From the NCBI RefSeq assembly GCF_001677475.2, contig NZ_CP015229.1: 64,000 nucleotides of DNA; one strand, given 5' to 3'. This document shows, one piece after another, positions 1 through 64,000 of the stretch. Source of the DNA: Escherichia coli (GTDB taxonomy: Bacteria; Pseudomonadota; Gammaproteobacteria; Enterobacterales; Enterobacteriaceae). The translations under genes were made by a program, and so were the position numbers. The notes beneath the pieces were generated by a model. The model was given only the letters and a program-made list of their open reading frames with translations. It was not told the origin of the DNA and did not search any database. Each line of letters opens with the position of its first letter. Positions within the stretch are counted from its first letter, which is position 1.

Positions 1-8609: not shown

Positions 8610-8962
8610 AGAGATTCTTTTTGTTTTTCTTTTTGTCGGGATGCACTGTTGGTGATTATGTTCGCCCATTGTTACCCGGTAGTGTATATTTGCAAGACGG
8701 ACAGATTTGTTCAAAACCAGACGATGGGAATATTATTTCAAATTATGTTTTATATGAAGGTAAATATGGCAATGCAATAAAGTTGAAAAGAGTGACAGGT
8801 CAGTTCGAACCCGTATGTATTGATATAAGTGAGCTATCTTCAGATGTTATGTATATCGGGAAATATATGCTCTCTTCCGGAAGTAAAAAAGAATACTATG
8901 GTTTTAGCATAATTAGAACCGGAGAACGTATTTTAAGACTTGATGATAATCATATCAAATAA
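8606..8962 (+). CDS. Small lipoprotein (candidate periplasmic immunity/inhibitor protein)
   Basis: 118 aa; N-terminus MKRFFLFFFLSGC has signal peptide plus lipobox (LSGC); ATGA overlap with upstream HExxH gene. Confidence 0.55.
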   Translation: MKRFFLFFFLSGCTVGDYVRPLLPGSVYLQDGQICSKPDDGNIISNYVLYEGKYGNAIKLKRVTGQFEPVCIDISELSSDVMYIGKYMLSSGSKKEYYGFSIIRTGERILRLDDNHIK

Positions 8963-9183
8963 CAGATTAAATAATTTTATTAGTTTTATTAATGTACTTT
9001 AGGTGAATGTTTCCACCAGGTTAACATGACGGTGCATTCTTCAAGGCATATATGGTTGATAGTATCTTCAGTAGCATGCATAAGTATTGAGATGTTTTAT
9101 GCCAGCTACGAATATATTGCATGTTTTATTCTCTGTAAGATTTCTTATTAGCACTTATCCATTTCTAGTTAAAAGGATTAATT

Positions 9184-11178
9184 ATGAGTTTTGCAGCTAC
9201 AGATTATCCATCCGGCGCACTAACTGGATCGGGTACACATAACGTGACTTTGAGCGGCAGCGCAGTTCCTGATGGAATGTTACTGTTTGCAAGCTTAGGG
9301 GGTACAGAAACAGTAGGGGAACTATTTACTTATTCTATTAAATTAAAAACTCCTGACATCCTGAACCTGGGCTATGTTTCCCCCGCAGCCAACCTACAGC
9401 TCAAACCGATGGTGGGCAAAGATCTGTGCGTCAATATCGAATTGGATGGCGGCGGAAAACGTTACATCAGCGGGCTGGTGACGGCGGCACGCGTGGCTGG
9501 TCATCAAGGACGTTCGGTGGTGTATGAACTGCGGCTCGAACCGTGGTTAAAAATACTGACCCACACTAGTGACTACAAAGCGTTTCAAAATAAAAACGTG
9601 GTGGAGATCCTGGATGAGGTACTGGATGAGTACCCCTGGCCAGTGGAAAAACGACTGGTGGAAAATTATCCGACTCGCGCCTGGCAGGTGCAGTACGGTG
9701 AAACAGATTTCGATTTTATTCAGCGCCTGATGCAGGAGTGGGGTATCTACTGGTGGTTTGAGCACAGCGAGAACAGTCACACGTTAGTGCTGGCTGATGC
9801 CATTAATGTCCACAAGGCATGCGCAGATTCGCCGCTGGTGTGTTATTACCAGAAAGGGCTGAAACTGGACAAGGAGTTTATCCATACCATCACAGCAAAT
9901 GAAAGTCTGCGCAGCGGACAGTGGGTGCTGAATGATTTCGACTTTATGAAGCCGCGTTCACTGCTGAAGAGCACCGTGGCTAATCCGCGTGAAACCGGCC
10001 TTGCTGAATATGAGCACTACGAATGGCCGGGAGATTACTTCACAAAGAGTGAAGGTGAAATGCTGACACGCATTCGCATGGAAGAACAGCGTAGCCCCGG
10101 TAGTCGGGTACAGGGCAGCGGCAATATTCGTACCCTGATAACGGGTTTTACCTTCACCCTGGAAAACTATCCGACAGCCGAAGTGAACCGGGAATATCTG
10201 CTGGTACAGACCACGCTATTTATACAGGACAATGCGCAACACAGCGGCCAGGAGCAGCATTTCTCTTACTCAACCAGCTTTGAACTGCATCCCACCAGCG
10301 AAGTTTACCGCCCACAACGAACCCTGTGCAAACCCCACACTAAAGGCCCGCAGAGCGCAATCGTCACCGGCCCGGCAGGGCAGGAAATCTGGACAGATAA
10401 ATATGGACGGGTGAAAGTTCAGTTTGGCTGGGATCGTTACGGTAAGAATGACGAAAATAGTTCCTGCTGGGTCCGTGTCAGTTATCCGTGGGCGGGTAAA
10501 GGATTCGGTGGCATTCAGATCCCGCGCATTGGTCAGGAAGTACTGGTGGATTTCAAAAACGGTGATCCGGATTTACCGATAATTGTTGGGCGTACCTACA
10601 ACCAGGACACCATGCCACCGTGGGGACTACCGGGCGCAGCGACGCAAAGCGGATTTTACAGTCACACTATCGGCGGCGGCCCAACCAATGCCAACGCACT
10701 ACGTTTTGAGGATAAACCTGGCGGTGAAGAGGTCTGGCTACATGCCGAAAAAGATCAGCGGATTGAAGTAAATAATAATGAAAGCCACTGGGTGGGCAAT
10801 AATCGCCTTAAAGTCATTGATAAAACAGAAACAGCGATAATTGGTGAGGAACGTTCTCTTACAGTTCAGATGGATGATACCTCCCTTGCCGGACAAAACA
10901 AAACGATTCAGGCCGTACAGAATTTACGCCTTGCTGCGGGAGATTCCATAATTCTTAGTTGTGGGAACACTATCCTGCAAATGACCAGTGACGGAATATT
11001 TAATATAACCTGTAAGAATTTTAATATTACTGCAACAGAAAATGGAAAGATAAATACACAATCAGGTCAGCTTGATTTAAATATGAATAACAGGGCGGCA
11101 GATATACTTCCGCCTGGAACATCGGAAAAAACAGCCCTTCAATTGGCGATAGACGTCGCCTTCATGACTAAAAAATAA
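9184..11178 (+). CDS. vgrG: Type VI secretion spike protein VgrG
   Basis: 664 aa; N-terminal gp27-like and gp5-like OB/beta-helix sequence (e.g. [60 protein letters not shown]). Confidence 0.9.
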
Positions 11179-11228
11179 ACAAAAACCATCATTAAATAAT
11201 TTATTAATTTAAAAGGACTCATATCATT

Positions 11229-11681
11229 ATGACGGAGTATTATCTCAATGAAACTGTTGTAAGTTTTTCCGGGAATATTATTCAGGACAGTACTATTAAT
11301 ATGCTTCGCCTCAGCGATCCCGACGCTGCACTCATTATCAGCCGGGGCCAGATGCAGGAAGGAGACGAATTAGCCTCCCAGATTGAACAGCAAATGAAAA
11401 AACTGGAGAAACAGGTAAAGGATCTTCACTACACGCCCGTTCAGGTAACACGGGTGGGGATTAATGACGGTGAAGAAGGACTGGAAATACAGAGCCAGTT
11501 TCTCCGGGGTAACGAGCAGGTGTACCAGTGTCAGGTGGCATTTGTATTGCCGGGTGAGCGGGTCATGATGGCCTTCACCTACGCCCGAACCACACCGCTG
11601 ACCCCGGCAGATATGACGCGCTGGGCTGAAATTAAAAAGAATCTGCGCTTCAGGATGCGGCAGGAAGCCGGGACGAATTAA
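11229..11681 (+). CDS. DUF1795/Eag-family chaperone for prePAAR effectors
   Basis: 150-aa ORF between vgrG and the prePAAR Rhs gene; size and position typical of Eag/EagR chaperones; sequence-level family call not verified. Confidence 0.6.
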   Translation: MTEYYLNETVVSFSGNIIQDSTINMLRLSDPDAALIISRGQMQEGDELASQIEQQMKKLEKQVKDLHYTPVQVTRVGINDGEEGLEIQSQFLRGNEQVYQCQVAFVLPGERVMMAFTYARTTPLTPADMTRWAEIKKNLRFRMRQEAGTN

Positions 11682-11699
11682 TCACACAGGGAACGGGAC

Positions 11700-14600
11700 A
11701 TGGAAGAGGCATTCTGGGCGGCAAGGCAGGGTGATGCCCTGCTGCATACGTCGTTTATGGCAGATGTGCTGGGGGCAGTTGTAGAGGTTGCCGCCACAGC
11801 CCTGGTGGATGTTCTGGTTGTCGGAACCATGGCGGCGCTGGGCGGAGTTGAAGTGGCAACGCTGGGCTGCTCAACCATTTTAGCGATCGGTATAGCAACA
11901 GCGGTATTTATGTCGTATCAGGGCTGGAATGACCGAATCAGTAGGGAAAGTGAGCAACTGGCGAACTGGCTTTTCCCGCCTCAGATTGAAGGTTACATCC
12001 TCACCGGCTCTGGCGACACATGGATCAACAGCAAACCTGCCGCGCGGGCCGCGGCGACTGCGGCATCGCGGCAGGACATTGAGGCGCAGGAGGCGCAGGC
12101 GAAGGCGGAACAGGAAGAAGCGCAGCGTCAGGAGGATGCCAGAACGTTCCTGGATGTGGCCGGGGAATATCTGGAAATGGCGGGGGCCATAGCCCTGGCG
12201 GTTAACCCGGTGACAGGGCCTGTGCTGATGTCCCGGGCGCTGCACGACCAGCTCAGTACGGAAGAAGGGCGTTCTGAAATGGTGGATGGCGTGACACATT
12301 TTGTGTCGGAACTATGGCAGCCCACCGTGGCCAGTGCGGCCCCGGGCTCCACCCCGACCCCTGACGATAAAATCGACTGCCATAAACATCCCTCCTCACT
12401 GACGCAGTTTCTCGCACAAAAAAAAGCCGCCTTTCTGGATGACCCCCTGGGAACGGCCCTTAACCTGCTGAGTCCGGGCGGTATGCTGGAAACCGCCTTT
12501 CAGGGAGTGAATGCGGTTATTGGCAGCATCAGTAATCTGTTCAAAGGCGATGATGAACCGCCCGCAGCGGAATATATCGCGGAAGGCGCGCGGGATGTGC
12601 GTATCAACAGCCAGCCGGCGGCACGCAGCGGGGCACGCTGCACCTGCGAGGCCAGGGTGGTGAATGAGCCGGGGAACGGGGCGTTTGTGTCACCGGATGT
12701 CCGCATTGGCGGTCCGTTACTGGTGGTCAGGGATATCAGAAGCGGCAGGTCGCAGATAACCCTGGTGGCAACCGTGGCGCTGATGTTTCTTCGCCCGGGC
12801 AAAATGCTTTCTAAAATCGCCTGTTTTGCTGCCAGTGTCGGGATGGGGGTGATGACGCAGAAGGCCATCAGTGCCCTTCCGCATCCGGTCAATGCCGCCA
12901 CCGGAGCCAAATATCTGGCCGATGACGATGATTTTGACTTCAGTCTGCCGGGCCACTTTCCGCTGGACTGGCAGCGCGTGTACAGCAGTCGTGACGACCG
13001 CACGGAAGGGATGTTCGGGCAGGGCTGGAGTGTAATGTATGAAGTCAGCCTCGAGCGCACGCCGGGTACTGCTGACGAAAACTGTATGACCTTTGTGTCG
13101 GGCATGGGACGACGTCTGGATATGGAGGCCGTGCTGCCGGGGAGCGGGTTTTACAGCCCCGGCGAAGGACTGGCAGTACGGCGGGGTGAGCAGGGGCACT
13201 GGCTTATCAGCAGCGATGACGGGCAGTTTTTTCTGTTTGAGGCCGACCCGCGTCACCCGCAGCGCCAGCGGCTGAAAATGCTGGGCGACCGCAACAGCAA
13301 CTGTCTGAATCTGTACTACGACGAGCTGGGGCGCATCACGCAAATCAGCGGTGAACAGCAGCGTCCGTGCATCCGTCTGCATTATGAACTGGCGGCGCAT
13401 CCCCGGCGGGTGACACAGATTTATCAGCATTTCCCTGAGATGGCTCCTTTACTGCTGCGTCGTTACCGCTATGACGAGGCCGGCGACCTGAACGGCGTGT
13501 ACGACAGCACGGGGCACCTGCTGCGCGAGTTTGCTTACGACGAAAACCACTGCATGACCCTGCACCGCCAGCCGGGCGGCGAAGGGTATTATTACCAGTG
13601 GGGCTGGTATGAAGGCCCGGATGACGCAGCGTGGCGGGTGACGGGGCACCACACGGACAGCGGTGAACAGTACCGGCTGGCGTGGAGCCTGGCGGCACGC
13701 AGGCTGTGCGTGACGGACGGGCTGGGGCGCACGCGTTATCATCAGTGGGACGCGCAAAATCAGGTGACGGCGTACCAGGACGAAGCCGGGCAGGTGACGA
13801 CGTTCCGCTGGAGCGACGAAGAACGGCTGTTACTGGGAATGACCGATGCGCAGGGCGGCAAATGGCGCTATGTGTATGACCGGCAGGGGCATATCACGGA
13901 GACGCACGACCCGCTGGGGCGGGTGGCACAGACACAGTGGCACCCGGTGTGGCACCAGCCGGAAACGGAGGTGGACGCGGCGGGGAACAGCTGGTGCTGT
14001 GAGTACGATGAACGCGGCAATCTTCTTGCGGTGACCGACCCGCTGCAGCAGAACACCCGGTATCAGTATGACCGCCACGGCCAGGTGGTGCAGATAACGG
14101 ATGCGCGCGGGGGGAATAAATACCTTCAGTGGAACGAAGACGGGCAGCTCATGCGGCACACGGACTGTTCCGGCTCGCAGACGGCCTGGTTCTACGACGA
14201 ACGCACGCGGCTGATACGGATGACAGACGCGCAGAGCCACAGCACGCGCTACGGGTATGACGACAGCGGCCACCTGACGGAGGTGATACTGGCGGACGGC
14301 CGCACGGTGAATTACCAGTCGGACGCGGCGGGCAGGCTGGTGAAGTACACCAGCCCGATGGGGAGGATAACGCGCTGGCAGCGGGACGGGCAGGGCCGGG
14401 TGCGCAGCCGGACAGACGCGACGGGGCGCAGGACGGCGTTCGGGTACGATGCCTACGGGCGTCTGGTCACGCTCACGAACGAGAACGGAGAAAGCTACCG
14501 GTTCCGCCATGACGTGCTGGACCGTCTGGCGGAGCAGATAAATCCGGACGGCTGCCGCCAGACGTACCGCTACAACGCGCTGAACGCGGTCACGGAAGTG

Positions 14601-16415
14601 GTGTTCACCGGGGACCGGGGCGGTGAAATCCGCCACCGGCTGGCACGTGATGCGGCGGGCCGGCTCACGGCAAAGGAGACAGCCGATGGCCATACGGAAT
14701 ACGTCCATGATGCGGCAGACCAGCTACTGGAAATCCGCCGCCGACGGTCGGATGCCGGGGAAACAGACGCACCGGAGATTATCCGTTTCAGTTACGACAG
14801 ACTGGGGCGGATGCTGACCGAGGAGACGGCGCAGGGCGTCCTGACCCATCAGTACGATGAACTCAGCAACCGGACAGCCACCACCTTTCCGGATGGCAGA
14901 ACGCAGCGTCATCTGTACTACGGCAGCGGCCATCTCCAGCAGATAAATCTGGACCGGGAGGTCATCAGCGAGTTCACACGTGACGCCCTGCACCGGGAAG
15001 TGCTCAGAAGTCAGGGGCGACTGAGCACGCGGCAGCTTTATGACCCCGCCGGGCGGCTGAAGCGCAGGGAGACATACAGCGGGATGCGCGGGGTGGTACC
15101 GGAGACGTTCACGGACCGGCAGTACAGCTACAGCGGCGAGGATGAATTGCTGAAGACGCGGCACAGCCGGCGGGGGGAAACGGATTACGTCTACGACCCC
15201 ACGGGGCGCATCACGGCGTGCCGCTCGGAGGATGAGGGGTATCTGGCGAGCTGGCAGTACGACGCGGCGGGAAACCTGCTGGGGAGGCGCGCGGGGGAAA
15301 GGGCCACGGCAGAAAACAGCGTGGTGCCGTTCAACCGGCTGATGTCTTACCGTGGTGTGCACTACCGTTATGACGAATTTGGCCGGACGGTGGAAAAGGA
15401 GGGCCGGAGCGGCACGCAGAGTTACCGTTATGATGCGGAACACCGGATGGTGGAAGTGACGACAGCGCGGGGGACATACCGGTATGTGTACGATGCGCTG
15501 GGGAGGCGGACGGAAAAACAGCACATCAGCCCTGACGGTAAAGCGTACAACCGGACGACATTTTTATGGGACGGAATGCGGCTGGCGCAGGAGAGCAGGC
15601 CGGAGGGAATAAGCAGCCTGTATATCTACAGCGACCCGGGGAGTTATGAACCGCTGGCGCGGGTGGATAAGGCGGGCAAAGAGGGCCCGAACCGGATACT
15701 GTATTTTCACACGGATGTGAACGGTGCGCCGGAAGAGATGACGGACAGTGACGGGAAAATCGTGTGGGAGACGGGGTATCAGGTCTGGGGTAACACGATA
15801 CAGGAGAAGGACCACGGCGGGGTGGAGCAGAACCTGCGCTACCAGGGACAGTACCTCGACAGGGAAACGGGGCTGCACTACAATCTGCACAGGTACTATG
15901 ATCCGGATGTCGGGCGGTTCATGGTAACGGACCCGATAGGGCTGGCGGGGGGGCTGAATCTTTATACTTATGCGCCTAATCCAGTAAGCTGGATAGATCC
16001 CCTTGGTTTAAGTTGTTACTTTAATTCTAAGTCTAATCGCTGGCATGACAGGCAGACAGGTCGTTTTACAAAACGACCAACAGATCCTTCAGAATTAGTT
16101 CATAATGGCCGAATTGACAAGGCTGATATAGATGTTTGGGCTAGTCAAGGAGGGATTCCAAATACATGGGGGCATGATCCGTTAAAATTCCCCAGTGGTG
16201 GTTTTAAATATGATGCTGGTAATTATACTGTTCATGGTCATGGTGCTAATCCATCTGCGGCAGCTAAATTTCCTAATTCTAATGCGGCAAATGGGCCGAC
16301 AGCGAGCATGAAAAATACTTCAACAGGTGAAGTGTTTAGAACCGATGGAACTTGGGGGACATTCAAATCAGATGCCAATGGTGCTCATATCCCCCTTGAT
16401 GGCTCACCTTATTGA
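11700..16415 (+). CDS. Rhs-family T6SS effector with N-terminal prePAAR motif, transmembrane segments, PAAR region, YD-repeat shell and variable C-terminal toxin domain
   Basis: 1571 aa; AARQGDALLH matches the prePAAR AARxxDxxxH motif; hydrophobic stretches follow; two ...PAAR... segments; numerous YD repeats; DPIGL...DPLGLS demarcation then low-GC 134-aa tail. Confidence 0.9.
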   Translation: MEEAFWAARQGDALLHTSFMADVLGAVVEVAATALVDVLVVGTMAALGGVEVATLGCSTILAIGIATAVFMSYQGWNDRISRESEQLANWLFPPQIEGYILTGSGDTWINSKPAARAAATAASRQDIEAQEAQAKAEQEEAQRQEDARTFLDVAGEYLEMAGAIALAVNPVTGPVLMSRALHDQLSTEEGRSEMVDGVTHFVSELWQPTVASAAPGSTPTPDDKIDCHKHPSSLTQFLAQKKAAFLDDPLGTALNLLSPGGMLETAFQGVNAVIGSISNLFKGDDEPPAAEYIAEGARDVRINSQPAARSGARCTCEARVVNEPGNGAFVSPDVRIGGPLLVVRDIRSGRSQITLVATVALMFLRPGKMLSKIACFAASVGMGVMTQKAISALPHPVNAATGAKYLADDDDFDFSLPGHFPLDWQRVYSSRDDRTEGMFGQGWSVMYEVSLERTPGTADENCMTFVSGMGRRLDMEAVLPGSGFYSPGEGLAVRRGEQGHWLISSDDGQFFLFEADPRHPQRQRLKMLGDRNSNCLNLYYDELGRITQISGEQQRPCIRLHYELAAHPRRVTQIYQHFPEMAPLLLRRYRYDEAGDLNGVYDSTGHLLREFAYDENHCMTLHRQPGGEGYYYQWGWYEGPDDAAWRVTGHHTDSGEQYRLAWSLAARRLCVTDGLGRTRYHQWDAQNQVTAYQDEAGQVTTFRWSDEERLLLGMTDAQGGKWRYVYDRQGHITETHDPLGRVAQTQWHPVWHQPETEVDAAGNSWCCEYDERGNLLAVTDPLQQNTRYQYDRHGQVVQITDARGGNKYLQWNEDGQLMRHTDCSGSQTAWFYDERTRLIRMTDAQSHSTRYGYDDSGHLTEVILADGRTVNYQSDAAGRLVKYTSPMGRITRWQRDGQGRVRSRTDATGRRTAFGYDAYGRLVTLTNENGESYRFRHDVLDRLAEQINPDGCRQTYRYNALNAVTEVVFTGDRGGEIRHRLARDAAGRLTAKETADGHTEYVHDAADQLLEIRRRRSDAGETDAPEIIRFSYDRLGRMLTEETAQGVLTHQYDELSNRTATTFPDGRTQRHLYYGSGHLQQINLDREVISEFTRDALHREVLRSQGRLSTRQLYDPAGRLKRRETYSGMRGVVPETFTDRQYSYSGEDELLKTRHSRRGETDYVYDPTGRITACRSEDEGYLASWQYDAAGNLLGRRAGERATAENSVVPFNRLMSYRGVHYRYDEFGRTVEKEGRSGTQSYRYDAEHRMVEVTTARGTYRYVYDALGRRTEKQHISPDGKAYNRTTFLWDGMRLAQESRPEGISSLYIYSDPGSYEPLARVDKAGKEGPNRILYFHTDVNGAPEEMTDSDGKIVWETGYQVWGNTIQEKDHGGVEQNLRYQGQYLDRETGLHYNLHRYYDPDVGRFMVTDPIGLAGGLNLYTYAPNPVSWIDPLGLSCYFNSKSNRWHDRQTGRFTKRPTDPSELVHNGRIDKADIDVWASQGGIPNTWGHDPLKFPSGGFKYDAGNYTVHGHGANPSAAAKFPNSNAANGPTASMKNTSTGEVFRTDGTWGTFKSDANGAHIPLDGSPY

Positions 16416-16425
16416 GATTATTAAT

Positions 16426-16755
16426 ATGAATTTGCAAGAAATAAAAAATAAAGTCTTATCTCTTCCTACAATAATGAATTTAGCGGATGAGCTATTAATA
16501 ATTGACGAGTTGATGACTATTGATGTTAATGATTTGATTGAAAATCAAGATATCTTTAAATCTATTATAGATGCATTAGAATTATCACATATTGATTCTG
16601 GGTTTATGGAGTTAACAGAAGAAAATGAGAGTTCATTTATAAACTTCTACAAATGGCTTAATAAAACAAATAATAAATTTAACTTGGGAATAAATGCTAA
16701 CACTATAGATAGTTTTAGTTTGACTGTTGAAGATGTGAAAAAAATGATGTTATAG
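16426..16755 (+). CDS. Candidate Rhs immunity protein
   Basis: Track ORF 16327..16755 overlaps the rhs 3' end; first ATG after the rhs stop is 16426 (109 aa); AT-rich like the Rhs C-terminal domain; position immediately after toxin domain. Confidence 0.5.
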   Translation: MNLQEIKNKVLSLPTIMNLADELLIIDELMTIDVNDLIENQDIFKSIIDALELSHIDSGFMELTEENESSFINFYKWLNKTNNKFNLGINANTIDSFSLTVEDVKKMML

Positions 16756-16766
16756 ATAAAATATAA

Positions 16767-16800
16767 AGCCGGGAATATGATCTCCCGGCTTTTTTATTAT
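16767..16800. terminator. Bidirectional rho-independent terminator between immunity gene and symE-like gene
   Basis: AGCCGGGA-loop-TCCCGGCT hairpin followed by TTTTTTATTATT. Confidence 0.6.
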
Positions 16801-17130
16801 TCAACTCTCGTTCAGTACACTAAACATCCCGTTCCGCATCCCCTTAACCACCTGTTTAACCTGATAAAGCTCCTCCCGCAGTTCCTGCATCTCGTCACTG
16901 TCAGCGATGATGGTCAGGCACCCATCCGAGATCTTTACAGTCACGCCTGTCCCGGTATCAAATCCCGCCTCTTTCAGCCAGTCGCCCTTAAGGTGCAGGC
17001 TGGGGTGTTGTGAATAATACCGGGCTATACCGGTTGTGCGATCTTCGTGGCGGGCTCTGACATAGCCGACTTTATAGCGGCGCTGTGTTTTGGAAATGGT
17101 GACTTCTGGCGTAATATCGTGTTCAGCCAT
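16801..17130 (-). CDS. SymE-family toxin homolog (AbrB-fold, type I toxin family), copy 1
   Basis: 109 aa; LHLKGDWLKEAGFDTGTGVTVKISDGCLTI resembles the K-12 SymE core (LKGQWLEAAGFATGT...EGCIVLT) as I recall it; GAGGTAG RBS. Confidence 0.8.
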   Translation of the reverse strand: MAEHDITPEVTISKTQRRYKVGYVRARHEDRTTGIARYYSQHPSLHLKGDWLKEAGFDTGTGVTVKISDGCLTIIADSDEMQELREELYQVKQVVKGMRNGMFSVLNES

Positions 17131-17195
17131 GATTAACTACCTCGATTAGTTGCTTGTGGTGAGCGGCTGTTACAGGCGGCAACCTGTAGCAGTCG
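17124..17195 (+). ncRNA. Predicted cis-antisense sRNA overlapping the symE-like start (SymR-like antitoxin RNA candidate), copy 1
   Basis: Plus-strand sigma70-like promoter inside the symE 5' coding region (TTGGAA, 16-nt spacer, TAATAT at about 17090-17117) and a downstream hairpin (about 17166-17192) whose non-Watson-Crick positions are G-U wobbles only in the plus-strand transcript. Confidence 0.35.
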
Positions 17196-17202
17196 CGTTA
17201 AA

Positions 17203-17432
17203 TATCAACGCATTACCTTCATTACCTGCTTCATCTTCTCCTGCGTGATCGCCATATCCAGAATGCGGCAGATCACTTCCTGATCGTCTGCTTTAAGCTC
17301 ATCAACCTGCTTACACAGTTCCTTTAACCGCTTGTTTTTAATATCGAAAACAGGAGCGGTGGAACCTTCTTCACCCAACAGCAGGTGGTCAATACTGACT
17401 TCCAGAAGCTGGGCCAGCTTAATGATGTAATC
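17203..17432 (-). pseudogene. 3' remnant of an XRE-family HTH regulator gene truncated by the H-repeat element
   Basis: Minus-strand frame reads ...DYIIKLAQLLEVSIDHLLLGEEGSTAPVFDIKNKRLKELCKQVDELKADDQEVICRILDMAITQEKMKQVMKVMR-stop with no start codon; frame closes just inside the IS end. Confidence 0.45.
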
Positions 17433-18722
17433 AGGGAAAGATCACGTAATGCTGCTTTTTTGTACTAAACAATTCGCATTTTATGTTTAAAAATTGAGAT
17501 ATTCCTCATTACATAAAGCTGTTTTTTATTGCTTATACATGATCAAATACTCCTTACATAATTAAGGAGAACAAAATGGAACTTAAAAAATTGATGGAAC
17601 ATATTTCTATTATCCCCGATTACAGACAAGCCTGGAAAGTGGAACATAAATTATCGGATATTCTACTGTTGACTATTTGTGCCGTTATTTCGGGTGCAGA
17701 AGGCTGGGAAGATATAGAGGATTTTGGGGAAACACATCTCGATTTTTTGAAGCAATATGGTGATTTTGATAATGGTATTCCTGTTCACGATACCATTGCC
17801 AGAGTTGTATCCTGTATCAGTCCTGCAAAATTTCACGAGTGCTTTATTAACTGGATGCGTGACTGCCATTCTTCAGATGATAAAGACGTCATCGCAATTG
17901 ATGGAAAAACGCTCCGGCATTCTTATGACAAGAGTCGCCGCAGGGGAGCGATTCATGTCATTAGTGCGTTCTCAACAATGCACAGTCTGGTCATCGGACA
18001 GATCAGGACGGATGAGAAATCAAATGAAATTACAGCTATCCCTGAACTTCTTAACATGCTGGATATTAAAGGAAAAATCATCACAACTGATGCGATGGGT
18101 TGCCAGAAAGATATTGCAGAGAAGATACAAAAACAGGGAGGTGATTATTTATTCGCTGTAAAAGGAAACCAGGGGCGGCTAAATAAAGCCTTTGAGGAAA
18201 AATTCCCACTGAAAGAATTAAATAATCCAGAGCATGACAGTTACGCAATTAGTGAAAAGAGTCACGGCAGAGAAGAAATCCGTCTTCACATTGTTTGCGA
18301 TGTCCCTGATGAACTTATTGATTTCACGTTTGAATGGAAAGGACTGAAGAAATTATGCGTGGCAGTCTCCTTTCGGTCAATAATAGCAGAACAAAAGAAA
18401 GAGCCAGAAATGACGGTCAGATATTATATCAGTTCTGCTGATTTAACCGCAGAGAAGTTCGCCACAGCAATCCGAAACCACTGGCACGTGGAGAATAAGC
18501 TGCACTGGCGTCTGGACGTGGTAATGAATGAAGACGACTGCAAAATAAGAAGAGGAAACGCCGCAGAATTATTTTCAGGGATACGGCACATCGCTATTAA
18601 TATTTTAACGAATGATAAGGTATTCAAGGCAGGGTTAAGACGTAAGATGCGAAAAGCAGCCATGGACAGAAACTATCTCGCGTCAGTCCTTGCGGGGAGC
18701 GGGCTTTCGTAATCTTGCCCTG
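17432..18722 (+). mobile_element. ISAs1-family (H-repeat type) insertion sequence, intact copy
   Basis: About 1.29 kb; imperfect terminal inverted repeats CAGGGAAAGATCAC / (rc) CAGGGCAAGATTAC; single 378-aa transposase ORF. Confidence 0.75.
17576..18712 (+). CDS. ISAs1-family transposase (H-repeat-associated protein)
   Basis: 378 aa; sequence strongly resembles E. coli H-rpt proteins (YdcC/YhhI type) from memory. Confidence 0.85.
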
Positions 18723-18736
18723 ACCATCTGACGGAT

Positions 18737-18922
18737 GTGGCTGGTAATCCATCAAACATTGCTAATAGATTTTCAAAGGTCATTGATGGAAAAGATGTTC
18801 AGTTTGTTACTAAGGACTCTTTATTTGCCGGGCCGAGCGGTAAGTTTGCGCAATTTGAATCTACTTGGCAGGTTTTGGATAATGGTTCATTACGATTAAC
18901 AACAGTGATCCCGAAATTATGA
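18737..18922 (+). CDS. Possible orphan toxin C-terminal fragment downstream of the IS
   Basis: 61-codon GTG-initiated ORF whose frame opens exactly at the IS right end; AT-rich; ATGA overlap with next ORF. Confidence 0.3.
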   Translation: MAGNPSNIANRFSKVIDGKDVQFVTKDSLFAGPSGKFAQFESTWQVLDNGSLRLTTVIPKL

Positions 18923-19239
18923 TTAGAGAATTTGAAGAGAAAATGTCTGATTTGTTTGGTGTTGATGCAACATCATTCGATCCTGAATATGCGCAGTGGA
19001 CATATTTATTTAAGAAGGGTTTATTTTCACTTGAATTTGTTTATGCTCTGGATAAAACAATATCTACGGCTTTATATTATAATGAAAATTTATTGTCTTT
19101 TTATTTTGCCAATGGTCTGGAACACCTTAGCATAGAAGACAATAAAATTCATGGTGTTATTGTTAAAGGTAATACAACCAGAAAACTAGAGATAGATCCA
19201 TTAAATTTAATTATAAAATGGGAAGATTCATTAATATAA
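18919..19239 (+). CDS. Possible orphan immunity protein
   Basis: 106 aa, AT-rich, translationally coupled to the upstream fragment; same position relative to terminator/symE as the rhs immunity gene. Confidence 0.35.
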   Translation: MIREFEEKMSDLFGVDATSFDPEYAQWTYLFKKGLFSLEFVYALDKTISTALYYNENLLSFYFANGLEHLSIEDNKIHGVIVKGNTTRKLEIDPLNLIIKWEDSLI

Positions 19240-19280
19240 TGATTGCAATATTCCATTTCAATAAGAAATAACCAATAAAA

Positions 19281-19320
19281 AGCCGGAGTGCTATTAAATC
19301 TTCCGGCTTTTTTATTATTT
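19281..19320. terminator. Bidirectional rho-independent terminator (copy 2)
   Basis: AGCCGGAG-loop-CTTCCGGCT hairpin followed by TTTTTTATTATTT. Confidence 0.55.
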
Positions 19321-19648
19321 AATTCTCGTTCAGCACACTAAACATCCCGTTCCGCATCCCCTTAACCACCTGTTTAACCTGATAAAGTTCCTTCCTCAGT
19401 TCCTGCACCTCGTCGCGCTCCGCAATCAGGATCAGGCACCCCTCCGAGATTTTCACAGTCACGCCCGTCCCGGTATCAAATCCCGCCTCAGCGAGCCAGT
19501 CGCCTTTAAGGTGCAGGCTGGGGTGCCGTGAATAATACGTGGTCATGCCTGTTTTACTGTTCTGATGGCGGGCGCTGACATAGCCCACCTGATACTGGCG
19601 CTGTGTTTTGGAAATGGCGACTTCTGGCGTAATATCGTGTTCAGCCAT
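19319..19648 (-). CDS. SymE-family toxin homolog, copy 2
   Basis: 109 aa, about 80 percent identical to copy 1 by eye; same RBS and flanks. Confidence 0.8.
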   Translation of the reverse strand: MAEHDITPEVAISKTQRQYQVGYVSARHQNSKTGMTTYYSRHPSLHLKGDWLAEAGFDTGTGVTVKISEGCLILIAERDEVQELRKELYQVKQVVKGMRNGMFSVLNEN

Positions 19649-19716
19649 GATTAACTACCTCTGTTAGTTGCTTGTGGTGAGCAGATTGTCAGTGTTGGTA
19701 GCACTGGCAATCTGCG
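19642..19716 (+). ncRNA. Predicted cis-antisense sRNA overlapping symE-like start, copy 2
   Basis: Same promoter-like hexamers (about 19608-19635) and a 13-bp-arm hairpin (about 19682-19714) with a single T-G position that pairs only in the plus-strand RNA. Confidence 0.35.
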
Positions 19717-19889
19717 TTAAAAATCAGTGTATTACTCTCTTTTCCATGGAAAGATCACGTAACGCTGCTTTTTTGTACTAAATAATTCGCATTTTATGTT
19801 TAAAAATTGAGATATTCCTCATTACCTAAAGCTGTTTTTTTATTGCTTATACATGATCAAATACTCCTTACATAATTAAGGAGAACAAA

Positions 19890-20372
19890 ATGGAACTTAA
19901 AAAATTGATGGAACATATTTCTATTATCCCCGATTACAGACAAGCCTGGAAAGTGGAACATAAATTATCGGATATTCTACTGTTGACTATTTGTGCCGTT
20001 ATTTCGGGTGCAGAAGGCTGGGAAGATATAGAGGATTTTGGGGAAACACATCTCGATTTTTTGAAGCAATGTGGTGATTTTGATAATGGTATTCCTGTTC
20101 ACGATACCATTGCCAGAGTTGTATCCTGTATCAGTCCTGAAAAATTTCATGAGTGCTTTATTAACTGGATGCTTGACTGCCATTCTTCAGATGATAAAGA
20201 CGTCATTGCAATTGATGGAAAAACGCTCCGGTACTCTTATGACAAGAGTCGTCGCAAGGGAGCGATTCACGTTATTAGTGTGTTCTCAATAATGCACAGT
20301 CAGATTCCTTGGAAGATCAAGACGAATAAAAAAACAATGAGATTACAGCTGTTTCTGAATTTCTTAACATAA
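19890..20372 (+). pseudogene. Degraded second ISAs1/H-repeat transposase gene (N-terminal 130 aa conserved, then divergent and truncated)
   Basis: 160-aa ORF identical in its first part to the intact copy, then diverging into ...[31 protein letters not shown]; element upstream sequence conserved from about 19745. Confidence 0.7.
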
Positions 20373-20513
20373 TGGGTATTAAAGGAAAAATAATTGCACC
20401 GATCCAATGTGATACCAGAAAGACATCGCTAAGAAGATAGCTATAGACAATTATTACCCTCCGTCAGCCCTTGTTAAGCGAGGAGAGACGTAATCTGTCC
20501 AGTCCCCTAATGC

Positions 20514-21611
20514 TTATAAAGCCCATCGATTTCGCCCACTTTCTTTCGCCCGGTATAACGCAGCGTCGGCATCTGAAATAATTTGTTCAGCCGTTTTTGC
20601 GGGAGCAGAACAGGTAATCCCCTGACTAACCGTAACGAATGCATTAACAGCAGATGCCTGATGTGGGATAGCTGCCAGTTTAAGTTCTTGCTTCACTCTG
20701 GCTGCTACCGTCTCTGCTTCCGGCAATGTTGCATTAAAAAGTATGATGGCAAACTCTTCGCCACCATAACGGACAACAACATCCTCCGACTGGCGAGTTG
20801 AACGCTGTAGAGCGTCGGCAACTTGTATTAGACAACGATCCCCAGCAGGATGCCCGTAAGTGTCGTTGTAACGTTTAAAAAAATCGACATCCAGCATAAT
20901 AAGAGCAAATGACCCGCCGTTATCTATCGCGTCGTGTAAGATACTGTTCATTGCACGTCGGTTTGCTATCCCAGTTAAAGGATCACGATGTGCTAATGCA
21001 TCAAGGCGATTAATTAACTGGTTGTTATAACTGTTTTGTACCCATGCTTCTTCAAACCAACGTAACAAAATGAGTCGCCCACCATATAGCGCCAGTGAAA
21101 AAATACACCATACAACAGCAAAATGAATATTGATCTGTTGATTAAGCATAAGACTCGCTATTGGAGTGGTGAACCATAAGGGAATGACAAATGCGAGCAA
21201 TGATGGGGTATGGAAATAAAGTGCGACAACGCCACTAAGCATTAATAATACACATAGTGGATAAGCAAACTGCAGCGTCCAGTACGCAATAAAGTGATAA
21301 CTACACCATGACCATAGCAGGCTCAGGGCAACTAATAGCACCTGGATAGGTAATGTTTTTTGCCGAGGGATGAGTAGTAAACCACTGCAAATCAGCAGAA
21401 TACCCGTTGCAGATATATCAATAGAATGTATAAGGCTTTTTTCATTTAACCAGGGTGGAGTAAGGTCATTAAACAGAACACGGCGCAGCAAAATTATCAA
21501 TGCAAAACTGACATTGATAAAAGCAAACCATGGCAAACTAATCGTCATGCCGCGAATAACCATATCGCGGCGGGTTTTCCATGAGTGATGCGTTTTTCTT
21601 CGTTCAGCCAT
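20514..21611 (-). CDS. Membrane-anchored diguanylate cyclase (GGDEF domain)
   Basis: 365 aa; N-terminal hydrophobic helices; RYGGEEF active-site motif. Confidence 0.8.
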   Translation of the reverse strand: MAERRKTHHSWKTRRDMVIRGMTISLPWFAFINVSFALIILLRRVLFNDLTPPWLNEKSLIHSIDISATGILLICSGLLLIPRQKTLPIQVLLVALSLLWSWCSYHFIAYWTLQFAYPLCVLLMLSGVVALYFHTPSLLAFVIPLWFTTPIASLMLNQQINIHFAVVWCIFSLALYGGRLILLRWFEEAWVQNSYNNQLINRLDALAHRDPLTGIANRRAMNSILHDAIDNGGSFALIMLDVDFFKRYNDTYGHPAGDRCLIQVADALQRSTRQSEDVVVRYGGEEFAIILFNATLPEAETVAARVKQELKLAAIPHQASAVNAFVTVSQGITCSAPAKTAEQIISDADAALYRAKESGRNRWAL

Positions 21612-21657
21612 TTTTTAACCAAAAAAGGGCAGGATACCTGCCCGGTATGCAGTAAAT

Positions 21658-23634
21658 TTATGGTGTCACTATATTGAACCAAAATTCAAAATTATCCATA
21701 TAACCTAACAGCTCGTTGAGTTTTTCCGCATTGCCAGTAATTTTGACATCTCCTTTGGCCGTGGCTTCTTTCAGCGTCTCTTCTTTCAGTACAATTTTGT
21801 TCAATACATCACGAGACAGAGTGATAGTGGCATCAGCATCCGAAGCCTCTACACCAGCGGTATGATTGAGAACACCATTTTCAAGCTCCACTTTATAGGT
21901 GCCGCCATCTTCACCAAAATCGAAATTCAACACGGTTTTGGCATCTGCCGCTTTCTCACCATTAATATGGACGGCAAGATAATCAAAGAACATCTCCGGC
22001 GTCATCGCACGCACGGTGTCTGGGCTGGCAGTATTTGGTGTTGGTAATTTTTGTACGCCATTACGCAATTCCTGTGCGCCAGTGAGATAGAAATTACGCC
22101 ACGGCCCAGATTCAGCCTGATAGCCTAACTGCTCAAGCGCATCAGCTTCCAGATCTCTCGCTGCCTGGTTGTTTGGATCGGCAAACACCACCTTACTAAC
22201 AACTTGGGCAACCCAGCGGAAATTACCCTGGTCATAATCCTGTTTGGCTTTCTGTAAAATGGTATCAGCACCGCCCATATACTCGACGAATTTTTTTGCG
22301 CCTTCTTCTGGCGGCAGTTCATCAAGCGTCGCGGGGTTACCATCAAACCAGCCGAGATAAAGCACGTAAGTTGCTTTCACGTCATGACTTACCGAACCGT
22401 AATAGCCGCGATTCGCCCAGGTGTTAGCCAGTGAAGAGGGCAGTTTAAAGTTTGCGGCAATTTCATCACGGGTCTTCCCTTGATTAGCCATGCGCAGAGT
22501 TTGATCATTGATGTAACGATACAAATCACGCTGGCTTTTAAGCAGTTTGACCACGTTATCGTTGCCCCAGGTTGGCCAGTGATGTTGAGCGAGAATAATC
22601 TCGGCTTTATCACCCCACAAATTGAGAGCTTCATTAATATATTTTGACCACGGCAGCGGTTGGCGAATTTTAGCCCCACGCAGCGAATAGGTGTTATGAA
22701 GGGTGTGCGTGACATCTTCAGCGGTTTCGATCAGTTTCTTTTCTTCAATAAACCACAGCATTTCAGAAGGCGCTTCAGAACCTGGCGCCATCAGGAAATC
22801 ATAAGTCAACCCGTCAATAGTTTCTTTTTGTCCGGTTTTGGTGATGTAGTTAGTAGGAGCAATCAACGTGACTGTTCCTGCTGAAGTAGTCGTTCCCAGT
22901 CCAGCCCCCACCTGGCCTTTAACATCAGGTTTCAATAAGTTGCCATACATATAACTGGCTCGTCGGCTCATAACATTGCCAGCCATGATGTTTTCGGAAA
23001 CGGCTTCCTCCAAAAATCCGGCTGGCGCATAGATTTTAACTTTGCCTGATTTAACGTCAGCTTCATCAATTACGCCACGAACACCACCGTAGTGATCGAC
23101 ATGACTGTGTGTATAGATAACCGCCACTACCGGTTTTTTGCCGCGATTTTTGTAATAGAGATCCATACCCACTTTGGCTGTTTCTGCTGAAACAAGGGGA
23201 TCAACGACGGTAATACCCTCTTTGCCTTCAATGATGGTCATATTTGATAGATCGAGATTGCGAATCTGATAGACACCTTCAGTTACTTCGAATAACCCGC
23301 TGATATTTATCAGTTGCGCCTGACGCCATAAACTCGGATTCACCGTATCAGGGGCTTTATCGCCTTCTTTGATAAAAGCGTATTGTTGTGGATCCCAGAT
23401 AACATTCCCTTGTTCGCCCTTAATCACGTCTTGAGGAATAGGGGCAATAAAACCTTTATGGGCATCAGTAAAGTCAGTGTTATCGGCAAACGGCAACTGG
23501 TTGTAGAGTAAATTGTTTGCTTGTTGCGTGGCTGCGGTGGCGTCTTTAGGAGCTTCCGCCGCGAGGAGAGGTAAAGAACTGGTGGTGAATAATCCCGTTA
23601 TTAGCAGACTTTTAACGATATGATTAAGCTGCAT
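21658..23634 (-). CDS. Secreted alkyl/aryl-sulfatase-like metallo-beta-lactamase-fold enzyme (SdsA1/YjcS type)
   Basis: 658 aa; signal peptide; THSHVDHYGG metallo-beta-lactamase motif; overall resemblance to alkyl sulfatases (from memory). Confidence 0.75.
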   Translation of the reverse strand: MQLNHIVKSLLITGLFTTSSLPLLAAEAPKDATAATQQANNLLYNQLPFADNTDFTDAHKGFIAPIPQDVIKGEQGNVIWDPQQYAFIKEGDKAPDTVNPSLWRQAQLINISGLFEVTEGVYQIRNLDLSNMTIIEGKEGITVVDPLVSAETAKVGMDLYYKNRGKKPVVAVIYTHSHVDHYGGVRGVIDEADVKSGKVKIYAPAGFLEEAVSENIMAGNVMSRRASYMYGNLLKPDVKGQVGAGLGTTTSAGTVTLIAPTNYITKTGQKETIDGLTYDFLMAPGSEAPSEMLWFIEEKKLIETAEDVTHTLHNTYSLRGAKIRQPLPWSKYINEALNLWGDKAEIILAQHHWPTWGNDNVVKLLKSQRDLYRYINDQTLRMANQGKTRDEIAANFKLPSSLANTWANRGYYGSVSHDVKATYVLYLGWFDGNPATLDELPPEEGAKKFVEYMGGADTILQKAKQDYDQGNFRWVAQVVSKVVFADPNNQAARDLEADALEQLGYQAESGPWRNFYLTGAQELRNGVQKLPTPNTASPDTVRAMTPEMFFDYLAVHINGEKAADAKTVLNFDFGEDGGTYKVELENGVLNHTAGVEASDADATITLSRDVLNKIVLKEETLKEATAKGDVKITGNAEKLNELLGYMDNFEFWFNIVTP

Positions 23635-23939
23635 CTTAAGCGTCTCCAGAATGGATTTTTATTGGAGGTAATTACGGATGAAAATTTTTAGTGAGGGCAA
23701 GAATAACTATAATGGGCGTTAACAAATTGGCAAGCCGGGAACTTGATGTTTTCTTAATGGCATGTTGGCGAAGAATATATTCTGCAAGTTAACGTTTTCA
23801 TTGGCGCTTTATTTAAAAGTGTGTAGTACAAATATGTACAATTTCAAGTAGGCATTATTGCCGTAAAAACGCATTACCGGACACACGACATTCACAACGT
23901 GTGTTAATTTTACTGACATCTTTCAAAAGGAGCACAATC

Positions 23940-24167
23940 ATGCCGCACATAGACATTAAATGTTTTCCGCGTGAACTGGACGAACAACAAAAAGCAGCAC
24001 TTGCTGCAGATATTACCGACGTTATTATTCGCCATCTGAACAGTAAAGATAGCTCGATAAGCATTTCTCTACAGCAGATTCAACCAGAATCTTGGCAAGC
24101 TATCTGGGATGCCGAAATCGAGCCCCAAATGGAGGCTTTGATAAAGAAACCCGGTTACAGCATGTAA
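23940..24167 (+). CDS. pptA: Tautomerase PptA
   Basis: [33 protein letters not shown]... start at internal Met of track ORF 23901..24167. Confidence 0.8.
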
Positions 24168-24170
24168 TGC

Positions 24171-24740
24171 TTAACCTGCCGTAACACGCTTGCCGCTGGT
24201 AACAAATGTGCCAGCACCTAAATGATGCAACGTATTGAGTTTATCATCATCAAACTGCCAGCGGCCTTCGACAAATACCCGTGCGTCTGCCGCTGCTGAT
24301 ACTACCTCGCCAAACAGAGTGTCGTATTTTTCTTGCGCAGAAGTCGCAGGTAGCAGGCGACACTCCATCCACGCCAGACATTTTTCCTCGACCAGCGGCA
24401 AACCAAGCACCGGACCTTTCACAACTGGAATACCATAGCAATTAAACTTATCTTCATCACGCCCCGACACACTTCCCACCGCCCACGTCCAGTTAGTTGC
24501 TGCAACACCCGGGATAACGATGCCAAACTTACCATTACGTTCAATCAACTCCCTGGTCCATGTCGATTTATCTACCACAATCGCCACGCGTGGCGGTTCA
24601 AACTCCACCGGCATCGACCAGGCTGCTGCCATAATGTTACGCCGCTGGGATTGCTCATCGAAACTGGTGATCAAGACAGTAGGTCCATGATTTAACAGAC
24701 GGCTGGCATGGTGTAATTCGACGGGAATGAATTGGCTCAC
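24171..24740 (-). CDS. yddH: Flavin reductase-like protein YddH
   Basis: 189-aa ORF; matches E. coli YddH from memory; synteny. Confidence 0.75.
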   Translation of the reverse strand: MSQFIPVELHHASRLLNHGPTVLITSFDEQSQRRNIMAAAWSMPVEFEPPRVAIVVDKSTWTRELIERNGKFGIVIPGVAATNWTWAVGSVSGRDEDKFNCYGIPVVKGPVLGLPLVEEKCLAWMECRLLPATSAQEKYDTLFGEVVSAAADARVFVEGRWQFDDDKLNTLHHLGAGTFVTSGKRVTAG

Positions 24741-24914
24741 GATAACGCCTCGCTATGAAGGGTGTTTTAAAAGCGTAGCTCGTAACGCAATAAGTAACGA
24801 AATTAACGGGATTGGCGATTTGCGAACGTGATGCATGTCCGCGATCGCACAAAATAGCCGGTGCGGCGTCTATTCCAGGTTATAAGTTGAGAAAACCACT
24901 AAGGGAAACGCCTG

Positions 24915-25760
24915 ATGACGCCCATTCTGAATCATTATTTTGCCCGTATTAACTGGTCGGGAGCTGCTGCGGCCAATATTGATACGCTGCGTGCATTGCA
25001 CCTGAAACACAATTACACCATTCCGTTTGAAAATCTCGACGTTTTGCTGCCGAGGGAAATACAGCTTGATGATCAATCGCTGGAAGAGAAACTGGTGATA
25101 GCCCGTCGTGGCGGTTACTGTTTTGAGCAGAATGGCGTGTTTGAGCGGGTGTTACGCGAGCTGGGGTTTAACGTTCGCAGCTTGTTAGGGCGCGTAGTGT
25201 TATCAAATCCGACAGCATTACCGCCGCGCACCCATCGTTTGCTGTTGGTGGAACTGGAAGGGGAAAAATGGATTGCTGATGTCGGTTTCGGTGGGCAGAC
25301 GCTAACCGCGCCGATTCGTTTAGTTTCCGATCTCGTGCAGACCACGCCACACGGAGAGTATCGGTTGTTGCAGGAGGGTGATGATTGGGTGTTGCAGTTT
25401 AATCATCATCAGCATTGGCAGTCGATGTACCGTTTTGATCTCTGCGAGCAGCAACAAAGCGATTATGTGATGGGCAATTTCTGGTCGGCGCACTGGCCGC
25501 AGTCGCATTTTCGCCATCATTTGCTGATGTGCCGCCATTTGCCGGACGGTGGCAAGCTGACACTGACCAATTTTCATTTTACCCATTATGAAAATGGGCA
25601 CGCGGTGGAGCAGCGAAATCTACCGGATGTGGCGTCGTTATATGCTGTGATGCAAGAACAGTTTGGTCTGGGCGTAGATGATGCGAAACATGGCTTTACT
25701 GTGGATGAGTTAGCGCTGGTGATGGCGGCGTTTGATACGCACCCGGAGGCGGGAAAATAA
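24915..25760 (+). CDS. nhoA: Arylamine N-acetyltransferase NhoA
   Basis: 281 aa; catalytic Cys context RGGYCFEQN; synteny. Confidence 0.85.
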   Translation: MTPILNHYFARINWSGAAAANIDTLRALHLKHNYTIPFENLDVLLPREIQLDDQSLEEKLVIARRGGYCFEQNGVFERVLRELGFNVRSLLGRVVLSNPTALPPRTHRLLLVELEGEKWIADVGFGGQTLTAPIRLVSDLVQTTPHGEYRLLQEGDDWVLQFNHHQHWQSMYRFDLCEQQQSDYVMGNFWSAHWPQSHFRHHLLMCRHLPDGGKLTLTNFHFTHYENGHAVEQRNLPDVASLYAVMQEQFGLGVDDAKHGFTVDELALVMAAFDTHPEAGK

Positions 25761-25769
25761 TTTATGTCA

Positions 25770-25850
25770 GGTTGCCGGATGTGGCGTAAACGCCTTATCC
25801 GGCATACATTAGCCCGGTTGTAGACCTGATAAGCGAAGCGCATCAGGCAA
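25770..25850. repeat. REP/BIME palindromic repeats
   Basis: GCCGGATGTGGCGTAAACGCCTTATCCGGC and TGTAGACCTGATAAGCGAAGCGCATCAGGCA units. Confidence 0.6.
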
Positions 25851-25855
25851 CGGTT

Positions 25856-26749
25856 TCAGAGATCAATGGCCCATTCGGCATGAAACAAAATCACCGCCGC
25901 GCCAGAAATGGTGACTTTCTCCGGTTGGTTGTCCCGAATAGTCACCGTCACATCAATCACGCCGTCACGCCCCAGAGCTCGTCCCTGATGGCCTTTAACA
26001 CGCAACACGTTGCCATCGTGGGGCAATACGTTGTGATGCACTAACCATGCGCCCATCGGGCCATTGGCATTGCCGGTCACCGGATCTTCCACAATACCAA
26101 TCGCAGGCGAGAACATGCGACCATCGGTTTCGTTTTTGCATGGGCGGATCTGGAAAGGGAAGAAACCATTGCAGCCAATCTGTTTGCTGATAGCGGTCAG
26201 CGCAGCAAGATCAGGCGAAAGGGCATCGATATCCACTTCTGGTTTCAACGGGATCATCACTTTTGAGTGTCCTGTTGTTGCCACCTGAATTGGCAAGCCT
26301 GGCAGAATATCGTCCTCAGTGAGATGAAGCGCGTTGATAATCGCTGCACGTGTTTCATCTTCCAGCGGTGGCTCAAAGCCCGGCGTACCTTGTTCCAGCG
26401 AAATACGATAATCATCGTTATGCTTTTCGATAGTCACGCGGTGCTTTCCTGCCAGCGATGTTTGCCAGACCGTGCAATTTCCTAAACCTAACACCTTTGC
26501 ACGTACATAGTGCGCAGCTACTGTCGCGTGACCACAAATCGGAACTTCAACCGTTGGCGTAAAGTAGCGGATGCGCACATCGCTGTCGTCGCTGTGCAGC
26601 AGAAAAGCAGTTTCCGAATGACCTAATTCGCGGGCGATAAGCTGCATTTGCGCTTCGCTAAGATTATCGGCGGGGAAAACAACACCGGCAGAATTGCCGC
26701 GAAATGGTTGAGAGGTAAAAGCATCGACGTGGTAAACCTGCGGTTTCAT
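25856..26749 (-). CDS. yddE: PhzF-family isomerase YddE
   Basis: 297 aa; synteny and sequence. Confidence 0.8.
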   Translation of the reverse strand: MKPQVYHVDAFTSQPFRGNSAGVVFPADNLSEAQMQLIARELGHSETAFLLHSDDSDVRIRYFTPTVEVPICGHATVAAHYVRAKVLGLGNCTVWQTSLAGKHRVTIEKHNDDYRISLEQGTPGFEPPLEDETRAAIINALHLTEDDILPGLPIQVATTGHSKVMIPLKPEVDIDALSPDLAALTAISKQIGCNGFFPFQIRPCKNETDGRMFSPAIGIVEDPVTGNANGPMGAWLVHHNVLPHDGNVLRVKGHQGRALGRDGVIDVTVTIRDNQPEKVTISGAAVILFHAEWAIDL

Positions 26750-26827
26750 TAATGTTCTCCTGTGGCTGGAGAACTATCATAGCCTGCAAGTGGCCGGAGA
26801 GCGAAGAGCTATCCGGCCAGGGTGAAA

Positions 26828-27508
26828 TTATCGCCGCGAACGTACAATCTGATACCGACGGGTAAAGTACTCAAACGGCGCGCTCCACACATGCACCAGT
26901 CTAGTGAACGGGAAGAGCAGGAAGATGGTCATTCCCAACACCAGATGCAGGCGGAAGACGAACGCTACGCCGTTGAGCATTTCTGACGATCCGCCACGGA
27001 AAGTGACAATGCTTTGCGCCCAACCCACCAGCTTCATCATTTCGCTACCATCAGGATACTGTGCTGAAAACGGTATGGTACTTAGCCCCAACAGACACTG
27101 GATCAGCAAAATGCTCATGATGATAATATCCGGTGTAGTTGAAGTGGCACGCACGCGCTGATTTGTCAGCCTGCGCCACAGCAGTCCTGCGCCGCCAATC
27201 AACGTCAACACACCGCAAATACCACCTAGCACCATCGCCATCAGCTGTTTTGCCGCCACTGGCAAAAACCACGCGTACATCCAGTGTGGCGTTAACATGC
27301 CGAACAGGTGCCCGAAGAAAATCCCCAAAATGCCGATATGGAACAGATTCGACCATATCACCATCCCGCGTTTATCGAGCATCTGACTTGAGGAGGCGCG
27401 CCAGGTGTACTGCCCGTAGTCGTAGCGCAGCCAGCTGCCGAGGAAAAACACCGTCGCACAAATGTATGGGTAGATATCGTAAAAAAAAACGTTCAGATAC
27501 TGAATCAT
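26828..27508 (-). CDS. narV: Nitrate reductase Z gamma subunit
   Basis: 226 aa membrane protein; operon narZYWV. Confidence 0.9.
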
Positions 27509-39344: not shown

Positions 39345-39363
39345 CCGGGCCGTAGACCCGGCA
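39345..39363. terminator. Hairpin downstream of yddG (possible terminator)
   Basis: GCCGGG-CCGTAGA-CCCGGC stem-loop next to the yddG stop. Confidence 0.35.
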
Positions 39364-39369
39364 ATTATT

Positions 39370-40251
39370 TTAACCACGACGTGTCGCCAGCCAGCAGAGC
39401 AGGGAACCGCCGCAGACCATCAGTGCGCCTTGCCAGAACGAGAACGACAGCGGGGCGCTGAGCAGCACGGCTGCAAGCGCTGAGGAAAGTACGGGCGTAA
39501 AATACGAACCTACCGCCATAATGGTGACGTTGCCATGTAATATACCGACATTCCATGCAGCATAAGCAAATCCTAAGGTAAATGCCGCAGAGATGAGTTT
39601 AATCATGACTGGCGTGCTAAATACCATTTCTGGTTGTGGCGTGAGAAAATAGTAAATCCACAGACTTGCTCCCGTTACCAGGACAAAAACGGTAATTCCG
39701 TTAAATCCGCGTGCGTATTTATTCGTTACTGTGCAATAGGCTGCCCAGATAAAAGCACCAATAAACGCCAGGAAATAACTCAATGGACTGGTGGTAATAT
39801 TATTGATGATTTCATCATATTGTAGCCCGTTGTCGCCGCCTAATACCCAACAGACTCCGACCAGGGCTAATAATAATCCTGGTACAATCAGCCAGTTGGT
39901 TTTCTGACCATTAAACAGAATGGCAAAGAGAATTGTCAGGCTGGGCCACAGATAGTTCACCATACCCACTTCAATCGCCTGATGACGGGTCGCCGCATAC
40001 CCTAAGGAAAGCGCCAGACAGATTTCATAGCTGACGAATAACAGACTCCCAGCGAGCAAATAGCCTTTCGGGATTTGCCGAATACGCGGAAATCCAACCG
40101 TGAAGATTAACAGCAGCCCGCTTAATGAATAGATAGCAGCTGCGCCGCCGACCGGGCCGAGCCCCTCACTGACACCGCGAATCAATCCTACCATCGTGCT
40201 CCACAGGACGATCGCGATTAGCCCTATGAGCGTTGCTTTTTGTCGTGTCAT
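39370..40251 (-). CDS. yddG: Aromatic amino acid exporter YddG (DMT family)
   Basis: 293 aa, 10-TM-like; synteny. Confidence 0.85.
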   Translation of the reverse strand: MTRQKATLIGLIAIVLWSTMVGLIRGVSEGLGPVGGAAAIYSLSGLLLIFTVGFPRIRQIPKGYLLAGSLLFVSYEICLALSLGYAATRHQAIEVGMVNYLWPSLTILFAILFNGQKTNWLIVPGLLLALVGVCWVLGGDNGLQYDEIINNITTSPLSYFLAFIGAFIWAAYCTVTNKYARGFNGITVFVLVTGASLWIYYFLTPQPEMVFSTPVMIKLISAAFTLGFAYAAWNVGILHGNVTIMAVGSYFTPVLSSALAAVLLSAPLSFSFWQGALMVCGGSLLCWLATRRG

Positions 40252-40404
40252 GCTCGCTGTTTTGTCTCTCTTGCCGTTAAAAATTAAGCTGAATTTTATA
40301 GCATTTTTTTAACTGGCCTGTCAGGCAGTGGTGCGTTTTTCTACCGCTATTGAGGTAGGTCAATTTGCGCAGGCGGATTATTTTGTGGCAAACACGTGTT
40401 CTTT

Positions 40405-40418
40405 TTGATTTCGCGCAA
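40405..40418 (+). promoter_or_regulatory. FNR-like half-site in fdnG promoter region
   Basis: TTGAT-N4-CGCAA about 70 bp upstream of fdnG ATG; fdnGHI is anaerobically induced in E. coli. Confidence 0.3.
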
Positions 40419-40482
40419 AAAGATTCAGAATTTTACTGTTAGTTTCCTCGCGCAGTAATACCCCTGAAAAAAGAGGAAAGCA

Positions 40483-43400
40483 ATGGACGTCAGTCGCAGA
40501 CAATTTTTTAAAATCTGCGCGGGCGGTATGGCTGGAACAACGGTAGCGGCATTGGGCTTTGCCCCGAAGCAAGCACTGGCTCAGGCGCGAAACTACAAAT
40601 TATTACGCGCTAAAGAGATCCGTAACACCTGCACATACTGTTCCGTAGGTTGCGGGCTATTGATGTATAGCCTGGGTGATGGCGCGAAAAACGCCAGAGA
40701 AGCGATTTATCACATTGAAGGTGACCCGGATCATCCGGTAAGCCGTGGTGCGCTGTGCCCAAAAGGGGCAGGTTTGCTGGATTACGTCAACAGCGAAAAC
40801 CGTCTGCGCTACCCGGAATATCGTGCGCCAGGTTCTGACAAATGGCAGCGCATTAGCTGGGAAGAAGCATTCTCCCGTATTGCGAAGCTGATGAAAGCTG
40901 ACCGTGACGCTAACTTTATTGAAAAGAACGAGCAGGGCGTAACGGTAAACCGTTGGCTTTCTACCGGTATGCTGTGTGCTTCCGGTGCCAGCAACGAAAC
41001 CGGGATGCTGACCCAGAAATTTGCCCGCTCCCTCGGGATGCTGGCGGTAGACAACCAGGCGCGCGTCTGACACGGACCAACGGTAGCAAGTCTTGCTCCA
41101 ACATTTGGTCGCGGTGCGATGACCAACCACTGGGTGGATATCAAAAACGCTAATGTCGTAATGGTGATGGGCGGTAACGCTGCTGAAGCGCATCCCGTCG
41201 GTTTCCGCTGGGCGATGGAAGCGAAAAACAACAACGATGCAACCTTGATCGTTGTCGATCCCCGTTTTACGCGTACCGCTTCTGTGGCGGATATTTACGC
41301 ACCTATTCGTTCCGGTACGGACATTACGTTCCTGTCTGGCGTTTTGCGCTACCTGATCGAAAACAACAAAATCAACGCCGAATACGTTAAGCATTACACC
41401 AACGCCAGCCTGCTGGTGCGTGATGATTTTACTTTCGAAGACGGCCTGTTCAGCGGTTATGACGCTGAAAAACGCCAGTACGATAAGTCGTCCTGGAACT
41501 ATCAGTTCGATGAAAACGGCTATGCGAAACGCGATGACACGCTGACTCATCCGCGCTGTGTGTGGAACCTGCTGAAAGCGCACGTTTCCCGCTACACGCC
41601 AGACGTCGTTGAAAACATCTGCGGTACGCCAAAAGCCGACTTCCTGAAAGTGTGTGAAGTGCTGGCCTCCACCAGCGCACCGGATCGCACAACCACCTTC
41701 CTGTACGCGCTGGGCTGGACGCAGCACACCGTGGGTGCGCAGAACATCCGTACTATGGCGATGATCCAGTTACTGCTCGGTAACATGGGTATGGCCGGTG
41801 GTGGCGTGAACGCATTGCGTGGTCACTCCAATATTCAGGGCCTGACTGACTTAGGCCTGCTCTCTACCAGCCTGCCAGGTTATCTGACGCTGCCGTCAGA
41901 AAAACAGGTTGATTTGCAGTCGTATCTGGAAGCGAACACGCCGAAAGCGACGTTGGCTGATCAGGTGAACTACTGGAGCAACTATCCGAAGTTTTTCGTT
42001 AGCCTGATGAAATCTTTCTACGGCGATGCCGCGCAGAAAGAGAATAACTGGGGTTACGACTGGCTGCCGAAGTGGGACCAGACCTACGACGTCATCAAGT
42101 ATTTCAACATGATGGACGAAGGCAAAGTCACCGGTTATTTCTGCCAGGGCTTTAACCCGGTTGCGTCCTTCCCGGACAAAAACAAAGTGGTGAGCTGCCT
42201 GAGCAAGCTGAAGTACATGGTGGTTATCGATCCGCTGGTGACTGAAACCTCTACCTTCTGGCAGAACCACGGCGAGTCGAACGATGTCGATCCTGCGTCT
42301 ATTCAGACTGAAGTATTCCGTCTGCCTTCGACCTGCTTTGCTGAAGAAGATGGTTCTATCGCTAACTCCGGTCGCTGGTTGCAGTGGCACTGGAAAGGTC
42401 AGGATGCGCCGGGCGAAGCGCGTAACGACGGCGAAATTCTGGCGGGTATCTACCATCATCTGCGCGAGCTGTACCACGCCGAAGGTGGTAAAGGCGTAGA
42501 ACCGCTGATGAAGATGAGCTGGAACTACAAGCAGCCGCACGAACCGCAGTCTGACGAAGTGGCGAAAGAGAATAACGGCTATGCGCTGGAAGATCTCTAT
42601 GATGCTAATGGCGTGCTGATTGCGAAGAAAGGTCAGTTGCTGAGTAGCTTTGCGCATCTGCGTGATGACGGTACAACCGCATCGTCTTGCTGGATCTACA
42701 CCGGTAGCTGGACAGAGCAGGGCAACCAGATGGCTAACCGCGATAACTCCGACCCATCCGGTCTGGGGAATACGCTGGGATGGGCCTGGGCGTGGCCGCT
42801 CAACCGTCGCGTACTCTATAACCGTGCTTCGGCGGATATCAACGGTAAACCGTGGGATCCGAAACGGATGCTGATCCAGTGGAATGGCAGCAAGTGGACG
42901 GGTAACGATATTCCGGACTTCGGCAATGCCGCACCAGGTACGCTAACCGGGCCGTTTATCATGCAACCGGAAGGGATGGGACGCCTGTTTGCCATCAACA
43001 AAATGGCGGAAGGTCCGTTCCCGGAACACTACGAGCCAATTGAAACGCCGCTGGGCACTAACCCGCTGCATCCGAACGTGGTGTCTAACCCGGTGGTTCG
43101 TCTGTATGAACAAGACGCGCTGCGGATGGGTAAAAAAGAGCAGTTCCCGTATGTGGGTACGACCTATCGTCTGACCGAGCACTTCCACACCTGGACCAAG
43201 CACGCATTGCTCAACGCAATCGCCCAGCCGGAACAGTTTGTGGAGATCAGCGAAACGCTGGCGGCGGCGAAAGGCATTGCCAATGGTGACCGTGTCACTG
43301 TCTCCAGCAAGCGTGGCTTTATCCGCGCGGTGGCTGTGGTAACGCGCCGTCTGAAACCGCTGAATGTAAACGGTCAGCAGGTTGAAACGGTGGGTATTCC

Positions 43401-43530
43401 AATCCACTGGGGCTTTGAGGGTGTCGCGCGTAAAGGTTATATCGCTAACACTCTGACGCCAAATGTCGGTGATGCAAACTCGCAAACGCCGGAATATAAA
43501 GCGTTCTTAGTAAACATCGAGAAGGCGTAA
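40483..43530 (+). CDS. fdnG: Formate dehydrogenase-N alpha subunit with in-frame TGA (selenocysteine) at 41068-41070
   Basis: Track ORFs 40483..41070 and 41119..43530 are in the same frame separated by a single TGA; Tat signal (RRQFFK) and Mo-bisPGD sequence. Confidence 0.9.
41071..41110 (+). promoter_or_regulatory. SECIS element directing selenocysteine insertion at the fdnG UGA
   Basis: Location immediately 3' of the in-frame TGA; exact stem-loop not folded here. Confidence 0.45.
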
Positions 43531-43542
43531 GGGGGCGAACAG

Positions 43543-44427
43543 ATGGCTATGGAAACGCAGGACATTATCAAAAGGTCCGCAACTAACTCCATCACGCCGC
43601 CTTCTCAGGTGCGTGATTACAAAGCAGAAGTCGCGAAACTTATCGACGTTTCCACCTGTATCGGCTGTAAAGCCTGTCAGGTGGCGTGTTCGGAGTGGAA
43701 CGACATCCGTGATGAAGTGGGGCACTGCGTCGGGGTTTATGATAACCCCGCCGATCTGAGCGCCAAGTCCTGGACGGTGATGCGCTTTAGCGAAACCGAA
43801 CAGAACGGCAAACTGGAGTGGCTGATCCGTAAAGATGGCTGTATGCACTGTGAAGATCCGGGCTGCCTGAAGGCGTGCCCGTCTGCTGGTGCAATCATTC
43901 AGTACGCTAACGGGATTGTCGATTTCCAGTCGGAAAACTGCATCGGCTGTGGTTACTGCATTGCCGGGTGTCCGTTTAATATTCCGCGCCTCAACAAAGA
44001 GGATAACCGGGTATATAAATGCACGCTCTGCGTCGATCGCGTCAGCGTCGGCCAGGAACCGGCTTGTGTGAAAACCTGTCCGACCGGGGCTATCCACTTC
44101 GGCACCAAGAAGGAGATGCTGGAGCTGGCGGAACAGCGCGTGGCGAAACTGAAAGCGCGTGGTTACGAACATGCTGGCGTCTACAACCCGGAAGGGGTCG
44201 GTGGTACGCACGTTATGTACGTGCTGCATCACGCCGATCAGCCGGAGCTGTATCATGGTCTGCCGAAAGATCCGAAGATCGATACCTCTGTAAGCCTGTG
44301 GAAAGGCGCGTTGAAACCGCTGGCAGCGGCTGGCTTTATTGCCACTTTTGCCGGGTTGATTTTCCACTACATCGGTATTGGCCCGAATAAGGAAGTGGAC
44401 GATGACGAGGAGGATCATCATGAGTAA
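43543..44427 (+). CDS. fdnH: Formate dehydrogenase-N beta subunit (4Fe-4S)
   Basis: 294 aa with four CxxCxxCxxxCP ferredoxin motifs. Confidence 0.9.
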
Positions 44428-45073
44428 GTCGAAAATGATTGTGCGCACCAAATTTATTGATCGCGCCTGTCACTGGACCGTGGTGATTTGCTTCTTCCTG
44501 GTGGCGCTGTCCGGGATTTCGTTCTTCTTCCCGACGCTGCAATGGCTGACGCAAACCTTCGGTACGCCGCAGATGGGACGCATTTTGCACCCGTTCTTCG
44601 GCATTGCGATTTTCGTCGCGCTGATGTTTATGTTTGTGCGTTTTGTGCATCACAACATCCCGGATAAGAAAGATATTCCGTGGCTGTTGAACATTGTCGA
44701 AGTATTAAAAGGCAATGAGCACAAAGTGGCGGATGTTGGTAAGTACAACGCCGGGCAAAAGATGATGTTCTGGTCGATCATGAGCATGATTTTCGTGCTG
44801 CTGGTGACCGGGGTGATTATCTGGCGTCCGTACTTTGCGCAGTACTTCCCGATGCAGGTTGTTCGCTACAGCCTGCTGATCCACGCGGCTGCCGGTATCA
44901 TCCTGATCCACGCCATCCTGATCCATATGTATATGGCATTTTGGGTGAAAGGATCGATTAAAGGGATGATCGAAGGGAAGGTGAGCCGTCGCTGGGCGAA
45001 GAAACACCATCCGCGCTGGTATCGTGAAATCGAGAAGGCAGAAGCGAAAAAAGAGAGTGAAGAAGGGATATAA
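44420..45073 (+). CDS. fdnI: Formate dehydrogenase-N gamma subunit (cytochrome b556)
   Basis: Start [12 protein letters not shown] overlapping fdnH stop; 217 aa. Confidence 0.9.
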
Positions 45074-45124
45074 TCTCTTTTGAACTTTAAGCTGAAAATG
45101 GCGCTGTAAAAGGCGTCATTTTCA

Positions 45125-45250
45125 TATTGTAGACAACGTAGGCTTTGTTCATGCCGGATGCGGCGTGAACGCCTTATCCGGCCTACAAACCCTTCAAATC
45201 CAATAGATTGCAGTGAACTTGTAGACCTGATAAGCGTAGCGCATCAGGCA
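45125..45250. repeat. REP/BIME palindromic repeat cluster
   Basis: GCCGGATGCGGCGTGAACGCCTTATCCGGCCTACA and TGTAGACCTGATAAGCGTAGCGCATCAGGCA. Confidence 0.65.
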
Positions 45251-45301
45251 ATGTTGCGTTTGTCATCAGTTTCAAATGGCTCTTTATAAGGTGCCATTTT
45301 T

Positions 45302-45586
45302 TTATTGCGTAACCTGACGGCGTAATCGCGACACATCCACCGTTTTTTCAGCCTCTGCCAGACTCCAGGCGTTTTGCAGATTCAGCCACATTTGCGGCGA
45401 ACTGCCGATCACCACGGAAAGTTTAATTGCCATTTCTGGCGTCAAAGCTGCTTTTCCGGTCAGCAATCGGCTTGCCGTTGAGGGAGCAATTTCCATTGCT
45501 CTGGCAAACTCGCGCAGGCTGACATTAAGTTCGTCCAGTGATTCCTGAATAATGCCCCCCGGACGGGGATGATTGGCCATTTTCAT
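45302..45586 (-). CDS. yddM: HigA-like HTH antitoxin-type protein YddM
   Basis: Start [31 protein letters not shown] (internal Met of track ORF). Confidence 0.75.
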
Positions 45587-45730
45587 CAGTGTCTTTACTC
45601 TCAGTAGTGTTCCTTCACTGGGAACACCATCATTGTTGTTCCTTCTTGCGCAACAATAATCCATTTAGCCATTTCATGTTGGAGAGAGTGCGATGCTGCG
45701 ACCCGATCATGGCAGTCGCAGCAAAGCCTC

Positions 45731-46741
45731 TTAGCGGCGGAAATCAATCACCATACGGCCACGGATTTTGCCTTCTTCCATCTCGGTAAAGATGGTGTTG
45801 ATGTCCGCTAACGGACGCAGGGCGACTTTCGGCACCACTTTACCTTCGGCGGCAAACTGGAAGGCTTCAGTTAAATCCTGGCGCGTGCCGACCAGCGAAC
45901 CGACCACTTCAATACCATCCAGCACAAGGCGTGGGATATCCAGGCTCATAGACTCCGGCGGCAGACCGACTGCCACAACACGCCCGCCTGCACGGACAGC
46001 ATCAACTGCCGAGTTAAACGCAGCTTTAGCTACCGCTGTCACCACCGCAGCGTGAGCGCCACCGGTTTTTTCCTGCACAATTTTGGCGGCGTCTTCAGTG
46101 CGTGAGTTAATCGCTAAATCAGCGCCCATTTCGGTTGCCAGTTTTAACTGCTCATCGTTGACATCAATGGCGATCACTTTGGCGTTAAAGACATTCTTCG
46201 CGTATTGCAGGGCGAGGTTACCCAGACCGCCAAGACCGTAGATAGCAATCCACTGCCCTGGACGAATTTTTGACAGCTTAACGGCTTTGTAGGTGGTGAC
46301 CCCCGCACAGGTAATGCTGCTGGCCGCCGCCGAGTCCAGACCATCTGGCACTTTTACCGCGTAATCGGCGACCACGATGCACTCTTCCGCCATCCCGCCA
46401 TCAACGCTGTATCCGGCATTTTTAACTGAACGGCAGAGCGTTTCGTTACCACTGTTACAGTATTCGCAATGACCGCATCCTTCGTAAAACCACGCCACGC
46501 TGGCACGATCGCCTGGTTTTAATGAGGTGACACCTGGGCCAACTTCTGCCACCACACCGATGCCTTCATGGCCCAGAATTACGCCGGTTTTGTCACCAAA
46601 ATCGCCATTCTTAACATGAAGATCGGTATGACATACACCACAACACTCCATTTTCAGCAGGGCTTCGCCATGTTTCAGTGAGCGCAGTGTTTTATCCGTA
46701 ACGTCAACATGATGATCCTTCGTAACAACTGCAGCCTTCAT
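45731..46741 (-). CDS. adhP: Alcohol dehydrogenase, propanol-preferring
   Basis: Start [11 protein letters not shown]; Zn-ADH motifs GHEGIG, GLGGLG. Confidence 0.9.
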
Positions 46742-46874
46742 AGTTCCTCCTTTTCGGATGATGTTCTGCATAGCAGGTGAGGCAAATGAGATTTATTCGC
46801 CACTACCCAGTATGGATGAGATCTGAAAAAGGAAGAGGAAAATTGCCCGGTAGCCTTCACTACCGGGCGCAGGC

Positions 46875-48572
46875 TTAGATGGAGGTACGGCGGTAGTCGC
46901 GGTATTCGGCTTGCCAGAAATTATCGTCAATGGCTTGTTGCAAAGCTTCGGCAGACGTTTTCACCGCCACGCCTTGCTGCTGCGCCATTTTGCCAACCGC
47001 AAACGCAATTGCGCGGGAGACTTTCTGAATATCTTTTAGTTCCGGTAGTACCAGACCTTCGCCGTTCAGGACCAGCGGCGAATACTGGGCAAGCGTTTCA
47101 CTTGCCGACATCAGCATCTCATCGGTGATACGTGACGCGCCGGAAGCAATAACACCCAGCCCAATGCCCGGGAAAATAAAGGCGTTGTTACACTGGGCGA
47201 TAGGGTAGATTTTATCTTTCCATACCACTGGATTAAACGGACTGCCAGTGGCGACCAGCGCGTTACCTTCAGTCCAGGCGATAATGTCCTGAGGTGTGGC
47301 TTCCACGCGTGAAGTCGGGTTAGACAGCGGCATCACGATCGGACGCGGACAGTGTTTGTGCATCTCACGGATGATCTCTTCCGTAAACAGCCCGGTCTGT
47401 CCTGAGACGCCAATCAGAATATCTGGTTTTACATTGCGCACCACGTCCAGCAGTGACAGCACATCGCTGTCGGTATCCCAGTCACTGAGATTTTCGCGTT
47501 TCTGCACCAGTTTGGTCTGGAAAGGCAGCAGGTTCGGCATCTTGTCGGTCAGCAGGCCAAAGCGATCGACCATAAAGACTTTCTGCCGCGCCGTTTCCTC
47601 GCTTAATCCTTCACGCTGAGTCTGGGCAATGATCATTTCGGCAATGCCGCATCCCGCTGAACCTGCGCCAAGGAAGACGATTTTTTTCTCGCTTAACTGA
47701 CCACCTGCCGCGCGGCTGGCTGCGATCAGTGTGCCGACCGTTACCGCCGCGGTGCCCTGAATGTCATCGTTAAAAGAACAAATTTCATTGCGATAGCGGT
47801 TAAGTAACGGCATCGCATTTTTTTGTGCGAAGTCTTCAAACTGCAACAGCACGTCCGGCCAGCGTTGTTTCACAGCCTGGATAAATTCATCAACGAATTC
47901 ATAGTATTCGTCGTCAGTGATACGCGGATTACGCCAGCCCATATACAGCGGATCGTTAAGCAGCTGTTGGTTGTTCGTCCCGACATCCAGCACCACCGGA
48001 AGGGTATACGCCGGGCTGATGCCGCCACAGGCGGTATAGAGTGACAGTTTACCGATCGGAATGCCCATCCCGCCGATGCCCTGGTCACCAAGCCCCAGAA
48101 TACGTTCACCGTCAGTCACCACAATCACTTTAATATTATGGTTCGGCACGTTTTGCAGAATATCGTCCATATTGTGGCGGTTCTGGTAAGAGATAAACAC
48201 GCCGCGTGAACGGCGGTAGATCTCAGAAAAACGCTCACAGGCTGCGCCGACGGTTGGGGTATAAATAACAGGCATCATCTCATCAAGATGATTGTTTACC
48301 AGACGGTAGAAGAGGGTTTCGTTAGTGTCCTGGATGTTACGCAGGTAGATGTGTTTGTCGATTTCGGTTTTGAATCCCTGATACTGGATCCATGCTCGTT
48401 CCGCTTGTTCTTCGATGGTTTCGACCACTTCCGGCAGTAACCCCAGCAGGTTGAAGTTACGGCGTTCTTCCATGCTGAAGGCACTGCCTTTATTCAACAA
48501 CGGAAATTCCAGCAGTACAGGGCCAGCGTAAGGGATATAAAGCGAACGCTGTTTTTTTGTTTTTGGTTCCAT
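46875..48572 (-). CDS. maeA: NAD-dependent malic enzyme
   Basis: Start [18 protein letters not shown] (M13 of track ORF); 565 aa. Confidence 0.9.
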
Positions 48573-48728
48573 GTCACTCACTCTTTTTTGAATATCCATC
48601 CCTGGCACGCTTTTATCGTCTTTGCTTTACCGCCAGGGCGTCGGCCCCAAGTATAAAGCAGATAAAAACAAAAACACCATTGCGCAGGCAATGGTGTTTA
48701 ATCGTCATTGAGGACTGATGGTTATGAA

Positions 48729-48866
48729 TTACTTTTCAGCGGGGCGTTTTCTGCCGGTTGGGTTATTTACCACGCTGGATTTGTCACCTTCGGTAACTAT
48801 TTTGCGCTGGTTAGAAATTTTATGGTCCAGTCCAAGAATATGACGTGCCTGACGGTTCGATTTCAT
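48729..48866 (-). CDS. sra: Stationary-phase ribosome-associated protein Sra (RpsV)
   Basis: Hand-translated minus strand gives [45 protein letters not shown] (45 aa) with AGGAG RBS; below the ORF-track length cutoff; coordinates +/- 1. Confidence 0.75.
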
Positions 48867-48967
48867 TTTAACTCCTCAATCCTGTTGCTAGTTTTAAGGA
48901 CAACATCGCCGTAGCGAAGAAACACGTGCTAAACCCCTAAATTAGGTTGCCGATCAAGCATAGCACC

Positions 48968-49183
48968 TTAAAGCGTAGGGTGCTGGCCACTGACCACATA
49001 ATTGATCGTTTGCTGGTAGATATCACTGAGGATGTCGTTATCAGAAGCTTCCACCCATTTGGTCAGCTCCATGAGAATGTCATCTTCAGTGACAACACCG
49101 TGCTCTGCCCGAAGGCCTTGCTCAATGGCATTAACCAGAGCGGGTTCTGCTGTTGAATTTTCTGCCTGATAATAAGTAAACAT
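48968..49183 (-). CDS. bdm: Biofilm-dependent modulation protein Bdm
   Basis: Start MFTYYQAENSTAEPALVNAIEQG (M22 of track ORF 48968..49246). Confidence 0.8.
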   Translation of the reverse strand: MFTYYQAENSTAEPALVNAIEQGLRAEHGVVTEDDILMELTKWVEASDNDILSDIYQQTINYVVSGQHPTL

Positions 49184-49469
49184 AGTGATTCTCCGTGTCT
49201 GTGTATTTATGGTGTCTGCTACGGATCGCAGATTTATAAAGCACATTCAGCATGGCAAATATTTGCCGCTTCGTTGTTAAGATTAGTCCTGGTTGATGAG
49301 TTTTATATTTTAACACTATGATATTGATAGGGATTGTTATTGGTGTGAATCGATTAATATTGATACAATATCTTTTGAGTCATATATTTCCTGTTATCTA
49401 TTGTGGGAATTTAATTTAAGTACAGAGATAATGTTTTCGCCGGATTTCATTCGGAATATCCTGCTTATC

Positions 49470-49500
49470 CTCGTGCTGTTTCTCACGTAGTCTATAATTT
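49470..49500 (+). promoter_or_regulatory. Candidate osmC promoter -10 region
   Basis: Perfect TATAAT hexamer about 30 bp upstream of osmC ATG; no convincing -35 (consistent with sigma-S type promoters). Confidence 0.3.
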
Positions 49501-49527
49501 CCTTTTTAAGCCCACAGGAGAGCAACA

Positions 49528-49956
49528 ATGACAATCCATAAGAAAGGTCAGGCACACTGGGAAGGCGATATCAAACGCGGGAAGGGAACAGTATCCACCG
49601 AGAGCGGCGTGCTGAACCAACAGCCGTATGGATTTAACACGCGTTTTGAAGGCGAAAAAGGAACCAACCCTGAAGAACTGATTGGCGCAGCGCATGCCGC
49701 ATGTTTCTCAATGGCGCTTTCATTAATGCTGGGGGAAGCGGGATTCACGCCAACATCGATTGATACCACCGCCGATGTGTCGCTGGATAAAGTGGATGCC
49801 GGTTTTGCGATTACGAAAATCGCACTGAAGAGTGAAGTTGCGGTGCCGGGTATTGATGCCTCTACCTTTGACGGCATCATCCAGAAAGCAAAAGCAGGAT
49901 GTCCGGTTTCACAGGTACTGAAAGCGGAAATTACGCTGGTATTAGACGTCAACTAG
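49528..49956 (+). CDS. osmC: Osmotically inducible peroxiredoxin OsmC
   Basis: 142 aa; OsmC/Ohr family sequence. Confidence 0.9.
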   Translation: MTIHKKGQAHWEGDIKRGKGTVSTESGVLNQQPYGFNTRFEGEKGTNPEELIGAAHAACFSMALSLMLGEAGFTPTSIDTTADVSLDKVDAGFAITKIALKSEVAVPGIDASTFDGIIQKAKAGCPVSQVLKAEITLVLDVN

Positions 49957-50004
49957 TTTTGCCGACTCGCGCCAACTATACTGGCCGCACCCTTCAGGGC
50001 GACA

Positions 50005-50760
50005 TCAAGTCGCGCTTGTTACTGCCTTCGCTGTCTTTTTCCTGTAGCTTTCCCCTTTCAGTTCGAACATATATCCGTGATGGATCAGCCTGTCTGCCGC
50101 AGCCACCGCCATAGTCTCATCCACGAAGATGCTGCCCCACATGCTGAACGGATGGTTACTGGTTATCACCAGGCTCCCACGTTCATAGCGATGCGCTATT
50201 AACTCGAACAGCACACCCGTTTCGGCACTATCGCGTTTGACATAGCCAAGATCATCCACCACTATCACCCGGTAGCGATCCAGTTTCAGTAGCAGCTCAT
50301 TCAGTTTCAACTGAGCTCTGGCTTTACGTAGTTCCTGCAACAGCTCTCCTGCGCTGTAGAACCGGGCCCGGTAGCCCTGACCTACTACGCCATCCACGAT
50401 CGCTGCCGCCAGATGGCTTTTCCCCAACCCGCTGGCTCCGAACAGCAGAACGTTTTCTCCTGCATCAACCCAGTCTGTCGTTTCACAGAGTTGCCGGAAC
50501 TGAGCTCCATTCAGTTCCGGCACCTGACTGAAGTCGTATTCGCTCAGCGTTTTGGCAACTGGCAACCGGGCCTCCTTTTTATAACGACGCAGTTTTTCAC
50601 TCTCGCGCCACAGGAGTTCTTCATTGCATAGCGTCAGAAGATAGCGCGATGGTGTCCAGCCTTCTGCCAGCGCTCGTTTTTCCAGAGCGTGCCATTCAGC
50701 TCCAACTCGTGTCAGGCGTAGTTTACGCAGGCTATGTTCAAGGTGATGGATATTGCTCAC
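50005..50760 (-). CDS. istB: IS21-family helper ATPase IstB
   Basis: 251 aa; Walker A GASGLGKSHLA and Walker B VIVVDDLGY. Confidence 0.85.
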   Translation of the reverse strand: MSNIHHLEHSLRKLRLTRVGAEWHALEKRALAEGWTPSRYLLTLCNEELLWRESEKLRRYKKEARLPVAKTLSEYDFSQVPELNGAQFRQLCETTDWVDAGENVLLFGASGLGKSHLAAAIVDGVVGQGYRARFYSAGELLQELRKARAQLKLNELLLKLDRYRVIVVDDLGYVKRDSAETGVLFELIAHRYERGSLVITSNHPFSMWGSIFVDETMAVAAADRLIHHGYMFELKGESYRKKTAKAVTSAT

Positions 50761-52256
50761 TGCGAACCTCCCTTGCCACGCAGTAGTTGCTCATAACTGC
50801 TCAGGTTATGCTGTATCACATTGACTACCGGCAACGCCTTTTCTTTTATACCCAGGAAGCGCATCAGCCGGTGCAGATCCACGTTTCCCGGGGTATTCAG
50901 CATCTGCTCCATACCTTTTGCCACGACTGAGATATCGTCGTATCCTGCAGCCAGTTTCAGGGCATGTACCATCAGCCTTCCTGCCATATCGGGCTCCAGA
51001 TGATTACATAAGCGACGCCACAGCCTCCGCCATTCATCGTCCGGCAGGATGTCATTTCTCAGCGTTGCATGGCAGAACGCACCGGGCTTTTTTGCCAGAC
51101 TGTCGATCACATGTCGGAAGTCGATACGACGGGCCCGCGTCTTCCCTTTTTCTGGTCTGACGCGAGGGCAGCTCATGACCTCGCTGCTGCCAACGTAACA
51201 GCTCAGACGATCGTCCCATAACCTGACCCGTAACAGTTGACCTACAAGCCGGGAAGGTACGCTGTAGACGACGTGCTTCACATTGATGGTACTGCTGCGA
51301 CTAACCCTCACAGTCAGCTCATCATAGTCAGCACTGCGACGAAGCGGCAGCGGTTTCAGATGAAGACGTTCTTCCTTGACCAGATCCTGATTGTTACGGT
51401 TGTGCCGCATAACCTGCTGAGTGATGAAGGCCTGATATTCTTCTATGGTGCTGAAGTCGTTACTGCCCCGCAGTATCAGCGCCTGACAGATACGCCTTTT
51501 CAGATGTCCGTGGGCACTTTCAACCGAGCCATTTTCGTGGCCCCGACCGGCATTATTGTGTACGCCCTGCATTCCGTAGTGCTGACAGAGAGTAGCATAA
51601 CGCTCAGTCAGCTCGCGGCGTCCATCTTCGCCCTGTTGTTTCCATGCTGCCCTCAGGCTGTCCGTTTTATGTTCTACCGGCACTCCGCCCAGTTGTCCGA
51701 GGGCTTCCTGCAGGCCTTCAGCCAGAGCAGAGAAGCTCTCACCACCCAGAACAACCCGCATCCAGCTCCAGTGGCTCCATTCCAGACGGAAGTGATACAA
51801 CTTATGCGCCAACAACTTACCGGCGATGGTGACAACTACACCTTTCAGTTCAGTAAAGTCCGACAGGCCTCGCAGGCCGGGCTGATGTTGCTGGCGGAAC
51901 ATGACCTCCTGCTCTGTACCATACTGTAGTTTCCATTCGCGAACCCGCCGTTGCATTGTTCTTCGAAGGCTGTTGGGGTACTGGCCGGGATATTTATCCT
52001 GTAGCATCTCCAGTAGAGTTGTTGGTGTCAGAGCCGGCCTCTCTTTCAACAGAGGAACAAGCATGCTGTCCCACACAGCTTCCAGAGGATCTTTGCGTGT
52101 GCGCCAGTGCCGAACACTGTTTTTTGCCCACTCTCCTTTTTCGATCCGACGACCAGAACGGACTGAGATACCAGCCTTCATGGCCGAGATATGCTGAGTT
52201 ATACCTTTCTTACGCTGAGTCATATAGTAACTGACCTGAGAAGTATTGAGCGTCAC
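50757..52256 (-). CDS. istA: IS21-family transposase IstA
   Basis: 499 aa; N-terminal HTH, DDE-type core; 4-bp overlap with istB. Confidence 0.85.
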   Translation of the reverse strand: MTLNTSQVSYYMTQRKKGITQHISAMKAGISVRSGRRIEKGEWAKNSVRHWRTRKDPLEAVWDSMLVPLLKERPALTPTTLLEMLQDKYPGQYPNSLRRTMQRRVREWKLQYGTEQEVMFRQQHQPGLRGLSDFTELKGVVVTIAGKLLAHKLYHFRLEWSHWSWMRVVLGGESFSALAEGLQEALGQLGGVPVEHKTDSLRAAWKQQGEDGRRELTERYATLCQHYGMQGVHNNAGRGHENGSVESAHGHLKRRICQALILRGSNDFSTIEEYQAFITQQVMRHNRNNQDLVKEERLHLKPLPLRRSADYDELTVRVSRSSTINVKHVVYSVPSRLVGQLLRVRLWDDRLSCYVGSSEVMSCPRVRPEKGKTRARRIDFRHVIDSLAKKPGAFCHATLRNDILPDDEWRRLWRRLCNHLEPDMAGRLMVHALKLAAGYDDISVVAKGMEQMLNTPGNVDLHRLMRFLGIKEKALPVVNVIQHNLSSYEQLLRGKGGSQ

Positions 52257-52380
52257 GCCATTTCCTGTTGGATCATGTAAATGACACTCAGGTTACAAAA
52301 CCGGCCAGAATAATCGGCGCCAGGCGGACTGAGTTATTGTCGTCTCATACGCTGGATTACCAGTTGAAATCGTAAAGCGT

Positions 52381-52404
52381 TGCCGGATGACGCGTCATCC
52401 GGCG
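52381..52404. repeat. Perfect palindrome GCCGGATGACGCGTCATCCGGC (REP-like / terminator hairpin)
   Basis: Read directly; lies just 3' of the dehydrogenase gene on the minus strand. Confidence 0.4.
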
Positions 52405-52409
52405 AACAC

Positions 52410-53180
52410 TTACTGCGCTACCCAACCGCCATCCATATTCCACGCCACCCCACGCACTTGTGCTGCCGCATCCGAACAGAGAAACAGCGCCAGTTCACCC
52501 AGTTGTTGCGGAGTCACAAATTCACGAGAAGGCTGTTTTTCTGCCAGTAAGGCGTCACGCGCGCTTTCCGCATCTTCGCCTTGCGCAATGCGCTTATCAA
52601 TCTGCTGTTGTACCAGCGGCGTCAGCACCCAGCCAGGGCAGAGCGCGTTGCAGGTAATACCCGTCTGCGCAGTTTCCAGAGCAATGGTCTTTGTGAGTCC
52701 CACCACGCCATGTTTTGCCGCAACATAAGCTGATTTGTCTTTCGACGCTACCAGCCCATGCACAGAGGCAATGTTAATGATCCGACCCCAGTTACGAGTG
52801 CGCATTTCTGGCAGTGCCAGACGCGTGGTGTGAAAGACAGAAGAGAGATTGATGGCGATAATGGCGTTCCATTTTTCTACAGGGAAAGATTCAACCGGGG
52901 AGACATACTGGATCCCGGCGTTATTCACCAGAATGTCCACACCGCCAAATTCCCGCCGTGCGTAGGCCATCATGTTGATAATTTGCGATTCATCGCTGAG
53001 GTCTGCCTCATGATAGCCAGGCGTTTTACCCATACGAGAAACCGCATTGATTGCCGCGTCAACATCACCGAAGCCGTTGAGGATCACTTGCGCGCCAGCG
53101 TTTGCCAGTGTCTGAGCAATACCGAGTCCGATACCGCTGGTGGACCCCGTCACCAGCGCAGTTTTACCTTGTAAATTCAT
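52410..53180 (-). CDS. Short-chain dehydrogenase/reductase, 3-hydroxybutyrate dehydrogenase-like
   Basis: 256 aa; TGSTSGIG cofactor motif and YxxxK catalytic motif. Confidence 0.75.
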   Translation of the reverse strand: MNLQGKTALVTGSTSGIGLGIAQTLANAGAQVILNGFGDVDAAINAVSRMGKTPGYHEADLSDESQIINMMAYARREFGGVDILVNNAGIQYVSPVESFPVEKWNAIIAINLSSVFHTTRLALPEMRTRNWGRIINIASVHGLVASKDKSAYVAAKHGVVGLTKTIALETAQTGITCNALCPGWVLTPLVQQQIDKRIAQGEDAESARDALLAEKQPSREFVTPQQLGELALFLCSDAAAQVRGVAWNMDGGWVAQ

Positions 53181-53191
53181 GATGATTTTCC

Positions 53192-54583
53192 TTAGACAAT
53201 GCCGGTGGTGTAGTACACGCCGATGATAAACAGCACGGCCAGACTTTTAATGATCGTAATTGCGAAGATGCCGCCGTAAGCCTGACGGTGACTCAGCCCA
53301 GTAATTGCCAGCAGGGTGATCACAGCGCCGTTATGGGGCAATGTATCCATGCCGCCACTGGCCATAGATGCCACGCGGTGAAAAACTTCCAGTGGAATAT
53401 TGGCAGCGTGCGCAGCGGCAATAAAAGTGTCGGACATAGCCGCAAGAGCAATACTCATCCCGCCGGACGCTGAACCGGTAATTCCGGCAAGTGTGGTGAT
53501 GCTGATGGCTTCGTTGAGTAATGGATCAGGAATGGCGGCCAGCGCCTTTGAGAGCACCAGAAAACCGGGTAGGGCGGCGATAACCGCACCGAAGCCATAT
53601 TCTGAGGCGGTGTTCATCGCAGCCAGAATTGCGCCGCCTACCGCTGTACGGCTTCCTTCTGCCAGTCTTCCATGAATATTGCGATATCCAAAAATCACTA
53701 CCAGCAAAATTCCGGCAATGAGCGCAGCTTCGACGGCCCAGATTGCGGTGATTTTGGCGACATCTGTGGTAATCGGGGCGGTAAGTCCCGGCAACTCCAG
53801 TTGGTGGCTCGCACCGTACCAAACAGGGATCCACCAGGTAAACAACAAGTTCAACAGCCCCACCAGAATCAATGGTGAAATCGCAATGAGTGGGTTCGGT
53901 AAATTGATGTTATCTGGTGTTTCAGGTTCATTAAGTAACTCTGTGCCGTAACCTTCATTTTTTGCCTGCGCTTTACGACGCTGCCGCTCCAGATAGATAA
54001 GCCCGACGGCAATGATAAACAGTGAACCAATAAGCCCCAGCCACGGCGCGGCCCAGGCGTTGGTGCCAAAGAAACTGGTAGGAATAATGTTCTGAATTTG
54101 TGGCGTGCCGGGCAGAGCGTCCATAGTAAAAGAGAATGCTCCCAGGGCCACCGTTGCCGGTATAAGTCGTTTTGGGATGTTACTCTGGCGGAACAGTTCA
54201 GCCGCGAACGGATAAACGGCAAATGCCACCACAAACAGCGACACTCCGCCATAGGTGAGTAATGCACATACCAGCACAATCACCGGAATCGCATGCCGCC
54301 GGCCGAGAATGTTGATTGCAGCAGCGACAATCGAACGAGAAAATCCTGAAAGTTCAATCAGTTTTCCGAACACGGCCCCGAGCAGAAACACCGGGAAGTA
54401 CAATTTCACGAAGCCGACCATTTTTTCCATGAACAGGCCGGTAAATGCTGGGCCAACGGCCCCCGGATCGGTGACAAGAACAGCGCCTAATGCTGCGATG
54501 GGGGCAAAAAGGATAACGCTGTATCCGCGATAGGCTGCCAGCATTAGCAGCCCAAGCGCGGCAAGGGCGATTAATACACTCAT
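53192..54583 (-). CDS. GntP-family permease (hydroxy-acid/H+ symporter type)
   Basis: 463 aa polytopic membrane protein with GntP-like sequence. Confidence 0.75.
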   Translation of the reverse strand: MSVLIALAALGLLMLAAYRGYSVILFAPIAALGAVLVTDPGAVGPAFTGLFMEKMVGFVKLYFPVFLLGAVFGKLIELSGFSRSIVAAAINILGRRHAIPVIVLVCALLTYGGVSLFVVAFAVYPFAAELFRQSNIPKRLIPATVALGAFSFTMDALPGTPQIQNIIPTSFFGTNAWAAPWLGLIGSLFIIAVGLIYLERQRRKAQAKNEGYGTELLNEPETPDNINLPNPLIAISPLILVGLLNLLFTWWIPVWYGASHQLELPGLTAPITTDVAKITAIWAVEAALIAGILLVVIFGYRNIHGRLAEGSRTAVGGAILAAMNTASEYGFGAVIAALPGFLVLSKALAAIPDPLLNEAISITTLAGITGSASGGMSIALAAMSDTFIAAAHAANIPLEVFHRVASMASGGMDTLPHNGAVITLLAITGLSHRQAYGGIFAITIIKSLAVLFIIGVYYTTGIV

Positions 54584-54628
54584 CGGGACTCCTCAATATC
54601 GTTGTTATAGTGGGTACAGCGAGAGAAG

Positions 54629-55552
54629 TTATGGTTTAAGGGCGAAGCGAAGTTGATGTTCCCGACGCTGCTGGATGTACTGCTTCCGCGATTCATCCCA
54701 GCAGTAAAATCCCTGACCGCTACGTACGCCGATGTCTCCACGTTCCACTTTTTCGGCAACTAATGACATCATGTCGCTGCCAGTCGCTAGTTCAGGGAGC
54801 AGATGGCGACAAATATCCTGCACCGTCGAAAGTCCGGTCATGTCGGCGGCCTCCAGCGGGCCGACCATGGCATAACGTCGCCCAAGCGAGGCGCGCATCA
54901 CCTGATCCACCACTTCTGCACTGGCGATGCCGCTTTTTACGATATGCAGGGCTTCACGCAACAGTGCAAATTGCAGACGGTTGCCGACAAATCCTGGCGC
55001 AGCGCGATCCAGCAACACTGCTTCCAGTTGCAGTGACACAAGCAAGTGTTGCAGCCAGTGCAAATGCTTTGGCTCGGTAACGCTGCCGGGGATAATCTCC
55101 ACAAGTGGAATGAAGTGCGGCGGATGCCAGAAATGGGCGATCAGCAGTCGTTGCGGGTAGCGCATCTTCGCGGCCAGATCATCGGGCGGCAGACCGCTGG
55201 TATTGCTGGCGACAATGGCCTCAGGAGAAATAAGCGTTTCAAGCTCGGTATATAATGCGTGTTTTAGTTCAAGTCGCTCCGGGATCGCCTCAATCAGTAG
55301 TTGCGAGTCGGCGATGTCTGCAAGAGAAGTCGTGCCGTGCAGACGTTTAAGCACATTCTCTTTTTCCGGGGCAGTAAACTGTTCGCAGCTAATCAGCTCA
55401 TCAAGAATTCCGCCTGCAACTACGTGGATTTCTGCAATCCGGCTCTGCTCGGTATCGTACAGCCAGATATCATGACCAAAGCGGGCGAAATGAGTGGCAA
55501 TCCCCACGCCCATCAATCCGGCGCCCAGTACCGCAAATTGTTCAGTTTGCAT
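54629..55552 (-). CDS. 3-hydroxyacyl-CoA dehydrogenase family protein
   Basis: 307 aa; N-terminal Rossmann motif [13 protein letters not shown]. Confidence 0.7.
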
Positions 55553-56746
55553 GGTGTTCTCCTGTGGTTCTTTCCAGTGTCAGCGCCACGCCCTGACCGC
55601 CACCGACGCACAGCGTCGCCAGCCCTTTTTGCGCATTACGTCGCGCCATTTCATAAATGAGAGTGACCAGAATGCGGCAACCGGAAGCGCCAATAGGATG
55701 CCCAAGTGCGATTGCGCCGCCGTTAACATTCACTTTGTCGCAATCCCAGTTCAGTTCGTCGCCAACGGCCAGCGCCTGCGCTGCGAAAGCCTCGTTGGCT
55801 TCAATAAGATCAATATCTTCCAGCGTCCATCCGCAACGCTTAAGACATTCGCGGGAGCGGCGACCGGACCAATGCCCATAAAGGCAGGATCGACGCCAGA
55901 AACGGCATAACCAGCCACCCGAGCCAGCACAGGGAGACCAAGTTCGGCAGCTTTGCTGGCGCGCATTAACATGACTGCGGCGGCACCATCATTGATGGAA
56001 GAAGCATTTCCTGCGGTGACGCTTCCCGCCCCCGGAAGAAAGGCCGGTTTCAGTTGTGCTAGTTTTTCCAGTTGCGTCCCGGAACGTGGTTGTTCGTCGG
56101 TATTTACCCTGCGTGGTGGTTTTTTACCTTGTGGTACGCTGACCGGAGTAATTTCGTCTGCAAAGCGCCCGGCTTCCATTGCGGCAGCGGCTTTTTGCTG
56201 AGAACGTAGCGCGAATGTGTCCTGTCGCTCGCGACTGATGGCATATTTTTGCGCCAGGTTTTCTGCAGTAATGCCCATGTGGTAATCATTGAAAGCGTCC
56301 CATAGTCCGTCATGCACCACGCTGTCTTTCATGCTGGTATGCCCGAGGCGTAAACCTGCCCGTGCGCCATCAATAAAATAGGGCGCGTTACTCATGCTTT
56401 CCTGGCCACCTGCGATAATTATCTGTGCATCACCGCAACGGATCGCCTGTACGGCCTGGTGTACTGCTTTCAGACCGGAACCACATACCAGGTTGATGGT
56501 AACGGCGGGTGTATCGTGGCTTAACCCGGCTTTGAGCGCCGATTGCCGTGCCGGATTTTGTCCGCTTCCGGCAGTCAGGACCTGACCAAAAATCACTTCG
56601 TCGATCTGTTCTGCTGCAAGTGCTGTTTTCTCCAGCAATGAACGGATGGTGGCAGCGCCGAGATCAACCGCAGAAAGTGGGGCGAGAGCGCCATGAAAAC
56701 AGCCAATCGGTGTGCGCGTAGCGGCAACAATAACAACGTCCTGCAT
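55542..56746 (-). pseudogene. Acetyl-CoA acetyltransferase (thiolase) with apparent 1-nt frameshift near 55850
   Basis: Track shows N-terminal 331-codon ORF (55751..56746) and the conserved C-terminal thiolase segment [24 protein letters not shown] in a different frame (55542..55733). Confidence 0.65.
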
Positions 56747-56755
56747 GGTGATTCC

Positions 56756-57412
56756 TCAGTTGAATTGCATTTCCGGGACATGTTCCGGCACAAACAACTT
56801 ACCGGCGGTTTTGGCGATGATTTCCGCAACGCTGATTCCCGGCGCGCGCTCGCGCAGAATGAAAGCTCCGTCAGCAATTTCCAGCAGAGCAAGGTCGGTT
56901 AAGACGCGTTTGATGCATCCGGCGCCGGTCAACGGAAGGGTACAGTCAGGAAGCAGTTTGGATTCGCCGGATTTGGAGGCGTGGGTCATTACCACAATAA
57001 TATTCTCGGCACCGGCAACCAGATCCATGGCACCGCCCATGCCTTTAACCATCTTGCCGGGGATCATCCATGAGGCAATGTTGCCATTCACATCCACTTC
57101 AAATACGCCAAGTACAGTCAGATCCACATGACCGCCACGGATCATGGCGAATGATTGCGCCGAATCGAAAATTGCCGCGCCTTTCCGCGCGGTAACGGTT
57201 TGTTTACCGGCATTAATCATGTCGGCGTCCAGTTCGTCTTCCGTAGGAAATGCGCCCATTCCCAGCAAACCGTTTTCTGACTGCAACATCACATCCATCC
57301 CGTCAGGAATGTAGTTTGCCACCAGGGTCGGGATACCAATGCCGAGATTGACGTAATAGCCATCGCGCAATTCGCGGGCGACTCGCATCGCCATTTGTTC
57401 ACGGGTTAACAT
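56756..57412 (-). CDS. 3-oxoacid CoA-transferase subunit B (AtoA-like)
   Basis: 218 aa; AtoA/ScoB-like sequence. Confidence 0.8.
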   Translation of the reverse strand: MLTREQMAMRVARELRDGYYVNLGIGIPTLVANYIPDGMDVMLQSENGLLGMGAFPTEDELDADMINAGKQTVTARKGAAIFDSAQSFAMIRGGHVDLTVLGVFEVDVNGNIASWMIPGKMVKGMGGAMDLVAGAENIIVVMTHASKSGESKLLPDCTLPLTGAGCIKRVLTDLALLEIADGAFILRERAPGISVAEIIAKTAGKLFVPEHVPEMQFN

Positions 57413-57414
57413 GG

Positions 57415-58122
57415 TCAGGCTCCTTTGCGGCTAAGGGTGCGTTGTTCAATGCGTTTTTCAAATTGCCCCTGAATGACGCGATTAACAAAAATCCCCGGGG
57501 TATGGATAGCGGCAGGATCAAGTTCACCAGGTGGCACTATTTCTTCCACTTCCACCACGGTGATTTTTCCGGCAGCCGCCATCAGTGGGTTGAAGTTTTG
57601 CGCGGTATGACGATAAATCACGTTGCCGTACCAGTCGGCTTTCCAGCCTTTGACCAGGGCAAAATCACCGGTGATAGCCTGTTCCATGATGTACGGGCGA
57701 CCGTTGAATTCGCGGACTTCTTTCCCTTCGGCAACGGGAGTACCGTAACCGGTGGCAGTAAAGAACGCCGGGATACCCGCGCCGCCTGCGCGCAGTTGTT
57801 CTGCCAGGGTTCCTTGTGGTGTGAGAATCGCCTCCAGTTCGCCGTTAAGCACCTGTTTTTCAAACAAAGCATTCTCGCCAACATAAGAAGCGACGACTTT
57901 ACGGATCTGTCGGCTTTCCAGTAGTACATCCAGTCCAAAACCATCTACGCCACAGTTATTGGAAACCACCGTTAATCCGGTTACTCCACGGTGGCGAACT
58001 TCAGCAATCAGATTCTCCGGGATGCCGCACAGGCCAAAACCTCCTGCCAGAATCGTCATCTCATTGGTAAGTCCTTCAAGCGCCTCGTGATACGTAGCGA
58101 CCCGTTTATCCAACCCAGCCAT
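57415..58122 (-). CDS. 3-oxoacid CoA-transferase subunit A (AtoD-like)
   Basis: 235 aa; AtoD/ScoA-like sequence. Confidence 0.8.
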
Positions 58123-58263
58123 ACAGTTGCCCTCCAGTTGTCCTTTTCAACATCATTAAGGGCAAAAAATGATTTGTTAATTTTAAATTTGTGACTCATT
58201 CATTTGTATTATTTATCAATACAATGTTAATTAAATGTATTCAGTAGGTTAACGGGGTGCCAG

Positions 58264-59154
58264 ATGAAAATGAGCATCAAACAGTTACGCGCGTTTTTAG
58301 CGGTAGCTCACACTCTGAACTTTGCCCATGCCAGTGAACGGCTGAATATGTCGCAGCCTGCGCTAAGTCTTGCCATTAAAGGACTGGAAGATGCCTTAGG
58401 GGGCGCTTTACTGCTGCGTACTACGCGAAAAGTGACATTAACCCAGGAGGGGGAAACGCTATTGTCGATGGCACGGCCTTTGCTGGCTGACTGGGATAAC
58501 ACTGAGGAGGCCATGCGTCAGCGATTCACGCTCAGGCGGGGCAAAGTCTCGGTGGCAGCGATGCCGTCATTTGCAGCCAACGTTCTGCCTCCGGTGCTGA
58601 AAACCTTCCGCGATTGTTATTCAGGGATTAATGTCACCGTGCACGATGTGGTGAATGAGCAGGTGATCGAAATGGTGAGCGAAGGGCGTGTGGAGATGGG
58701 TATTGCCTTTGAACCTGACTATTGCGGCCATGTGCATTTTACCCCACTGGGCGTGGATCGGTTTGTCGCTATTGTTCCAGCCGATTCACGACTGGCAAAT
58801 CGGCAACGCGTGAGTTGGCGGGATTTGCTGACGCTCGATTTTATCACCCTCCAGCGACCGTCAGCCGTCAGGTTGATGCTGGAGGAGCAGTTGGCACAAA
58901 GTGGAACGCAACTGGAAGTGTCGCTGGAAAGCCATCAACTGGTTACGGTTGGGCGGCTGGTGGCAAACGGTTTGGGAGGAAGCGCTGTGCCTGCGCTGTG
59001 CCGCAGGCAGATGAGCGAACTGGGCGCAGTGTGTCTGGAACTGGATAATCCAGTGATTGAGCGACGAGTAGGCGTACTGCGTTCGTCACACCATAAGCTT
59101 TCTACTGCGGCGCAGGCGTTGATGGAAACGTTAAAAAAAACCTATGACGCATAA
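58264..59154 (+). CDS. LysR-family transcriptional regulator, divergent from the catabolic operon
   Basis: 296 aa; N-terminal HTH LRAFLAVAHTLNFAHASERLNMSQPALSLAIKGLE. Confidence 0.8.
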   Translation: MKMSIKQLRAFLAVAHTLNFAHASERLNMSQPALSLAIKGLEDALGGALLLRTTRKVTLTQEGETLLSMARPLLADWDNTEEAMRQRFTLRRGKVSVAAMPSFAANVLPPVLKTFRDCYSGINVTVHDVVNEQVIEMVSEGRVEMGIAFEPDYCGHVHFTPLGVDRFVAIVPADSRLANRQRVSWRDLLTLDFITLQRPSAVRLMLEEQLAQSGTQLEVSLESHQLVTVGRLVANGLGGSAVPALCRRQMSELGAVCLELDNPVIERRVGVLRSSHHKLSTAAQALMETLKKTYDA

Positions 59155-59190
59155 CGTTTCCGCAGACATGCAATAGCCGGATGCCGCGTC

Positions 59191-60117
59191 CTACAGCGCC
59201 CGCCAGCAACGGATCTCACGTCCGTCAGCCCGCGTCGTTAATGATTGCCGGACTTCGCATCCGCTGGTTGCAAGGGGGCAACGTTCGCGGAAAAAACAGC
59301 CTTGTGGCAACGTGCGGTTTCCTGGTAGATCCGTTTTACGTAATGCCCATTCTTCCTCCAGCGGTTTATCAATGGCGGGGAGGGAATCCAGCAATAATCG
59401 GGTGTAGGGATGTGCCGGAGCTGTCAGCACCTGTTGCGCGTCTCCTAGTTCCACAATCTGTCCGAGATACATCACCGCCACCCGATCGCTCATATGACGT
59501 ATCACCGAGACATTGTGTGAAATCAGCACATAAGTCAGCTCGCGATTTTCCTGTAGCGTTACCAGTAAATTGAGGATCTGCGCCTGCACGGAGATATCCA
59601 GCGCCGAGGTTGGTTCATCAAGCACAATCACGTCAGGCTGCGAAGAGAGTGCTCTGGCAATGGCGATACGTTGCCGCTGCCCGCCTGAGAACGCATGAGG
59701 CAAGCGGTCGAGATACTCCGGACGAATACCCACCTGCACAGCCAGCTCCTCTGCCAACGCTCGCCGCTGTTGTTCACTACTACGCTTAGCAATCCAGAGC
59801 GGTTCCGTGATGATGCGCCACACCGGTAAGCGCGGATTAAGCGAAGAGAGCGGGTCCTGAAACACCATCTGCATAATGCGTTGTGATCCTGAACGGATGT
59901 ACTGCCCGTGGCTTGGTTGCAGCATACCCATTAAAAGCTGTGCGAGGGTGCTTTTGCCGCAGCCTGACTCACCTACGATCCCTAAGGTTTCACCACGACG
60001 GATCTGTAAATCAATACCATTGATGGCATGAACATGTTCCGTAGTTTTACCAAGCCAGTTTTTTCGGGCCGGGAAATTGATATGGACGTCGCGTAACGTT
60101 AATAACGTGTCAGACAC
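59191..60117 (-). CDS. ddpF: Dipeptide ABC transporter ATP-binding protein DdpF
   Basis: GTG start after AGGAGG RBS (track ORF extends to 60171); Walker motifs. Confidence 0.85.
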   Translation of the reverse strand: MSDTLLTLRDVHINFPARKNWLGKTTEHVHAINGIDLQIRRGETLGIVGESGCGKSTLAQLLMGMLQPSHGQYIRSGSQRIMQMVFQDPLSSLNPRLPVWRIITEPLWIAKRSSEQQRRALAEELAVQVGIRPEYLDRLPHAFSGGQRQRIAIARALSSQPDVIVLDEPTSALDISVQAQILNLLVTLQENRELTYVLISHNVSVIRHMSDRVAVMYLGQIVELGDAQQVLTAPAHPYTRLLLDSLPAIDKPLEEEWALRKTDLPGNRTLPQGCFFRERCPLATSGCEVRQSLTTRADGREIRCWRAL

Positions 60118-61096
60118 TAATGACCTCCTGCTGAGGATACCAACAGGCGCAGCTGTGGTTGTTGTCACCACACGCTGTCAGCGCCGGGACGTTTTCACAC
60201 TGTGCACCTGCCGCATAGCAACGATCGCGAAAAGCGCAGCCGTCAGGCAAATGGGTGAGGTTTGGTACCGTCCCTGGAATGGCGGGTAATGGCTGGCGCG
60301 GTATTCCATGTTCCGGTGCGCATTGCAGCAAACCAATGGTATACGGATGCCGGGGATGATGGATAACGTCTGCCGTCACGCCGCTCTCAATCACGCTTCC
60401 GGCATACATCACGTAAACGCTATCGCACAGTTGCGACACCACGGCCATATCATGGCTGATGAACAGTACCGCAGTTCCACTGGCGCGGGCTTTATGTTTA
60501 AGCAGACGCAGTACCTGCAACTGTACCGTGACGTCCAGCGCCGTAGTCGGTTCGTCGGCAATAATCAATTGCGGCTCGCAGGAGAATGCCAGCGCAATCA
60601 TTACCCGCTGTCGCATACCACCTGAAAGCTCAAACGGATAGCGCGACATAACTTCCACGGCATCCGGGATTTGCATTTCTTCCAGCAGGGCAATCGCTTT
60701 AGCTCTGGCTTCCCGACGACTTATTGGTTGATGATGGCGGATCACGTCCATCATCTGAAGACCTATTCGACGTGTCGGATTAAGGGCGGTCATCGGTTCC
60801 TGAAAGATCATCGCCACTCGTGCGCCGCGCCACTGACGAAGCTGCTTTTCCCGAGCGTTAAGAGCATCTTCTCCCAGCAGTGAAATATGTCCCCGATCTA
60901 CGCAATAACTGCCCGTCGGTAGCAGACGCATAATCAACATTGCAGTGACTGATTTACCCGAGCCGGATTCTCCCACCAGACCGACAATTTCACCGCGGTT
61001 GATTTTCAATGACACATTGTTGAGCGCGTGAACGTCGCCGTTAAAACCGGGGAAACTCAAATGCAGCTGTTGAATGTCCAGAACGGGTTGGGTCAT
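60110..61096 (-). CDS. ddpD: Dipeptide ABC transporter ATP-binding protein DdpD
   Basis: 328 aa ABC ATPase. Confidence 0.85.
   Translation of the reverse strand: MTQPVLDIQQLHLSFPGFNGDVHALNNVSLKINRGEIVGLVGESGSGKSVTAMLIMRLLPTGSYCVDRGHISLLGEDALNAREKQLRQWRGARVAMIFQEPMTALNPTRRIGLQMMDVIRHHQPISRREARAKAIALLEEMQIPDAVEVMSRYPFELSGGMRQRVMIALAFSCEPQLIIADEPTTALDVTVQLQVLRLLKHKARASGTAVLFISHDMAVVSQLCDSVYVMYAGSVIESGVTADVIHHPRHPYTIGLLQCAPEHGIPRQPLPAIPGTVPNLTHLPDGCAFRDRCYAAGAQCENVPALTACGDNNHSCACWYPQQEVISV

Positions 61097-64000: not shown

Follow-up and report, generated by a model that had tools for sequence, protein, structure and literature searches.

Class II prePAAR effectors (Tse6, Tas1, Tne2, and PANA_2924) are proteins of ~450 aa that lack Rhs repeats and carry a second TMD (TMD2) C-terminal to the PAAR domain (PMC7773334). 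In an AF3 model of PANA_2924, helices from either side of the PAAR domain make one bundle (PMC12605009). The described class I effectors include P. protegens RhsA (7Q97), whose cryo-EM structure leaves the PAAR region unmodelled and which is cleaved before P305 (PMC8765631). Photorhabdus laumondii Rhs1/Tre23 (7PQ5) and the compact Burkholderia-type class I proteins have the prePAAR, TMD, PAAR, postPAAR, Rhs cage, and Eag in common with the protein described here. Salmonella Typhimurium Rhs1 (Rhs-main / Tre-Tu), also a class I prePAAR effector, employs the chaperone SciW and the spike VgrS; published work on Rhs1 covers residues 1–59 with SciW and the toxin domain, and the papers that we covered do not describe the insertions reported below. 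The term "split PAAR" in the literature denotes the prePAAR parted from the PAAR by the TMD. To our knowledge, no structure of the assembled prePAAR-TMD-PAAR module exists.

Here, we describe an Escherichia coli rhs effector gene located in a 64,000-nucleotide stretch of contig NZ_CP015229.1 (the window). Its PAAR domain is encoded in four pieces because two surface loops grew into helical inserts, in addition to the TMD that follows the prePAAR. The effector is of a known kind, with an architectural elaboration that is under-described. The coordinates of the features are listed in Table 1.

Table 1. Features of the vgrG-eag-rhs region; positions refer to the window.
Feature	Residues	Position	Strand	Basis
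VgrG spike protein	664 aa	9184..11178	+	Pfam Phage_GPD 327 bits, Phage_base_V, Gp5_trimer_C
Eag-family chaperone (DUF1795/DcrB fold)	150 aa	11229..11681	+	Pfam PF08786 DcrB, 68.2 bits
Class I prePAAR Rhs effector (assigned)	1571 aa	11700..16415	+	single intact frame, Pfam domains
PAAR piece 1 (prePAAR AARQGDALLH)	7–16	11718..11747	+	regex; modelled strand E13–16
TMD region, three predicted helices	19–91	11754..11972	+	Kyte-Doolittle up to 2.32
PAAR piece 2, first literal PAAR (SKPAARAA)	93–121	11976..12062	+	conservation, AF2
Insertion A	122–207 (86 aa)	12063..12320	+	alignment, loop spacing, AF2 secondary structure
PAAR piece 3 (WQPTVAS...DDKIDCHKHP)	208–233	12321..12398	+	conservation, orphan PAAR alignment
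Insertion B	234–289 (56 aa)	12399..12566	+	Cys-to-AEG spacing, AF2
PAAR piece 4, second literal PAAR and C316	290–345	12567..12734	+	Pfam PAAR_motif aa 291–321
Post-PAAR helices	350–392	12747..12875	+	alignment with 7Q97 RhsA; AF2 helices 350–364, 369–392
Predicted N-terminal autocleavage site	H395|P396	12882..12887	+	homology to RhsA Pro305
C-terminal toxin domain	1437–1571	16008..16412	+	begins after PVSWIDPLGL (motif at aa 1428)
Candidate immunity ORF, overlapping rhs end		16327..16755	+	position only

Locus and class assignment

The rhs gene is part of a vgrG-eag-rhs island at an E. coli rhsE-type site. The DcrB/DUF1795 ORF, whose RefSeq homologues carry the label "DcrB-related protein", ends 18 nt upstream of the rhs ORF and is preceded by the VgrG ORF. 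Pfam matches on the rhs ORF comprised the PAAR_motif (33.8 bits, cut-off 27), RHS_repeat (262.8 bits in 11 stretches), the RHS core, and DUF6531 (69.6 bits, aa 395–473). Because of these matches and the Eag and VgrG ORFs upstream, the PAAR architecture is not a chance finding. The first-pass annotation of this DNA had read the gene as an Eag-dependent-type prePAAR Rhs effector, which the Pfam domains and the two neighbors bear out, and the strings that it quoted are present in the translation. The C-terminal toxin domain had no sequence match in Pfam, NCBIfam, or the PDB. Likewise, Pfam and further family searches returned no match for the candidate immunity ORF; a hypothetical gene is annotated in a comparable place in NZ_CP062824.

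The class was assigned after Ahmad et al. 2020. A regular expression located the AARxxDxxxH prePAAR motif, and Kyte-Doolittle hydropathy exceeded 1.6 only at aa ~21–68, N-terminal to the PAAR, consistent with a single TMD. The PAAR is completed by the prePAAR, the Rhs/YD repeat cage is present together with PVSWIDPLGL in a protein above the class I size of about 1200 aa or more, and Eag (DUF1795) and a cognate VgrG co-occur. By these sequence features, the rhs product is assigned to the class I, Eag-dependent-type prePAAR Rhs effectors. It resembles class II effectors in the prePAAR motif, the split PAAR, and a predicted Eag dependence, but differs from them in its length, its Rhs cage, and the class II motif GxxxxGxxLxGxxxD, for which a regular expression found no match in the rhs protein. 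The true TMD that makes up the second helical region after the class II PAAR is lacking here: the post-PAAR helices peak at a Kyte-Doolittle value of 1.35, and those of the Salmonella homologue at 1.05.

A "second hydrophobic stretch" between the PAAR segments had been pointed out in the first-pass annotation, which had allowed that the intervening region might be the known class II TMD2 linker. [quoted passage not shown] The stretch (aa ~157–176, in insertion A) is moderately hydrophobic, with a peak of 1.41 compared with 2.32 for the TMD, yet it stays below the usual TM threshold of 1.6, contains two prolines, and has acidic helices on both sides. Its Salmonella counterpart peaks at 0.65, and the region is wholly absent from most relatives in an alignment of 38. 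The stretch does not qualify as a conserved TMD. We rejected the class II reading, to which we attach very little probability, because of the hydropathy, the missing motif, and a position ahead of the end of the PAAR, where a class II TMD2 would follow it.

Four PAAR pieces and a predicted cone

The translation contains exactly two literal PAAR strings, at aa 113 and 306 and thus 192 residues apart, within WINSKPAARAAATA (aa 108–121) and VRINSQPAARSGARCTCEA (aa 300–318). The first-pass description of two PAAR segments on either side of a Gln/Glu/Ala-rich helix (QDIEAQEAQAKAEQEEAQRQEDA, aa 125–147) agrees with the acidic helix found between them. A split of ~200 residues had also been proposed; the PAAR is indeed interrupted by long non-PAAR sequence, but the gap consists of two insertions rather than one, because the overlooked piece 3 (aa 208–233, WQPTVASAAPGSTPTPDDKIDCHKHP), with its conserved D223, C227, and H230, lies in the middle.

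Among the 38 aligned relatives, A7, A8, R9, D12, and H16 of piece 1 were invariant, as were G103, N110, and A114–A118 of piece 2, and A294, G296, N303, P306, A307, R309, T315, and C316 of piece 4. In piece 3, P208, V210, D223, C227, and H230 were invariant or nearly so, and this piece lined up with ...DKPKHP... in the orphan PAARs 4JIV and 4JIW. With the four pieces joined, the Pfam PAAR score rose to 47.8 bits (33.8 unjoined), and the joined sequence aligned with 4JIV, 4JIW, and Tre23, with KHP then abutting IA.G. H16, C227, H230, and C316 were the only invariant His/Cys residues among the relatives, and this conservation makes them candidate Zn ligands, consistent with the described pattern of "3 in PAAR + 1 in prePAAR" (PMC7773334).

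We modelled aa 1–398 alone with AF2; the first-pass annotation had suggested such a prediction for residues 1–340. The model (mean pLDDT 75.7, pTM 0.69) was built on a shallow input alignment of 38 sequences, only about 3–5 of which have long insertions, so the pLDDT within the insertions has little evolutionary signal behind it. The beta pieces that make up the cone reached pLDDT 89–95, including strands 95–100 and 112–114 of piece 2 (pLDDT 91–95). The TMD region, which is the sole strongly hydrophobic region, formed helices at 19–51, 58–74, and 76–91. We compared the model with the conical beta fold that defines PAAR domains (PF05488; Shneider et al. 2013). It superposed on the orphan PAARs c1882 (4JIW)/VCA0105 (4JIV) over 90 of 93 residues at 1.7 Å, with 32% identity. 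The four pieces are thus predicted to reassemble as a canonical cone. The fold is the same as in these orphan PAARs, which encode it in ~95 contiguous residues; here, three modules interrupt it and it spans 339 residues.

Such a split could in principle come from a frameshift, a chimera, or mis-assembly, and many database homologues are indeed partial or noisy (for example, P0054 and P0062); nothing else speaks for an artefact. The gene is one intact frame without a compositional break across the insertions, 5426 complete E. coli genomes include 198 with the eag and rhs N-terminal region (95–99.7% identity, at least 80% coverage), and the same architecture is found in Salmonella, E. marmotae, and Escherichia sp. 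E1V33. The population data led us to reject an artefact, which has next to no chance of being the cause.

Downstream of the cone, the post-PAAR helices correspond to the RhsA seal/anchor-helix linker (PMC8765631) and to the Tre23 postPAAR (PMC8636562). The region that follows, LPHPVNAATGAK, aligned with THPVHAATGAK of 7Q97, and the H|PVxAATGAK region is combined with a DUF6531 plug, as in RhsA and Tre23. By homology to RhsA, autocleavage would occur between H395 and P396.

Insertions A and B among relatives

Insertion A has a net charge of −11 and no Pfam match. The AF2 model predicted an acidic helix at 124–147, followed by helices at 150–168, 173–185, and 188–206. Part of it is the FLDxA..FFSQxWRPTVA element, which was strongly conserved across the family (38 relatives). 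Nested inside the family-wide helix FLDxA..FFSQxW is a lineage-specific extension of ~40 aa (residues ~161–197), for which E. coli and Salmonella share 23% identity and the pLDDT is 52–68; both values are compatible with a weakly constrained spacer. Insertion B was predicted to form helices at 234–247, 249–257, and 259–281, mostly with pLDDT 77–91 that falls at the C-terminal end, and its Kyte-Doolittle peak is 0.94. It is missing in most relatives, in which the Cys-to-AEG spacing is 8–12 aa compared with 65 here, and in the orphan PAARs and Tre23, IA.G directly follows KHP at the place that insertion B occupies. Insertion B has the recognisable frame HPSS[FLI][ST]...AEY[IM]AEG in common with the Paraburkholderia and Snodgrassella versions. 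Its identity between E. coli and Salmonella (61%) equals the average of the whole region.

The diversity of relatives came from a genome-contig scan and a representative-sequence search; word-index searches gave nearly only partial Escherichia/Salmonella entries. In ~120 relatives, the PAAR-to-Cys spacing (loop A) was 10–12, 31, 49–74, 81, 103, 110, or 115 aa, and loop B ranged from 8 to 65 aa. The Salmonella enterica Rhs proteins, which are probably Rhs1 (STM0291/SL1344_0286), were 61% identical to the E. coli protein across all 398 N-terminal residues. They share the gene order vgrG, eag, rhs, the prePAAR, the single TMD, the long insertion A (PAAR-to-Cys 115 aa compared with 110 aa here), and insertion B (65 aa), but differ in the C-terminal toxin and have a TMD that is only 37% identical. 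P. protegens RhsA aligned in three pieces and shares the post-PAAR helices and the HPVHAATGAK cleavage region. Its loop A consists of an acidic linker and FLDMAKEFFSQMWRPTVASPAPGS, followed by CTKHP, and is ~45 aa shorter, without the nested helical extension; insertion B is lacking, as KHPPMPVQYLAEG is contiguous. In Tre23 and the Burkholderia-type proteins, C.KHP lies within ~10 residues of PAAR motif 2 and IAQG follows directly, and these compact PAARs represent the insertion-free state; in Burkholderia anthina (L080), insertion A is entirely missing. Judged by these alignments, loop A is enlarged throughout the RhsA-like class I family. Because a shorter insertion A is usual among the characterised class I effectors, including RhsA with its mid-sized form, and Salmonella enterica Rhs has the long form, the feature is a lineage-specific enlargement and not a one-off. 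Intra-PAAR insertions are unmentioned in the prePAAR/Rhs literature that we covered non-exhaustively (eLife 2020, PLoS Pathog 2022, Nat Commun 2021 and 2026, NAR 2022, JBC 2025, and preprints), and the same non-exhaustive search found no experiments on insertion A or B in any homologue.

Both insertions are under purifying selection. Relative to Escherichia sp. E1V33, dN/dS was 0.10 in the PAAR core, 0.06 in insertion A, and 0.18 in insertion B; the last two values come from small numbers of changes (synonymous/nonsynonymous 10/2 in A and 8/5 in B). A composition profile gave no foreign-DNA signature or break across the insertions. The selection values, which lie near that of the core, argue against neutral loop expansions tolerated as spacers outside a robust beta cone and without a role of their own. 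The conservation of the FLDxA..FFSQxWRPTVA element, insertion B as similar to Salmonella as its surroundings and with a frame shared by other genera, and helices reaching pLDDT ~90 point the same way. On the other side stand the continuous variation in loop length (10 to 115 aa for A), the poorly conserved nested extension, and compact homologues such as Tre23, which are functional effectors (PMC8636562). Moreover, loop A of short homologues is mostly predicted to be disordered; a short P. fulva homologue was modelled as a disordered acidic linker and then one helix. Weighing both sides, we regard neutral expansion as unlikely.

A possible accessory shell at the spike tip

The explanation that we consider reasonably probable combines a class I prePAAR Rhs effector, a four-piece PAAR cone, and enlarged loops A and B whose helical insertions would serve as an accessory shell. 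Three non-PAAR modules, the presumably Eag-bound TMD, insertion A, and insertion B, separate the pieces, and the reassembled, Zn-tipped cone would cap VgrG. Insertion A is the enlarged form of a loop expansion common to RhsA-like class I proteins, an acidic linker with one amphipathic helix, in which the helical extension is nested. Insertion B is a second loop expansion, starting a few residues past the putative ligand H230. The acidic, amphipathic helices of both would lie beside the TMD and the post-PAAR helices at the spike tip, where they could shield or position the hydrophobic helices and the Eag-TMD complex, and VgrG binding would not be involved.

VgrG binding is central to a rival proposal, in which insertion A docks a C-terminal tail, the last ~30 aa of the cognate VgrG, and thereby confers specificity on effector-spike pairing. 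The VgrG of this locus has a 31-aa tail past its last beta-helix motif, LDLN. At all 34 loci whose loop A measures 49 aa or more, the VgrG upstream has a tail of 27–34 aa after LDLN that follows the conserved pattern G..G...G.K..I...V...F, and VgrG ends one residue after xDxN at 4 of 5 compact or short-loop loci. This co-occurrence may, however, reflect one clade-level event, and the loci are probably phylogenetically non-independent. P. aeruginosa VgrG1 likewise runs ~27 aa past LDLN, although its cargo is the class II effector Tse6, and class II PAARs appear compact, judging from an alignment of the related class II effector Tas1. The crystal structure of VgrS shows its tail turned back down along the beta-prism (bioRxiv 10.1101/2024.12.20.629533). 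Furthermore, Salmonella VgrS differs from the VgrG here at its C-terminal end, although the Salmonella Rhs has both insertions. We judge docking of the tail to be highly unlikely.

In the colicin pore-forming domain and the diphtheria toxin T domain, amphipathic helices enclose a hydrophobic hairpin. By analogy, a self-shielding bundle around the PAAR tip might be built from the seven amphipathic, acidic helices of the two insertions together with the TMD hairpin and the post-PAAR helices. Such a bundle would hold the TMD in solution once Eag has been stripped off during firing, and would then open on the target inner membrane. This reading is speculative and quite unlikely; if it were true, the graded loop lengths would show how a translocation domain arose step by step in spike-tip loops.

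[quoted passage not shown] In the Escherichia/Salmonella lineage, helical sequence running through the loops of a 111-residue cone accounts for ~70% of the N-terminal loading region. The boundaries of a "PAAR domain" in constructs and HMM surveys are therefore misleading; Pfam sees only aa 291–321 here. Should the insertions be dispensable, the finding would amount to this annotation caution. The series of loop lengths provides natural deletion variants for probing the extra helices.

A four-piece PAAR domain

The Rhs protein encoded in this E. coli window belongs to a known kind, the class I prePAAR Rhs effectors, and has strong Pfam matches to RHS_repeat, RHS and DUF6531. Pfam detected its PAAR domain solely at residues 291-321 (33.8 bits), and the two literal PAAR motifs lie 192 residues apart. 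All sequence strings quoted in the first-pass annotation were found in place in the translated ORF, and its view that the PAAR region is split holds. The single long insertion that it proposed does not. In a phmmer search against the PDB, the match to P. protegens RhsA (7Q97), a class I prePAAR effector that has been characterised, broke into three collinear pieces, and a conserved PAAR element that had been missed (F.S.MW.PTVAS.APGS...D...C.KHP) sits midway in the supposed insertion. When residues 1-17, 93-121, 205-235 and 290-345 were joined, the Pfam PAAR score of the resulting 133-residue sequence rose to 47.8 bits. In alignments of the spliced sequence with the orphan PAARs 4JIV and 4JIW and with Tre23 (Photorhabdus laumondii Rhs1), 'KHP' runs directly into 'IA.G..V.I.G.PAAR'. 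The three-piece alignment and the splicing test together indicate a PAAR domain in four pieces, with three modules between them.

Features of the locus and of the Rhs N-terminus (nt, window positions; aa, Rhs residues unless stated)
Feature	Position	Remarks
Mu-like prophage tail, baseplate and Mom genes	361-8089	Gp45, Gp46, baseplate J, Gp48, tail fibre, tail-fibre assembly, Mom; adjoin vgrG island
Two small ORFs, family not assigned	8208-8609, 8606-8962	low GC; directly upstream of vgrG
VgrG	9184-11178	
VgrG C-terminal tail, ~30 aa	11083-11175 (VgrG aa 634-664)	LDLN-x-G..G...G.K..I...V...F
Eag/DUF1795 chaperone	11229-11681	
Rhs protein, 1571 aa	11700-16415	
prePAAR motif	aa 7-16	AARQGDALLH
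TMD	aa 19-91	module between PAAR pieces
PAAR segment	aa 108-121	WINSKPAARAAATA
Insertion A (loop A)	aa 122-207	module between PAAR pieces
Acidic stretch	aa 125-147	QDIEAQEAQAKAEQEEAQRQEDA
Insertion B (loop B)	aa 234-289	module between PAAR pieces
PAAR segment	aa 300-318	VRINSQPAARSGARCTCEA
C-terminal toxin domain	16008-16412 (aa 1437-1571)	
Small ORF	16327-16755	overlaps rhs end; presumed immunity gene
SymE type I toxin genes (two)	16801-17130 (-), 19319-19648 (-)	downstream of rhs
ISAs1/H-repeat transposase genes (one full, one truncated)	17576-18712 (+), 19890-20372 (+)	alternate with SymE genes

A structure prediction was run with AlphaFold2 on residues 1-398, using a 38-sequence alignment (mean pLDDT 75.7, pTM 0.69). 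It answers, at the level of prediction, how the split PAAR folds: the cone is predicted to be canonical, with confident beta pieces (pLDDT 89-95) and the insertions as loop excursions. The TMD was modelled as three helices, insertion A as four (124-147, pLDDT 86-89; 150-168, 173-185 and 188-206, pLDDT 52-77), insertion B as three (234-247, 249-257 and 259-281, pLDDT about 77-91), and the post-PAAR region as two. When a short homologue from Pseudomonas fulva was modelled, its loop A came out as a single helix and a disordered linker (pLDDT 41-54).

The only His or Cys residues invariant across the 38 sequences are H16, C227, H230 and C316. These candidate ligands fit the proposal of Ahmad et al. 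of three ligands in PAAR and one in prePAAR. The TMD begins two residues past H16 and insertion B four residues past H230, so that, given where published work places the Zn site, the two modules would be anchored near the cone apex.

Graded loop lengths and sequence constraint

Relatives for the loop comparison came from one scan of species-representative genomes, whose 80 loci are chiefly from Pseudomonas, Snodgrassella and Paraburkholderia and also include Pantoea, Mangrovibacter and Brenneria, and from phmmer run exhaustively against 1.84 billion cluster representatives (124 matches). Loop A was measured from the PAAR motif to the invariant Cys, and loop B from that Cys to [FY][IL]AEG. Together, the two sets form a graded length series.

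Loop lengths (P numbers and L080 denote relatives)
Loop	Length (aa)	Found in
A	10-12	compact forms: B. anthina L080, P0114, P0117, P0120, P0130, P0144
A	31	P0134
A	49-74	RhsA-like majority
A	81	P0068
A	103	P0053
A	110	E. coli, E. marmotae, Escherichia sp. E1V33
A	115	Salmonella
B	8-12	nearly all relatives
B	29, 34	P0056, P0068, respectively
B	47-49	Paraburkholderia xenovorans LB400, one Snodgrassella alvi copy
B	59	P0053
B	65	E. coli, Salmonella

By alignment, the Tre23 PAAR is compact too. Throughout the family, loop A has a core in which an acidic or Pro-rich linker leads into [ST]F[LF]D.A..FFSQ.WRPTVA.P; E. coli and Salmonella carry about 40 extra residues nested within the helix of this core (FLDVAGEYL...HFVSELWQPTVAS). 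The frame HPSS[FLI][ST] ... AEY[IM]AEG is recognisable in insertion B of E. coli, Salmonella, Paraburkholderia and Snodgrassella, which suggests homology rather than repeated invention. A four-piece PAAR cone, with two loops grown into helical modules in a graded series across the family, is a real but incremental point. Rhs proteins of Salmonella enterica, probably Rhs1, have the same unusual-looking N-terminal architecture. In a distant class I relative, the 1392-residue metagenomic Rhs P0122, loop A has about 105 residues unrelated in sequence to the E. coli insertion, implying that large loop A expansions arose more than once.

Compared with Escherichia sp. E1V33, insertion A has 10 synonymous and 2 nonsynonymous changes (dN/dS 0.06) and insertion B has 8 and 5 (dN/dS 0.18); dN/dS in the PAAR core is 0.10. 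Identity to Salmonella is 61% in insertion B, the regional average, and only 23% in the nested extension. These values point to purifying selection on most of the inserted sequence, with the nested extension looking loosely constrained. A serious rival reading is that the insertions are neutral spacers.

The TMD block (window 11754-11975, aa 18-92) differs sharply from that of Escherichia sp. E1V33 (L002:582-806; dS 1.30, 47% amino acid identity), whereas the remaining N-terminus shows dS of 0.09-0.23 and 90-100% identity. The block is, judging from this divergence, a recombinant cassette. The Eag chaperones are identical at 140 of 150 positions, and a divergent TMD beside a near-identical Eag suggests that TMD alleles are swapped with little Eag change.

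Locus and island

Of 5426 complete E. coli genomes, 198 carry the eag and rhs N-terminal DNA (11200-12950) at 95-99.7% identity and 80% or higher coverage, in every case on the chromosome. The island of strain Res13-Lact-PER13-34 is flanked by ansP/yncE on one side and by a GGDEF gene and an alkyl-sulfatase gene on the other; in the window, Mu-like prophage tail genes replace ansP/yncE upstream. Both small ORFs before vgrG are kept as hypothetical genes in NZ_CP062824, and the second, at 30.9 bits and so under the cut-off of 43, has a weak resemblance to the NCBIfam family 'putative T6SS immunity periplasmic lipoprotein'. Searches of Pfam, NCBIfam and PDB sequences gave no family match for the Rhs C-terminal domain or for the ORF overlapping it, presumably an uncharacterised toxin/immunity pair. 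The SymE/H-repeat array downstream is a classic case of the H-rpt decoration seen on Rhs elements, with orphan toxin/immunity remnants perhaps lying beside it.

Readings of the insertions and the VgrG tail

A second TMD within the insertions was rejected on hydropathy, charge, motif and architecture. The TMD reaches a 19-residue Kyte-Doolittle maximum of 2.32, against 1.41 in insertion A (only 0.65 in Salmonella), 0.94 in insertion B and 1.35 in the post-PAAR region, and the net charges of insertions A and B are -11 and -3. A motif search of the Rhs protein did not find the class II motif; class II effectors place the second TMD after the PAAR domain and are without Rhs repeats. The best-supported functional reading is that the insertions would form an accessory shell of acidic, amphipathic helices close to the TMD and the post-PAAR helices, and would neither span the membrane nor bind VgrG. 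'Split PAAR' in the literature denotes a prePAAR parted from the remainder by the TMD. The PAAR region was not modelled in the RhsA structure, and published Salmonella Rhs1 work concerns residues 1-59 or the toxin domain. Our limited, non-exhaustive search of the prePAAR/Rhs effector literature found no mention of insertions inside the PAAR domain.

Loop A might instead dock onto the VgrG tail, since the upstream VgrG has a conserved 27-34-residue tail past the last beta-helix motif at every one of the 34 loci examined that pair it with an RhsA-like effector (L003-L078; loop A 49 residues or longer), and stops right after that motif (xDxN) at four of five with a compact or short loop. This is improbable: P. 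aeruginosa VgrG1, the spike of the class II effector Tse6, bears the same kind of tail, although class II PAARs look compact (as aligned for Tas1). The C-terminal end of Salmonella VgrS differs, the crystal structure of VgrS has the tail folded back along the prism, and the correlation may stem from one clade-level event. At a metagenomic locus encoding a compact-PAAR Rhs (L083:1-2429), the upstream VgrG has at least 810 residues and a C-terminal extension with a metallopeptidase-like HEATHAVH (HExxH) motif, and two extra small genes precede Eag.

Follow-up and report, generated by a model that had tools for sequence, protein, structure and literature searches.

The window, by which we mean the whole 64,000-nucleotide stretch of Escherichia coli DNA analysed here, contains a full-length Rhs effector gene (11700–16415, plus strand; an ORF of 1571 aa) whose conserved core ends near residue 1438 (about nucleotide 16013). 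Its 3' part (about 16014–16415) encodes a polymorphic C-terminal toxin tip, CT1, for which Pfam gave no match. It is followed on the same strand by imm1 (16426–16755; 109 aa; no NCBIfam match), a putative immunity gene for CT1. Among 5,426 E. coli genomes, CT1 and imm1 were found together only in GF131, at another Rhs locus, where a hypothetical gene of 330 bp downstream of the Rhs gene corresponds to imm1. The annotation of orthologous E. coli loci lists vgrG, a DcrB-related gene and an 'RHS repeat-associated core domain-containing protein'. Further downstream lies a second, orphan cassette on the plus strand: CT2' (18725–18922), the surviving 3' end of an orphan Rhs toxin tip, cut on its 5' side by the right end of an insertion sequence, and imm2 (18919–19239; 106 aa; no Pfam match), a putative immunity gene. 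CT2' is absent from the 5,426 E. coli genomes and shares 95% identity with the last part of an E. marmotae ORF of 83 aa, there preceded by an Rhs core-end fragment, while imm2 is 86–88% identical to the ORF that follows CT2 in E. marmotae arrays. As the initial annotation had noticed, the two cassettes, CT1/imm1 and CT2'/imm2, are unrelated to each other. The layout resembles Rhs orphan cassette arrays, in which displaced pairs of toxin tip and immunity gene, each retaining some of the core as homology on its left, lie downstream of a complete Rhs gene; Jackson et al. reportedly proposed in 2009 that such arrays form by C-terminal displacement.

Each cassette is followed by a gene on the minus strand, symE-A (16801–17130) and symE-B (19319–19648), both intact and encoding 109 aa. 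Both match the Pfam SymE_toxin family (PF08845, E 8.7e-22), which bears out their earlier assignment to SymE, and they are 81% identical in protein and 85.8% in DNA, close to the 80 percent first estimated. Like the K-12 SymE of the symE/symR type I toxin-antitoxin system, both proteins carry the SymE_toxin domain. Unlike it, they score below the cutoff of 132 bits for the NCBIfam SymE equivalog (52 for symE-A and 58 for symE-B), and symE-A is only 37% identical to K-12 SymE in protein; the window proteins therefore belong to a subfamily paralogous to the K-12 protein. Terminator A (16765–16792) is shared by imm1 and symE-A, and terminator B (19277–19312) by imm2 and symE-B. Both were reported as bidirectional and proved to be G+C-rich hairpins at the 3' side of symE with U-runs on both strands. 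Terminator A was called on both strands (-17.8 and -17.5 kcal/mol; shuffle z -4.8 and -4.4), and terminator B, conserved with it, reaches -14.7 kcal/mol on either strand (shuffle z -4.4 and -3.1).

We found a putative cis-antisense RNA at the 5' end of each symE. RNA A (17125–17199, plus strand) extends from a point 3 nt within the coding sequence over the start codon, the Shine-Dalgarno sequence and the 5' UTR of symE-A; RNA B (19643–19718, plus strand) lies at the 5' end of symE-B. The Rfam symR model scores 38.5 bits on RNA A (E 8e-5 to 3e-6) and 48.3 bits on RNA B (E 3.6e-7), both under the gathering score of 61. As in K-12 SymR, both fold as two hairpins (z -4.5 for A and -6.3 for B), and 8 of the 14 pairs of hairpin 2 are changed on both sides between A and B with perfect pairing in each. 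A candidate promoter for RNA A, read from the sequence, lies within the symE-A coding sequence (TTGGAA 17090–17095, 16 nt, TAATAT 17112–17117, plus strand); it agrees with the consensus at 8 of 12 positions and falls under the scan threshold. The SymR promoter and 5' region are kept across Escherichia, Citrobacter and Yersinia. Each copy thus looks like a complete SymE/SymR module, judging from its sequence and predicted fold. In addition, the Rfam isrA model exceeds its gathering score of 51 on the strand antisense to both genes, with 115 bits at 16931–17059 (plus strand) inside symE-A. In Salmonella, IsrA is a 423-nt RNA antisense to STM0294.1n (Rfam RF01385), with inverse expression of the two (PMC2330248); unlike the SymR-like RNAs of the window, it is long enough to span essentially the whole gene. 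At a Salmonella locus flanked by saf fimbrial genes, in the order vgrG-DcrB-Rhs-imm-SymE, isrA matches antisense to SymE with 141 bits, and Rfam found no short SymR-like element there at E <= 0.001.

The two modules differ in the sequences that may control transcription. A candidate LexA box, a single match to CTG-N10-CAG with an A/T-rich spacer, lies at 19712–19727 beside copy B, placed with respect to SymR as in K-12. Just five such motifs occur within the 64-kb window, none of them at copy A. Copy A instead retains the 3' remnant of a gene for a Cro/cI-type regulator, cHTH (17205–17431, minus strand; about residues 58–132 of a 132-aa protein), a feature that K-12 symE/symR lacks and that marks copy A as derived from a cHTH-symE operon. 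The protein is intact in E. coli PEC395, where it matches phage repressor families; the HTH motif itself is missing from the remnant. An HTH remnant had been ascribed to each module, which holds for copy A only, copy B having none. A cHTH gene normally precedes symE in one operon. The promoter scan found no sigma-70-like promoter upstream of symE-A or symE-B, so both genes may be silent.

The resemblance between the modules cannot be due to chance, since about 300 nt are repeated with 84% identity and about 0.7 kb of insertion sequence with 92.5%. A simple recent segmental duplication of terminator, symE and insertion sequence inside the locus would account for the nearly identical terminators, symE ends and SymR promoter regions of the two modules, and for 5' parts of the insertion sequences that are 95–100% identical over 500 bp, although recent copying of the insertion sequence or gene conversion explains the latter better. 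Against such a duplication, 14% of bases differ between the symE genes (dS 0.38), the junctions between insertion sequence and symE lie 205 bp apart, and the cHTH remnant is present at A only. The copies also have separate relatives. The closest relative of symE-A is its ortholog in E. coli ETEC1738 (93% nucleotide identity, dN/dS 0.12), where a single module occupies the same chromosomal site; cassette 2, together with the 3' 122 bp of symE-B, matches an orphan Rhs cassette from E. marmotae at 94% identity; and E. coli 2014C-3338 carries, at this same site in its chromosome, a junction orthologous to that of symE-B, with symE, a truncated ISAs1 element and a GGDEF gene. We therefore regard a recent duplication as extremely improbable. 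The two genes are old paralogs under purifying selection: all residues invariant in the subfamily are present in both, and dN/dS is 0.26 between them, a figure averaged over all the time since the two copies diverged, which need not apply to the period after the insertion sequences arrived. Comparison of symE-B with other copies gave dN/dS values of 0.19–0.30. The initial annotation had allowed for decayed paralogs with disrupted conserved residues, and these values and the intact residues speak otherwise.

An ISAs1-family H-repeat element beside each symE, as first described, is confirmed. ISEc1 copy A (17432–18722, plus strand) is intact at 1291 bp, ends in imperfect inverted repeats, has flanks that differ from each other, with no target duplication, and encodes a transposase at 17576–18712 (plus strand; NCBIfam ISAs1, E 1e-124). 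Copy B (19745–20439, plus strand) stops after the initial 696 bp of the element; its 5' 500 bp are 95–100% identical to copy A and the remainder about 77%, and its transposase ORF breaks off after 160 aa. We fixed the left end of the element, CAGGGAAAGATC, from two PEC395 copies with unrelated flanks, and homology of the remnant to the PEC395 cHTH gene ends exactly at this boundary. The idea that symE is cargo of the H-repeat, or mobilised by it, draws on the frequent direct contact of symE with ISAs1 in Escherichia and on GF131, where cassette 1, symE and the insertion sequence occur together at a different Rhs locus. The mapped ends nevertheless leave symE outside the element, and across genomes the left end meets symE at three junctions, 302, 97 or 6 bp upstream of its ATG. 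The truncated feature is the cHTH gene in the first case, the promoter in the second, and the Shine-Dalgarno sequence together with SymR in the third. The PEC395 copies, moreover, are flanked by DNA without symE. In the survey described below, just 5 of 69 SymE segments have an ISAs1 element within 1 kb; all five are from Escherichia, and no Rhs-linked segment outside that genus has one at this distance. From the ends that exclude symE, the three junctions and the scarcity of ISAs1, it follows that the ISEc1 copies are secondary insertions beside symE, and we consider transport by the H-repeat very unlikely. The earlier proposal that these genes travel with either the H-repeat or the orphan cassettes hence holds for the cassettes.

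We surveyed an unbiased set of 34 loci, gathered by SymE peptide patterns alone, for this SymE subfamily only, from at least 16 enterobacterial genera. Rhs cores were sought by tblastn with the window's Rhs protein as probe, so that the scoring covers only Rhs among the polymorphic-toxin contexts. An Rhs core end lies tail-to-tail with 32 of the 34 primary SymE matches, 587–1214 bp away (about 0.8 kb), and the remaining two run to contig ends. Counting all SymE segments, 60 of 69 have a convergent Rhs core end within 1.6 kb (median 771 bp). This subfamily normally sits at the boundary of an Rhs (and CdiA) cassette, which disposes of the description of the window as an unusual setting; the K-12 gene, placed between hsdS and mcrB in a restriction-modification island, has a different home. 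The link between SymE and Rhs was in fact already published: the neighbourhoods drawn by Kawano, Aravind and Storz in 2007 (PMC1891008, Fig. 7A) show SymE beside cHTH, Prim-Hel, transposons, haemagglutinin and RHS, with an optional second SymE. The cHTH remnant, the Rhs gene, the transposase and the second SymE of the window all recall these drawings, as does the primase-helicase in PEC395. The locus is thus an ordinary one, the usual and reported home of this SymE subfamily in enterobacteria. The 2007 neighbourhoods are representative cartoons in which paralogs of the Rhs type were untested, and they include neither symE as a regular 3' cassette boundary nor truncated stubs fused to core fragments. 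SymE at Rhs cassettes is also mentioned in passing by several genome papers.

Such stubs are frequent. SymE is truncated at its 5' end in 54 of the 69 segments, and in 31 of these 54 the following Rhs core fragment lies no more than 250 bp away; among the species-representative loci, 48 of 52 segments are truncated, frameshifted or without an N-terminus. This prevalence of truncated copies in other Rhs arrays fits passive hitch-hiking and an active role equally. It lends some weight to the explanation that the symE genes are functionless, silent and decaying relics, a conserved flank left over from Rhs cassette recombination. So do the upstream promoter regions, lost or crowded at both window copies, and the common E. 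coli loci in which the insertion sequence lies 6 bp from the ATG and has removed the Shine-Dalgarno sequence and SymR; compared among themselves, these copies show dN/dS of 0.55–1.46, based on few sites. The window copies are, in contrast, full length with every conserved residue and a low dN/dS, compensatory changes maintain both SymR-like hairpins, and the homologous Salmonella gene belongs to a sense/antisense pair with measured inverse expression. We judge the relic explanation unlikely, though it keeps appreciable weight.

A self-mobilising integrative unit could also have delivered the cassettes, with symE and cHTH forming one of its ends and the window holding two decayed footprints. 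It would consist of cHTH, a primase-helicase, a XerC-type recombinase, an Rhs core-end fragment, CT, imm and symE. In PEC395, tandem units of about 6.5 kb contain two 5.9-kb backbones, from symE to the core-end fragment, that are 95.5% identical and bracket different CT/imm cargo. Of the 5,426 E. coli genomes, 65 carry the unit, with a median of 4 places per genome; relatives of the primase-helicase and/or XerC adjoin SymE in Citrobacter, Erwinia and Enterobacter; the Prim-Hel association was noted by Kawano et al. (PMC1891008); and the 3' end of cHTH is still found at copy A. The window, on the other hand, has no primase or recombinase gene, such genes occur in just 3 of the 34 cross-species loci, copy B has a LexA-like site in place of any cHTH trace, and unequal homologous recombination alone could yield tandem units. 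Such a unit, with the parts listed, is in our view a doubtful source of the window's modules.

The reading that we favour, and hold to be probable, is that vgrG, a DcrB/EagR-like gene and Rhs form a T6SS-linked effector locus whose distal end is the region described here, and that its two toxin-tip/immunity cassettes are stacked, the one carried by the full Rhs gene being active and the other a displaced orphan. On this reading each cassette is closed by its own SymE/SymR-type module, and the insertion sequences are secondary. Symmetrically to the Rhs core end on the left, symE and its bidirectional terminator would form the conserved right-hand boundary of the cassette across Enterobacterales, and for this reason symE would move and stack along with the cassettes. 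By homology to K-12, SymE would be a MazE/AbrB-fold DNA-binding protein, toxic when over-made. A constitutive SymR-like cis-antisense RNA starting 3 nt inside the coding sequence would cover the start codon, ribosome-binding site and 5' UTR and so block translation. Transcription control presumably differed, symE-A having once been the second gene of a cHTH-symE operon and symE-B carrying a K-12-like LexA-box-like site. ISEc1 copy A appears to have cost the cHTH gene its promoter and the part for its N-terminus, and CT2, at the opposite end of the element, its front; copy B, inserted 97 bp upstream of symE-B, appears to have been half deleted itself. Expression of symE-A and symE-B is probably low at present, given that the native promoter of each has been cut or crowded. 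As for a benefit to the Rhs locus, symE may insulate the operon by convergent termination and serve as a homology arm for cassette exchange, and addiction is a further possible role.

A test for RNA cleavage had been suggested for these genes. A passage of PMC11894785, citing Thompson et al. 2022, describes K-12 SymE as a DNA-binding, nucleoid-condensing protein and not an RNase, at odds with that assay. The RefSeq name of K-12 SymE agrees with this description. SymE has no occurrence in the open-access papers found on Rhs, CDI and orphan cassettes, including Poole et al. 2011 (PMC3150448); within the open-access literature searched, a right flank made of symE and a terminator is apparently not part of the published orphan-cassette model.

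With its 1291 bp, CAGGG-type ends, 378-aa transposase and position between Rhs cassettes, the insertion sequence is a typical H-repeat and nothing new in itself; here it interrupts the cHTH gene and a toxin tip, and lies at distances from symE that are nested among different strains. The H-repeats (H-rpt or ISEc1, ISAs1 family) of E. coli Rhs loci are said to have been described in papers from the Hill laboratory in the 1990s. Orthologous copies carry K-12 names such as ydcC and ybfD.

An ORF map, a repeat search and pairwise alignment of both modules bore out the layout described in the initial annotation, in which two SymE-like genes each follow a toxin/immunity cassette and a terminator and adjoin an H-repeat insertion sequence (IS). 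In plus-strand order, the ORF map starts with a T6SS cluster, followed by vgrG (9184-11178, +), a DcrB/EagR-like gene (11229-11681, +), an Rhs gene of 1571 aa (11700-16415, +) and a putative immunity gene of 109 aa, imm1 (16426-16755, +). Hairpin terminator A (16765-16792) lies between imm1 and symE-A (16801-17130, minus strand, 109 aa); next come the remnant of a helix-turn-helix (HTH) gene (17205-17431, minus strand), recognised by alignment with E. coli PEC395, and an intact ISAs1-family element of 1291 bp, ISEc1 copy A (17432-18722). The second module consists of a toxin-tip remnant, CT2 (18725-18922, +), the 106-aa imm2 ORF (18919-19239, +), terminator B (19277-19312) between imm2 and symE-B, symE-B itself (19319-19648, minus strand, 109 aa) and only the first 696 bp of a second IS copy (19745-20439), beyond which lie a GGDEF gene, an alkyl sulfatase gene, pptA, yddH, nhoA and the narZ operon. 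The locus has the parts of an Rhs locus: vgrG and a gene for a DcrB/EagR-type chaperone lead up to a full-length Rhs gene, whose core end, homologous to Rhs genes of 16 genera, is followed by a toxin tip and an immunity gene. The orthologous site of E. coli ETEC1738 carries vgrG, a DcrB-related gene, Rhs, an immunity gene, a SymE family toxin gene, ydcC (ISAs1), yddH and nhoA, and in E. coli 2014C-3338 the array ends with SymE, a truncated ISAs1 element, GGDEF, sulfatase and pptA. The best-supported account of this region is a stack of two Rhs cassettes, each ending in a SymE/SymR-type module of its own (SymR being the antisense RNA of K-12 symE), with the ISEc1 insertions as later damage.

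Both symE genes belong to the SymE family and appear to have been maintained. Copy A matches the MazE/AbrB-like domain of Pfam SymE_toxin (PF08845) with an E-value of 8.7e-22, the NCBIfam SymE model gives E-values of 5.5e-14 and 8e-16 for the two copies, and the motif LKGxWLxxAGFxTGxxVxVK aligns with K-12 SymE. They are not K-12 SymE orthologs by the NCBIfam equivalog NF010128 (52 and 58 bits for a cutoff of 132), and copy A is only 37% identical to the K-12 protein; their own type is widespread, occurring in Escherichia, Shigella, Salmonella, Citrobacter, Erwinia, Pectobacterium, Yersinia and Xenorhabdus. An alignment of 24 sequences showed that both copies retain all invariant and nearly invariant residues. 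Between copies A and B, 14% of bases differ, with a dS of 0.38, a dN of 0.10 and a dN/dS of 0.26, and the closest relative of copy A among the copies compared is the ETEC1738 ortholog (93% identity, dN/dS 0.12). We checked the two simpler explanations that the initial annotation had named as possible refutations. A recent segmental duplication is contradicted by the dS of 0.38 together with the different closest relatives of A and B, and decay of the two window ORFs by the retained residues and the dN/dS, common as decay is elsewhere. On this comparison, symE-A and symE-B are old paralogs under purifying selection. A consensus promoter scan upstream of symE found none in the 300 bp (A) or 97 bp (B) available.

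The H-repeat family, to which ISEc1 belongs, has long been associated with Rhs elements, and the initial annotation had proposed that symE might travel with it. This proposal was not supported. The ISEc1 left end (CAGGGAAAGATC) was defined from two PEC395 copies with unrelated flanks; the ends of copy A (CAGGGAAAGATCACG and CAGGGCAAGATTACG) are imperfect inverted repeats matching at 12 of 15 positions, and their mapping to 17432-18722 places symE outside the element. Copy A encodes an ISAs1 transposase of 378 aa (NF033564, E 1e-124), and copy B, which has the left end only, a 160-aa fragment (E 4.7e-41). Between the left end of the IS and the ATG of symE, three spacings occur: 302 bp in copy A (junction 17432), 97 bp in copy B (junction 19745) and likewise in 2014C-3338, and 6 bp in ETEC1738, in E. 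coli 2009C-3133 and in E. coli GF131, a junction that removes the ribosome-binding site and SymR; in comparison loci L039, L038 and L002 (GF131), the left-end junctions map at about 9363, 9362 and 8837, respectively. The mapped ends and variable junctions rule out symE as a part of the IS, and an ISAs1 element lies within 1 kb of only 5 of 69 SymE segments from related loci, all five in Escherichia. The three distances would reflect either independent insertions (or a preference for sites upstream of symE) or nested IS-adjacent deletions. The 5' parts of the two IS copies are 95-100% identical over 500 bp, while the symE genes are 86% identical, which indicates that the similarity of the IS copies is recent and separate from the history of symE. 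No target-site duplication surrounds copy A, its flanks (..GATGTAAT and ACCATCTG..) being different, as would be expected if IS copies had later rearranged with each other or if a deletion had occurred next to the element. Among the E. coli symE copies that lost their ribosome-binding site to the IS (L038, L039 and L002), pairwise dN/dS is 0.55-1.46, on very few substitutions, above the 0.12-0.35 of the other symE comparisons, which hints at relaxed selection after silencing.

We compared the arrangement across enterobacterial genomes and found a link with the cassettes. One genome per species (GTDB representatives) was scanned with peptide patterns taken from the SymE alignment alone, and the neighbourhoods were searched by tblastn with the window Rhs, VgrG, EagR and transposase proteins and the PEC395 HTH, primase-helicase and XerC proteins. 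The scan returned 34 loci in at least 16 genera. In 32 of these, a convergent Rhs core end lies 587-1214 bp from the primary SymE match, the room of one toxin tip and one immunity gene; the remaining two loci themselves stop within 0.8-1.3 kb. When all 69 SymE segments in related loci were considered, a core end was present within 1.6 kb of 60 (median 771 bp). Since Rhs genes number only a handful per genome, this linkage is far beyond chance. The distribution indicates that SymE goes with the cassettes and not with the H-repeat, as the second of the two vehicles originally envisaged would have it. The supposition that tandem symE genes in an Rhs array are an unusual context is not borne out, given the Rhs-end setting shared by 32 of the 34 loci and the RHS neighbourhoods already drawn by Kawano et al. 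(2007; PMC1891008).

Most of the SymE segments are incomplete. The N-terminus is missing in 54 of the 69, and in 31 of these 54 the next core fragment is at most 250 bp away. By a strict criterion, only 4 of 52 segments in species-representative loci are intact. Demanding an MAE... start may over-call decay; stop-to-stop translations inspected by eye showed that most copies lack the N-terminus and start codon and that fusion junctions recur. Long orphan arrays occur in two Escherichia marmotae loci (L040 and L041) and in the Enterobacteriaceae metagenome-assembled genome UBA5654 (L020); every unit closes with a 3' stub of symE that is fused to the Rhs core fragment of the following unit. Seven of nine E. 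marmotae stubs join symE codon 68-70 at 79-86 bp from core residue 1285, and the UBA5654 array comprises at least eight alternating units with varied junctions. A clearer rule on this SymE subfamily is a by-product of the analysis: in Enterobacterales, nearly all Rhs toxin/immunity cassettes have it at their 3' end, and its stubs, often fused to the next core fragment, are to be annotated as cassette boundaries.

Among complete E. coli genomes, only GF131 has cassette 1 (CT1 and imm1); the copy there lies in the ybfA-ybgA (rhsC) locus, once more with symE and an ISAs1 element after it. Cassette 2 (within 18713-19300) had no match in any complete E. coli genome, even in a distant-mode search; a protein search led to an orphan cassette of E. 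marmotae with 94% identity over 719 bp, a match that extends across the immunity gene and terminator to take in the final 122 bp of symE, past which E. marmotae has the next Rhs core fragment. The E. marmotae toxin tip is preceded by an Rhs core-end fragment, and the 94% identity of 18725-19239 to this Rhs-derived cassette identifies CT2 and imm2 as an orphan pair that has lost its core fragment and the front of its toxin tip to the IS. Pfam gave no match for CT1 and imm2, nor did NCBIfam for imm1, imm2 and the CT2 remnant ORF (18737-18922), and both toxin/immunity pairs (16014-16755 and 18725-19239) are uncharacterised. Compared with 5,426 complete E. coli genomes, the flanking core genes (24000-34000) reach no more than 96.7% identity, placing this Escherichia somewhat outside the sampled diversity of E. 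coli; judging from these identities, the lineage is probably a divergent or cryptic Escherichia, with Rhs cassettes exchanged across species.

A more complete form of the cassette is present in PEC395, whose ybfA-ybgA locus (13887-26332 of locus L001, merged with L045) holds two tandem units of about 6.5 kb each. Each unit contains, in order, a Cro/cI-type regulator gene (cHTH), a primase-helicase gene (910 aa, CHC2 zinc finger), an XerC-type recombinase gene, a hypothetical gene, an Rhs core-end fragment, a toxin tip, an immunity gene and symE, and the last symE abuts the core gene ybgA. The backbones, from terminator and symE through the core-end fragment, are 95.5% identical over 5.9 kb, and the units differ only in toxin tip and immunity gene, so that variable cargo is bracketed by the Rhs core end and symE. 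Of the 5,426 E. coli genomes, 65 have the unit, the median number of places being 4, and loci of Citrobacter, Erwinia and Enterobacter have relatives of its primase or recombinase next to SymE. All three proteins resemble those of phages: the intact HTH protein is similar to repressors, and the primase-helicase and XerC-type proteins are similar to primases and integrases; the 6.5-kb unit is possibly a cassette-carrying integrative element. A bolder reading, which we regard as rather unlikely, is that the terminator and symE form a functional right-hand arm of Rhs cassette exchange, that the full unit is self-mobilising and that the window holds two delivery footprints. In this picture, recombination between the left-hand Rhs core end and the right-hand symE would allow cassettes to be acquired, exchanged and stacked; the vehicle in full would run from cHTH, primase-helicase and XerC-type recombinase through core-end fragment, toxin tip and immunity gene to symE, and would deliver new toxin/immunity pairs, with SymE/SymR as its addiction or maintenance device. 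More generally, SymE may insulate cassettes by convergent termination, offer a homology arm for cassette exchange, act in addiction, or do nothing.

The two window copies differ in their upstream regions. In PEC395, an intact HTH gene of 132 aa lies upstream of symE on the same strand, and the remnant at 17205-17431 aligns with about residues 58-132 of its product, the homology ending exactly at the IS start. Copy A therefore lacks the intact cHTH-SymE operon (type II-like; Kawano et al. 2007), its HTH motif and promoter having been removed by ISEc1; copy B shows no trace of an HTH gene. Rfam detected SymR-like sequences on the plus strand at 17125-17199 (38.5 bits, E 8e-5) and 19643-19718 (48.3 bits, E 3.6e-7), both below the symR gathering score of 61. 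As for K-12 SymR, the predicted RNAs start 3 nt inside the CDS, span the start codon, Shine-Dalgarno sequence and 5' UTR, and form the same two hairpins in A and B, with fold z-scores of -4.5 (A) and -6.3 (B). When hairpin 2, of which three distinct variants were available, was compared pair by pair from its base, directly from the folds, 8 of 14 pairs were found to have changed on both sides between A and B with pairing kept. These matches, folds and compensatory changes point to putative SymR-like cis-antisense RNAs at both genes. From Escherichia to Yersinia there is hardly any variation in the stretch that contains the first 50 nt of symE and the probable promoter of SymR (TTGGAA, 16 nt, TAATAT). 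As a candidate site for SOS (LexA) control, copy B has, just past the SymR hairpin, a single CTG-N10-CAG motif whose spacer is A/T-rich, at the position equivalent to that of the K-12 LexA box; only five such motifs occur in the 64-kb window. Copy A lacks the motif, since SymR is followed there after 6 bp by the stop codon of the HTH gene. The best-supported sequence-based account is that copy A was formerly a cHTH-symE operon and that copy B is K-12-like with a LexA-like site. A 97-aa SymE variant beside ybgA has a 5' UTR that continues without a break into the right end of ISEc1, its final 34 nt (CTTGCGGGGAGCGGGCTTTCGTAATCTTGCCCTG), in GF131 (L002, about 11040-11075), in Escherichia sp. E1V33 (L008) and at the last symE of PEC395 (L045, about 18861-18900). 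The join falls where the SymR hairpin region resembles the IS end, which suggests a deletion between short similar sequences.

In the literature, Fig. 7A of Kawano et al. (2007; PMC1891008) shows symE neighbourhoods with primase-helicase, transposon, haemagglutinin and RHS genes and an optional second SymE, and the same authors proposed that SymE copies without a regulator gene are under antisense RNA control. Brief mentions of SymE genes in later genome papers place them downstream of a T6SS effector in Erwinia, next to orphan hcp genes in Pantoea, within a CDI array in Proteus and between hecA and rhs fragments in Dickeya. SymE does not occur in the open-access papers on Rhs, CDI and orphan cassettes found by literature search. 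K-12 SymE is now seen as a DNA-binding, nucleoid-condensing protein and not as an RNase (PMC11894785; RefSeq name). The locus is ordinary: its toxin-antitoxin family is known, such a neighbourhood has been in print since 2007, and the IS family alongside is known as well.

A second class of antisense match covers the coding sequences. Rfam isrA matches antisense to both symE CDSs at 115 and 104 bits, above its gathering score, and is also antisense to the SymE gene that follows the Rhs-immunity genes in a Salmonella locus with saf fimbrial genes nearby. IsrA, a Salmonella RNA of 423 nt, was described in 2008 as lying antisense to STM0294.1n, for whose protein no clear function was given, and as inversely expressed with it (PMC2330248); neither that paper nor the retrieved Rfam family descriptions link isrA or Ssr1 to SymE. 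The isrA and Ssr1 matches lie at 16520-17100, 19112-19618, 16931-17059 and 19449-19577 (+) of the window and at 9099-9227 (-) of comparison locus L043. Ssr1, a Shigella family that matches in part, corresponds to the antisense strand of SymE-family genes at Rhs cassette ends, and Rfam isrA and Ssr1 can be annotated as antisense to SymE genes.

Follow-up and report, generated by a model that had tools for sequence, protein, structure and literature searches.

Divergent SymR-family antisense RNAs predicted opposite two SymE-like toxin genes in an Escherichia coli Rhs locus

SymR (also called RyjC; Rfam RF01809) is the antitoxin of the symE/symR type I toxin-antitoxin system of E. coli K-12 (PMC1891008). 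Repression by K-12 SymR is mainly translational and does not depend on RNase III or Hfq, and its effect on the mRNA is about threefold (PMC1891008). Kawano and colleagues (2007, PMC1891008) placed the SymE proteins that are linked to a helix-turn-helix (HTH) gene under transcriptional control, with control by a small RNA where there is no transcription factor. For Serratia sp. ATCC 39006, it was suggested that SymE/XRE-HTH pairs might be type I/type II hybrids (Hampton 2020, PMC7725324). Two other RNAs are relevant to this locus. IsrA is a 423-nt RNA of Salmonella that is antisense to STM0294.1n and shows inverse expression (PMC2330248), and Ssr1 is a Shigella flexneri RNA that was mapped between an Rhs gene and SF0269 (PMC4782007).

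We analyzed a stretch of 64,000 nucleotides of E. coli DNA (contig NZ_CP015229.1 of assembly GCF_001677475.2), which we call the window. The locus of interest consists of two near-repeats, each with a bidirectional terminator, a 109-aa ORF on the minus strand, and an ISAs1/H-rpt element (Table 1). The two 109-aa proteins share 81% identity, and their identity to K-12 SymE is 37%. In precomputed data, Pfam PF08845 (SymE_toxin) is assigned to a protein identical to copy 1 and to all of its close homologs, and the scores against the NCBIfam SymE equivalog NF010128 (52 bits for copy 1 and 57.9 bits for copy 2) are both below the cutoff of 132. Because of this combination of a family assignment and sub-cutoff equivalog scores, we classify the two genes as members of the SymE family and not as orthologs of K-12 SymE. 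Elsewhere in the window is a formate dehydrogenase-N gene, fdnG, with 98.1% identity to E. coli fdnG. The ORFs after it match fdnH and fdnI in size, and upstream of it there are large ORFs of about the length of nitrate-reductase genes. From this comparison of ORF sizes, we take the gene order to resemble the rhsE-narZYWV-fdnGHI region of E. coli.

Table 1. Features of the two SymE/SymR-like repeats and their surroundings (positions are those of the window).
Feature	Position	Strand	Details
Rhs ORF, 1571 aa	11700–16415	+	Followed by small plus-strand ORFs; the region is an Rhs toxin locus
Rfam Ssr1 (RF02627) match	16520–17100	+	Partial
Bidirectional intrinsic terminator	16765–16792	both	Common to the upstream plus-strand Rhs-associated ORF and symE copy 1
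SymE-family toxin gene copy 1, 109 aa	16801–17130	-	ORF; start-codon complement 17128–17130
Rfam isrA (RF01385) match, copy 1	16931–17059	+	Above gathering score; inside the symE-like ORF
Predicted sigma-70 promoter of SymR-like RNA 1	-35 TTGGAA 17090–17095; -10 TAATAT 17112–17117	+	16-nt spacer
SymR-like antisense RNA 1 (predicted)	17125–17201	+	Rfam symR, covariance models, fold energy
SymR-like RNA 1, hairpin 1	17126–17160	+	Covers the start-codon complement; anti-Shine-Dalgarno CCUC in loop
SymR-like RNA 1, hairpin 2	17163–17196	+	After linker GA; 14-bp stem
HTH gene 3' remnant, Xre/HTH_3	17205–17438	-	About 77 codons; near-identical to residues ~57–132 of the PEC395 HTH protein
ISAs1-family (H-rpt) element	17440–18720 (approximate)	+	Transposase 17576–18712; NCBIfam transpos_ISAs1, 416 bits
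Bidirectional terminator equivalent, symE copy 2	~19279–19310	both	Read from sequence
SymE-family toxin gene copy 2, 109 aa	19319–19648	-	ORF; start-codon complement 19646–19648
Rfam isrA (RF01385) match, copy 2	19449–19577	+	Above gathering score; inside the symE-like ORF
Predicted sigma-70 promoter of SymR-like RNA 2	-35 TTGGAA 19608–19613; -10 TAATAT 19630–19635	+	16-nt spacer
SymR-like antisense RNA 2 (predicted)	19643–19720	+	Hairpin 1 19644–19678; hairpin 2 19681–19715
Second, degraded ISAs1 copy	19747–20372	+	Starts ~27 nt after the 3' end of SymR-like RNA 2

A first-pass annotation of this DNA had proposed that a small RNA is encoded on the plus strand over the beginning of each symE-like gene (at 17124–17195 and 19642–19716), in the manner of SymR and SymE. 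In a 7-kb search, the Rfam symR model aligned over its full length (model positions 1–77) at 17125–17199 (38.5 bits, E = 1e-4) and at 19643–19718 (48.3 bits, E = 5e-7), so the proposed ends were nearly exact to the base. Both scores are below the family's gathering score of 61, which is why such elements are missed by default annotation; a gathering-mode Rfam scan returned no symR match at either site in the window. Our own covariance models, R1 and R2, each gave 84 bits for the first element and gave 83 and 81.5 bits, respectively, for the second. We built R2 from 42 SymR-like sequences and left K-12 out; it finds K-12 SymR at L002:1336–1418 (47.2 bits, E = 5e-10), where symR is annotated at 1336–1412. 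When run over the 64-kb window, R2 matched only the two expected sites. The resemblance to the SymR/SymE arrangement is thus borne out by the full-length Rfam alignment, by detection in the reciprocal direction, and by geometry. In particular, the predicted +1 is an A (at 17125 or 19643) that lies 3 nt inside the symE-like ORF, as for K-12 SymR. This A is 7 nt past the -10 hexamer and 3 nt upstream of the complement of the start codon, in agreement with the expectation that transcription would begin near that complement. Overall, we consider both elements likely to be genes for divergent cis-antisense RNAs of the SymR family.

The predicted plus-strand RNAs are stably folded. Both copies reached a minimum free energy of -35.3 kcal/mol (z = -5.0 and -5.3), and 0 of 200 shuffled sequences folded as well, so the RNA folding that the first-pass annotation had offered as a check came out in its favor. 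The inverted repeats it had described are present in both copies and are parts of longer stems. In copy 1, the repeat GCTGTTACAGG (17166–17176) and CCTGTAGCAGT (17183–17193) is contained within the 14-bp stem of hairpin 2 (17163–17176 with 17183–17196), which has just two non-Watson-Crick pairs, and both of these are G-U on the plus strand. In copy 2, the stem is formed by 19681–19694/96 with 19700/02–19715; it has one T-G within the 13-bp arms as they were first drawn and a second T-G near the loop. It is therefore true of both copies in the window that every non-Watson-Crick position in hairpin 2 is a G-U pair on the plus strand. The earlier account did not include hairpin 1, the 5' hairpin, which holds four further G-U pairs and displays the anti-Shine-Dalgarno sequence CCUC in its loop. 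Also absent from it were the sub-threshold match to the SymR family, the ancestral HTH gene upstream, and the missing LexA box. On the 3' side of hairpin 2, no U-tract was found in the window copies, and a terminator scan calls no terminator there.

To place these elements among their relatives, we scanned genomes of Enterobacterales with an alignment of SymE-like proteins, which gave at least 80 SymE-like loci among the matches listed. This set is a sample and not a census, and E. coli and Salmonella representatives are not among the loci listed. In 54 of the 80 loci listed, a covariance model from 21 sequences matched at full length on the strand opposite the gene and across the gene's start codon. 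The loci without a match were at contig ends, were N-terminally truncated pseudogenes, or had unrelated DNA joined inside the SymR segment. Within E. coli, about 200 of 5,426 complete genomes carry a SymE/SymR-like module.

We examined covariation in 44 distinct SymR-like sequences, which are related to each other, so the counts are not counts of independent events. The structure pairs in 95.6% of cells, as compared to 28–46% if the partners are slid by 1–3 columns; the alignment behind these pair counts was fitted by the covariance model, which leans towards pairing. The covariation score was 0.616, versus 0.198 for column shuffles, and none of 500 shuffles reached 0.616. Changes on both sides were seen for 13 of the 19 pairs overall. 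Compensatory changes affect 12 of the 14 pairs in hairpin 2, so the covariation between stems that had been noticed from the two window copies is general. Indeed, hairpin 2 is hypervariable yet paired, with 34 distinct 5' arms among the 44 sequences, while the first 40 nt are strongly conserved. When 42 sequences were folded independently by minimum free energy, about 41 showed both hairpins. The inner stem of hairpin 1 occurs in two registers (UCAACU/AGUUGG and UAACUA/UAGUUG) and is mostly conserved instead of covarying, and for this reason we do not claim covariation for it.

The promoter required the same comparative approach. The hexamers TTGGAA and TAATAT, separated by 16 nt, are present in the first codons of both symE-like genes as the first-pass annotation had reported; the promoter in copy 1 (17090–17117) falls within codons 5–14. 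We read the two hexamers as a predicted sigma-70 promoter. As a stand-alone match, the element has 8 of 12 consensus bases, which is not beyond chance, and a generic promoter scan with a threshold of 9/12 does not list either one. Because of this, support for the promoter has to come from homologs, and conservation does support it. The -10 region (positions -13 to -8) reads TAnAAT or TAnTAT, and its T, A, A, and T are invariant in 44 of 44 homologs. Two of these invariant bases fall at third codon positions (in codons 5 and 6), even though those codons encode D or H and I, S, C, Y, or T, and the peptides that overlap the -10 differ (AEHDITPE, AKAHSKQN, AERDCNVN, and TDTHSIAQ). Further upstream, TTT at -36 to -34 is invariant or nearly so (43–44 of 44), and the remainder of the -35 varies (TTGGAA, TTCGAA, or TTTATT). 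In Xenorhabdus, the -35 is poorly conserved. In K-12, SymR was abolished by two silent changes, CATTCT to CACTCC (Kawano 2007, PMC1891008). On the SymR strand, these changes alter TAGAAT, which is at the same position as the -10 of the homologs. In other words, the predicted -10 hexamer of the SymR-like RNAs aligns with the place where the -10 of K-12 symR was defined by experiment.

Which strand the structure belongs to can be judged from its imperfections. A G-U pair on the plus strand becomes an A-C mismatch on the other strand. Among non-Watson-Crick cells in the 44 homologs, the ratio of G-U to A-C on the SymR strand was 129:18 overall, 54:15 in hairpin 2, and 75:3 in hairpin 1, so the strand-specific wobble pairing claimed for the window extends to the family. 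After de-replication to 19 hairpins (under 75% identical), the ratio was 23:5 (binomial p = 9e-4). The mean folding energy was -34.8 kcal/mol for the SymR strand and -25.4 kcal/mol for the opposite strand. Model hits on the opposite strand covered hairpin 2 only, with 14–26 bits versus 46–89 bits on the SymR strand. Together, the G-U bias, the fold energies, and the opposite-strand scores exclude a symmetric DNA palindrome and make a structure in the sense-strand mRNA unlikely.

That second explanation would have the structure act in the minus-strand toxin mRNA, as a hairpin of the leader or intercistronic region that causes termination, processing, or occlusion of symE translation, with no antisense RNA. 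In the toxin mRNA, this region does form the leader or the spacer between cistrons, and the minus strand still forms hairpins in both window copies (-21.4 and -22.3 kcal/mol; z = -1.8 and -3.3), albeit weaker ones. However, besides the mismatches and model scores given above, 40 of 44 homologs fold more stably on the SymR strand (the mean difference is 9.3 kcal/mol), and a hairpin in the mRNA would leave the invariant -10 at synonymous codon positions unexplained. We consider it very unlikely that the structure functions only in the sense transcript, and we prefer an antisense RNA.

In related loci, the space that this RNA would occupy is bounded by another gene. Of the 38 related loci whose upstream sequence was long enough to judge, at least 29 have an Xre-type HTH gene directly upstream of symE and in the same orientation. 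The stop codon of the HTH gene lies 57–104 nt before the symE start, so the SymR-like RNA would fill the spacer between the two genes; in these HTH-linked modules, the RNA would reach from the stop codon of the HTH gene as far as the toxin's codon 2. For example, E. coli PEC395 encodes an intact HTH protein of 132 aa, with HTH_3 at residues 20–74 (E = 7e-12). At the homologous site in PEC395, the RefSeq annotation has CDS features only and no RNA.

The presence of these HTH genes raises the question of whether the inverted repeats are DNA operators for the neighboring HTH repressor, with hypervariable sequences that mirror those of the HTH proteins. An Xre/HTH_3 gene does adjoin the palindrome in at least 29 of 38 loci, and the HTH proteins and the palindromes are both very diverse. 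Nevertheless, a DNA palindrome predicts no strand bias, and the imperfections are G-T on one strand (23:5 after de-replication). The repeat sits after the HTH stop codon rather than at a promoter. Where loci share an HTH family (L001, L017, and L054/55), their stems are unrelated, that is, the stems do not track the HTH family. Furthermore, the hairpin is also present in K-12 SymR, which has no HTH gene near it, and a continuous 14-bp stem with a loop of 4–7 nt is RNA-like. We rejected the operator hypothesis on the basis of the G-U bias, the position past the stop codon, and this lack of correlation, and we view it as extremely improbable. The first-pass annotation had itself raised operator sites without conserved RNA structure as the alternative; in the homologs, the structure stays paired.

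The two copies in the window have lost this upstream context, and neither has an intact HTH_3 gene upstream of symE in the same orientation. In copy 1, the HTH gene is cut at about residue 56, as an ISAs1 insertion removed its DNA-binding N-terminus. The remnant has a weak match to the RstR family. The left end of ISAs1, GGAAAGATCACGTAA, occurs at ~17438 and again at ~19747. Because this second ISAs1 copy begins about 27 nt past RNA 2, copy 2 has neither an HTH gene nor the native symE promoter. We also searched for a LexA box (CTGT-N8-ACAG, with one mismatch allowed) and found none at 17101–17460 or at 19621–19780; the same scan recovers the K-12 site at L002:1419. With no LexA box near either copy in the window, we rejected LexA/SOS control of the kind that operates in K-12.

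Since both symE-like genes lost the upstream HTH gene or promoter region to ISAs1, the antisense RNAs may have little sense transcript to act on. It is possible, if doubtful, that the window elements are intact-looking relics: ISAs1 would have cut the symE-like genes off from their native promoter, and nothing would be left to regulate. The truncated and missing HTH genes, the IS ends, and the lack of a LexA box would all fit with this, and relatives are often decayed (with N-truncated symE, breakpoints inside SymR, or, in S. flexneri, a deletion of hairpin 2). Arguing the other way, the ORFs, promoters, and RNA structures are intact in both copies, and pairing has been kept through different stem sequences. 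Several other assemblies (NCBI drafts) contain the exact copy-1 protein with the SymR-like element unchanged alongside, and there may be outward transcription from the IS end. We prefer the reading in which the two window elements are SymR-family RNA genes.

Matches to two other Rfam families lie on the same strand (Table 1) and suggest another interpretation, namely that the SymR-like sequence is just part of a longer plus-strand antisense transcript of the IsrA or Ssr1 type, which would start within or beyond the symE-like coding sequence. The isrA matches above the gathering score and the partial Ssr1 match point in this direction, as do the published descriptions of IsrA as a 423-nt Salmonella RNA with expression inverse to that of STM0294.1n (PMC2330248) and of Ssr1 as an S. 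flexneri RNA located between SF0269 and an Rhs gene (PMC4782007). However, in the Salmonella locus with the strongest isrA match (141 bits), the symE-like gene's 5' end and the SymR segment have been replaced by an Rhs fragment whose junction falls between the -35 and the -10. Because this best-matching locus lacks the SymR region, IsrA can be separated from SymR, and we rejected the idea that IsrA is the same RNA as the SymR-like element. Also, a conserved promoter of their own precedes the window RNAs, whose 5' end is homologous to that of K-12 SymR, and long and short transcripts can coexist. At the Ssr1 locus of S. flexneri, we found a decayed SymR-like element with hairpin 1 only; hairpin 2 is absent. 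Overall, we think it unlikely that a longer transcript accounts for the SymR-like elements. IsrA and Ssr1 appear to be distinct from SymR, yet they overlap SymE-family genes that had not been recognized, and this affects how the phenotypes of their deletions are read.

We infer transcription, the 3' end, and repression from sequence, and the mechanism that we propose runs as follows. A sigma-70 promoter within codons 5–14 would start plus-strand transcription at the A that lies three bases inside the ORF. The resulting RNA of about 77 nt would fold as two hairpins and end just past the second. Its complementarity to the symE-like mRNA would be perfect from codon 2 to the GAGG Shine-Dalgarno sequence, the AUG included. 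The RNA would also cover the whole leader and stop about 4 nt short of the point where the upstream HTH gene ends with its stop codon. The anti-Shine-Dalgarno loop of hairpin 1 would be the site of initial contact. Hairpin 2 would serve as a GC-rich 3' stem for stabilization or termination, selected for pairing only while its sequence drifts. Pairing would mainly block the initiation of toxin translation and would modestly destabilize the mRNA, as for K-12 SymR. The plus-strand RNA would be made constitutively. We also expect the RNA from each copy to be able to repress the other copy, because the two RNAs share 38 of their first 40 nt.

In our judgment, the SymR-like elements are additions to the known SymR family and the proposed mechanism is already known, with the HTH-linked architecture extending it modestly. 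A broader proposal, for which we see the case as evenly balanced, is that a SymR-family RNA is a standing third component of HTH-SymR-SymE modules across the Enterobacterales, where it would uncouple translation of the toxin from translation of the regulator in a shared transcript. These modules would be type I/type II hybrids that punctuate the arrays of orphan toxins in Rhs/CDI loci, and K-12 symER would be derived, having lost the HTH gene and come under LexA control.

The SymR family is wider than the Rfam threshold and the current RefSeq annotation capture. The 2007 prediction that SymE homologs are regulated by RNA is confirmed by covariation and also partly corrected, as the RNA is found together with the HTH regulator and not in its place. 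In a literature search, we found no paper using the terms "SymR-like" or "SymR homolog"; coverage was incomplete, so an earlier description may exist. Model R2 can be used to find further SymR-like RNAs, and toxin control in Rhs/CDI islands becomes testable.

Compared to K-12 SymR, the predicted window RNAs share a promoter inside the ORF with the -10 at -13 to -8, a +1 A that is 3 nt in, and a length of about 77 nt. They also share the order of elements: a 5' end of AGYCAU, hairpin 1, the junction UUGUGRUKAGC, and hairpin 2 followed by CGCGYUAAA. K-12 SymR likewise has no U-tract at its 3' end, and covariance-model detection works in both directions. The two differ in that K-12 has a LexA box, CTGTATATATCATCAG, right after symR, whereas the window has none; in that K-12 symER lies in the hsd-mcr restriction island, whereas the window elements derive from an ancestral HTH-symE pair inside Rhs/CDI toxin arrays; and in that the window RNAs score below the family threshold and face a target protein that is just 37% identical to SymE. 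IsrA and Ssr1 resemble the SymR-like RNAs in being antisense, on the plus strand, at an Rhs-adjacent SymE-like locus, but they cover the body of the coding sequence and beyond and not the segment with the start codon and leader. Finally, the SymE/XRE-HTH pairs of Serratia and the cHTH-SymE operons of Kawano and colleagues have the same arrangement, with an HTH_3 gene before a SymE-family gene in the same orientation, and like the window they are found in genomic islands with duplicated and decayed copies. The papers on those HTH-SymE loci named no RNA partner, whereas here SymR homologs lie within the HTH-linked loci themselves (at least 29 of 38 related loci).

Both SymE-family toxin genes of the window (symE-like copies 1 and 2) have an Rfam match to isrA on the opposite strand, and the strongest isrA hit came from a Salmonella locus (L089). 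At that locus, an Rhs core fragment takes the place of the symE-like gene's 5' end and the SymR segment, and the fragment's junction falls between the SymR -35 and -10 elements. Because the window's isrA matches are antisense to the bodies of the symE-like ORFs, and because the Salmonella locus lacks the SymR segment, the isrA family appears, from sequence, to be a SymE-family coding sequence read on its antisense strand.

Another Rfam family, Ssr1, gave two partial matches. The Ssr1 locus of Shigella was published as lying between an Rhs gene and SF0269 (PMC4782007). In the S. flexneri loci that we retrieved (L095-L097), the Rhs-adjacent SymE-family gene encodes 105 amino acids, and it is accompanied by a decayed SymR-like element (2454-2506, minus strand) without hairpin 2, the 3' stem of the predicted antisense RNA. 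If this is the Ssr1 locus, then the reported phenotypes of delta-Ssr1 strains may involve the loss of a toxin gene.

Features of the window and of the Salmonella comparison locus (L089)
Feature	Coordinates	Strand	Remarks
isrA (RF01385) match	16931-17059	+	above gathering score; antisense to body of symE-like copy 1
isrA (RF01385) match	19449-19577	+	above gathering score; antisense to body of symE-like copy 2
isrA (RF01385) match, Salmonella	L089:2599-2727	-	141 bits
Ssr1 (RF02627) partial match	16520-17100	+	Rfam
Ssr1 (RF02627) partial match	19112-19618	+	Rfam
HTH regulator gene remnant	17205-17438	-	upstream of symE copy 1
ISAs1 ends	~17438 and ~19747
Small ORF	16327-16755	+	one of the small ORFs that follow the Rhs gene and the ISAs1 element
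Small ORF	18737-18922	+	one of the small ORFs that follow the Rhs gene and the ISAs1 element
Small ORF	18919-19239	+	one of the small ORFs that follow the Rhs gene and the ISAs1 element
SECIS_3 element	41065-41123	+	84 bits; at start of fdnG

Among 44 distinct SymR-like sequences, the first 40 nt of the RNA are nearly invariant; in contrast, hairpin 2 (17163-17196 and 19681-19715 in the window) is hypervariable, with 34 distinct 5' arms. The stem may simply drift neutrally within the limits that pairing sets, or, in genomes rich in paralogs (Xenorhabdus, Photorhabdus), its diversity may come from selection for copy-specific recognition.

In four loci from several species (L003, L004, L038, and L043), homology upstream of the symE start ends inside the SymR segment, 12-30 nt into the RNA, with unrelated DNA beyond. 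This pattern suggests that, in Rhs/CDI orphan arrays, recombination has repeatedly used the symE/SymR boundary as its junction. The three small plus-strand ORFs had no family matches; they resemble a toxin fragment from an Rhs C-terminus together with candidate immunity genes (an orphan cassette), and a symE/SymR unit comes after each candidate cassette. Upstream of symE copy 1, an ISAs1/H-rpt element interrupts the gene for the HTH regulator, so that the regulator's DNA-binding domain is gone, and a degraded second ISAs1 copy abuts SymR-like RNA 2. Assembly L083 has a single unit, which is consistent with deletion by recombination between the two IS copies.

The window is presumably syntenic with the rhsE-narZYWV-fdnGHI region of E. 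coli (we judged gene order from ORF sizes), and its fdnG shares 98.1% identity with that of the best-matching E. coli genomes. No equivalent of the K-12 LexA box was found near symE in the window or in PEC395, an E. coli with an intact HTH gene upstream of its symE-like gene. These loci differ in this respect from K-12 symE/symR, where a LexA-box-like site, CTGTATATATCATCAG (L002:1419-1434; one mismatch to CTGT-N8-ACAG), lies beside symR and begins 7 nt past its annotated 3' end.

Follow-up and report, generated by a model that had tools for sequence, protein, structure and literature searches.

A truncated gene for a predicted XRE-type repressor beside symE in an Escherichia coli Rhs locus, and the XerC-primase/HTH-symE module to which it points

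In the 64,000-nt stretch of Escherichia coli DNA analysed here (from contig NZ_CP015229.1; hereafter the window), two symE-like genes follow a Rhs toxin gene, and upstream of each lies a piece of a helix-turn-helix (HTH) gene that ends at an insertion sequence (IS). The arrangement raises the question of what the pieces are remnants of, and whether both symE-like genes have lost a dedicated regulator, as a first-pass annotation of the window proposed. The features of the locus are as follows.

11700-16415, plus strand: main Rhs toxin gene of the locus, 1571 aa
about 16437-16755: candidate immunity ORF after the main Rhs toxin gene
16765-16792, no strand assigned: hairpin resembling a bidirectional terminator, in the interval from the Rhs immunity gene to symE1
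16801-17130, minus strand: symE-like copy 1 (symE1), intact 109-aa ORF (Pfam SymE_toxin, 8.7e-22)
17125-17199, plus strand: SymR-like antisense RNA candidate, copy 1 (Rfam symR, 38.5 bits, E = 7e-5; fold)
17205-17432, minus strand: 3' remnant of an XRE/RstR-like repressor gene, a pseudogene comprising residues 58-132 of WP_001401944.1 and the stop (tblastn, nucleotide comparison)
17431-18722, plus strand: ISEc1/H-rpt (ISAs1 family) copy 1, about 1.29 kb (ORF, ends, RefSeq annotation of homologous copies)
18723-18922, plus strand: orphan toxin domain, C-terminal part only (61-aa ORF at 18737-18922), cut off at the 5' side where the IS right end abuts
18919-19239, plus strand: 106-aa candidate immunity gene for that orphan toxin (function inferred from position and overlap with the toxin fragment)
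19319-19648, minus strand: symE-like copy 2, intact 109-aa ORF
19643-19718, plus strand: SymR-like antisense RNA candidate, copy 2 (Rfam symR, 48.3 bits, E = 3e-7; fold)
19723-19746, minus strand: second HTH remnant, the last seven codons (MEKRVIH) and stop of a different HTH allele (sequence, junction comparison)
19745-20439, plus strand: degenerate H-rpt copy 2, limited to the first 695 bp (92.6% identity with copy 1), reading frame broken

The minus-strand translation reads IT, stop, SFPDYIIKLAQLLEVSIDHLLLGEEGSTAPVFDIKNKRLKELCKQVDELKADDQEVICRILDMAITQEKMKQVMKVMR, stop, the last stop codon being the TGA at 17205-17207. When the intact E. coli reference WP_001401944.1, an XRE family protein of 132 aa, was used as a tblastn query, its residues 58-132 aligned with window positions 17432-17208 at 100% amino acid identity (E = 1e-45). 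At the nucleotide level, 4 of 228 positions separate the remnant from the intact allele, and every change is synonymous. The fragment is therefore the 3' part of an XRE-type HTH gene cut by an H-rpt element, as the first-pass annotation had read it, with 75 C-terminal residues surviving instead of the 70 given there. The frame was also correctly said to close shortly inside the H-repeat: it stays open for three codons (SFP) into the IS end and then meets a TGA, the junction between remnant and IS being ambiguous by 2-3 nt (TCA). In the intact protein, Pfam HTH_3 (PF01381) covers residues 20-74 (E = 7e-12). The remnant retains just residues 58-74 of this five-helix domain and by itself matches no Pfam family; it is thus not a member of the family but the pseudogene of one. 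The segment KLAQLLEVSIDHLLLG, previously taken for the third helix of the HTH, actually corresponds to helices 4-5, where the HTH_3 domain ends, and the recognition helix (IQPRMVGRWEQG) belongs to the lost part.

The element that cuts the gene has the attributes of ISAs1/ISEc1, namely a length of about 1.3 kb, a single transposase ORF, which is intact in copy 1 (17576-18712, 378 aa), and imperfect terminal inverted repeats (CAGGGAAAGATCACG and CAGGGCAAGATTACG); in homologous copies the ORF bears the annotation ISAs1-like ISEc1 transposase. A simple insertion should have left a target-site duplication, but the flanks of copy 1 have none, and missing there are also the 5' part of the HTH gene, the primase and XerC genes described below and the beginning of the following toxin cassette. 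Together these observations rule out a simple insertion. The variant of that explanation in which the other half of the gene lies nearby was also rejected, as tblastn found the rest of the HTH gene, the primase and XerC nowhere in the 64 kb. Hence, of the earlier claim that an IS had decapitated the HTH gene, the cut by H-rpt stands, but the event was a deletion linked to the IS and not an insertion alone. Both of the IS junctions specific to the window were absent from 5,426 complete E. coli genomes, which makes the copy-1 event private to the lineage of the window.

At copy 2, the stop codon and the downstream bases (TGATTTTTAACGC) are homologous to their copy 1 equivalents (TGATATTTAACGC), and the few-codon remnant noted there by the first-pass annotation is therefore real. 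At least 73 complete E. coli genomes share this junction of remnant and H-rpt, an old and widespread one. Truncation points vary between loci and strains: ISAs1-linked truncations recur at 97 nt, at 57 nt and, in another case, 8 nt from the symE ATG, and there is also an H-rpt end scar. The terminal SymE gene next to ybgA in strain SCU-113 was considered as a natural SymE without HTH and set aside, having a scar of the H-rpt right end 35 bp upstream.

Intact HTH genes upstream of symE were then found in other genomes. Among the 5,426 complete E. coli genomes, one intact HTH allele occurs in 44 and a second in 10. Intact HTH-symE pairs are present in E. coli, Pectobacterium, Photorhabdus, Dickeya, Pantoea, Xenorhabdus, Budvicia, Lonsdalea and other genera; E. 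coli strains with intact units include SCU-113, PEC395 and E04. In 21 of 24 loci counted at species level, SymE follows the HTH gene directly and in the same orientation. The ancestral HTH-symE unit postulated from the window is accordingly real. It is part of a larger arrangement, in which the HTH gene is transcribed divergently from genes for a DnaG-type primase and a XerC-like recombinase. The order XerC, primase, HTH, with the first two genes reading away from the third, is shared by six genera, and a divergent primase gene lies upstream of the HTH gene in 13 of the 21 species-level loci having at least 500 nt of upstream sequence.

The resulting four-gene module recurs between successive Rhs/CdiA toxin-immunity cassettes, and Pectobacterium, Photorhabdus, Dickeya and Pantoea show the same organisation next to Rhs, TPS and CDI toxins. 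In E. coli, a 5,884-bp unit running from symE to an end fragment of the Rhs core is repeated in tandem at 97.8% identity. More distant trios of HTH, primase and XerC genes (30% full-length identity), without SymE, lie beside TpsA/CdiA cassettes on Pseudomonas and Enterobacter plasmids, and in Chimaeribacter a CDI locus ends in an isolated HTH-SymE pair. Elsewhere, a 60%-identical HTH gene precedes a restriction-modification methylase gene. An 11.3-kb circular record of Lonsdalea populi N-5-1, which is either a true replicon or an assembly artefact, consists of two XerC-primase/HTH-SymE units and a ParE/DinJ pair. Apart from its DnaG-like N-terminus, the primase is without relatives in phages, and an origin of the module from a prophage or satellite is for this reason not supported.

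The intact HTH protein scores 78.9 bits against the NCBIfam RstR family (NF041951; cut-off 80), its residues 15-126 aligning with positions 2-107 of the 108-position profile. It also matches transcriptional repressor families in PHROG, and its relatives in the PDB are repressors of mobile elements (ICEBs1 ImmR, P22 C2 and a transposon-related DNA-binding protein). The protein is therefore predicted to be an RstR/cI-like repressor. The gene layout is that of such a repressor, divergent from replication and integration genes and with a candidate operator in the shared control region. In the 98-bp spacer between the HTH and primase genes, a promoter for the HTH gene (TTGACC-17-TATAAT, matching 11 of 12 consensus positions) is overlapped by AGGTCA/TGACCT repeats that are conserved over five genera and form the candidate operator. 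No terminator was found in the HTH-symE interval of the intact locus, a spacer of 74 bp (range 74-100 nt); with one strong promoter upstream of the HTH gene, a two-gene transcript is plausible. In the window, a simple consensus match, which would miss a weak or non-sigma-70 promoter within the HTH 3' region, revealed no promoter-like site upstream of symE1. As far as can be read from the sequence, both symE-like genes of the window are intact and without a recognisable promoter.

SymE1 carries Pfam SymE_toxin (PF08845) at residues 16-75 with the E-value given above. The NCBIfam SymE equivalog model gives 52-58 bits for the window proteins (52 bits for SymE1) against a cut-off of 132, and by these scores they are members of the SymE family and not orthologues of K-12 SymE. 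The first-pass annotation had also proposed a type I antisense layer, and a SymR-like element was indeed recognised at both symE copies, through matches that fall short of the Rfam symR (RF01809) gathering score of 61 and through a conserved fold. The copy 1 candidate overlaps the symE1 start codon and occupies most of the HTH-symE spacer. Its two-hairpin fold has a predicted energy of -36.2 kcal/mol on the antisense strand versus -23.7 kcal/mol on the symE-sense strand. The same fold is kept in 13 of 13 units, the antisense strand being the stabler by 6-22 kcal/mol owing to G-U pairs. The position over the symE start and the conserved fold support an RNA analogous to SymR. The palindrome upstream of symE1 (about 17164-17197), earlier raised as a possible binding site of the HTH protein, is the 3' hairpin of this candidate. 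Its stems differ between genera, whereas the recognition helix of the HTH protein is invariant; conservation is seen instead in the repeats between the HTH and primase genes. Given this and the stabler antisense strand, an operator is unlikely, and the palindrome was read as an RNA hairpin in preference also to a tyrosine-recombinase core site, although it may have a role in recombination.

Developed into a model, the first-pass annotation would make the HTH protein a dedicated type II-like antitoxin or regulator that neutralises or specifically represses SymE, on top of SymR antisense control, so that its loss would strip SymE of a protein partner. The adjacency and common direction of the two genes, the lone pair in Chimaeribacter, the single promoter without an intervening terminator and the conserved 50-residue C-terminal domain of the HTH protein all speak for this, as does a weak similarity to XRE antitoxins (HipB/Y4mF 36, MqsA 26 and PezA 24 bits, all far under the cut-offs). 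However, within species the HTH alleles are only 25-34% identical while the primases are 73-94% identical and the SymE partners of those same alleles 51-96% (79-96% in four of five pairs compared), and SymE1 of the window is 94% identical to the SymE of E04, whose HTH neighbour is the other allele. Co-variation with the toxin is expected of a binding partner, and divergent HTH alleles beside similar SymE proteins, together with this cross-pairing, argue against a co-evolving antitoxin-toxin pair; the co-variation characteristic of type II systems was not found. The layout, on one strand and with a single promoter and no terminator between the genes, would fit a two-gene unit, yet the genes do not overlap and are separated by a 74-100 nt spacer that holds an antisense RNA candidate. 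Moreover, both symE ORFs have stayed intact after loss of the HTH gene, and at least 73 genomes retain the copy 2 arrangement; the repeats that are conserved sit toward the primase gene; and HTH genes occur in trios that lack SymE and before a methylase gene. A dedicated antitoxin is thus unlikely, and the pair does not form a separate type II-like unit of its own, the HTH gene being arranged divergently from primase and XerC genes. Nevertheless, the HTH protein may have some role directed at SymE, since within this HTH subfamily its link with SymE (21 of 24 loci) is tighter than that with the primase (13 of 21) and the pair is found by itself in Chimaeribacter.

Two further explanations concern the remnant itself. 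It might still work as a short protein (for example, from a TTG at 17378, giving 57 aa) consisting of the conserved C-terminal domain, with SymE or the products of repressor genes at other genomic sites as its targets. This domain has survived whole, there are no non-synonymous changes, and the 57-aa TTG ORF is in frame. Against this, the minus strand upstream has no promoter-like site, the first ATG does not come before residue 110, the frame is closed three codons into the IS, and the stubs in other genomes are shorter (97, 57 and 24 nt), indicating that no particular length is kept. We consider a functional remnant highly improbable. A chance origin of the open frame, or its derivation from the 3' end of some unrelated gene, is refuted by the perfect identity of 75 residues to a conserved family and by the 124 HTH homologues detected at E <= 1e-5, nothing having been found in its favour, and this explanation carries practically no weight. 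The HTH remnant is an ordinary, non-functional pseudogene generated by an IS.

Taken as a whole, the observations are probably best explained by a remnant of an RstR/cI-like repressor gene from a XerC-primase/HTH-symE module that was lost through an IS-linked deletion. At intact loci, the HTH transcript would most likely continue through the 74-bp spacer into the symE-like gene, and the opposite promoter would drive the DnaG-type primase and XerC-like tyrosine recombinase genes. By binding the AGGTCA/TGACCT repeats, the HTH protein would repress its own HTH-symE transcript and, we infer, the primase-recombinase operon as well. As whole alleles of it have been exchanged while the neighbouring genes stayed conserved, it would also set an 'immunity type'. 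A SymR-like antisense RNA from the spacer would additionally limit SymE output. In the window, ISEc1/H-rpt together with an adjacent deletion, or recombination between IS copies, has taken away the promoter and candidate operator, helices 1-3 of the HTH, the primase and XerC genes and the beginning of the following toxin cassette. What is left is a fixed array with two intact, promoterless-looking and presumably silenced symE-like genes with antisense partners, and two repressor stubs.

A more far-reaching interpretation is that the XerC-primase/HTH-SymE unit is an autonomous element, both integrative and replicative, by which cassettes of toxin C-terminal domains and immunity genes are brought into Rhs/CdiA loci. 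The HTH protein would then be a heteroimmunity-type repressor, SymE/SymR an addiction module or a downstream homology arm for cassette exchange, and the window an end state in which the element was destroyed and the array frozen by ISEc1. The tandem 5.9-kb units (97.8% identity), the L. populi circle, the plasmid-borne trios beside TpsA/CdiA and the replacement of repressor alleles favour this interpretation, which we put forward tentatively, as possible but not the likelier outcome.

SymE-like genes have repeatedly been noticed beside Rhs, CDI and Hcp cassettes and left unexplained (PMC3942780, PMC11278526). The loci described here place such genes in a conserved four-gene module of repressor, primase, XerC-like recombinase and SymE. 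If the module is mobile, it offers a concrete and testable route by which bacteria gain new toxin-immunity cassettes, and the H-rpt ends of many E. coli Rhs loci would be explained by an IS repeatedly replacing the module. The remnant is an ordinary feature whose value is as a pointer to the module, and its context is of moderate interest; it also cautions that a small HTH gene upstream of a toxin gene is not always an antitoxin gene.

Arrays of toxin C-terminal domains and immunity genes are known to adjoin XerC/D-type recombinases (Zhang et al. 2012, PMC3482391). Xer-dependent systems beside poly-immunity arrays are mentioned for Xenorhabdus and Photorhabdus in a 2026 preprint (doi 10.64898/2026.07.13.738213) that cites Martinkus et al., Curr Biol 2026, and the association of Xer with Rhs poly-immunity arrays thus appears to have been published already. 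Loci of the window type resemble the poly-immunity and orphan cassette arrays of polymorphic toxin systems in pairing arrays with a XerC-like recombinase, but differ in that HTH, primase and SymE are not named as parts of a unit in the searchable texts. Likewise, the HTH-SymE unit is not described in the searchable literature on SymE, Rhs, XerC, primase and orphan or polymorphic toxins, a body that excludes Martinkus et al.

The IS corresponds to the H-rpt of E. coli Rhs loci (ISEc1, ISAs1 family) in its 1.29-kb length, 378-aa transposase and position at the distal end of the locus; what is added here is that the displaced content is a repressor-primase-recombinase module. With XRE-type antitoxins (HigA, MqsA, HipB, PezA) the HTH protein shares an N-terminal HTH_3 domain, a small size and a gene upstream of a toxin-annotated gene, but its matches to antitoxin models are far under the cut-offs, it does not co-vary with the toxin, and the spacer is long and contains an antisense RNA candidate.

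As in the K-12 SymE/SymR system, the downstream genes of the window encode a SymE_toxin domain and have an antisense element over the start codon. Unlike that system, the window proteins score far below the SymE equivalog and the symR matches are below gathering. K-12 symE has its own LexA-controlled promoter and is not known to have an upstream HTH gene, whereas the only good promoter of the intact loci lies upstream of the XRE gene and the genes are convergent to toxin-immunity cassettes. A close parallel for the HTH gene is rstR of CTXphi, whose alleles are heteroimmune and highly divergent between conserved neighbours. Both are small XRE repressor genes, divergent from replication and integration genes and with highly divergent alleles between conserved neighbours, and the HTH protein matches the RstR model over nearly its full length, though with a score slightly short of the cut-off. 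The neighbours here, however, are a DnaG-type primase and a dedicated XerC-like recombinase instead of rstA and rstB, and the element carries no phage structural genes and lies inside Rhs/CDI loci.

The region forms the distal end of a T6SS-linked Rhs locus, with the following features:

9184-11178, vgrG
11229-11681, DcrB-like gene
11700-16415, rhs
16801-17130, minus strand, symE-like gene copy 1 (109 aa)
17432 down to a TGA at 17205-17207, minus strand, open frame with the HTH remnant
17431-18722, ISEc1/H-rpt copy 1, with an intact 378-aa ORF and imperfect inverted ends
18723-19239, first part of the second unit (which runs to 20439), orphan toxin fragment (truncated) with its candidate immunity gene
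19319-19648, symE-like copy 2
19723-19746, copy-2 HTH stub of seven codons (MEKRVIH, then stop)
19745-20439, first 695 bp of a degenerate second H-rpt

Flanking genes for a GGDEF protein, a sulfatase and pptA share 99.7-99.8% identity with E. coli chromosomes, and the window is therefore E. coli DNA in which the locus ends near pptA. 3' of the Rhs gene, a small candidate immunity ORF is followed by symE-like copy 1, a 74-bp spacer and the open minus-strand frame. This frame translates as DYIIKLAQLLEVSIDHLLLGEEGSTAPVFDIKNKRLKELCKQVDELKADDQEVICRILDMAITQEKMKQVMKVMR and a stop; upstream of the remnant, the IS end contributes three codons (SFP) before the frame closes.

The first-pass annotation had read this frame as an XRE-type HTH gene that lost its 5' end, and this was borne out. 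In E. coli PEC395 the corresponding place, upstream of a SymE gene, is occupied by the gene for an intact 132-aa HTH protein (WP_001401944.1), and residues 58-132 of this protein align to 17432-17208 of the window at 100% identity (tblastn, E = 1e-45), the four substitutions in 228 nt all being synonymous. The rest of WP_001401944.1 and its neighbour genes were absent from the whole 64 kb in the tblastn search. By itself, the remnant matched no Pfam family. In the intact protein HTH_3 covers residues 20-74, and hence the retained KLAQLLEVSIDHLL, taken earlier for a typical XRE third helix, corresponds to helices 4-5 at the end of this domain, and the recognition helix is missing. The shorter remnant proposed at copy 2 is genuine, as its stop codon and the bases that follow are homologous to copy 1. 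The HTH feature in the window is an ordinary pseudogene.

Intact HTH genes upstream of SymE-like genes, the search proposed from the sequence, were found in other genomes. Among 5,426 complete E. coli genomes, 44 carry the first HTH allele in full, mostly in two copies each, and 10 others carry a full second allele (28-30% identical). The protein family includes 124 relatives at E <= 1e-5, in Salmonella, Pectobacterium, Xenorhabdus, Photorhabdus, Erwinia, Yersinia, Dickeya, Pantoea and other genera. A scan of one genome per species found 24 loci, and in 21 of these a SymE gene lies 75-100 nt downstream of the HTH gene on the same strand. As the sole strong promoter in the intact E. coli locus (TTGACC-17-TATAAT, 11/12) is upstream of the HTH gene, and no terminator-like site was found between HTH and symE there, a two-gene transcript is a reasonable inference. 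In a Pectobacterium locus (L003, 10473-11809) the SymE gene is truncated instead of the HTH gene, an inserted opposite-strand 399-aa ORF cutting it after 46 codons. On metagenome contigs (L012-L014), the gene for an HTH homologue of 60% identity overlaps an Eco57I-type methylase gene at the start of the latter, beside a BsuBI/PstI endonuclease gene, the position of a restriction-modification controller protein.

The ancestral two-gene operon that had been postulated stands as a conserved pair, with one strong promoter in the intact E. coli locus, but the HTH gene belongs to a larger set. In every well-assembled case it is divergent from a gene for a 900-1000-aa DnaG-type primase (Zn-ribbon plus Toprim), which is followed by one for a XerC-like tyrosine recombinase (NCBIfam NF002331, 533 bits), and the XerC-primase|HTH-SymE set lies between consecutive toxin-immunity cassettes. 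It occurs in Rhs loci of E. coli and Photorhabdus and in TPS/CDI loci of Photorhabdus, Dickeya, Pantoea and Chimaeribacter. E. coli SCU-113 has tandem copies of a 5,884-bp unit that are 97.8% identical; each extends from just past symE to a short fragment of the Rhs-core end, and only the toxin tip and immunity gene differ between them. Of the 21 species-level loci whose upstream sequence reaches 500 nt or more, 13 have a divergent primase gene, and three primase-less loci have N-terminally truncated HTH genes, as in the window. Distant HTH|primase-XerC trios without SymE (HTH 30% identical over the full length, primase 56-59%) adjoin TpsA/CdiA cassettes on a Pseudomonas megaplasmid and an Enterobacter plasmid.

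Further arrangements were observed. On the large plasmids pPA1609-475 of P. aeruginosa (L024) and pJBIWA003_1 of Enterobacter (L023), tandem HTH|primase-XerC-RelE/ParE units adjoin TpsA2/adhesin cassettes, and in pPA1609-475 a VbhA-family antitoxin gene takes the place of SymE. The 11,289-bp record NZ_CP072857.1 of Lonsdalea populi N-5-1 (L022), deposited as a circular plasmid, contains only two XerC-primase|HTH-SymE/toxin-immunity units and a ParE/DinJ pair. The record represents either the module excised and replicating, or a repeat wrongly closed into a circle. In Pantoea dispersa CDI arrays (L016-L018), a short convergent SymE gene (61-79 aa) without an HTH gene lies behind each of several orphan CdiA-CT/immunity cassettes, the HTH gene and a degraded primase gene being kept in the last unit only. 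Such SymE stubs may mark former module positions.

The truncation had been ascribed to IS insertion. The H-rpt end does join the remnant, but no target duplication was found flanking H-rpt copy 1, and its right end interrupts an orphan toxin domain midway. At least 5.5 kb has been lost, comprising the 5' part of the HTH gene, the control region, the primase and XerC genes and the beginning of the cassette that followed. The absent duplication and the missing DNA rule out a plain insertion; the event was either a deletion next to the IS or a recombination of two IS copies. The cut in the orphan toxin C-terminal domain (18723-18922) leaves a 61-aa tail before the presumed immunity gene, and this truncated CT/immunity pair is unlike that at the same locus in strain 2009C-3133. 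A search of the 5,426 complete E. coli genomes found neither copy-1 junction; the copy-2 junction is common to at least 73 genomes. In other genomes, H-rpt joins lie 97 nt into the HTH gene, 57 nt into the second HTH allele and 8 nt from a symE start codon. In SCU-113, a 28-bp scar of the H-rpt right end is found 35 bp upstream of the terminal symE beside ybgA (L002, 26575-26615), joined at a stretch resembling the IS end (symE leaders CTTGTGGTGAGCGGCT, IS CTTGCGGGGAGCGGGCT), which suggests microhomology-mediated deletion. SymE-like genes occupy 489 places in ~200 genomes, whereas an intact HTH gene is found only in ~54, indicating that ISAs1-linked loss of the module is recurrent.

Weak Rfam symR matches on the strand antisense to symE (38.5 and 48.3 bits, gathering score 61) enclose the inverted repeat that lies between the HTH stop codon and the symE start. 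When 13 HTH-symE spacers from six genera were folded, the antisense strand of all 13 formed a shared pair of hairpins, the first covering the start codon and ribosome-binding site of symE and the second a long GC-rich stem, and was more stable than the sense strand by 6-22 kcal/mol, owing to G-U pairs. Binding of the repeat by the HTH protein had been put forward as a check; the repeat is an unlikely operator, as the stem sequence varies across genera that share an invariant recognition helix. The palindrome fits an antisense RNA hairpin, and the type I antisense layer envisaged earlier is supported by analogy, through the conserved two-hairpin fold, rather than by membership of the symR family, given scores below the gathering threshold. 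The spacers compared included those of the window (17131-17204 and 19649-19722) and of loci L001, L004, L005, L009, L011, L015, L016, L022 and L047; the long stem is wholly changed in sequence between alleles and genera with pairing kept, and the 6-nt loop occurs in both orientations (CGGCAA/TTGCCG). Separately, matches to Rfam isrA, a Salmonella island-encoded Hfq-binding sRNA, were found at 16931-17059 and 19449-19577 on the plus strand (115 and 104 bits, gathering score 51), internal and antisense to both symE-like genes, with partial Ssr1 matches far under threshold over the same region. The isrA family may be the antisense strand of SymE-like coding sequence.

As proposed, both SymE genes of this strain are without the regulator, only remnants being present and the rest of the HTH gene absent from the 64 kb. 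Both symE ORFs are intact and the antisense element is kept at both, and no promoter-like site was found upstream of symE1 on its own strand. As judged from the sequence, the two symE genes of the window are most likely silent or expressed at a very low level, and the repressor stub non-functional. SymE beside CDI or Hcp cassettes has been remarked on but left unexplained (PMC11278526; PMC3942780), and XerC/D beside poly-immunity loci was noted in 2012 (PMC3482391). A 2026 preprint (doi 10.64898/2026.07.13.738213) credits a Current Biology paper with describing Xer-dependent systems next to the poly-immunity arrays of Rhs loci in Xenorhabdus and Photorhabdus. No description of the HTH-SymE unit, or of the primase as part of it, was found in the searchable literature texts.

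The best family match of the HTH protein is the RstR repressor family, over the full length at 78.9 bits against a cut-off of 80, and its relatives in PHROG and the PDB are repressors encoded by phages and mobile elements. AGGTCA/TGACCT repeats, conserved from E. coli to Dickeya, lie in the 98-bp HTH-primase spacer and overlap the HTH promoter. HTH alleles within single species are only 25-34% identical, whereas the SymE proteins flanking them are 51-96% identical (79-96% in four of five pairs) and the primases 73-94%; SymE1 of the window is 94% identical to the SymE paired with the other HTH allele in strain E04. The earlier likening of the HTH to a type II-like partner directed at SymE is made less likely by these HTH and SymE identities, replacement of HTH alleles between conserved neighbours being the opposite of what is expected of a toxin-binding antitoxin. 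Given the RstR-like match, the conserved repeats and the allele replacement, the HTH protein is instead modelled as a repressor of the divergent control region. The intact protein would bind this candidate operator, limiting its own putative HTH-symE transcript and shutting off the primase-recombinase operon. In heteroimmune repressor regions such as rstR, the repressor is replaced wholesale between conserved neighbours, and the HTH alleles here are likewise swapped between the better-conserved SymE and primase. The ancestral unit to which the remnant points is a SymE/SymR-like system headed by a putative mobile-element repressor.

Follow-up and report, generated by a model that had tools for sequence, protein, structure and literature searches.

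Whether an intact insertion sequence (IS) and a decayed relative lying a short distance downstream can recombine, and what such an exchange would remove, is the question raised by one locus in the 64,000-nucleotide stretch of Escherichia coli DNA analysed here (referred to as the window), in which the distal part of a type VI secretion system (T6SS) cluster is located. A sequence-only reading of this stretch had proposed that homologous recombination between the two copies, hereafter copies A and B, would delete or amplify the genes between them. The pair is bracketed by the following genes.

11700–16415, + strand: main PAAR-Rhs effector of the T6SS cluster (Pfam RHS_repeat, DUF6531, RHS and PAAR)
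20514–21611, − strand: MASE5-GGDEF diguanylate cyclase (Pfam), directly to the right of the relic and the same neighbour in all comparison loci

A VgrG gene (9184–11178) and a DcrB/Eag-like gene are located upstream of the effector, as in an unrelated E. coli locus used for comparison (L001), and a small gene follows downstream of it. To the right of the cyclase gene are genes for an alkyl sulfatase, pptA, yddH, and nhoA.

The intact element comprises the following features.

17432–18722, + strand: copy A, intact ISEc1/H-repeat of the ISAs1 family, 1,291 bp (full-length DNA identity and inverted repeats)
17432–17445, + strand: left terminal inverted repeat of copy A, CAGGGAAAGATCAC
18709–18722, − strand: right terminal inverted repeat of copy A, CAGGGCAAGATTAC (reverse complement of the right end), matching the left one at 12/14 positions
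17576–18712, + strand: transposase, 378 aa, full length, the single ORF of copy A (Pfam and NCBIfam)

Members of the ISAs1 family, as described in ISfinder, are ~1.2–1.3 kb in length and possess short, imperfect terminal inverted repeats beginning with CAGGG. Copy A agrees with this description both in size and in its two ends, each of which opens with CAGGG. When the inverted-repeat motif was searched with up to two mismatches in the 64-kb window, it was found at both ends of copy A, at the left end of copy B, at one unrelated site, and nowhere else. Over all 1,291 bp, copy A shares 98.7% DNA identity with elements annotated in many complete E. coli genomes as ydcC, ‘ISAs1-like element ISEc1 family transposase’, exceeding the naming threshold of at least 95% DNA identity to ISEc1. 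The transposase matches the Pfam models DDE_Tnp_1_assoc (9.5e-34) and DDE_Tnp_1 (2e-30) and the NCBIfam model NF033564 transpos_ISAs1 (415.8 bits; cutoff 70), and is identical to YdcC of strain SK1144 at 376 of 378 residues. Judged by sequence, copy A is an intact ISEc1 element (the classic H-repeat of the E. coli Rhs elements), and it conforms to every such expectation for ISAs1/ISEc1 membership except the presence of a flanking target duplication. The intact element with recognisable inverted repeats, as originally delimited, is thereby confirmed to the base. The ydcC H-rpt of the RhsE region resembles copy A not only in length, DNA, and protein but also in its chromosomal site (ansP ... pptA–yddH–nhoA) and in its association with Rhs C-terminal tips. 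Copy A differs in being located inside a full T6SS–Rhs locus, between symE1 and an orphan cassette and 2.3 kb from a conserved relic. H-rpt beside C-terminal tips has also been described in the genome paper of E. coli W, according to which no transposition of H-rpt has been observed (PMC3032704).

A decayed copy had also been predicted downstream of the intact element, and it was found to retain only the 5′ part of the H-repeat.

19745–20440, + strand: copy B, truncated H-repeat relic, 5′ ~695 bp only
19890–20372, + strand: residual ORF of copy B, 160 aa, N-terminal domain only (Pfam DDE_Tnp_1_assoc, no DDE domain)
17522–17756, + strand: 235-bp perfect block in copy A, the crossover interval of the natural deletion forms
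19836–20070, + strand: 235-bp perfect block in copy B, the partner of 17522–17756

Copy B begins at 19745 with CATGGAAAGATCAC, can be aligned to about 20440, and lacks the 3′ 600 bp. The two copies reside on the same strand in direct orientation with an offset of 2,313–2,314 bp. In their first 555 bp they differ at 18 positions (96.8% identity), and in the final 141 bp the divergence rises to about 31% (roughly 70% identity). Perfect blocks of 235, 68, and 42 bp occur in the alignment. RecA-dependent exchange requires roughly 25–30 bp of uninterrupted identity as a minimum, and the perfect blocks of this directly repeated pair extend far above that length. The initial estimate of about 500 bp of near-identical sequence in direct orientation, ~2.3 kb apart, can thus be refined to the values given above, and the 235-bp perfect block removes the concern that the repeats might prove too diverged upon precise alignment. 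The H-repeats are part of a larger repeated unit, in which the symE region forms a second direct repeat (16780–17164 versus 19298–19682; 87% identical, longest perfect run 53 bp). As a rival substrate, this symE1/symE2 repeat is much poorer, and the natural junctions described below fall in the H-repeat.

Copy B is orthologous to a pseudogene that many E. coli carry beside the GGDEF gene, annotated as ‘ISAs1 family transposase, frameshifted, incomplete’. The single-unit arrangement Rhs–immunity–symE–relic–cyclase–sulfatase is found in many E. coli. Copy B is an old 5′ remainder of a related H-repeat, fixed beside the diguanylate cyclase gene in E. coli with this T6SS–Rhs locus, and copy A is the newcomer. 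A different origin, namely recent gene conversion or local duplication of one element in place of two separate elements, would also account for the similarity between A and B. Copy B is indeed chimeric, with 3.2% divergence over 555 bp followed by 31% over 141 bp (Fisher p = 2e-19), and this profile suggests an earlier conversion of its 5′ part by an ISEc1-like copy. However, the relic of L001, which comes from an unrelated E. coli without copy A, displays the same chimeric divergence profile and shares its base with copy B at 58 of the 65 variable sites, whereas only one site is common to A and B against L001. Recent conversion of B by A is ruled out by these 58 sites; any conversion must therefore be ancient and did not involve copy A of this genome, and an origin of the pair by recent conversion or duplication is extremely improbable.

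The interval between the two copies runs through the remainder of copy A, a toxin tip, an immunity gene, and symE2, in that order.

16801–17130, − strand: symE1, SymE-family toxin, 109 aa, located to the left of copy A and kept in the deletion form (Pfam SymE_toxin, 6.1e-22)
18723–18922, + strand: Rhs toxin tip of 66 codons, truncated at its 5′ side by the right end of copy A, with a frame open to the IS end
18919–19239, + strand: intact orphan immunity gene (106 aa), with an ATG at 18919 that overlaps the TGA stop of the toxin at 18920–18922
19319–19648, − strand: symE2, SymE-family toxin, 109 aa (Pfam SymE_toxin, 1e-20)
19449–19577, + strand: isrA-family RNA match, antisense within symE2 (Rfam RF01385, 103.8 bits; gathering 51)
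19643–19718, + strand: candidate SymR-like antisense RNA over the symE2 start (Rfam RF01809, 48.3 bits, E 3.9e-7; gathering 61)

The toxin tip has no match in Pfam or NCBIfam, and a protein search with it recovered only two small clusters, both of which also consist of fragments. It is 94–95% identical to a longer fragment in an orphan array of Escherichia marmotae, where the toxin tip/immunity pair as a whole is found at 94%. The exact 106-aa immunity protein is present in the same context in at least 20 public contigs, and a megablast comparison of the immunity gene with 5,426 complete E. coli genomes gave no match. A small predicted immunity ORF overlapping the toxin stop codon is what an orphan cassette is expected to contain; Rhs core homology and a complete C-terminal toxin domain are absent from the tip, of which 66 codons remain beyond the H-repeat end that cuts it. 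The orphan Rhs toxin is a dead stub beside a putative live immunity gene. Because the tip carries no Rhs core, its fusion to the main rhs gene cannot activate the orphan toxin. Both symE ORFs match the Pfam SymE model (PF08845), but they score 52 bits against the NCBIfam SymE equivalog, under its cutoff of 132, indicating that symE1 and symE2 are paralogs and not the symE of K-12 itself. The RNA matches at symE1 are similarly arranged (isrA at 16931–17059, above gathering, and SymR-like at 17125–17199), and the two SymR-like matches (48.3 and 38.5 bits, both below the RF01809 gathering threshold of 61) are located on the antisense strand over each symE start. The repeats had been described as flanking symE2 and an orphan cassette, collectively called toxin genes. 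Their position is as described, but the cargo consists of one symE, one immunity gene, and one toxin stub, and symE2 is the only intact toxin gene among them.

To find natural variants of the locus, exact-protein look-ups were performed in draft assemblies. The two-unit form, which carries both copies, was found at 99.9–100% identity in at least 10 assemblies. One of these (L019) spans 15946–19172 at 100%, and four others (L007, L008, L011, and L012) extend from the H-repeat across the relic as far as nhoA at 99.9–100%. A form with a single, hybrid H-repeat was identified in two independent drafts, GCA_031341795.3 (L016/L036; a 53-kb contig) and GCA_034608915.1 (L037; seen in two samples), whose left flanks depart from that of the window at 0–7 positions and which match it downstream at 99.8–99.9%. 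In L016, the region corresponding to 15615–17431 contains 0 mismatches in 1,817 bp. Its H-repeat is of the A type at 17434, 17450, 17470, and 17513 and at a 1-bp indel at 17521 (all five diagnostic sites) and of the B type from 17757 onward, including two SNPs private to the relic of this lineage. The right part then continues at 99.9% to 26444, through the genes for the diguanylate cyclase and the sulfatase, pptA, yddH, and nhoA. L037 carries the same hybrid H-repeat. Both assemblies therefore combine the flank of the left copy, the flank of the right copy, and a single diagnostic switch, which is located within the 235-bp perfect block in each. The symE1 gene of L037 differs from that of the window at seven positions, five of which have the symE2 base, whereas symE1 of L016 shows no difference. 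The five shared bases suggest that both paralogs once coexisted. The accession series of L037 also differs from that of L016, suggesting a different submitter or project. As the two share the crossover interval, they may descend from a single ancestral event. A further look-up with the diguanylate cyclase protein yielded the common single-unit arrangement and no additional deletion-form contigs.

These findings make it very probable that ordinary homologous recombination between copies A and B has left its deletion product in public genomes of near-identical strains. The exchange would have occurred by intramolecular loop-out or by unequal sister-chromatid exchange, the latter of which would also be expected to generate a reciprocal duplication, and it was presumably RecA-dependent. 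The 2,313/2,314 bp lost would take with them two-thirds of the transposase gene (its 3′ portion), the dead toxin tip together with the orphan immunity gene, and the symE2 module with its candidate antisense RNAs, and the remaining product would be a hybrid relic with the left flank of A and the body of B. The direction was probably that of a deletion from a two-unit ancestor, because symE2–spacer–relic–cyclase is the common E. coli arrangement and forms lacking it are thus derived. Protection against the cognate Rhs toxin, one symE paralog, and the only intact transposase of the locus would have been lost as a consequence. The initial proposal is thus supported for deletion, whose product is present in the two drafts, but not for amplification, since no amplified or duplicated form was found among the public assemblies.

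The hybrid contigs could also have arisen in other ways. If repeats had been collapsed across the 235-bp block during assembly, the hybrids would be artefacts and the pair a merely theoretical substrate. None of the two-unit form, the deletion form, the HTH–IS junction at 17431, and the orphan cassette was found in the 5,426 complete E. coli genomes, so that the evidence for the deletion comes entirely from short-read drafts; and in L006, another draft of the lineage, an N-joined scaffold junction is located inside the H-repeat, so that assemblies can mislead at this site. However, the same junction is present in two assemblies of different accession series, which are distinguishable by the seven SNPs in symE1, and neither hybrid contig contains an N. 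The drafts of at least eight two-unit genomes break at the repeat without any wrong bridging, their contigs either ending at 17520–17542 or forming 2.1-kb loop contigs that span 17653–19834. Since two-unit drafts break at the repeat and the hybrids contain no N, an assembly artefact is very unlikely. Somewhat less remote, but still improbable, is that L016 and L037 are sibling products of horizontal replacement and not deletion derivatives of the two-unit form. A segment comprising Rhs core, C-terminal tip, immunity gene, symE1, HTH remnant, and H-repeat A would have been imported by two crossovers, the left one within the Rhs core and the right one within the resident relic, and the form seen in the window would represent a longer import with its right crossover in symE2. 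Compared with the common E. coli arrangement, the region from the Rhs core (about 15953) to the symE2 terminator (about 19279) is indeed replaced as a block, and related genomes offer possible donors, since other arrays in them contain the C-terminal tip–immunity–symE1–HTH module (99.7%) and the H-repeat–tip junction (97.6%). Nevertheless, this scenario requires one and the same segment to have entered the same background in two separate imports (0 mismatches over the 1,817 bp to the left, 99.9% identity to the right), and one import plus one deletion is simpler; moreover, the symE2-like patches in symE1 of L037 point to past coexistence of the two paralogs. Because the crossover would be located in H-repeat homology under the import scenario as well, the reading of the pair as a recombination substrate survives in either case.

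Two further drafts from the look-ups differ from both forms. L018 agrees with the window in its left flank and H-repeat but carries another tip/immunity cassette to the right of them, which could be the result of a cassette swap or of an assembly choice through the multi-copy IS. L006 (GCA_018428365.1) was considered as an inter-locus recombinant linking the H-repeat of this locus with ybgA–phrB of the rhsC locus and was rejected, as the N-containing join is a scaffold junction and its other join is located inside a shared repeat.

How copy A reached its present position is a separate question. No target-site duplication was detected around it; the left flank, ending in TAATGATGTAAT, and the right flank, beginning with ACCATCTGACGG, have no repeat in common and are 5′-truncated pieces of two unrelated genes. 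The combination of a missing duplication and unrelated truncated flanks argues against simple insertion at the present site and does not affect the identification of copy A as ISEc1. The piece on the left is the following.

17205–17431, − strand: 3′ remnant of an XRE-type HTH gene, 74 codons, its 5′ end cut by the left end of copy A, with a frame open to the IS end

The translation of this remnant runs through YIIKLAQLLEVSIDHLLLGE right up to the end of copy A. An intact HTH gene of 131–132 aa, to whose 3′ part the remnant is 98% identical, precedes symE in 58 E. coli genomes; in other E. coli, this intact gene also adjoins genes for a DnaG-like primase and a tyrosine recombinase. On the right, homology to the E. 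marmotae orphan array starts at 18724, directly at the end of the element, and in that array the coding sequence extends further upstream than the toxin tip of the window. Several kilobases were probably lost at this junction. As the genes that meet at copy A are unrelated and both truncated, and no target duplication is present, copy A seems to have reached its present junction through an earlier IS-associated deletion. At the same chromosomal site in other E. coli, such as K-12-like and ST131-like genomes, an intact H-repeat is found at the junction of much larger deletions. The order is vgrG fragment, rhs fragment, symE fragment, HTH remnant, H-repeat, 67-bp sulfatase fragment, and pptA in one such genome (L004), where the HTH remnant is cut at a different point, equivalent to 17301, and ansP, H-repeat, and yddH in another (L005). 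When compared by eye without alignment, the spacer to the left of the relic (19713–19744) resembles the last codons of the HTH gene (17195–17225). The precise left end of the H-repeat thus abuts the HTH gene at three different positions, one of which was recognised by eye only, and three such cut points would be the pattern expected of IS-associated adjacent deletions.

H-repeats in Rhs loci and IS-mediated homologous deletion have both long been known, as have IS copies as portable homology, and the events at this locus are ordinary, well-understood biology that does not change the understanding of IS elements, Rhs loci, or recombination. They indicate that in one lineage an IS copy and an IS relic recombined in nature within an Rhs/T6SS locus, removing an orphan immunity gene and a symE module, and they provide a small, concrete example of the pruning of an immunity repertoire. 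The practical value concerns annotation and assembly, in that short-read assemblies break at this site and strains of the lineage differ by a 2.3-kb indel. The closest experimental parallel is Salmonella Typhimurium LT2, in which recombination between rhs-main and rhs-orphan over 522 bp at 95% identity has been demonstrated (Koskiniemi et al. 2014, PMC3967940). There, too, ~0.5-kb direct repeats of ~95% identity in an Rhs locus recombine and the intervening immunity gene is removed. However, the LT2 repeats consist of Rhs coding sequence and their exchange yields a functional new toxin fusion that is under selection, whereas in the window the shared sequence is that of an IS, activation of the orphan toxin is impossible, and the exchange results in a simple loss. 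In the group D2 O-antigen clusters of Salmonella, an H-repeat remnant is located at the D1/E recombination junction (PMC3715488). As in the window, a truncated H-repeat there marks the junction of segments with different origins, but the proposed process is transposition with cointegrate resolution between gene clusters, not local deletion between resident copies.

A wider and speculative reading, which is more probably wrong than right, is that the two H-repeats provide more than passive homology. The conserved linkers of the arrays, namely the 5′ end of the H-repeat, the symE/symR module, and the relic of an HTH–primase–tyrosine recombinase unit, would then constitute a cassette-exchange system that shuttles Rhs toxin-tip/immunity cassettes between arrays of E. 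coli and Escherichia. At least three such arrays would take part, the rhsE locus (that of the window), the rhsC–ybgA locus, and the fadE-proximal locus of E. marmotae. If so, the primase–integrase islands would be the original vehicles that loaded cassettes beside symE, and ISEc1 would still be active enough to generate nested adjacent deletions, because the HTH gene is cut at three points by the precise left end of the H-repeat. Islands of this type, roughly 6 kb in size, occur in tandem in strain D6.

The conserved truncated H-repeat (window 19745-20440; also 9468-10162 in comparison locus L001) is chimeric. Its divergence from ISEc1 rises from 3.2% in the first 555 bp to 31% in the final 141 bp (Fisher p = 2e-19), and because the two portions differ in this way, the relic is suggested to derive from a diverged ISAs1-family element that was anciently converted by an ISEc1-like copy.

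The left ends of the H-repeats are associated with a single gene encoding an XRE-type helix-turn-helix (HTH) protein, which is abutted at three different breakpoints, each time by a precise H-repeat left end:

Window 17431, left end of the intact H-repeat
L004 (a K-12-like strain) ~6050, equivalent of window 17301
Window 19744, left end of the relic, equivalent of ~17225 as compared by eye, without alignment

The three breakpoints form the pattern expected of nested adjacent deletions generated by an IS, here the H-repeat, an element whose transposition has never been demonstrated (PMC3032704).

The HTH remnant at window 17205-17431 is itself the relic of a 5.9-kb unit, which is present as a tandem repeat (51-5934 and 6686-12567; copies 98.9% identical) in the rhsC-ybgA locus of E. 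coli strain D6 (L003, NZ_CP010148.1). The unit comprises symE, the XRE-type HTH gene, genes for a DnaG-like primase (910 aa) and a tyrosine recombinase (351 aa), and one hypothetical gene, and each copy is followed by a cassette of ~0.7 kb, the two cassettes being different from one another. The unit resembles a small integrative element with Rhs orphan cassettes as cargo. Decayed versions of it were found in two other comparison loci (L009 and L017), and a literature search for rhs orphan arrays with integrase and primase genes in E. coli returned unrelated papers only.

The toxin stub and immunity gene (window 18723-19318) gave no megablast match among 5,426 complete E. coli genomes. In Escherichia marmotae (CP188181.1), an orphan array close to fadE/ivy matches this segment at 94% identity, implying that the cassette is shared between different species and loci. 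Among complete E. coli genomes, the best match to the housekeeping genes on the flank (window 21700-25800, sulfatase to nhoA) reached 98.8% identity, so that the lineage of the window is one with no close relative in the complete RefSeq set.

Comparison locus L018 (GCA_025810455.1) is 100% identical to the window over 3,108 bp, from the Rhs tip and immunity gene through symE1 and the HTH remnant to the H-repeat. In the 761 bp to the right of its H-repeat, the place of 18723-19239 is taken by a different toxin tip of ~106 codons (...YGHTFSEHG...) and a gene for a 126-aa immunity protein. Either a swap of cassettes at the H-repeat or a choice of path during assembly could account for the difference. 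In L006 (GCA_018428365.1, 3831-4630), the 5' part of the intact H-repeat is joined to an internally deleted H-repeat end and then to ybgA-phrB of the rhsC locus, after which the scaffold contains a single N and the H-repeat again from position 117. An inter-locus recombinant was considered for L006 and rejected, the single N making the scaffold join unreliable.

Both symE paralogs contain antisense isrA-family RNA matches scoring above the Rfam gathering threshold, and SymR-like matches below it overlie their start codons:

16931-17059, + strand, isrA-family match in symE1, above gathering
19449-19577, + strand, isrA-family match in symE2, above gathering
17125-17199, + strand, SymR-like match over the symE1 start codon, below gathering
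19643-19718, + strand, SymR-like match over the symE2 start codon, below gathering

Ssr1 matches were also present, scoring far below gathering. In L037 (GCA_034608915.1), a draft with the deletion form, symE1 differs from that of the window at seven sites (equivalent to window 16924-17110). At five of them the base is that of symE2, which has the appearance of patchy conversion between the paralogs.

Follow-up and report, generated by a model that had tools for sequence, protein, structure and literature searches.

By combining homology searches, structure prediction and the comparison of related loci, our analysis of a 64,000-nt stretch of Escherichia coli DNA (hereafter the window) indicates that a truncated toxin reading frame abutting an IS element, together with the 106-codon ORF that follows it, is most probably what an IS has left of an orphan rhs-CT/rhsI module: a toxin relic and an orphan immunity gene that is probably still useful. 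As we reconstruct its history, the module would once have been located 3' of the main Rhs effector of the T6SS and would have encoded a toxin of the CdiA-CT(Kp342) family. A deletion associated with the IS, ISEc1, would then have taken the N-terminal half of the toxin domain together with the DPxGL junction and the piece of rhs core before it, leaving 66 tail codons and sparing the immunity gene, which is intact. We infer that the cell produces this immunity protein and is protected by it, the protein's most likely role being to neutralize Kp342-type tRNases delivered by neighboring bacteria via Rhs/T6SS or CdiA.

The pair lies in a T6SS/rhs locus (Table 1), where the module at 18723-19239 follows the main vgrG/Eag/Rhs/immunity cluster, about 2.3 kb 3' of the main Rhs/immunity pair, which is the placement of an orphan rhs-CT/rhsI module. 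The first-pass annotation of this DNA had described a GTG-initiated 61-codon ORF that overlaps an AT-rich 106-aa ORF by ATGA, and both the ORFs and the overlap, at 18919-18922, are confirmed here. The GC content of the 106-aa ORF, about 0.28, contrasts with the 0.58-0.60 of the rhs core, and the small ORF that is likely the immunity gene of the main Rhs protein stands at 0.26. The only nearby repeats in the window are the IS copies and the symE modules.

Table 1. Features of the T6SS/rhs locus around the toxin remnant (positions are those of the window)
Feature	Positions	Strand	Remarks and basis
VgrG	9184-11178		
DcrB/DUF1795-type (Eag-like) protein	11229-11681		
Main Rhs protein	11700-16415		1,571 aa
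Small low-GC ORF	16426-16755		Likely immunity gene of main Rhs; GC 0.26
symE-like gene	16801-17130	minus	Convergent
HTH gene, 3' part	17208-17431	minus	Residues 59-132 of 132 aa; cut by the IS
ISEc1 (ISAs1-family "H-repeat")	17432-18722	plus	1,291 bp; Pfam and alignment to other copies
DDE transposase gene	17576-18712		Intact, 378 aa; TAA stop at 18710-18712
Toxin remnant	18723-18922	plus	Last ~66 codons of predicted Rhs-CT domain; phmmer, family profile
61-codon GTG ORF	18737-18922	plus	ORF-caller version of the toxin remnant
Predicted immunity gene	18919-19239	plus	Intact, 106 aa, ATG start; predicted fold, profile, synteny
Promoter-like site TTGAAT-17-GATAAT	18855-18883	plus	Inside toxin remnant; consensus match only
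Hairpin	19277-19312	.	12-bp stem, 12-nt loop, A-run and T-run at the sides
Second symE-like gene	19319-19648	minus	
Second ISEc1 copy	After second symE-like gene		Degenerate

The nature of the shorter ORF emerges from its match to a structurally characterized toxin. Searched alone against the PDB with phmmer, the 66 tail residues match residues 62-121 of chain 6CP9_A (E 2.6e-7), the CdiA-CT of Klebsiella pneumoniae 342. A family profile finds the same chain with E 1e-28, and matches 6CP8_A (E. coli 3006) and 6VEK_A far more weakly, while the full-length toxin of a related metagenomic contig, L015, reaches 6CP9_A with E 1.2e-22. Tail and Kp342 toxin are about 35-40% identical over the aligned part, a figure read by eye off the alignment and not computed. 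The conserved C-terminal strand motifs of the family, 'SLFxGPxGKF', 'STWQV' and 'RLTTVIP', are kept in the tail; no usable match came out of Pfam and NCBIfam scans of the tail, the reconstructed full toxin, the homologues or the 106-aa protein. Judged by this homology, the 61-aa ORF encodes the C-terminal half of a BECR-fold tRNase domain of the CdiA-CT(Kp342) family. The Kp342 toxin cuts uncharged tRNA-Ile(GAU) in its acceptor stem, an activity that EF-Tu/EF-Ts/GTP stimulates (PMC9086364), and the structure of its CdiA-CT/CdiI pair is PDB 6CP9 (Gucinski et al. 2019, as reported in PMC9086364); cleavage of tRNA-Ile(GAU) is established for the Kp342 protein only and would extend to the rest of the family by likeness.

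Two relatives of the module point to the protein that originally carried the toxin. L015 encodes a Rhs core end, 'PNPLKWIDLLGL', fused to an intact toxin that reads uninterrupted as 'PNPLKWIDLLGLCKGEIDPKKFDYFFGRITSSPHNTARSQQMATVMKQLGV...RLTTVIPKL*'; next to it, again with an ATGA overlap, comes a 106-aa ORF (P0016) whose product is 85% identical to the 106-aa protein of the window. The E. marmotae copy is 96% identical at the DNA level, still has the N-terminal part of the toxin and keeps the core stretch 'LNLYAYAPNPLKYVDPLGL', which the window copy lacks. Read upstream, it gives 'LNLYAYAPNPLKYVDPLGLCKTEIDPKKFDYFFGRATSSPYNTTRS*QMATVMKQLGV...', that is, the end of a Rhs core with DPxGL, followed by a toxin N terminus broken by a stop codon. 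With a DPxGL-type junction in both L015 and E. marmotae, the toxin now truncated in the window would originally have been delivered by Rhs and not by CdiA/VENN. The Kp342-type tRNase/immunity pair, which was solved as a CDI system, thus travels on Rhs proteins too in Escherichia.

The wider distribution of the domain places it at the tips of polymorphic toxins. An exhaustive HMMER search of 1.84 billion representatives returned 506 clusters at E<=1e-3, 294 of them at E<=1e-10, and in nearly all of the top 150 clusters the match reaches the very C terminus, and the proteins are as long as 5,040 aa. RHS repeats were found in all six long proteins tested (1,155-2,228 aa), and a Demequina protein joins a Rhs core end to the domain. 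The domain also stands at the end of a 4,050-aa "hemagglutinin repeat-containing protein" (CdiA) of Cronobacter malonaticus, where an overlapping 117-aa ORF follows, as well as in VENN-motif proteins of Moraxella bovis and near a ShlB/FhaC gene on Ralstonia megaplasmids. The search that the first-pass annotation had proposed as a check therefore found homologues of the tail at the extreme C terminus of both RHS-repeat and CdiA proteins, with the ORFs conserved. A narrow peptide-pattern scan of genome contigs gave two loci only, in Salinicola and Demequina; among named enterobacterial genomes, none turned up in which a full-length Rhs protein bears a close relative. In 5,426 complete E. coli genomes searched with megablast and blastn, only the IS end was matched and not the module.

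A word-index protein search with the tail yielded a different set, namely five short proteins of 80-108 aa, the closest being an 83-aa "hypothetical protein" of E. marmotae that lies inside an array of orphan rhs-CT/immunity modules. A family of stand-alone small proteins was considered on this basis and rejected, since the E. marmotae ORF runs upstream through a premature stop codon into the end of a Rhs core and since the exhaustive HMMER search places the domain at the C terminus of long proteins. We also regard as very improbable the related proposal that the 61-aa peptide has taken on a new function, perhaps by binding the immunity protein as a decoy or partner without toxicity, so that the two genes would form a small module independent of Rhs. 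The retention of the conserved C-terminal family strands, the stand-alone versions of 80-88 aa predicted by gene callers in other contigs and a dN/dS of 0.12 for the tail would all be in keeping with such a role. Yet the short E. marmotae version is visibly what a premature stop codon leaves at the end of a longer frame, the version in another contig (L019) is the product of IS truncation, the GTG start is unconserved (GTT in L015) and lacks a Shine-Dalgarno sequence, and half a BECR domain is unlikely to fold without its helical N-terminal half.

The case for the 106-aa ORF as a CdiI(Kp342)-family immunity gene is sound, and is built on predicted fold and synteny. Its AlphaFold2 (AF2) model (pLDDT 92, pTM 0.82) consists of a helix at residues 2-13 and nine strands, the layout of one helix and nine strands described for CdiI(Kp342) (PMC9086364). 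In a Foldseek search of the PDB, the only matches below E 0.001 are the CdiI(Kp342) chains 6cp9_B/H/D (E 2e-6 to 6e-6, TM 0.77-0.83), the next match falling to E 0.018 and TM 0.30. A profile built by aligning the window protein with the ORFs 3' of homologous toxins in four other contigs has a single match in the PDB, again CdiI of Kp342 (6CP9_B), with E 7e-6 and over nearly the full length. The overlapping order of toxin and immunity gene recurs in L015, L018, Cronobacter and Demequina. Direct comparison of sequences is far less telling: BLASTP gives no alignment between the 106-aa protein and CdiI(Kp342), phmmer with the 106-aa protein alone against the PDB returns only noise (designed TIM barrels), and hhalign, with the window protein and P0016 compared to an alignment of the CdiI family, gives a weak result (E 0.004, hhalign probability 8.6%). 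A transitive chain nonetheless leads from the window protein to an ORF of contig L004 (E 0.003) and from that ORF to CdiI (9e-9). The claim in the first-pass annotation that the two ORFs are a toxin tail with its immunity gene is thus borne out by the matches to 6CP9_A and 6CP9_B, by synteny and by the place of the pair downstream of the main vgrG/Eag/Rhs/immunity cluster. The window protein is only about 18-19% identical to CdiI(Kp342), so that cross-protection is not expected. As a rule, a CdiI protein acts only on its own toxin (PMC9086364), and protection would therefore reach only close relatives of the lost toxin, none of which were found in the 5,426 complete E. coli genomes.

The right end of the IS lies at 18722. 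Aligned with two ISEc1 copies from E. coli, the window agrees with them through '...CTTTCGTAATCTTGCCCTG' and departs from them after that position; homology to the toxin-bearing contigs L015 and L002 begins at 18722-18724, and two draft contigs start at exactly 18724. With the left end at 17432, the element measures 1,291 bp and carries imperfect terminal inverted repeats, CAGGGAAAGATCACGTAA and, as reverse complement, CAGGGCAAGATTACGAAA. Its transposase matches Pfam DDE_Tnp_1_assoc and DDE_Tnp_1, E. coli records label the same sequence as an ISEc1 family transposase, and the right end is 95-96% identical to annotated ISEc1 copies. In its length, its 378-aa DDE transposase and its position in an rhs locus, the element is the ordinary Rhs H-repeat of E. 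coli (ISEc1, ISAs1 family) as it occurs in many genomes, and ISEc1 matches are present in 4,997 of the 5,426 complete E. coli genomes.

This copy is set apart by its place at the edge of a deletion: the target is not duplicated, and a truncated gene adjoins each side. The flanks, GATGTAAT and ACCATCTG, differ, and no target-site duplication is seen. The 74 aa encoded at the left flank are 100% identical to residues 59-132 of WP_001401944.1, an HTH protein of E. coli S10, so that each flank is a different truncated gene, HTH on the left and toxin on the right. Because a target-site duplication is missing and the genes on both sides are truncated, we take the IS to be the end-point of a deletion or of IS-IS recombination and not a simple insertion. 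The pair had been described as captured downstream of the H-repeat; instead, an ISEc1-associated deletion cut into an orphan module that was already there. The ten E. coli loci that were retrieved show 100% identity over a 731-bp stretch spanning the junction, which points to a single truncation event in one lineage.

The junction also bears on how the short ORF is to be read. The GTG had been placed exactly at the right end of the IS and in frame; the frame is indeed open from 18713, immediately after the transposase stop at 18710-18712 and in the frame of the transposase, but the boundary is at 18722 and the GTG lies 15 nt beyond it. That transposase and toxin share a frame is a coincidence with a chance of 1 in 3. 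In the parental toxin the GTG was no start but a Val codon within the reading frame, its counterpart in L015 being GTT. A convincing Shine-Dalgarno sequence was not found for either the tail ORF or the 106-aa ORF.

Mapping the active site onto the remnant shows what the deletion cost the toxin. The Kp342 enzyme uses a Lys-Tyr-Thr triad, K157-Y160-T255, together with H170 and R252 (PMC9086364); on the 6CP9_A chain these become K19, Y22, T117, H32 and R114 (offset 138), and they sit in the family segments 'KKFDY', 'SPHN' and 'RLTT'. The window copy starts at chain residue 61/62 and keeps R252 and T255 (in 'RLTTVIP'), whereas K157, Y160 and H170, three of the five catalytic residues, are gone, their place being upstream of the IS junction. 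Also absent are about 48 first residues of the toxin domain in all and the DPxGL junction, and what precedes the tail is the end of ISEc1 and not the C terminus of a delivery protein. By blastn and tblastn, 18723-19239 has no homology to the rest of the window, including rhs at 11700-16415.

Together, these losses decide against the suggestion of the first-pass annotation that the pair is a silent reservoir cassette. Recombination onto the main rhs can activate orphan rhs-CT modules, in Salmonella (S. Typhimurium) by way of 522 bp of core homology (PMC3967940), and here, for a module waiting to furnish the main Rhs with a new toxin tip, the main Rhs/immunity pair lies some 2.3 kb upstream. The stretch to recombine through is what the module lacks: with catalytic residues, DPxGL junction and rhs core homology all missing, the toxin half is neither a toxin nor a recombination-ready cassette, and a crossover between the nearby repeats (IS copies, symE modules) could not rebuild the toxin. 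By its sequence, then, the tail is incapable of catalysis, export and recombination onto the main rhs. We regard the reservoir reading as refuted for the toxin half and exceedingly improbable overall; only the immunity half can still matter.

Whether that half still does matter depends on how the gene has evolved. Between the window and L015, dN/dS is 0.12 for the tail and 0.11 for the 106-aa ORF, values that mark both as real coding remnants and not chance ORFs, with much or most of the divergence possibly predating the truncation. Polarizing the differences between the window and E. marmotae, with L015 as outgroup, assigns 3 synonymous changes and 1 non-synonymous change to the window branch, against 1 synonymous and 13 non-synonymous, including a stop codon, on the E. 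marmotae branch, which also has a 1-nt deletion that shifts the frame (Fisher p 0.019 for 3:1 vs 1:13, on small counts). The E. marmotae toxin in addition has Tyr at the position of H170 and the premature stop codon. To judge from these changes, the E. marmotae module is decaying, whereas the E. coli immunity gene looks maintained, with the small counts borne in mind. The decay of the E. marmotae copy implies that the immunity gene is not universally maintained, and the 100% identity of all E. coli copies makes selection within the lineage not measurable.

This pattern has to be weighed against the rival account that both ORFs are dead relics, neither transcribed nor translated, in a clonal lineage too young to have accumulated disabling mutations. 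We consider that account possible, if rather unlikely. The identity of the ten E. coli loci over 731 bp, junction included, allows for a recent event; the module is missing from the 5,426 complete E. coli genomes, its E. marmotae copy is a pseudogene, and a strong promoter or Shine-Dalgarno sequence was not found. Against it stand the 3:1 ratio on the window branch, set beside 1:13 plus a stop codon and a frameshift in E. marmotae, a frame that has stayed fully open over 106 codons at 28% GC, and the preservation of both the native ATGA coupling and the terminator. We thus continue to favor an immunity gene that is retained beside a toxin relic.

Expression of that gene could be achieved by two routes. 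In the first, read-through from the transposase gene would supply the transcript, and ribosomes would be relayed across the tail ORF to the immunity gene at the native ATGA overlap; in the scan, no terminator-like site separates the transposase and immunity genes. The second route would start at a weak internal promoter at 18855-18883, a sigma-70-like site with 9 of 12 consensus matches, 36 nt 5' of the immunity start, in a region with 7 promoter-like sites where 3.7 are expected. It is a possible internal promoter of the immunity gene by sequence. Beyond the gene, the hairpin at 19277-19312 was missed by a simple terminator scan because of its 12-nt loop and came to light through folding (-16 kcal/mol, z -3.8; none of 200 shuffles folds as well). 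It is likely a bidirectional intrinsic terminator, closing the transcript of the immunity gene on one strand and that of the convergent symE-like gene on the other. A stronger version of the first route holds that the IS itself keeps the immunity gene in service: transposase read-through would be followed by re-initiation after the TAA on the in-frame tail, acting as a translational leader, and by hand-over at ATGA, the outcome being protection from Kp342-type tRNases delivered by T6SS/Rhs or CDI. We think this distinctly unlikely.

The system closest to the module is the CdiA-CT/CdiI pair of Kp342. The tail aligns to its toxin chain with R252 and T255 in place, the 106-aa model shares the helix and nine-strand fold of 6CP9_B with TM up to 0.83, and the toxin-immunity order with overlapping stop and start codons is common to both. 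In contrast, the parental toxin was probably delivered on a Rhs core and not by CdiA/VENN, and the window copy has lost the N-terminal half that contains K157, Y160 and H170. Similarly, the module resembles the orphan rhs-CT/rhsI modules described previously (Poole et al. 2011, PMC3150448; Koskiniemi et al. 2014, PMC3967940) in consisting of a toxin fragment without start or export signals of its own, in having the cognate immunity gene next to it and in the low GC of the CT/immunity DNA. Typical modules of this kind, however, keep the stretch of rhs core that enables recombination (522 bp in S. Typhimurium), and the window module retains neither the core nor half of the toxin. Since the IS removed both, only an immunity function is able to persist.

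In the latter respect the locus approaches the orphan immunity genes of T6SS and CDI (for example PMC10539506 and PMC12247911), which are immunity genes without a functional cognate toxin in the genome. Like them, the window gene could protect against non-kin attackers; it differs from them in being a single gene and not an immunity array. An IS-truncated toxin beside an intact immunity gene is an ordinary type of relic, a product of IS activity in the rhs loci of E. coli, and our understanding of Rhs/CDI systems is left unchanged by it. Its value lies in offering a clean example of an IS that destroys the toxin and spares the immunity gene, the expected route to orphan immunity genes, and in giving names to two "hypothetical proteins" that fall outside all Pfam and NCBIfam models. 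The practical use is in annotation and in predicting which strains may resist which toxins. Separately, contig L019 contains another homologue of the toxin cut by an IS, in that case an element of the IS110 family, which suggests that IS truncation of such toxins recurs.

Short versions from the toxin family to which the window's orphan tail belongs occur elsewhere as well. On a JGI 3300078161 contig (L019:737-2087), a toxin homologue reduced to 88 aa, LRPAQNAQQLARIGV..., directly adjoins an IS110-family transposase gene and is followed on its 3' side by a shortened immunity-like ORF of 91 aa; this is an independent IS truncation within the same toxin family as the window's tail. A JGI 3300000714 contig (L004:654-1264) carries an 80-aa version of the tail that starts at 'MKRLGI' and precedes a 121-aa CdiI(Kp342)-like ORF (BLASTP to CdiI, E 9e-9). 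The genes called upstream of it are a DUF6364 gene and an ORF of 40 aa, with no Rhs or CdiA gene among them. Neither the CdiA-CT(Kp342) toxin domain, which comprises at least 506 metagenome clusters at 50% identity, nor its CdiI has a model in Pfam-A or NCBIfam, even though a structure was solved in 2019. Members carry the label 'hypothetical protein'.

Comparison across strains sheds light on the two sides of the IS next to the toxin tail. A locus in E. coli GCA_018428365.1 (L005:4927-7794) is near-identical to the window except to the left of this IS, which is separated there from the symE module by a partial ISEc1 copy and a DUF1722 gene. Therefore, the left side of the IS varies among strains while the IS–toxin junction is fixed. 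In E. coli A15, the sequence just outside an ISEc1 right end (L017:2582-2600) is AGGATTTGACGGATGAAG, which is alike at about 13 of 18 positions to the window's own right flank (18723-18740, ACCATCTGACGGATGTGG), and the genes downstream are unrelated. This likeness could be due to chance or could represent a target preference of ISEc1.

Within the window, a symE-like gene of the type I toxin kind lies after each Rhs-CT/immunity module, in convergent orientation (see table), and is matched by the Pfam model at E 6e-22. Identity between the two copies is about 84-87%. The isrA matches within these genes, at 115 and 104 bits, exceed the Rfam gathering score of 51, while the SymR-like matches, at 48 and 38 bits, fall under their gathering score of 61. 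The same arrangement recurs in E. coli S10, where an Rhs fragment is followed by the same symE/HTH pair, and in E. marmotae, where an orphan module is followed by a symE remnant. Because this linkage is shared by the window, E. coli S10 and E. marmotae, the rhs orphan modules and the symE module seem to move together.

Features of the window discussed in the text
Feature	Coordinates	Strand	Remark
VgrG	9184-11178		upstream of main Rhs
DcrB/DUF1795-family protein	11229-11681		Pfam E 9e-19; follows VgrG
Main Rhs protein	11700-16415
symE-like gene 1	16801-17130	-	Pfam SymE_toxin
isrA sRNA match (Rfam)	16931-17059	+	within symE-like gene 1
SymR-like antisense RNA match (Rfam)	17125-17199	+	5' end of symE-like gene 1
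First ISEc1 copy	17432-18722
symE-like gene 2	19319-19648	-	Pfam SymE_toxin
isrA sRNA match (Rfam)	19449-19577	+	within symE-like gene 2
SymR-like antisense RNA match (Rfam)	19643-19718	+	5' end of symE-like gene 2
Second ISEc1 copy	19745 to about 20440		degenerate
Transposase ORF of second ISEc1 copy	19890-20372		reduced to 160 aa
GGDEF gene	20514-21611

The main Rhs protein begins with MEEAFWAARQGDALLHTS, which we take to fit the prePAAR motif AARxxDxxxH, and its C-terminal toxin, past 'DPLGLSCYF...', has no Pfam match except a sub-threshold one to Ntox47 (E 0.06). The DcrB/DUF1795 family, represented directly upstream, is that of the Eag chaperones.

The second ISEc1 copy is about 92% identical to the first, has CATGG rather than CAGGG at its left end, and appears to stop short of the GGDEF gene.

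Follow-up and report, generated by a model that had tools for sequence, protein, structure and literature searches.

In Escherichia coli K-12, the chromosomal site considered here is known as part of the RhsE/H-repeat region: the MG1655 gene order is rhsE-ydcD-yncO-yncI-ydcC-pptA, with ydcC (ISEc1) leading directly to pptA. The E. coli pangenome reportedly includes a diguanylate cyclase, DgcY, which we take to be a membrane-associated GGDEF protein missing from K-12, as is the cyclase described below, and the membrane domain MASE5 is said to have been defined together with MASE4 in nomenclature work on such proteins. In Pseudomonas aeruginosa, exposure to SDS leads to c-di-GMP-dependent aggregation via SiaD. 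A MASE5-GGDEF protein without an MG1655 counterpart is listed in a published table (PMC7232144). Another accessory membrane-bound cyclase absent from K-12, DgcX of EAEC/O104:H4, has a GGEEF-type active site, an eight-helix YcdT-like (MASE4) domain of about 270 residues and an RxxD I-site, and is encoded beside lambdoid prophages at attB (Richter et al. 2014, PMC4287979).

We analysed a 64,000-nucleotide stretch of E. coli DNA (the window), in which a cyclase gene (dgc) and an alkyl sulfatase gene lie between an rhs island and pptA. The relevant features are as follows.

16801-17130: SymE-like gene, second copy (Pfam SymE_toxin; the two copies score 74 and 77.9 bits)
17432-18722, plus strand: complete ISEc1, orthologue of K-12 ydcC, with transposase ORF 17576-18712
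19319-19648, minus strand: SymE-family type I toxin-like gene, part of the rhs island (Pfam SymE_toxin)
19745-20439, plus strand: truncated ISEc1 (ISAs1 family, "H-repeat"), left end, 695 of 1291 bp, with degraded transposase ORF 19890-20372
20440-20513: spacer of 74 bp from the IS remnant to the dgc stop codon
20514-21611, minus strand: dgc, inner-membrane MASE5-GGDEF diguanylate cyclase, 365 aa (Pfam MASE5 and GGDEF)
21627-21643, minus strand: intrinsic-terminator-like hairpin, GGGCAGG-TAT-CCTGCCC, then T6
21658-23634, minus strand: predicted secreted type III MBL-fold alkyl/aryl sulfatase, 658 aa (three Pfam domains)
23635-23939: intergenic region between the divergent sulfatase and pptA genes, holding break points 23707, 23851 and 23890
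23706-23733, minus strand: promoter-like site for the sulfatase, a consensus match only
23940-24167, plus strand: pptA (tautomerase), the first core gene on the right (NCBIfam PRK01271 PptA, 155 bits)

The right end of the K-12 ISEc1 is contiguous with window position 23851, so that K-12 lacks 5128 bp (18723-23850). The initial annotation had stated that pptA directly follows the rhs/H-repeat region in K-12, and the MG1655 gene order agrees with this. All the elements it named are present where it placed them: Pfam domains bear out the GGDEF cyclase and the SdsA1-type sulfatase, and the truncated H-repeat at the border is a 695-bp ISEc1 remnant. Its interpretation, IS-mediated acquisition of the pair, found no support. 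Instead, the two genes are very likely vertically inherited members of the Escherichia yncG-yddH interval, shared in part with Citrobacter and lost in most E. coli.

Both proteins belong to well-defined families. The cyclase matches Pfam MASE5 (PF17178) with 150.8 bits (cut-off 25.2) over profile positions 2-192 of 192, the full 161-position GGDEF profile (PF00990) with 165.1 bits (cut-off 23.8) and TIGR00254 with 157.3 bits (cut-off 37.4). Residues 24-183 contain six hydrophobic segments, which, along with the profile match, give the protein the polytopic N-terminus of MASE5 membrane-sensor proteins. Its active site is RYGGEEF (residues 281-287), and all 13 homologues compared, the most distant at 48% identity, keep GGEEF. 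At the position of an I-site, an RxxD whose last residue stands five residues upstream of GG(D/E)EF, the protein reads R273-Q-S-E-D277 (RxxxD): its Asp is correctly placed, its Arg lies one position too far away, and the spacing is the same in all 13 aligned homologues. Judging from its sequence, the protein would make c-di-GMP from GTP under the control of the six-helix membrane domain, and product inhibition of the canonical RxxD type is presumably absent. In its RefSeq relatives, the start is called at an internal ATG (21563), giving 349 aa. A wider contig scan with the cyclase returned, among the matches listed, generic GGDEF proteins (YGGEEFAI, MLDVDFFK) of at most 49% identity over the domain only, which are uninformative on orthologues. 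An exact-sequence look-up of the window's cyclase and sulfatase proteins gave no match in the protein collection, and no encoding contig was on record for the Salmonella homologue P0074.

The sulfatase has the complete three-domain architecture of its family, namely an MBL domain (Lactamase_B, PF00753, 69.8 bits), a dimerisation domain (Alkyl_sulf_dimr, PF14863, 211.5 bits) and an SCP2-like C-terminal domain (Alkyl_sulf_C, PF14864, 151.9 bits). The zinc-binding motif HxHxDH is represented by HSHVDH (residues 176-181), and the N-terminus carries a hydrophobic signal-like segment (...LPLLAAEAP). In phmmer searches against solved structures it aligned end-to-end with 7TL5, SdsAP (4NUR), YjcS (4PDX), Pisa1 (2YHE) and SdsA1 (2CFU). 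These features suggest that the protein is exported to the periplasm and may hydrolyse alkyl sulfate esters via a binuclear zinc site.

The pair is present in about 438-440 (~8%) of the 5426 complete E. coli genomes, in divergence classes of 99.6%, 98.4% and 96.1%. The initial annotation had expected absence from most E. coli, K-12 included, and the accessory status is indeed confirmed; such a distribution, however, cannot tell gain from loss. Taken with the IS remnant bordering the dgc side and a somewhat low GC content, this rarity could be read as an ISAs1/H-repeat-mediated arrival, either in a composite transposon or by IS-linked insertion beside pptA. The pair's GC, about 0.40-0.50 over 500-bp windows as against about 0.51-0.54 on the nar side, could by itself hint at foreign origin; pptA and yddH are low too. 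We consider such an arrival highly improbable in view of what the sister species and the borders reveal. In contigs of E. whittamii and E. marmotae (assigned by neighbour proteins identical to proteins of those species), the pair occupies the same place in the same order, nhoA-yddH-pptA-sulfatase-dgc, and each aligns with the window as a single 5-kb HSP (93.5% and 83.3% nucleotide identity, respectively; dgc protein 94% and 77%). For dgc and sulfatase, dS amounts to 0.16-0.18 relative to E. whittamii and 0.81-0.90 relative to E. marmotae, comparable to the values for the flanking pptA, yddH and nhoA (0.17-0.47 and 0.56-1.23). The genes also occur singly in Citrobacter: C. koseri has yddH-dgc-yncG, with the cyclase and no sulfatase, and C. 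sedlakii has yddH-sulfatase-yncG, with the sulfatase and no dgc. In one E. albertii genome pptA-sulfatase is followed, from the window-equivalent position 21610, by SymE/rhs sequence, and dgc is gone. Moreover, 87 E. coli genomes have the pair right next to yncG without rhs or IS; FDAARGOS_1268, one such island-free strain, reads yncG, then dgc-sulfatase-pptA. The marks of an acquired islet (absence from sister species, incongruent divergence, mobility sequences at both borders) are thus not found; only one side has an IS, and on the other is the native pptA intergenic region.

The IS copies themselves differ in state. The complete one (termini CAGGGAAAGATCA...TAATCTTGCCCTG) is bounded by terminal inverted repeats at either end and encodes a full DDE transposase (Pfam DDE_Tnp_1_assoc and DDE_Tnp_1), and is 96.7% identical to K-12 ydcC over 1291 bp; no flanking direct repeat surrounds it. 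The remnant retains the left terminal repeat at 19745 (CATGGAAAGATCA...) and is 91.5% identical to ydcC, with homology over 19770-20439. It is not an intact element, lacking the pair of terminal inverted repeats and full transposase that define one: its ORF matches Pfam DDE_Tnp_1_assoc only and positions 1-122 of 314 in NCBIfam transpos_ISAs1. Around each ISEc1 copy, including those at the deletion junctions described next, no target-site duplications were found, which fits rearrangement.

In genomes without the pair, sequence matching the window starts again at particular positions (23565/23566, 23707, 23851, 23890, 24111 and 24139), amounting to at least six distinct deletion end points across the 5426 genomes. 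In the K-12-type junction, the right end of a complete ISEc1 (...CTTGCCCTG) abuts 23851; its count of 2290 genomes is an upper bound, as it includes about 84 of the ST648 type (pieces within about 580 bp get joined). In those 84 ST648-type genomes, the complete ISEc1 right end lies at about 23565-23566, and the sulfatase gene survives as its first 70 bp. The LS4-type junction places a complete ISEc1 right end at 24111, inside pptA, and the IAI1-type junction has a truncated IS at 23890; since direct junction counts were inflated and discarded, their frequencies (~14 rows for IAI1 and ~7 for LS4) come from 60 rows representing an evenly spaced sample of genomes. At 23707 and 24139, rhs-side sequence stands at the end point. 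The varied deletion ends, several of them exactly at complete ISEc1 ends and one with a sulfatase remnant, therefore link the IS to loss of the pair and not to its gain; the 5' remnant persisting at a deletion junction is likewise hard to square with an IS-borne arrival.

A probable history of retention and loss can be outlined accordingly. By parsimony, from FDAARGOS_1268 and partial outgroup contigs, the ancestral order would have been ansP-yncG, dgc-sulfatase-pptA, yddH-nhoA-narVWYZ; in the outgroups, no single contig was observed to carry yncG, dgc, sulfatase and pptA at once. A T6SS cargo island with vgrG, PAAR-Rhs toxin/immunity modules, SymE-like genes and ISEc1 copies would then have inserted between yncG and the dgc 3' end. 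Later, repeated deletions, starting from ISEc1 ends (by IS-adjacent deletion or through recombining IS copies) or inside rhs sequence, would have stripped about 90% of E. coli lineages, K-12 included, of dgc, the sulfatase and sometimes pptA. The window, whose island holds full PAAR-Rhs, vgrG, T6SS genes and the two SymE-like genes, would represent an intermediate state: island in, pair intact, old IS remnant at the border. E. coli GF3-3 and E. whittamii-type contigs have conserved the spacer at 20440-20513, and E. marmotae keeps it in part; in island-free E. coli, the yncG 3' end stands in its place and the last two dgc codons differ (EK-stop instead of AL-stop).

Ancestry in the genus does not by itself imply unbroken retention in every E. 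coli carrier. Identity between the window and FDAARGOS_1268 is mosaic (dgc 99.7%, sulfatase 97.8%, pptA 94.7%), and homologous recombination has therefore moved alleles at this locus. E. coli MEI003, GF3-3 and E. whittamii-type contigs have exactly the same ISEc1 truncation point, AGAAGATA joined to GCTATAGAC, and the truncation junction recurs, at least 99% identical, in 343 of the 5426 complete E. coli genomes. Some carriers may thus have regained the segment instead of keeping it. A stronger version, in which current carriers have largely regained a pptA-to-island fragment by homologous recombination from E. coli or other Escherichia lineages, strikes us as possible but rather unlikely: the pptA side has neither mobility functions nor junction scars, and the three carrier classes resemble ordinary lineage divergence. 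Such regain is compatible with ancestral retention and not opposed to it.

Whether the two genes work together is a separate question. They share a strand, with the sulfatase first, and a terminator-like hairpin lies just past the sulfatase stop, 16 nt upstream of the first dgc ATG, which leaves no room for a dgc promoter of its own. In E. coli, E. whittamii, E. marmotae and one more lineage (dgc protein 81-82% identical), the two genes stay side by side, and the SiaD response of P. aeruginosa offers an analogy. Accordingly, one might imagine a functional module in which the sulfatase attacks alkyl sulfates in the periplasm (surfactants, or sulfate esters from the host or its diet), the membrane-embedded MASE5 senses the amphiphilic substrate or the fatty alcohol produced and raises c-di-GMP, and dgc is expressed by terminator read-through. 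We regard this as unlikely. The terminator between the genes is strong and conserved (hairpin and T-run kept in E. whittamii, with one mismatch in E. marmotae), and each gene has been kept without the other, dgc in C. koseri and the sulfatase in C. sedlakii and E. albertii. An Enterobacter homologue of dgc (~51% identical) is flanked by tynA and feaB and has no sulfatase gene near it. The two genes also evolve at very different rates, dN/dS against other Escherichia species being 0.14-0.23 for dgc and 0.03-0.07 for the sulfatase. Thus, the two genes are probably neighbours and not a functional module. The most specific form of the idea, a surfactant/sulfate-ester response unit with read-through-coupled expression whose MASE5 domain senses alkyl sulfates or long-chain alcohols and drives a c-di-GMP-high, aggregated state, we hold to be more doubtful still; were it true, it would provide the first ligand class for MASE5 and explain retention of the pair in some (e.g. 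avian- or environment-associated) E. coli lineages.

Overall, the value of these results is corrective. What looks like an IS-borne islet against K-12 alone is most likely ancestral Escherichia chromosome, K-12 representing the derived, deleted state. The locus illustrates the likely erosion of its surroundings by a T6SS rhs island carrying ISEc1 copies, and a probable way in which the c-di-GMP gene set of E. coli shrinks, through deletions of this kind. Compared with K-12, strains keeping the pair have one extra diguanylate cyclase that looks active and, with it, a second alkyl sulfatase, which could matter for biofilm or detergent-related phenotypes.

The locus is readily placed among known systems. 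Its cyclase is very probably DgcY of the E. coli pangenome, because it is a membrane-associated GGDEF protein outside K-12, MASE5 apparently comes from the same nomenclature work, and K-12 has no MASE5 protein. Like DgcX, it is accessory, membrane-bound and absent from K-12 and has an intact GGEEF-type active site; unlike DgcX, it has a six-helix MASE5 domain, has no RxxD and resides at yncG-pptA, with no prophage genes within the locus. Identity with DgcX was therefore rejected, as sensor domain, I-site and locus all differ. The sulfatase shares the MBL HxHxDH domain, dimerisation domain, SCP2-like C-terminus and predicted export signal with SdsA1, SdsAP, Pisa1 and YjcS; its nearest solved relatives are the uncharacterised 7TL5 and SdsAP, whereas its K-12 paralogue YjcS is only 49% identical. 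The surrounding region lies at the same site on the chromosome as the K-12 RhsE/H-repeat (ISEc1, ydcC) region and likewise has an rhs element upstream, but differs in its PAAR-Rhs, vgrG, T6SS and two SymE-like genes and in the extra 5.1 kb to the right of the IS. Both genes carry existing annotations and fall into familiar classes, with no sign of a new kind of system, and the difference most likely reflects ordinary genome erosion in strains that lack the pair.

The genes of this locus were identified from an ORF listing combined with profile searches, which reproduced the gene identities and coordinates of the initial annotation to the base.

Elements at the locus (window positions)
9184-11178: vgrG, upstream of the pair; more ORFs lie to the left
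11700-16415: PAAR-Rhs protein, upstream of the pair
17432-18722: complete ISEc1 (ISAs1-family "H-repeat"; ydcC in K-12), upstream of the pair
19745-20439: truncated ISAs1-family element; left terminal repeat at 19745; DNA homology to K-12 ydcC/ISEc1 over 19770-20439, 695 of 1291 bp
19890-20372: degraded N-terminal transposase ORF, 160 aa, inside the truncated element
20514-21611, minus strand: MASE5-GGDEF protein, 365 aa (dgc; ORF listing and profile search)
21658-23634, minus strand: alkyl sulfatase, 658 aa, with metallo-beta-lactamase, dimerisation and SCP2-like C-terminal domains
23940-24167, plus strand: pptA (profile search)

As the initial annotation has it, pptA directly follows the rhs/H-repeat region in K-12, the order in MG1655 being rhsE-ydcD-yncO-yncI-ydcC-pptA. 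The K-12 ISEc1 aligns to window 17432-18722 and the next base after its right end corresponds to 23851; thus, window 18723-23850 is absent from K-12, exactly from the IS end. Since, in addition, dgc and the sulfatase gene occur together in only 438 of 5426 complete E. coli genomes (440 judged by matches to window 23300-24200), the pair is indeed accessory. The further proposal that it was acquired through the IS is not supported. Carriers lacking the island (the T6SS vgrG-rhs-ISEc1 segment between yncG and dgc), synteny in outgroups, flank-like divergence and deletion scars all speak against it, and taken together these four lines of evidence make an ancestral origin of the pair, with the IS linked to its loss, very probable. 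The rhs/ISEc1 island would have been inserted into an ancestral interval, which deletions linked to the island would then have eroded.

The island-free state is represented by E. coli FDAARGOS_1268, with the order ansP-yncG|dgc-sulfatase-pptA-yddH, no rhs, vgrG or IS, and the yncG stop abutting the dgc stop. This yncG|dgc junction is found in 87 genomes and the IS-remnant|dgc junction of the window in 343, which covers nearly all carriers. The last two dgc codons differ in island-free genomes (EK* versus AL*), placing the right border of the island inside the dgc 3′ end. Over window 20514-24167, identity to FDAARGOS_1268 is 99.7% in dgc, 97.8% in the sulfatase, 94.7% in pptA and 96.0% in yddH; such strong mosaicism over 3.6 kb between two E. 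coli carrier types indicates recombination break points inside the locus. Decay of the pair is ongoing among E. coli carriers: dgc is broken by an IS21-family element in APEC E956 (NZ_CP087294.1) and by an ISKpn26-like IS5 element in NZ_OZ546925.1, and the sulfatase of GF3-3 (NZ_CP053259.1) has an internal stop.

Outside E. coli, cyclase homologues were found at 94%, 82%, 79%, 77% and 65% identity. The contigs with the 94% and 77% forms read nhoA-yddH-pptA-sulfatase-dgc, that with the 82% form sulfatase-dgc, and that with the 65% form narZYWV-nhoA-yddH-dgc-yncG; by exact-sequence look-up of neighbouring proteins, the contig with the 94% form belongs to Escherichia whittamii, that with the 77% form to E. 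marmotae and that with the 65% form to Citrobacter koseri. The order in C. sedlakii is yddH-sulfatase-yncG-ansP-yncE-pqqU-mcbR. Alignment to the window yields one HSP of about 5 kb for each of the E. whittamii and E. marmotae contigs (93.5% and 83.3%, respectively). For dgc and the sulfatase, dS is 0.16-0.18 versus E. whittamii and 0.81-0.90 versus E. marmotae, within or below the range for pptA, yddH and nhoA (0.17-0.47 and 0.56-1.23), and dN/dS ranges over 0.14-0.23 in dgc and 0.03-0.07 in the sulfatase. Divergence in step with the flanks and low dN/dS indicate that both genes are under purifying selection and have diverged alongside their core neighbours.

In genomes lacking the pair, homology to the window resumes at discrete positions, as determined from records sampled at even intervals among the 4682 that match window 23300-24200.

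Break points right of the island ("about": extrapolated from sample rows)
Whole pair present: 440 genomes
23565: ST648, 84 genomes, abutted by complete ISEc1 right end
23707: DETEC-C31, about 160, abutted by non-IS sequence on the rhs side
23851: K-12 and O157:H7, at most 2290, abutted by complete ISEc1 right end
23890: IAI1, about 1100, abutted by truncated IS
24111, inside pptA: LS4, about 550, abutted by complete ISEc1 right end
24139: LI60C3, about 80, abutted by non-IS sequence on the rhs side

Another 757 genomes gave no match to window 23300-24200. At three of the listed break points the retained sequence begins immediately after a complete ISEc1 right end (...TAATCTTGCCCTG), and no direct repeat flanks any of the ISEc1 copies. 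Several end points from one IS end are the pattern expected of IS-adjacent deletion or of recombination between IS copies. The ST648 type retains the promoter region of the sulfatase together with the initial 70 bp of its coding sequence, so that the gene must have been present before the deletion. In LS4 (NZ_CP024717.1, locus positions 3042-5061), nothing but one complete ISEc1 is left between ansP and yddH; the rhs island is entirely missing, along with yncG, yncH, dgc, the sulfatase and most of pptA, which implies that deletions took place to the left as well as to the right of the IS. Island-associated deletion has yet another, independent end point in a different species: in one E. albertii genome (JAMXND010000018.1), yddH-pptA-sulfatase is followed by SymE/rhs sequence from window-equivalent 21610 and dgc alone is lost. 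There, the SymE-like/rhs sequence (locus positions ~9025-9900) is inverted relative to the window and abuts the sulfatase terminator.

The truncation point of the IS remnant, AGAAGATA|GCTATAGAC (20439|20440), is identical in the window, E. coli MEI003, E. coli GF3-3 (divergent, with a 96% allele) and E. whittamii-type contigs, and additional deletions inside the remnant are all that distinguishes them. Thus, either the island and its IS scar are old or recombination has spread them. In one E. whittamii-type metagenome contig (L091:1842-3330), the stretch between the dgc downstream spacer and an ISAs1 left end, where the window has IS interior, holds two ORFs of 216 and 263 aa, neither of which matches Pfam.

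Within the island, a DcrB-related gene (11229-11681) and vgrG lie 5′ of the 1571-aa PAAR-DUF6531-RHS protein. GC of the C-terminal tip of this protein falls from ~0.6 to ~0.39 near 16000, and the overlapping 142-aa ORF that follows (16327-16755) has no match in Pfam or NCBIfam; the two look like a swapped toxin tip and its immunity gene. Two SymE-family type I toxin-like genes of 109 aa each (16801-17130 and 19319-19648, both minus strand) lie in ~390-bp repeated segments, each after an Rhs C-terminal/immunity module, an arrangement also present in MEI003, GF3-3, LI60C3 and E. albertii.

The sulfatase has a signal-like N terminus (...LPLLAAEAP) and an HSHVDH motif, and aligns end to end with 7TL5, SdsAP, YjcS, Pisa1 and SdsA1. 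Its identity to K-12 YjcS is 49%, and carriers accordingly possess a predicted second periplasmic alkyl sulfatase. Shared strand might suggest that it forms a functional module with the cyclase, but such coupling is improbable: a strong intrinsic-terminator-like hairpin (21627-21643, minus strand) directly follows the sulfatase stop, Citrobacter and E. albertii show each gene in the absence of its partner, and the Enterobacter cyclase homologue sits between tynA and feaB. E. whittamii retains the hairpin before the dgc start, and E. marmotae has it with a single mismatch. The first in-frame dgc ATG (21611) is 16 nt past its T-run, so that no dgc promoter would fit downstream of the hairpin. 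Transcription of dgc would then come about either via read-through or from a promoter within the sulfatase 3′ end.

RefSeq relatives of the cyclase are annotated as 349 aa, starting at ATG 21563 (minus strand). The 16 codons between the two ATGs are open in E. coli, E. whittamii and E. marmotae, and their W-x-T/K-R-x-x-M-V pattern is kept from Escherichia to Citrobacter, Enterobacter, Lelliottia and Hafnia homologues. Because of this conservation, the 365-aa form is probably real and the annotated start too short, and dgc may depend on read-through of the hairpin. Neither ATG has a clear Shine-Dalgarno sequence.

DgcX was rejected as the identity of the cyclase, which we take to be, probably, the pangenome cyclase DgcY. 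Six hydrophobic segments (residues 24-183) imply that both termini are cytoplasmic. The GGEEF motif is invariant among aligned homologues, and RQSED occupies the RxxD I-site position with a spacing common to 13 of 13 homologues. Judged from these features, the enzyme is probably active, free of canonical product inhibition and gated by a membrane signal. As to function, a single hint emerged for the family: a MASE5-GGEEF gene of Pantoea sp. YR343 is listed with a promoter whose activity is higher in biofilm and on roots (PMC8294551).

Overall, the result is an ordinary one, its main use being to correct a K-12-centred view of the locus: nothing about the gene families, the IS or the rhs region is new, and RefSeq annotates the genes as a matter of routine.

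Follow-up and report, generated by a model that had tools for sequence, protein, structure and literature searches.

The window analysed here, a 64,000-nucleotide stretch of Escherichia coli DNA, carries on its plus strand fdnGHI, the operon for the nitrate-inducible, membrane-bound formate dehydrogenase-N. The first gene of the operon, fdnG, begins in the window sequence with an ATG at 40483 and contains a TGA at 41068-41070. The features of the operon, together with two ORFs of an insertion farther downstream, are as follows.

40405..40418, plus strand: FNR-like half-site pair TTGATttcgCGCAA, with 2 mismatches to TTGAT-N4-ATCAA and identical to K-12
40483..43530, plus strand: fdnG coding sequence, formate dehydrogenase-N alpha subunit, 1015 residues and a stop when read through the TGA at codon 196
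40483..40581, plus strand: predicted twin-arginine (Tat) signal peptide MDVSRRQFFKICAGG...ALA, with SRRQFFK visible in the translation
41065..41123, plus strand: bacterial SECIS element by Rfam match (RF01989), with a predicted hairpin at 41073-41113
41068..41070, plus strand: UGA codon 196, almost certainly a selenocysteine codon (TGA in K-12 and 536, X196 of 1KQF, His197 next)
41082..41099, plus strand: upper SECIS minihelix GGUAGCAAGUCUUGCUCC, the putative SelB-binding part, with bulged U17 (41084) and loop G23-U24 (41090-41091)
43543..44427, plus strand: fdnH, iron-sulfur beta subunit (TIGR01582, 482 bits against a cutoff of 334.7)
44420..45073, plus strand: fdnI, cytochrome b556 gamma subunit (NF007558, 486.5 bits against a cutoff of 339)
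50757-52256 and 50005-50760, minus strand: ISEc10 ORFs within the insertion at 49945-52347

The list of open reading frames presents fdnG as two plus-strand entries, 40483..41070 (195 aa) and 41119..43530 (803 aa), which share one frame because 40483 and 41119 are both 1 mod 3. Translated in that single frame, 40483-43530 comprises 1016 codons; the terminal stop lies at 43528-43530, and the sole internal stop is codon 196, found in the peptide context DNQARV*HGPTVASLAPTFGRG (DNQARV*HGPTVAS...). The frame is open directly past the TGA, and the second listed ORF begins at 41119 solely because the next ATG is located there. The ORF list and the translation thus confirm the description given in the initial annotation, namely that a single TGA splits fdnG into two parts of the same frame. 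An additional ORF of 356 aa on the minus strand (40657-41727), antisense to fdnG, was considered a mechanical consequence of the coding strand.

The two smaller subunits, FdnH and FdnI, each show 0 amino-acid differences from K-12. For fdnI, the NF007558 match covers residues 15-231 of the TTG-started ORF and therefore corresponds to the ATG-started protein of 217 aa. Upstream of fdnG lies the divergent gene yddG, and the intergenic region of 231 bp between the two is identical to K-12 at 228/231 positions. Within it, the half-site pair at 40405-40418 is taken, from established knowledge, to function as an FNR site. A pair of inverted heptamers, TACCGCT-at-TGAGGTA, is found upstream of this pair at 40342-40357 and is identical to K-12; it resembles the '7-2-7' site for NarL in the fdnG promoter and is a candidate for that site. 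Just downstream of fdnI, REP-like palindromic units occupy 45147-45228, where Rfam matches stay below threshold (naRNA4, 38.2 bits against 59.5; ES036, 25.4 against 37.6), as is typical of intergenic REP sequences.

On a larger scale, the window is collinear with E. coli TB06051 from pptA to osmC. Relative to that strain, a 2.4-kb insertion (49945-52347) separates osmC from the 3-hydroxybutyrate dehydrogenase gene; ISEc10 (istA/istB), an element of the IS21 family, matches this insertion at 99.9% identity. None of 5426 complete E. coli genomes is a close match to the window; the highest identity over collinear parts is 97.1% for 23857-49944 and 98.5% for 52348-64000, and the window may therefore derive from an Escherichia or Shigella lineage outside that set. 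The first part of the window, 1-23856, is an RHS, type VI secretion Vgr, ISAs1 and IS1 region only partly common to other strains; the best E. coli genome covers just 57% of it (8203-24000), and no long match to 1-8202 was found among the top E. coli genome hits.

Conservation of the fdnG reading frame and protein

An alignment to E. coli fdnG, which had been proposed as a check, was carried out with the genes of K-12 MG1655 and strain 536. The alignment with K-12 is gapless over 3048 nt with 97.7% nucleotide identity; TGA stands at codon 196 in both reference genes, and neither comparison revealed another stop or a frameshift. Third codon positions hold 61 of the 70 nucleotide differences from K-12 (87%), leaving 8 amino-acid changes in the protein. 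Every window-specific FdnG substitution affects a residue that is variable in a set of 68 full-length homologues, and in the same set His197 and Arg446 are invariant. At the population level, a Megablast search of 5426 complete E. coli genomes detected the 3.3-kb fdnG/fdnH region in 5425 of them (best identity 98.3%), and 5406 E. coli records with an fdnG annotation match the 111 nt surrounding the TGA at 99% identity or better. To judge by its sequence, the gene is under purifying selection, with no sign of decay. On account of synteny and identity, it was assigned as the orthologue of fdnG and not of fdoG.

Continuity across codon 196 is apparent at the protein level. The two halves match adjoining positions, 1-194 and 196-1009, of the NCBIfam equivalog profile for formate dehydrogenase-N alpha (TIGR01553), with only the selenocysteine column skipped between them; by itself, the C-terminal part reaches 1313.8 bits (cutoff 814.2), and the N-terminal part contributes 279.5 bits. 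Structure searches were conducted with the C-terminal part of FdnG and with a codon-spanning segment carrying a Cys placeholder at codon 196. The first matched chain A of PDB entries 1KQF and 1KQG (formate dehydrogenase, nitrate-inducible, major subunit) over FdnG residues 197-1015 with E = 0, and the second aligned residue for residue to 1KQF 129-280. Opposite the TGA, 1KQF chain A has a non-standard residue, X, at position 196.

The translation further contains the hallmarks expected of FdnG. It holds U/H at positions 196-197, R446, SRRQFFK, CTYCSVGC and ALCPKG, so that the Sec196-His197 pair, Arg446, the twin-arginine signal and a Cys-x2-Cys-x3-Cys...Cys 4Fe-4S motif are all present. Based on established knowledge of FdnG, SRRQFFK is taken to be the Tat signal, and the cleavage position is assumed in the same way. 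In formate dehydrogenase-N, Sec196 is the active-site ligand of molybdenum in the bis-MGD cofactor. For K-12, a full-length selenium-containing protein of ~110 kDa has already been published, and the selenocysteine of fdnG is visible in a crystal structure from 2002. By its title, the study of Berg et al. from 1991 (J Biol Chem 266:22380), cited as ref. 73 in PMC13188914, reportedly provided evidence for selenocysteine as the residue encoded by the opal UGA of fdnG.

The SECIS element and its covariation

The initial annotation had expected a SECIS hairpin directly downstream of the UGA, and both folding and family searches located one. Folding of a 48-nt stretch at the UGA gave a hairpin at 41073-41113 with a minimum free energy (MFE) of -13.8 kcal/mol. 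When 39000-47000 was scanned against all Rfam families, SECIS_3 (RF01989) matched the plus strand at 41065-41123 over its full model, 1-59, with 84.3 bits and E = 1.8e-19 (gathering score 63). The feature had earlier been closed at 41110, which approximates the 3' end of the hairpin; the predicted stem extends to 41113 and the Rfam match to 41123. The element sits inside the coding region, immediately 3' of the in-frame UGA, with the hairpin beginning 5 nt into the sequence that follows. The fdhF-type class SECIS_2 reached only 28.8 bits against a gathering score of 70, and the element was accordingly placed in SECIS_3, the fdnG/fdoG type. Taken by itself, the energy with which the 48-nt stretch folds does not stand out statistically (z = -1.44; 21/200 shuffles fold as well); therefore, thermodynamics alone is no proof, and the argument was based instead on the covariance model and on covariation.

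Numbered from the U of the UGA, the element comprises G15-G16, a bulged U17 (41084) and a helix in which A18-A22 pairs with U26-U30, capped by the apical loop G23-U24-C25 (41090-41092). The loop reads A-GUC-U and can be drawn either as a 3-nt GUC closed by an A-U pair or as a 5-nt loop, AGUCU. The upper stem consists of 7 bp with one bulged U, and the spacing between the UGA and the loop is 19 nt (41071-41089). A published bSECIS model specifies a loop of 3-9 nt, an upper stem of 4-16 bp, a UGA-loop distance of 16-37 nt, a G at loop position 1 or 2 with G or U as the next base, and an MFE of at most -7.5 kcal/mol (PMC13188914); the fdnG element agrees with it on every count. In other work, the 17-nt upper stem-loop was described as starting 11 nt after the UGA; SelB is reported there to bind the nucleotides U17 and G23, and U24 is named as the other position conserved in the loop (PMC8659212). 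U17, G23 and U24 of the fdnG element are located at the positions of these determinants.

A search pattern with 27 specified bases matched once in the window and in 0 of 100 shuffles. The same pattern, with stem positions left free, was applied to genome contigs at one genome per species and retrieved at least 120 loci. Among the matches listed are loci from Enterobacterales, Pseudomonas, Mesorhizobium, Thiobacillus, a Desulfobulbaceae MAG and others. In 120/120 of the listed matches, the TGA lies in frame within DNQARV*H[GA]PTVASLAP[TS][FY]GRG. The 59-nt SECIS of the window is identical in the fdnG genes of K-12 and strain 536; moreover, 49 of the 120 listed matches, from many enterobacterial genera, contain the identical 59-mer, and synonymous sites in the SECIS therefore appear effectively frozen there. 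Altogether, the 120 listed matches, which derive from Proteobacteria, comprise 48 distinct 59-mers.

These 48 sequences were aligned without gaps and examined for compensatory change. The upper helix, columns 18-25 with 29-35, is paired in 100% of the distinct listed sequences, a figure to be read with the fact that the search pattern fixed most upper-helix columns and that the test is unbiased only at columns 21, 24, 30 and 33. At these columns the pairs do vary: among the 48 distinct listed sequences, pair 21-33 occurs as GC in 30, AU in 14 and GU in 4, and pair 24-30 as AU in 28, CG in 10 and GC in 10. The covariation score was reached by 0/500 shuffles, and when the registers are slid, no more than 26-47% of cells pair. 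Since the four columns are third positions of Val, Ala, Leu and Ala codons, at which the changes are synonymous, covariation between them suggests that the structure of the RNA is under selection within the coding sequence. The lower stem is about 85% paired, with some unpaired cells across species and two plausible registers, namely that of Rfam (84.7% paired) and that of the E. coli MFE structure (86.7%). Neither is clearly better, and thus no exact lower-stem pairing is claimed. Weaker pairing in this part agrees with the report that the lower stem contributes less to read-through (PMC8659212).

Selenocysteine recoding and its alternatives

Taken together, these observations make it nearly certain that the TGA at 41068-41070 is the programmed Sec196 codon of an intact fdnG, the first gene of fdnGHI, and the analysis brought up no substantive counter-evidence. 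The recoding that the initial annotation had asserted in place of a pseudogene is backed by the gapless K-12 alignment and by the SECIS_3 match. A pseudogene, in which a nonsense mutation at codon 196 would have left the downstream part to decay, is very improbable. Such a reading would draw on the behavior of a mechanical ORF caller, which splits the gene at the TGA, and on the IS elements nearby in the window's lineage, but K-12, strain 536 and practically all of the 5425 E. coli genomes with the gene have the same TGA. Additionally, 87% of the differences from K-12 occupy third codon positions, and His197 and Arg446 are retained. A missing SECIS combined with further disabling mutations had been named earlier as the outcome that would speak against recoding; instead, a full-score SECIS follows the codon, and the gene has no other stop and no frameshift.

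Very little probability likewise attaches to the TGA as a true terminator that yields two polypeptides, one of 195 aa and one of 803 aa initiated at ATG 41119. The ATG at 41119 is indeed in frame, and established knowledge leads one to expect termination at the UGA as a side product when selenium is limiting. Against separate products, the TIGR01553 profile and the 1KQF chain are continuous across the codon, and the active-site residue would be missing. A restart at 41119 would also forfeit the 16 codons between the TGA and that ATG (HGPTVASLAPTFGRGA), which are invariant or nearly so in the 120 matches listed. A sequencing or assembly error for TGC or TGT, as would suit a cysteine-type formate dehydrogenase, has a negligible chance of being correct. 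Cysteine homologues of selenoprotein formate dehydrogenases are established in other bacteria, yet the 59-nt element, TGA included, is the same in K-12 and in 49 of the 120 listed loci, which are independent and come from other genera, and an error that recreates the canonical codon is not credible.

Under the preferred reading of programmed selenocysteine insertion, the hairpin at 41073-41113 would form in the mRNA directly 3' of the UGA during translation. Its upper minihelix (41082-41099) would be bound by the elongation factor SelB carrying GTP and Sec-tRNA(Sec). Once the UGA occupies the ribosomal A site, SelB would compete with release factor 2 and deliver Sec-tRNA(Sec). Selenocysteine would be inserted, and translation would run on to the stop at 43528-43530, giving a precursor of 1015 residues that the Tat system would presumably export via the SRRQFFK signal. 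For the fdnG element itself, we infer SelB binding and selenium incorporation from established knowledge and from its identity to the K-12 element. None of selA, selB, selC and selD lies within the 64-kb window, in which a tRNA scan detected no tRNA gene; as the locus is Escherichia-like, these genes are assumed to be located elsewhere in the genome.

For annotation, the consequence is that a naive ORF caller breaks fdnG in two at the UGA, so that the intact gene of a respiratory enzyme may be labelled a pseudogene or two fragments. Recognition of the selenocysteine codon and the SECIS restores a single selenoprotein of 1015 residues. The value of the result is limited to this point, as selenocysteine recoding in fdnG is a textbook case, already known since 1991, and involves no new biology.

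Relationship to known formate dehydrogenase genes

The closest known counterpart is fdnG of K-12 (b1474), which shares with the window gene its length of 3048 nt, its selenocysteine codon 196 and the 59-nt SECIS. The loci are likewise alike, each with an fdnGHI operon, yddG upstream and yddM/adhP downstream. The differences from K-12 amount to 70 synonymous-biased nucleotides and 8 amino acids in the gene and to 3 bases in the promoter region.

The SECIS of fdhF (formate dehydrogenase-H), which is SECIS_2-like, is the experimentally best-studied bacterial SECIS. The fdnG element has the same layout, consisting of the UGA, 11 nt, and a minihelix with a bulged U17 and loop G23-U24. The two differ at position 22: the fdhF loop is GGUC with G22, whereas fdnG has A22, which gives A-GUC-U and possibly an extra A-U closing pair. 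The earlier expectation of a GGUC-type loop thus holds for the placement of G23, U24 and the bulged U17, which follows fdhF, but not for a literal GGUC, which A22 replaces with A-GUC-U.

K-12 fdoG, encoding the alpha subunit of formate dehydrogenase-O, also has its selenocysteine at codon 196 in the same peptide context, and its UGA and next 45 nt are identical to those of the window gene. Its locus differs in that it adjoins fdhD/fdhE, and overall fdoG is 74.6% identical to the window fdnG. The longest identical run between the two genes, 71 nt (41065-41135), lies exactly over the UGA and the SECIS. With low probability, and with no bearing on how the TGA is read, this identity may be due in part to repeated gene conversion between the two loci in addition to joint selection on protein and RNA.
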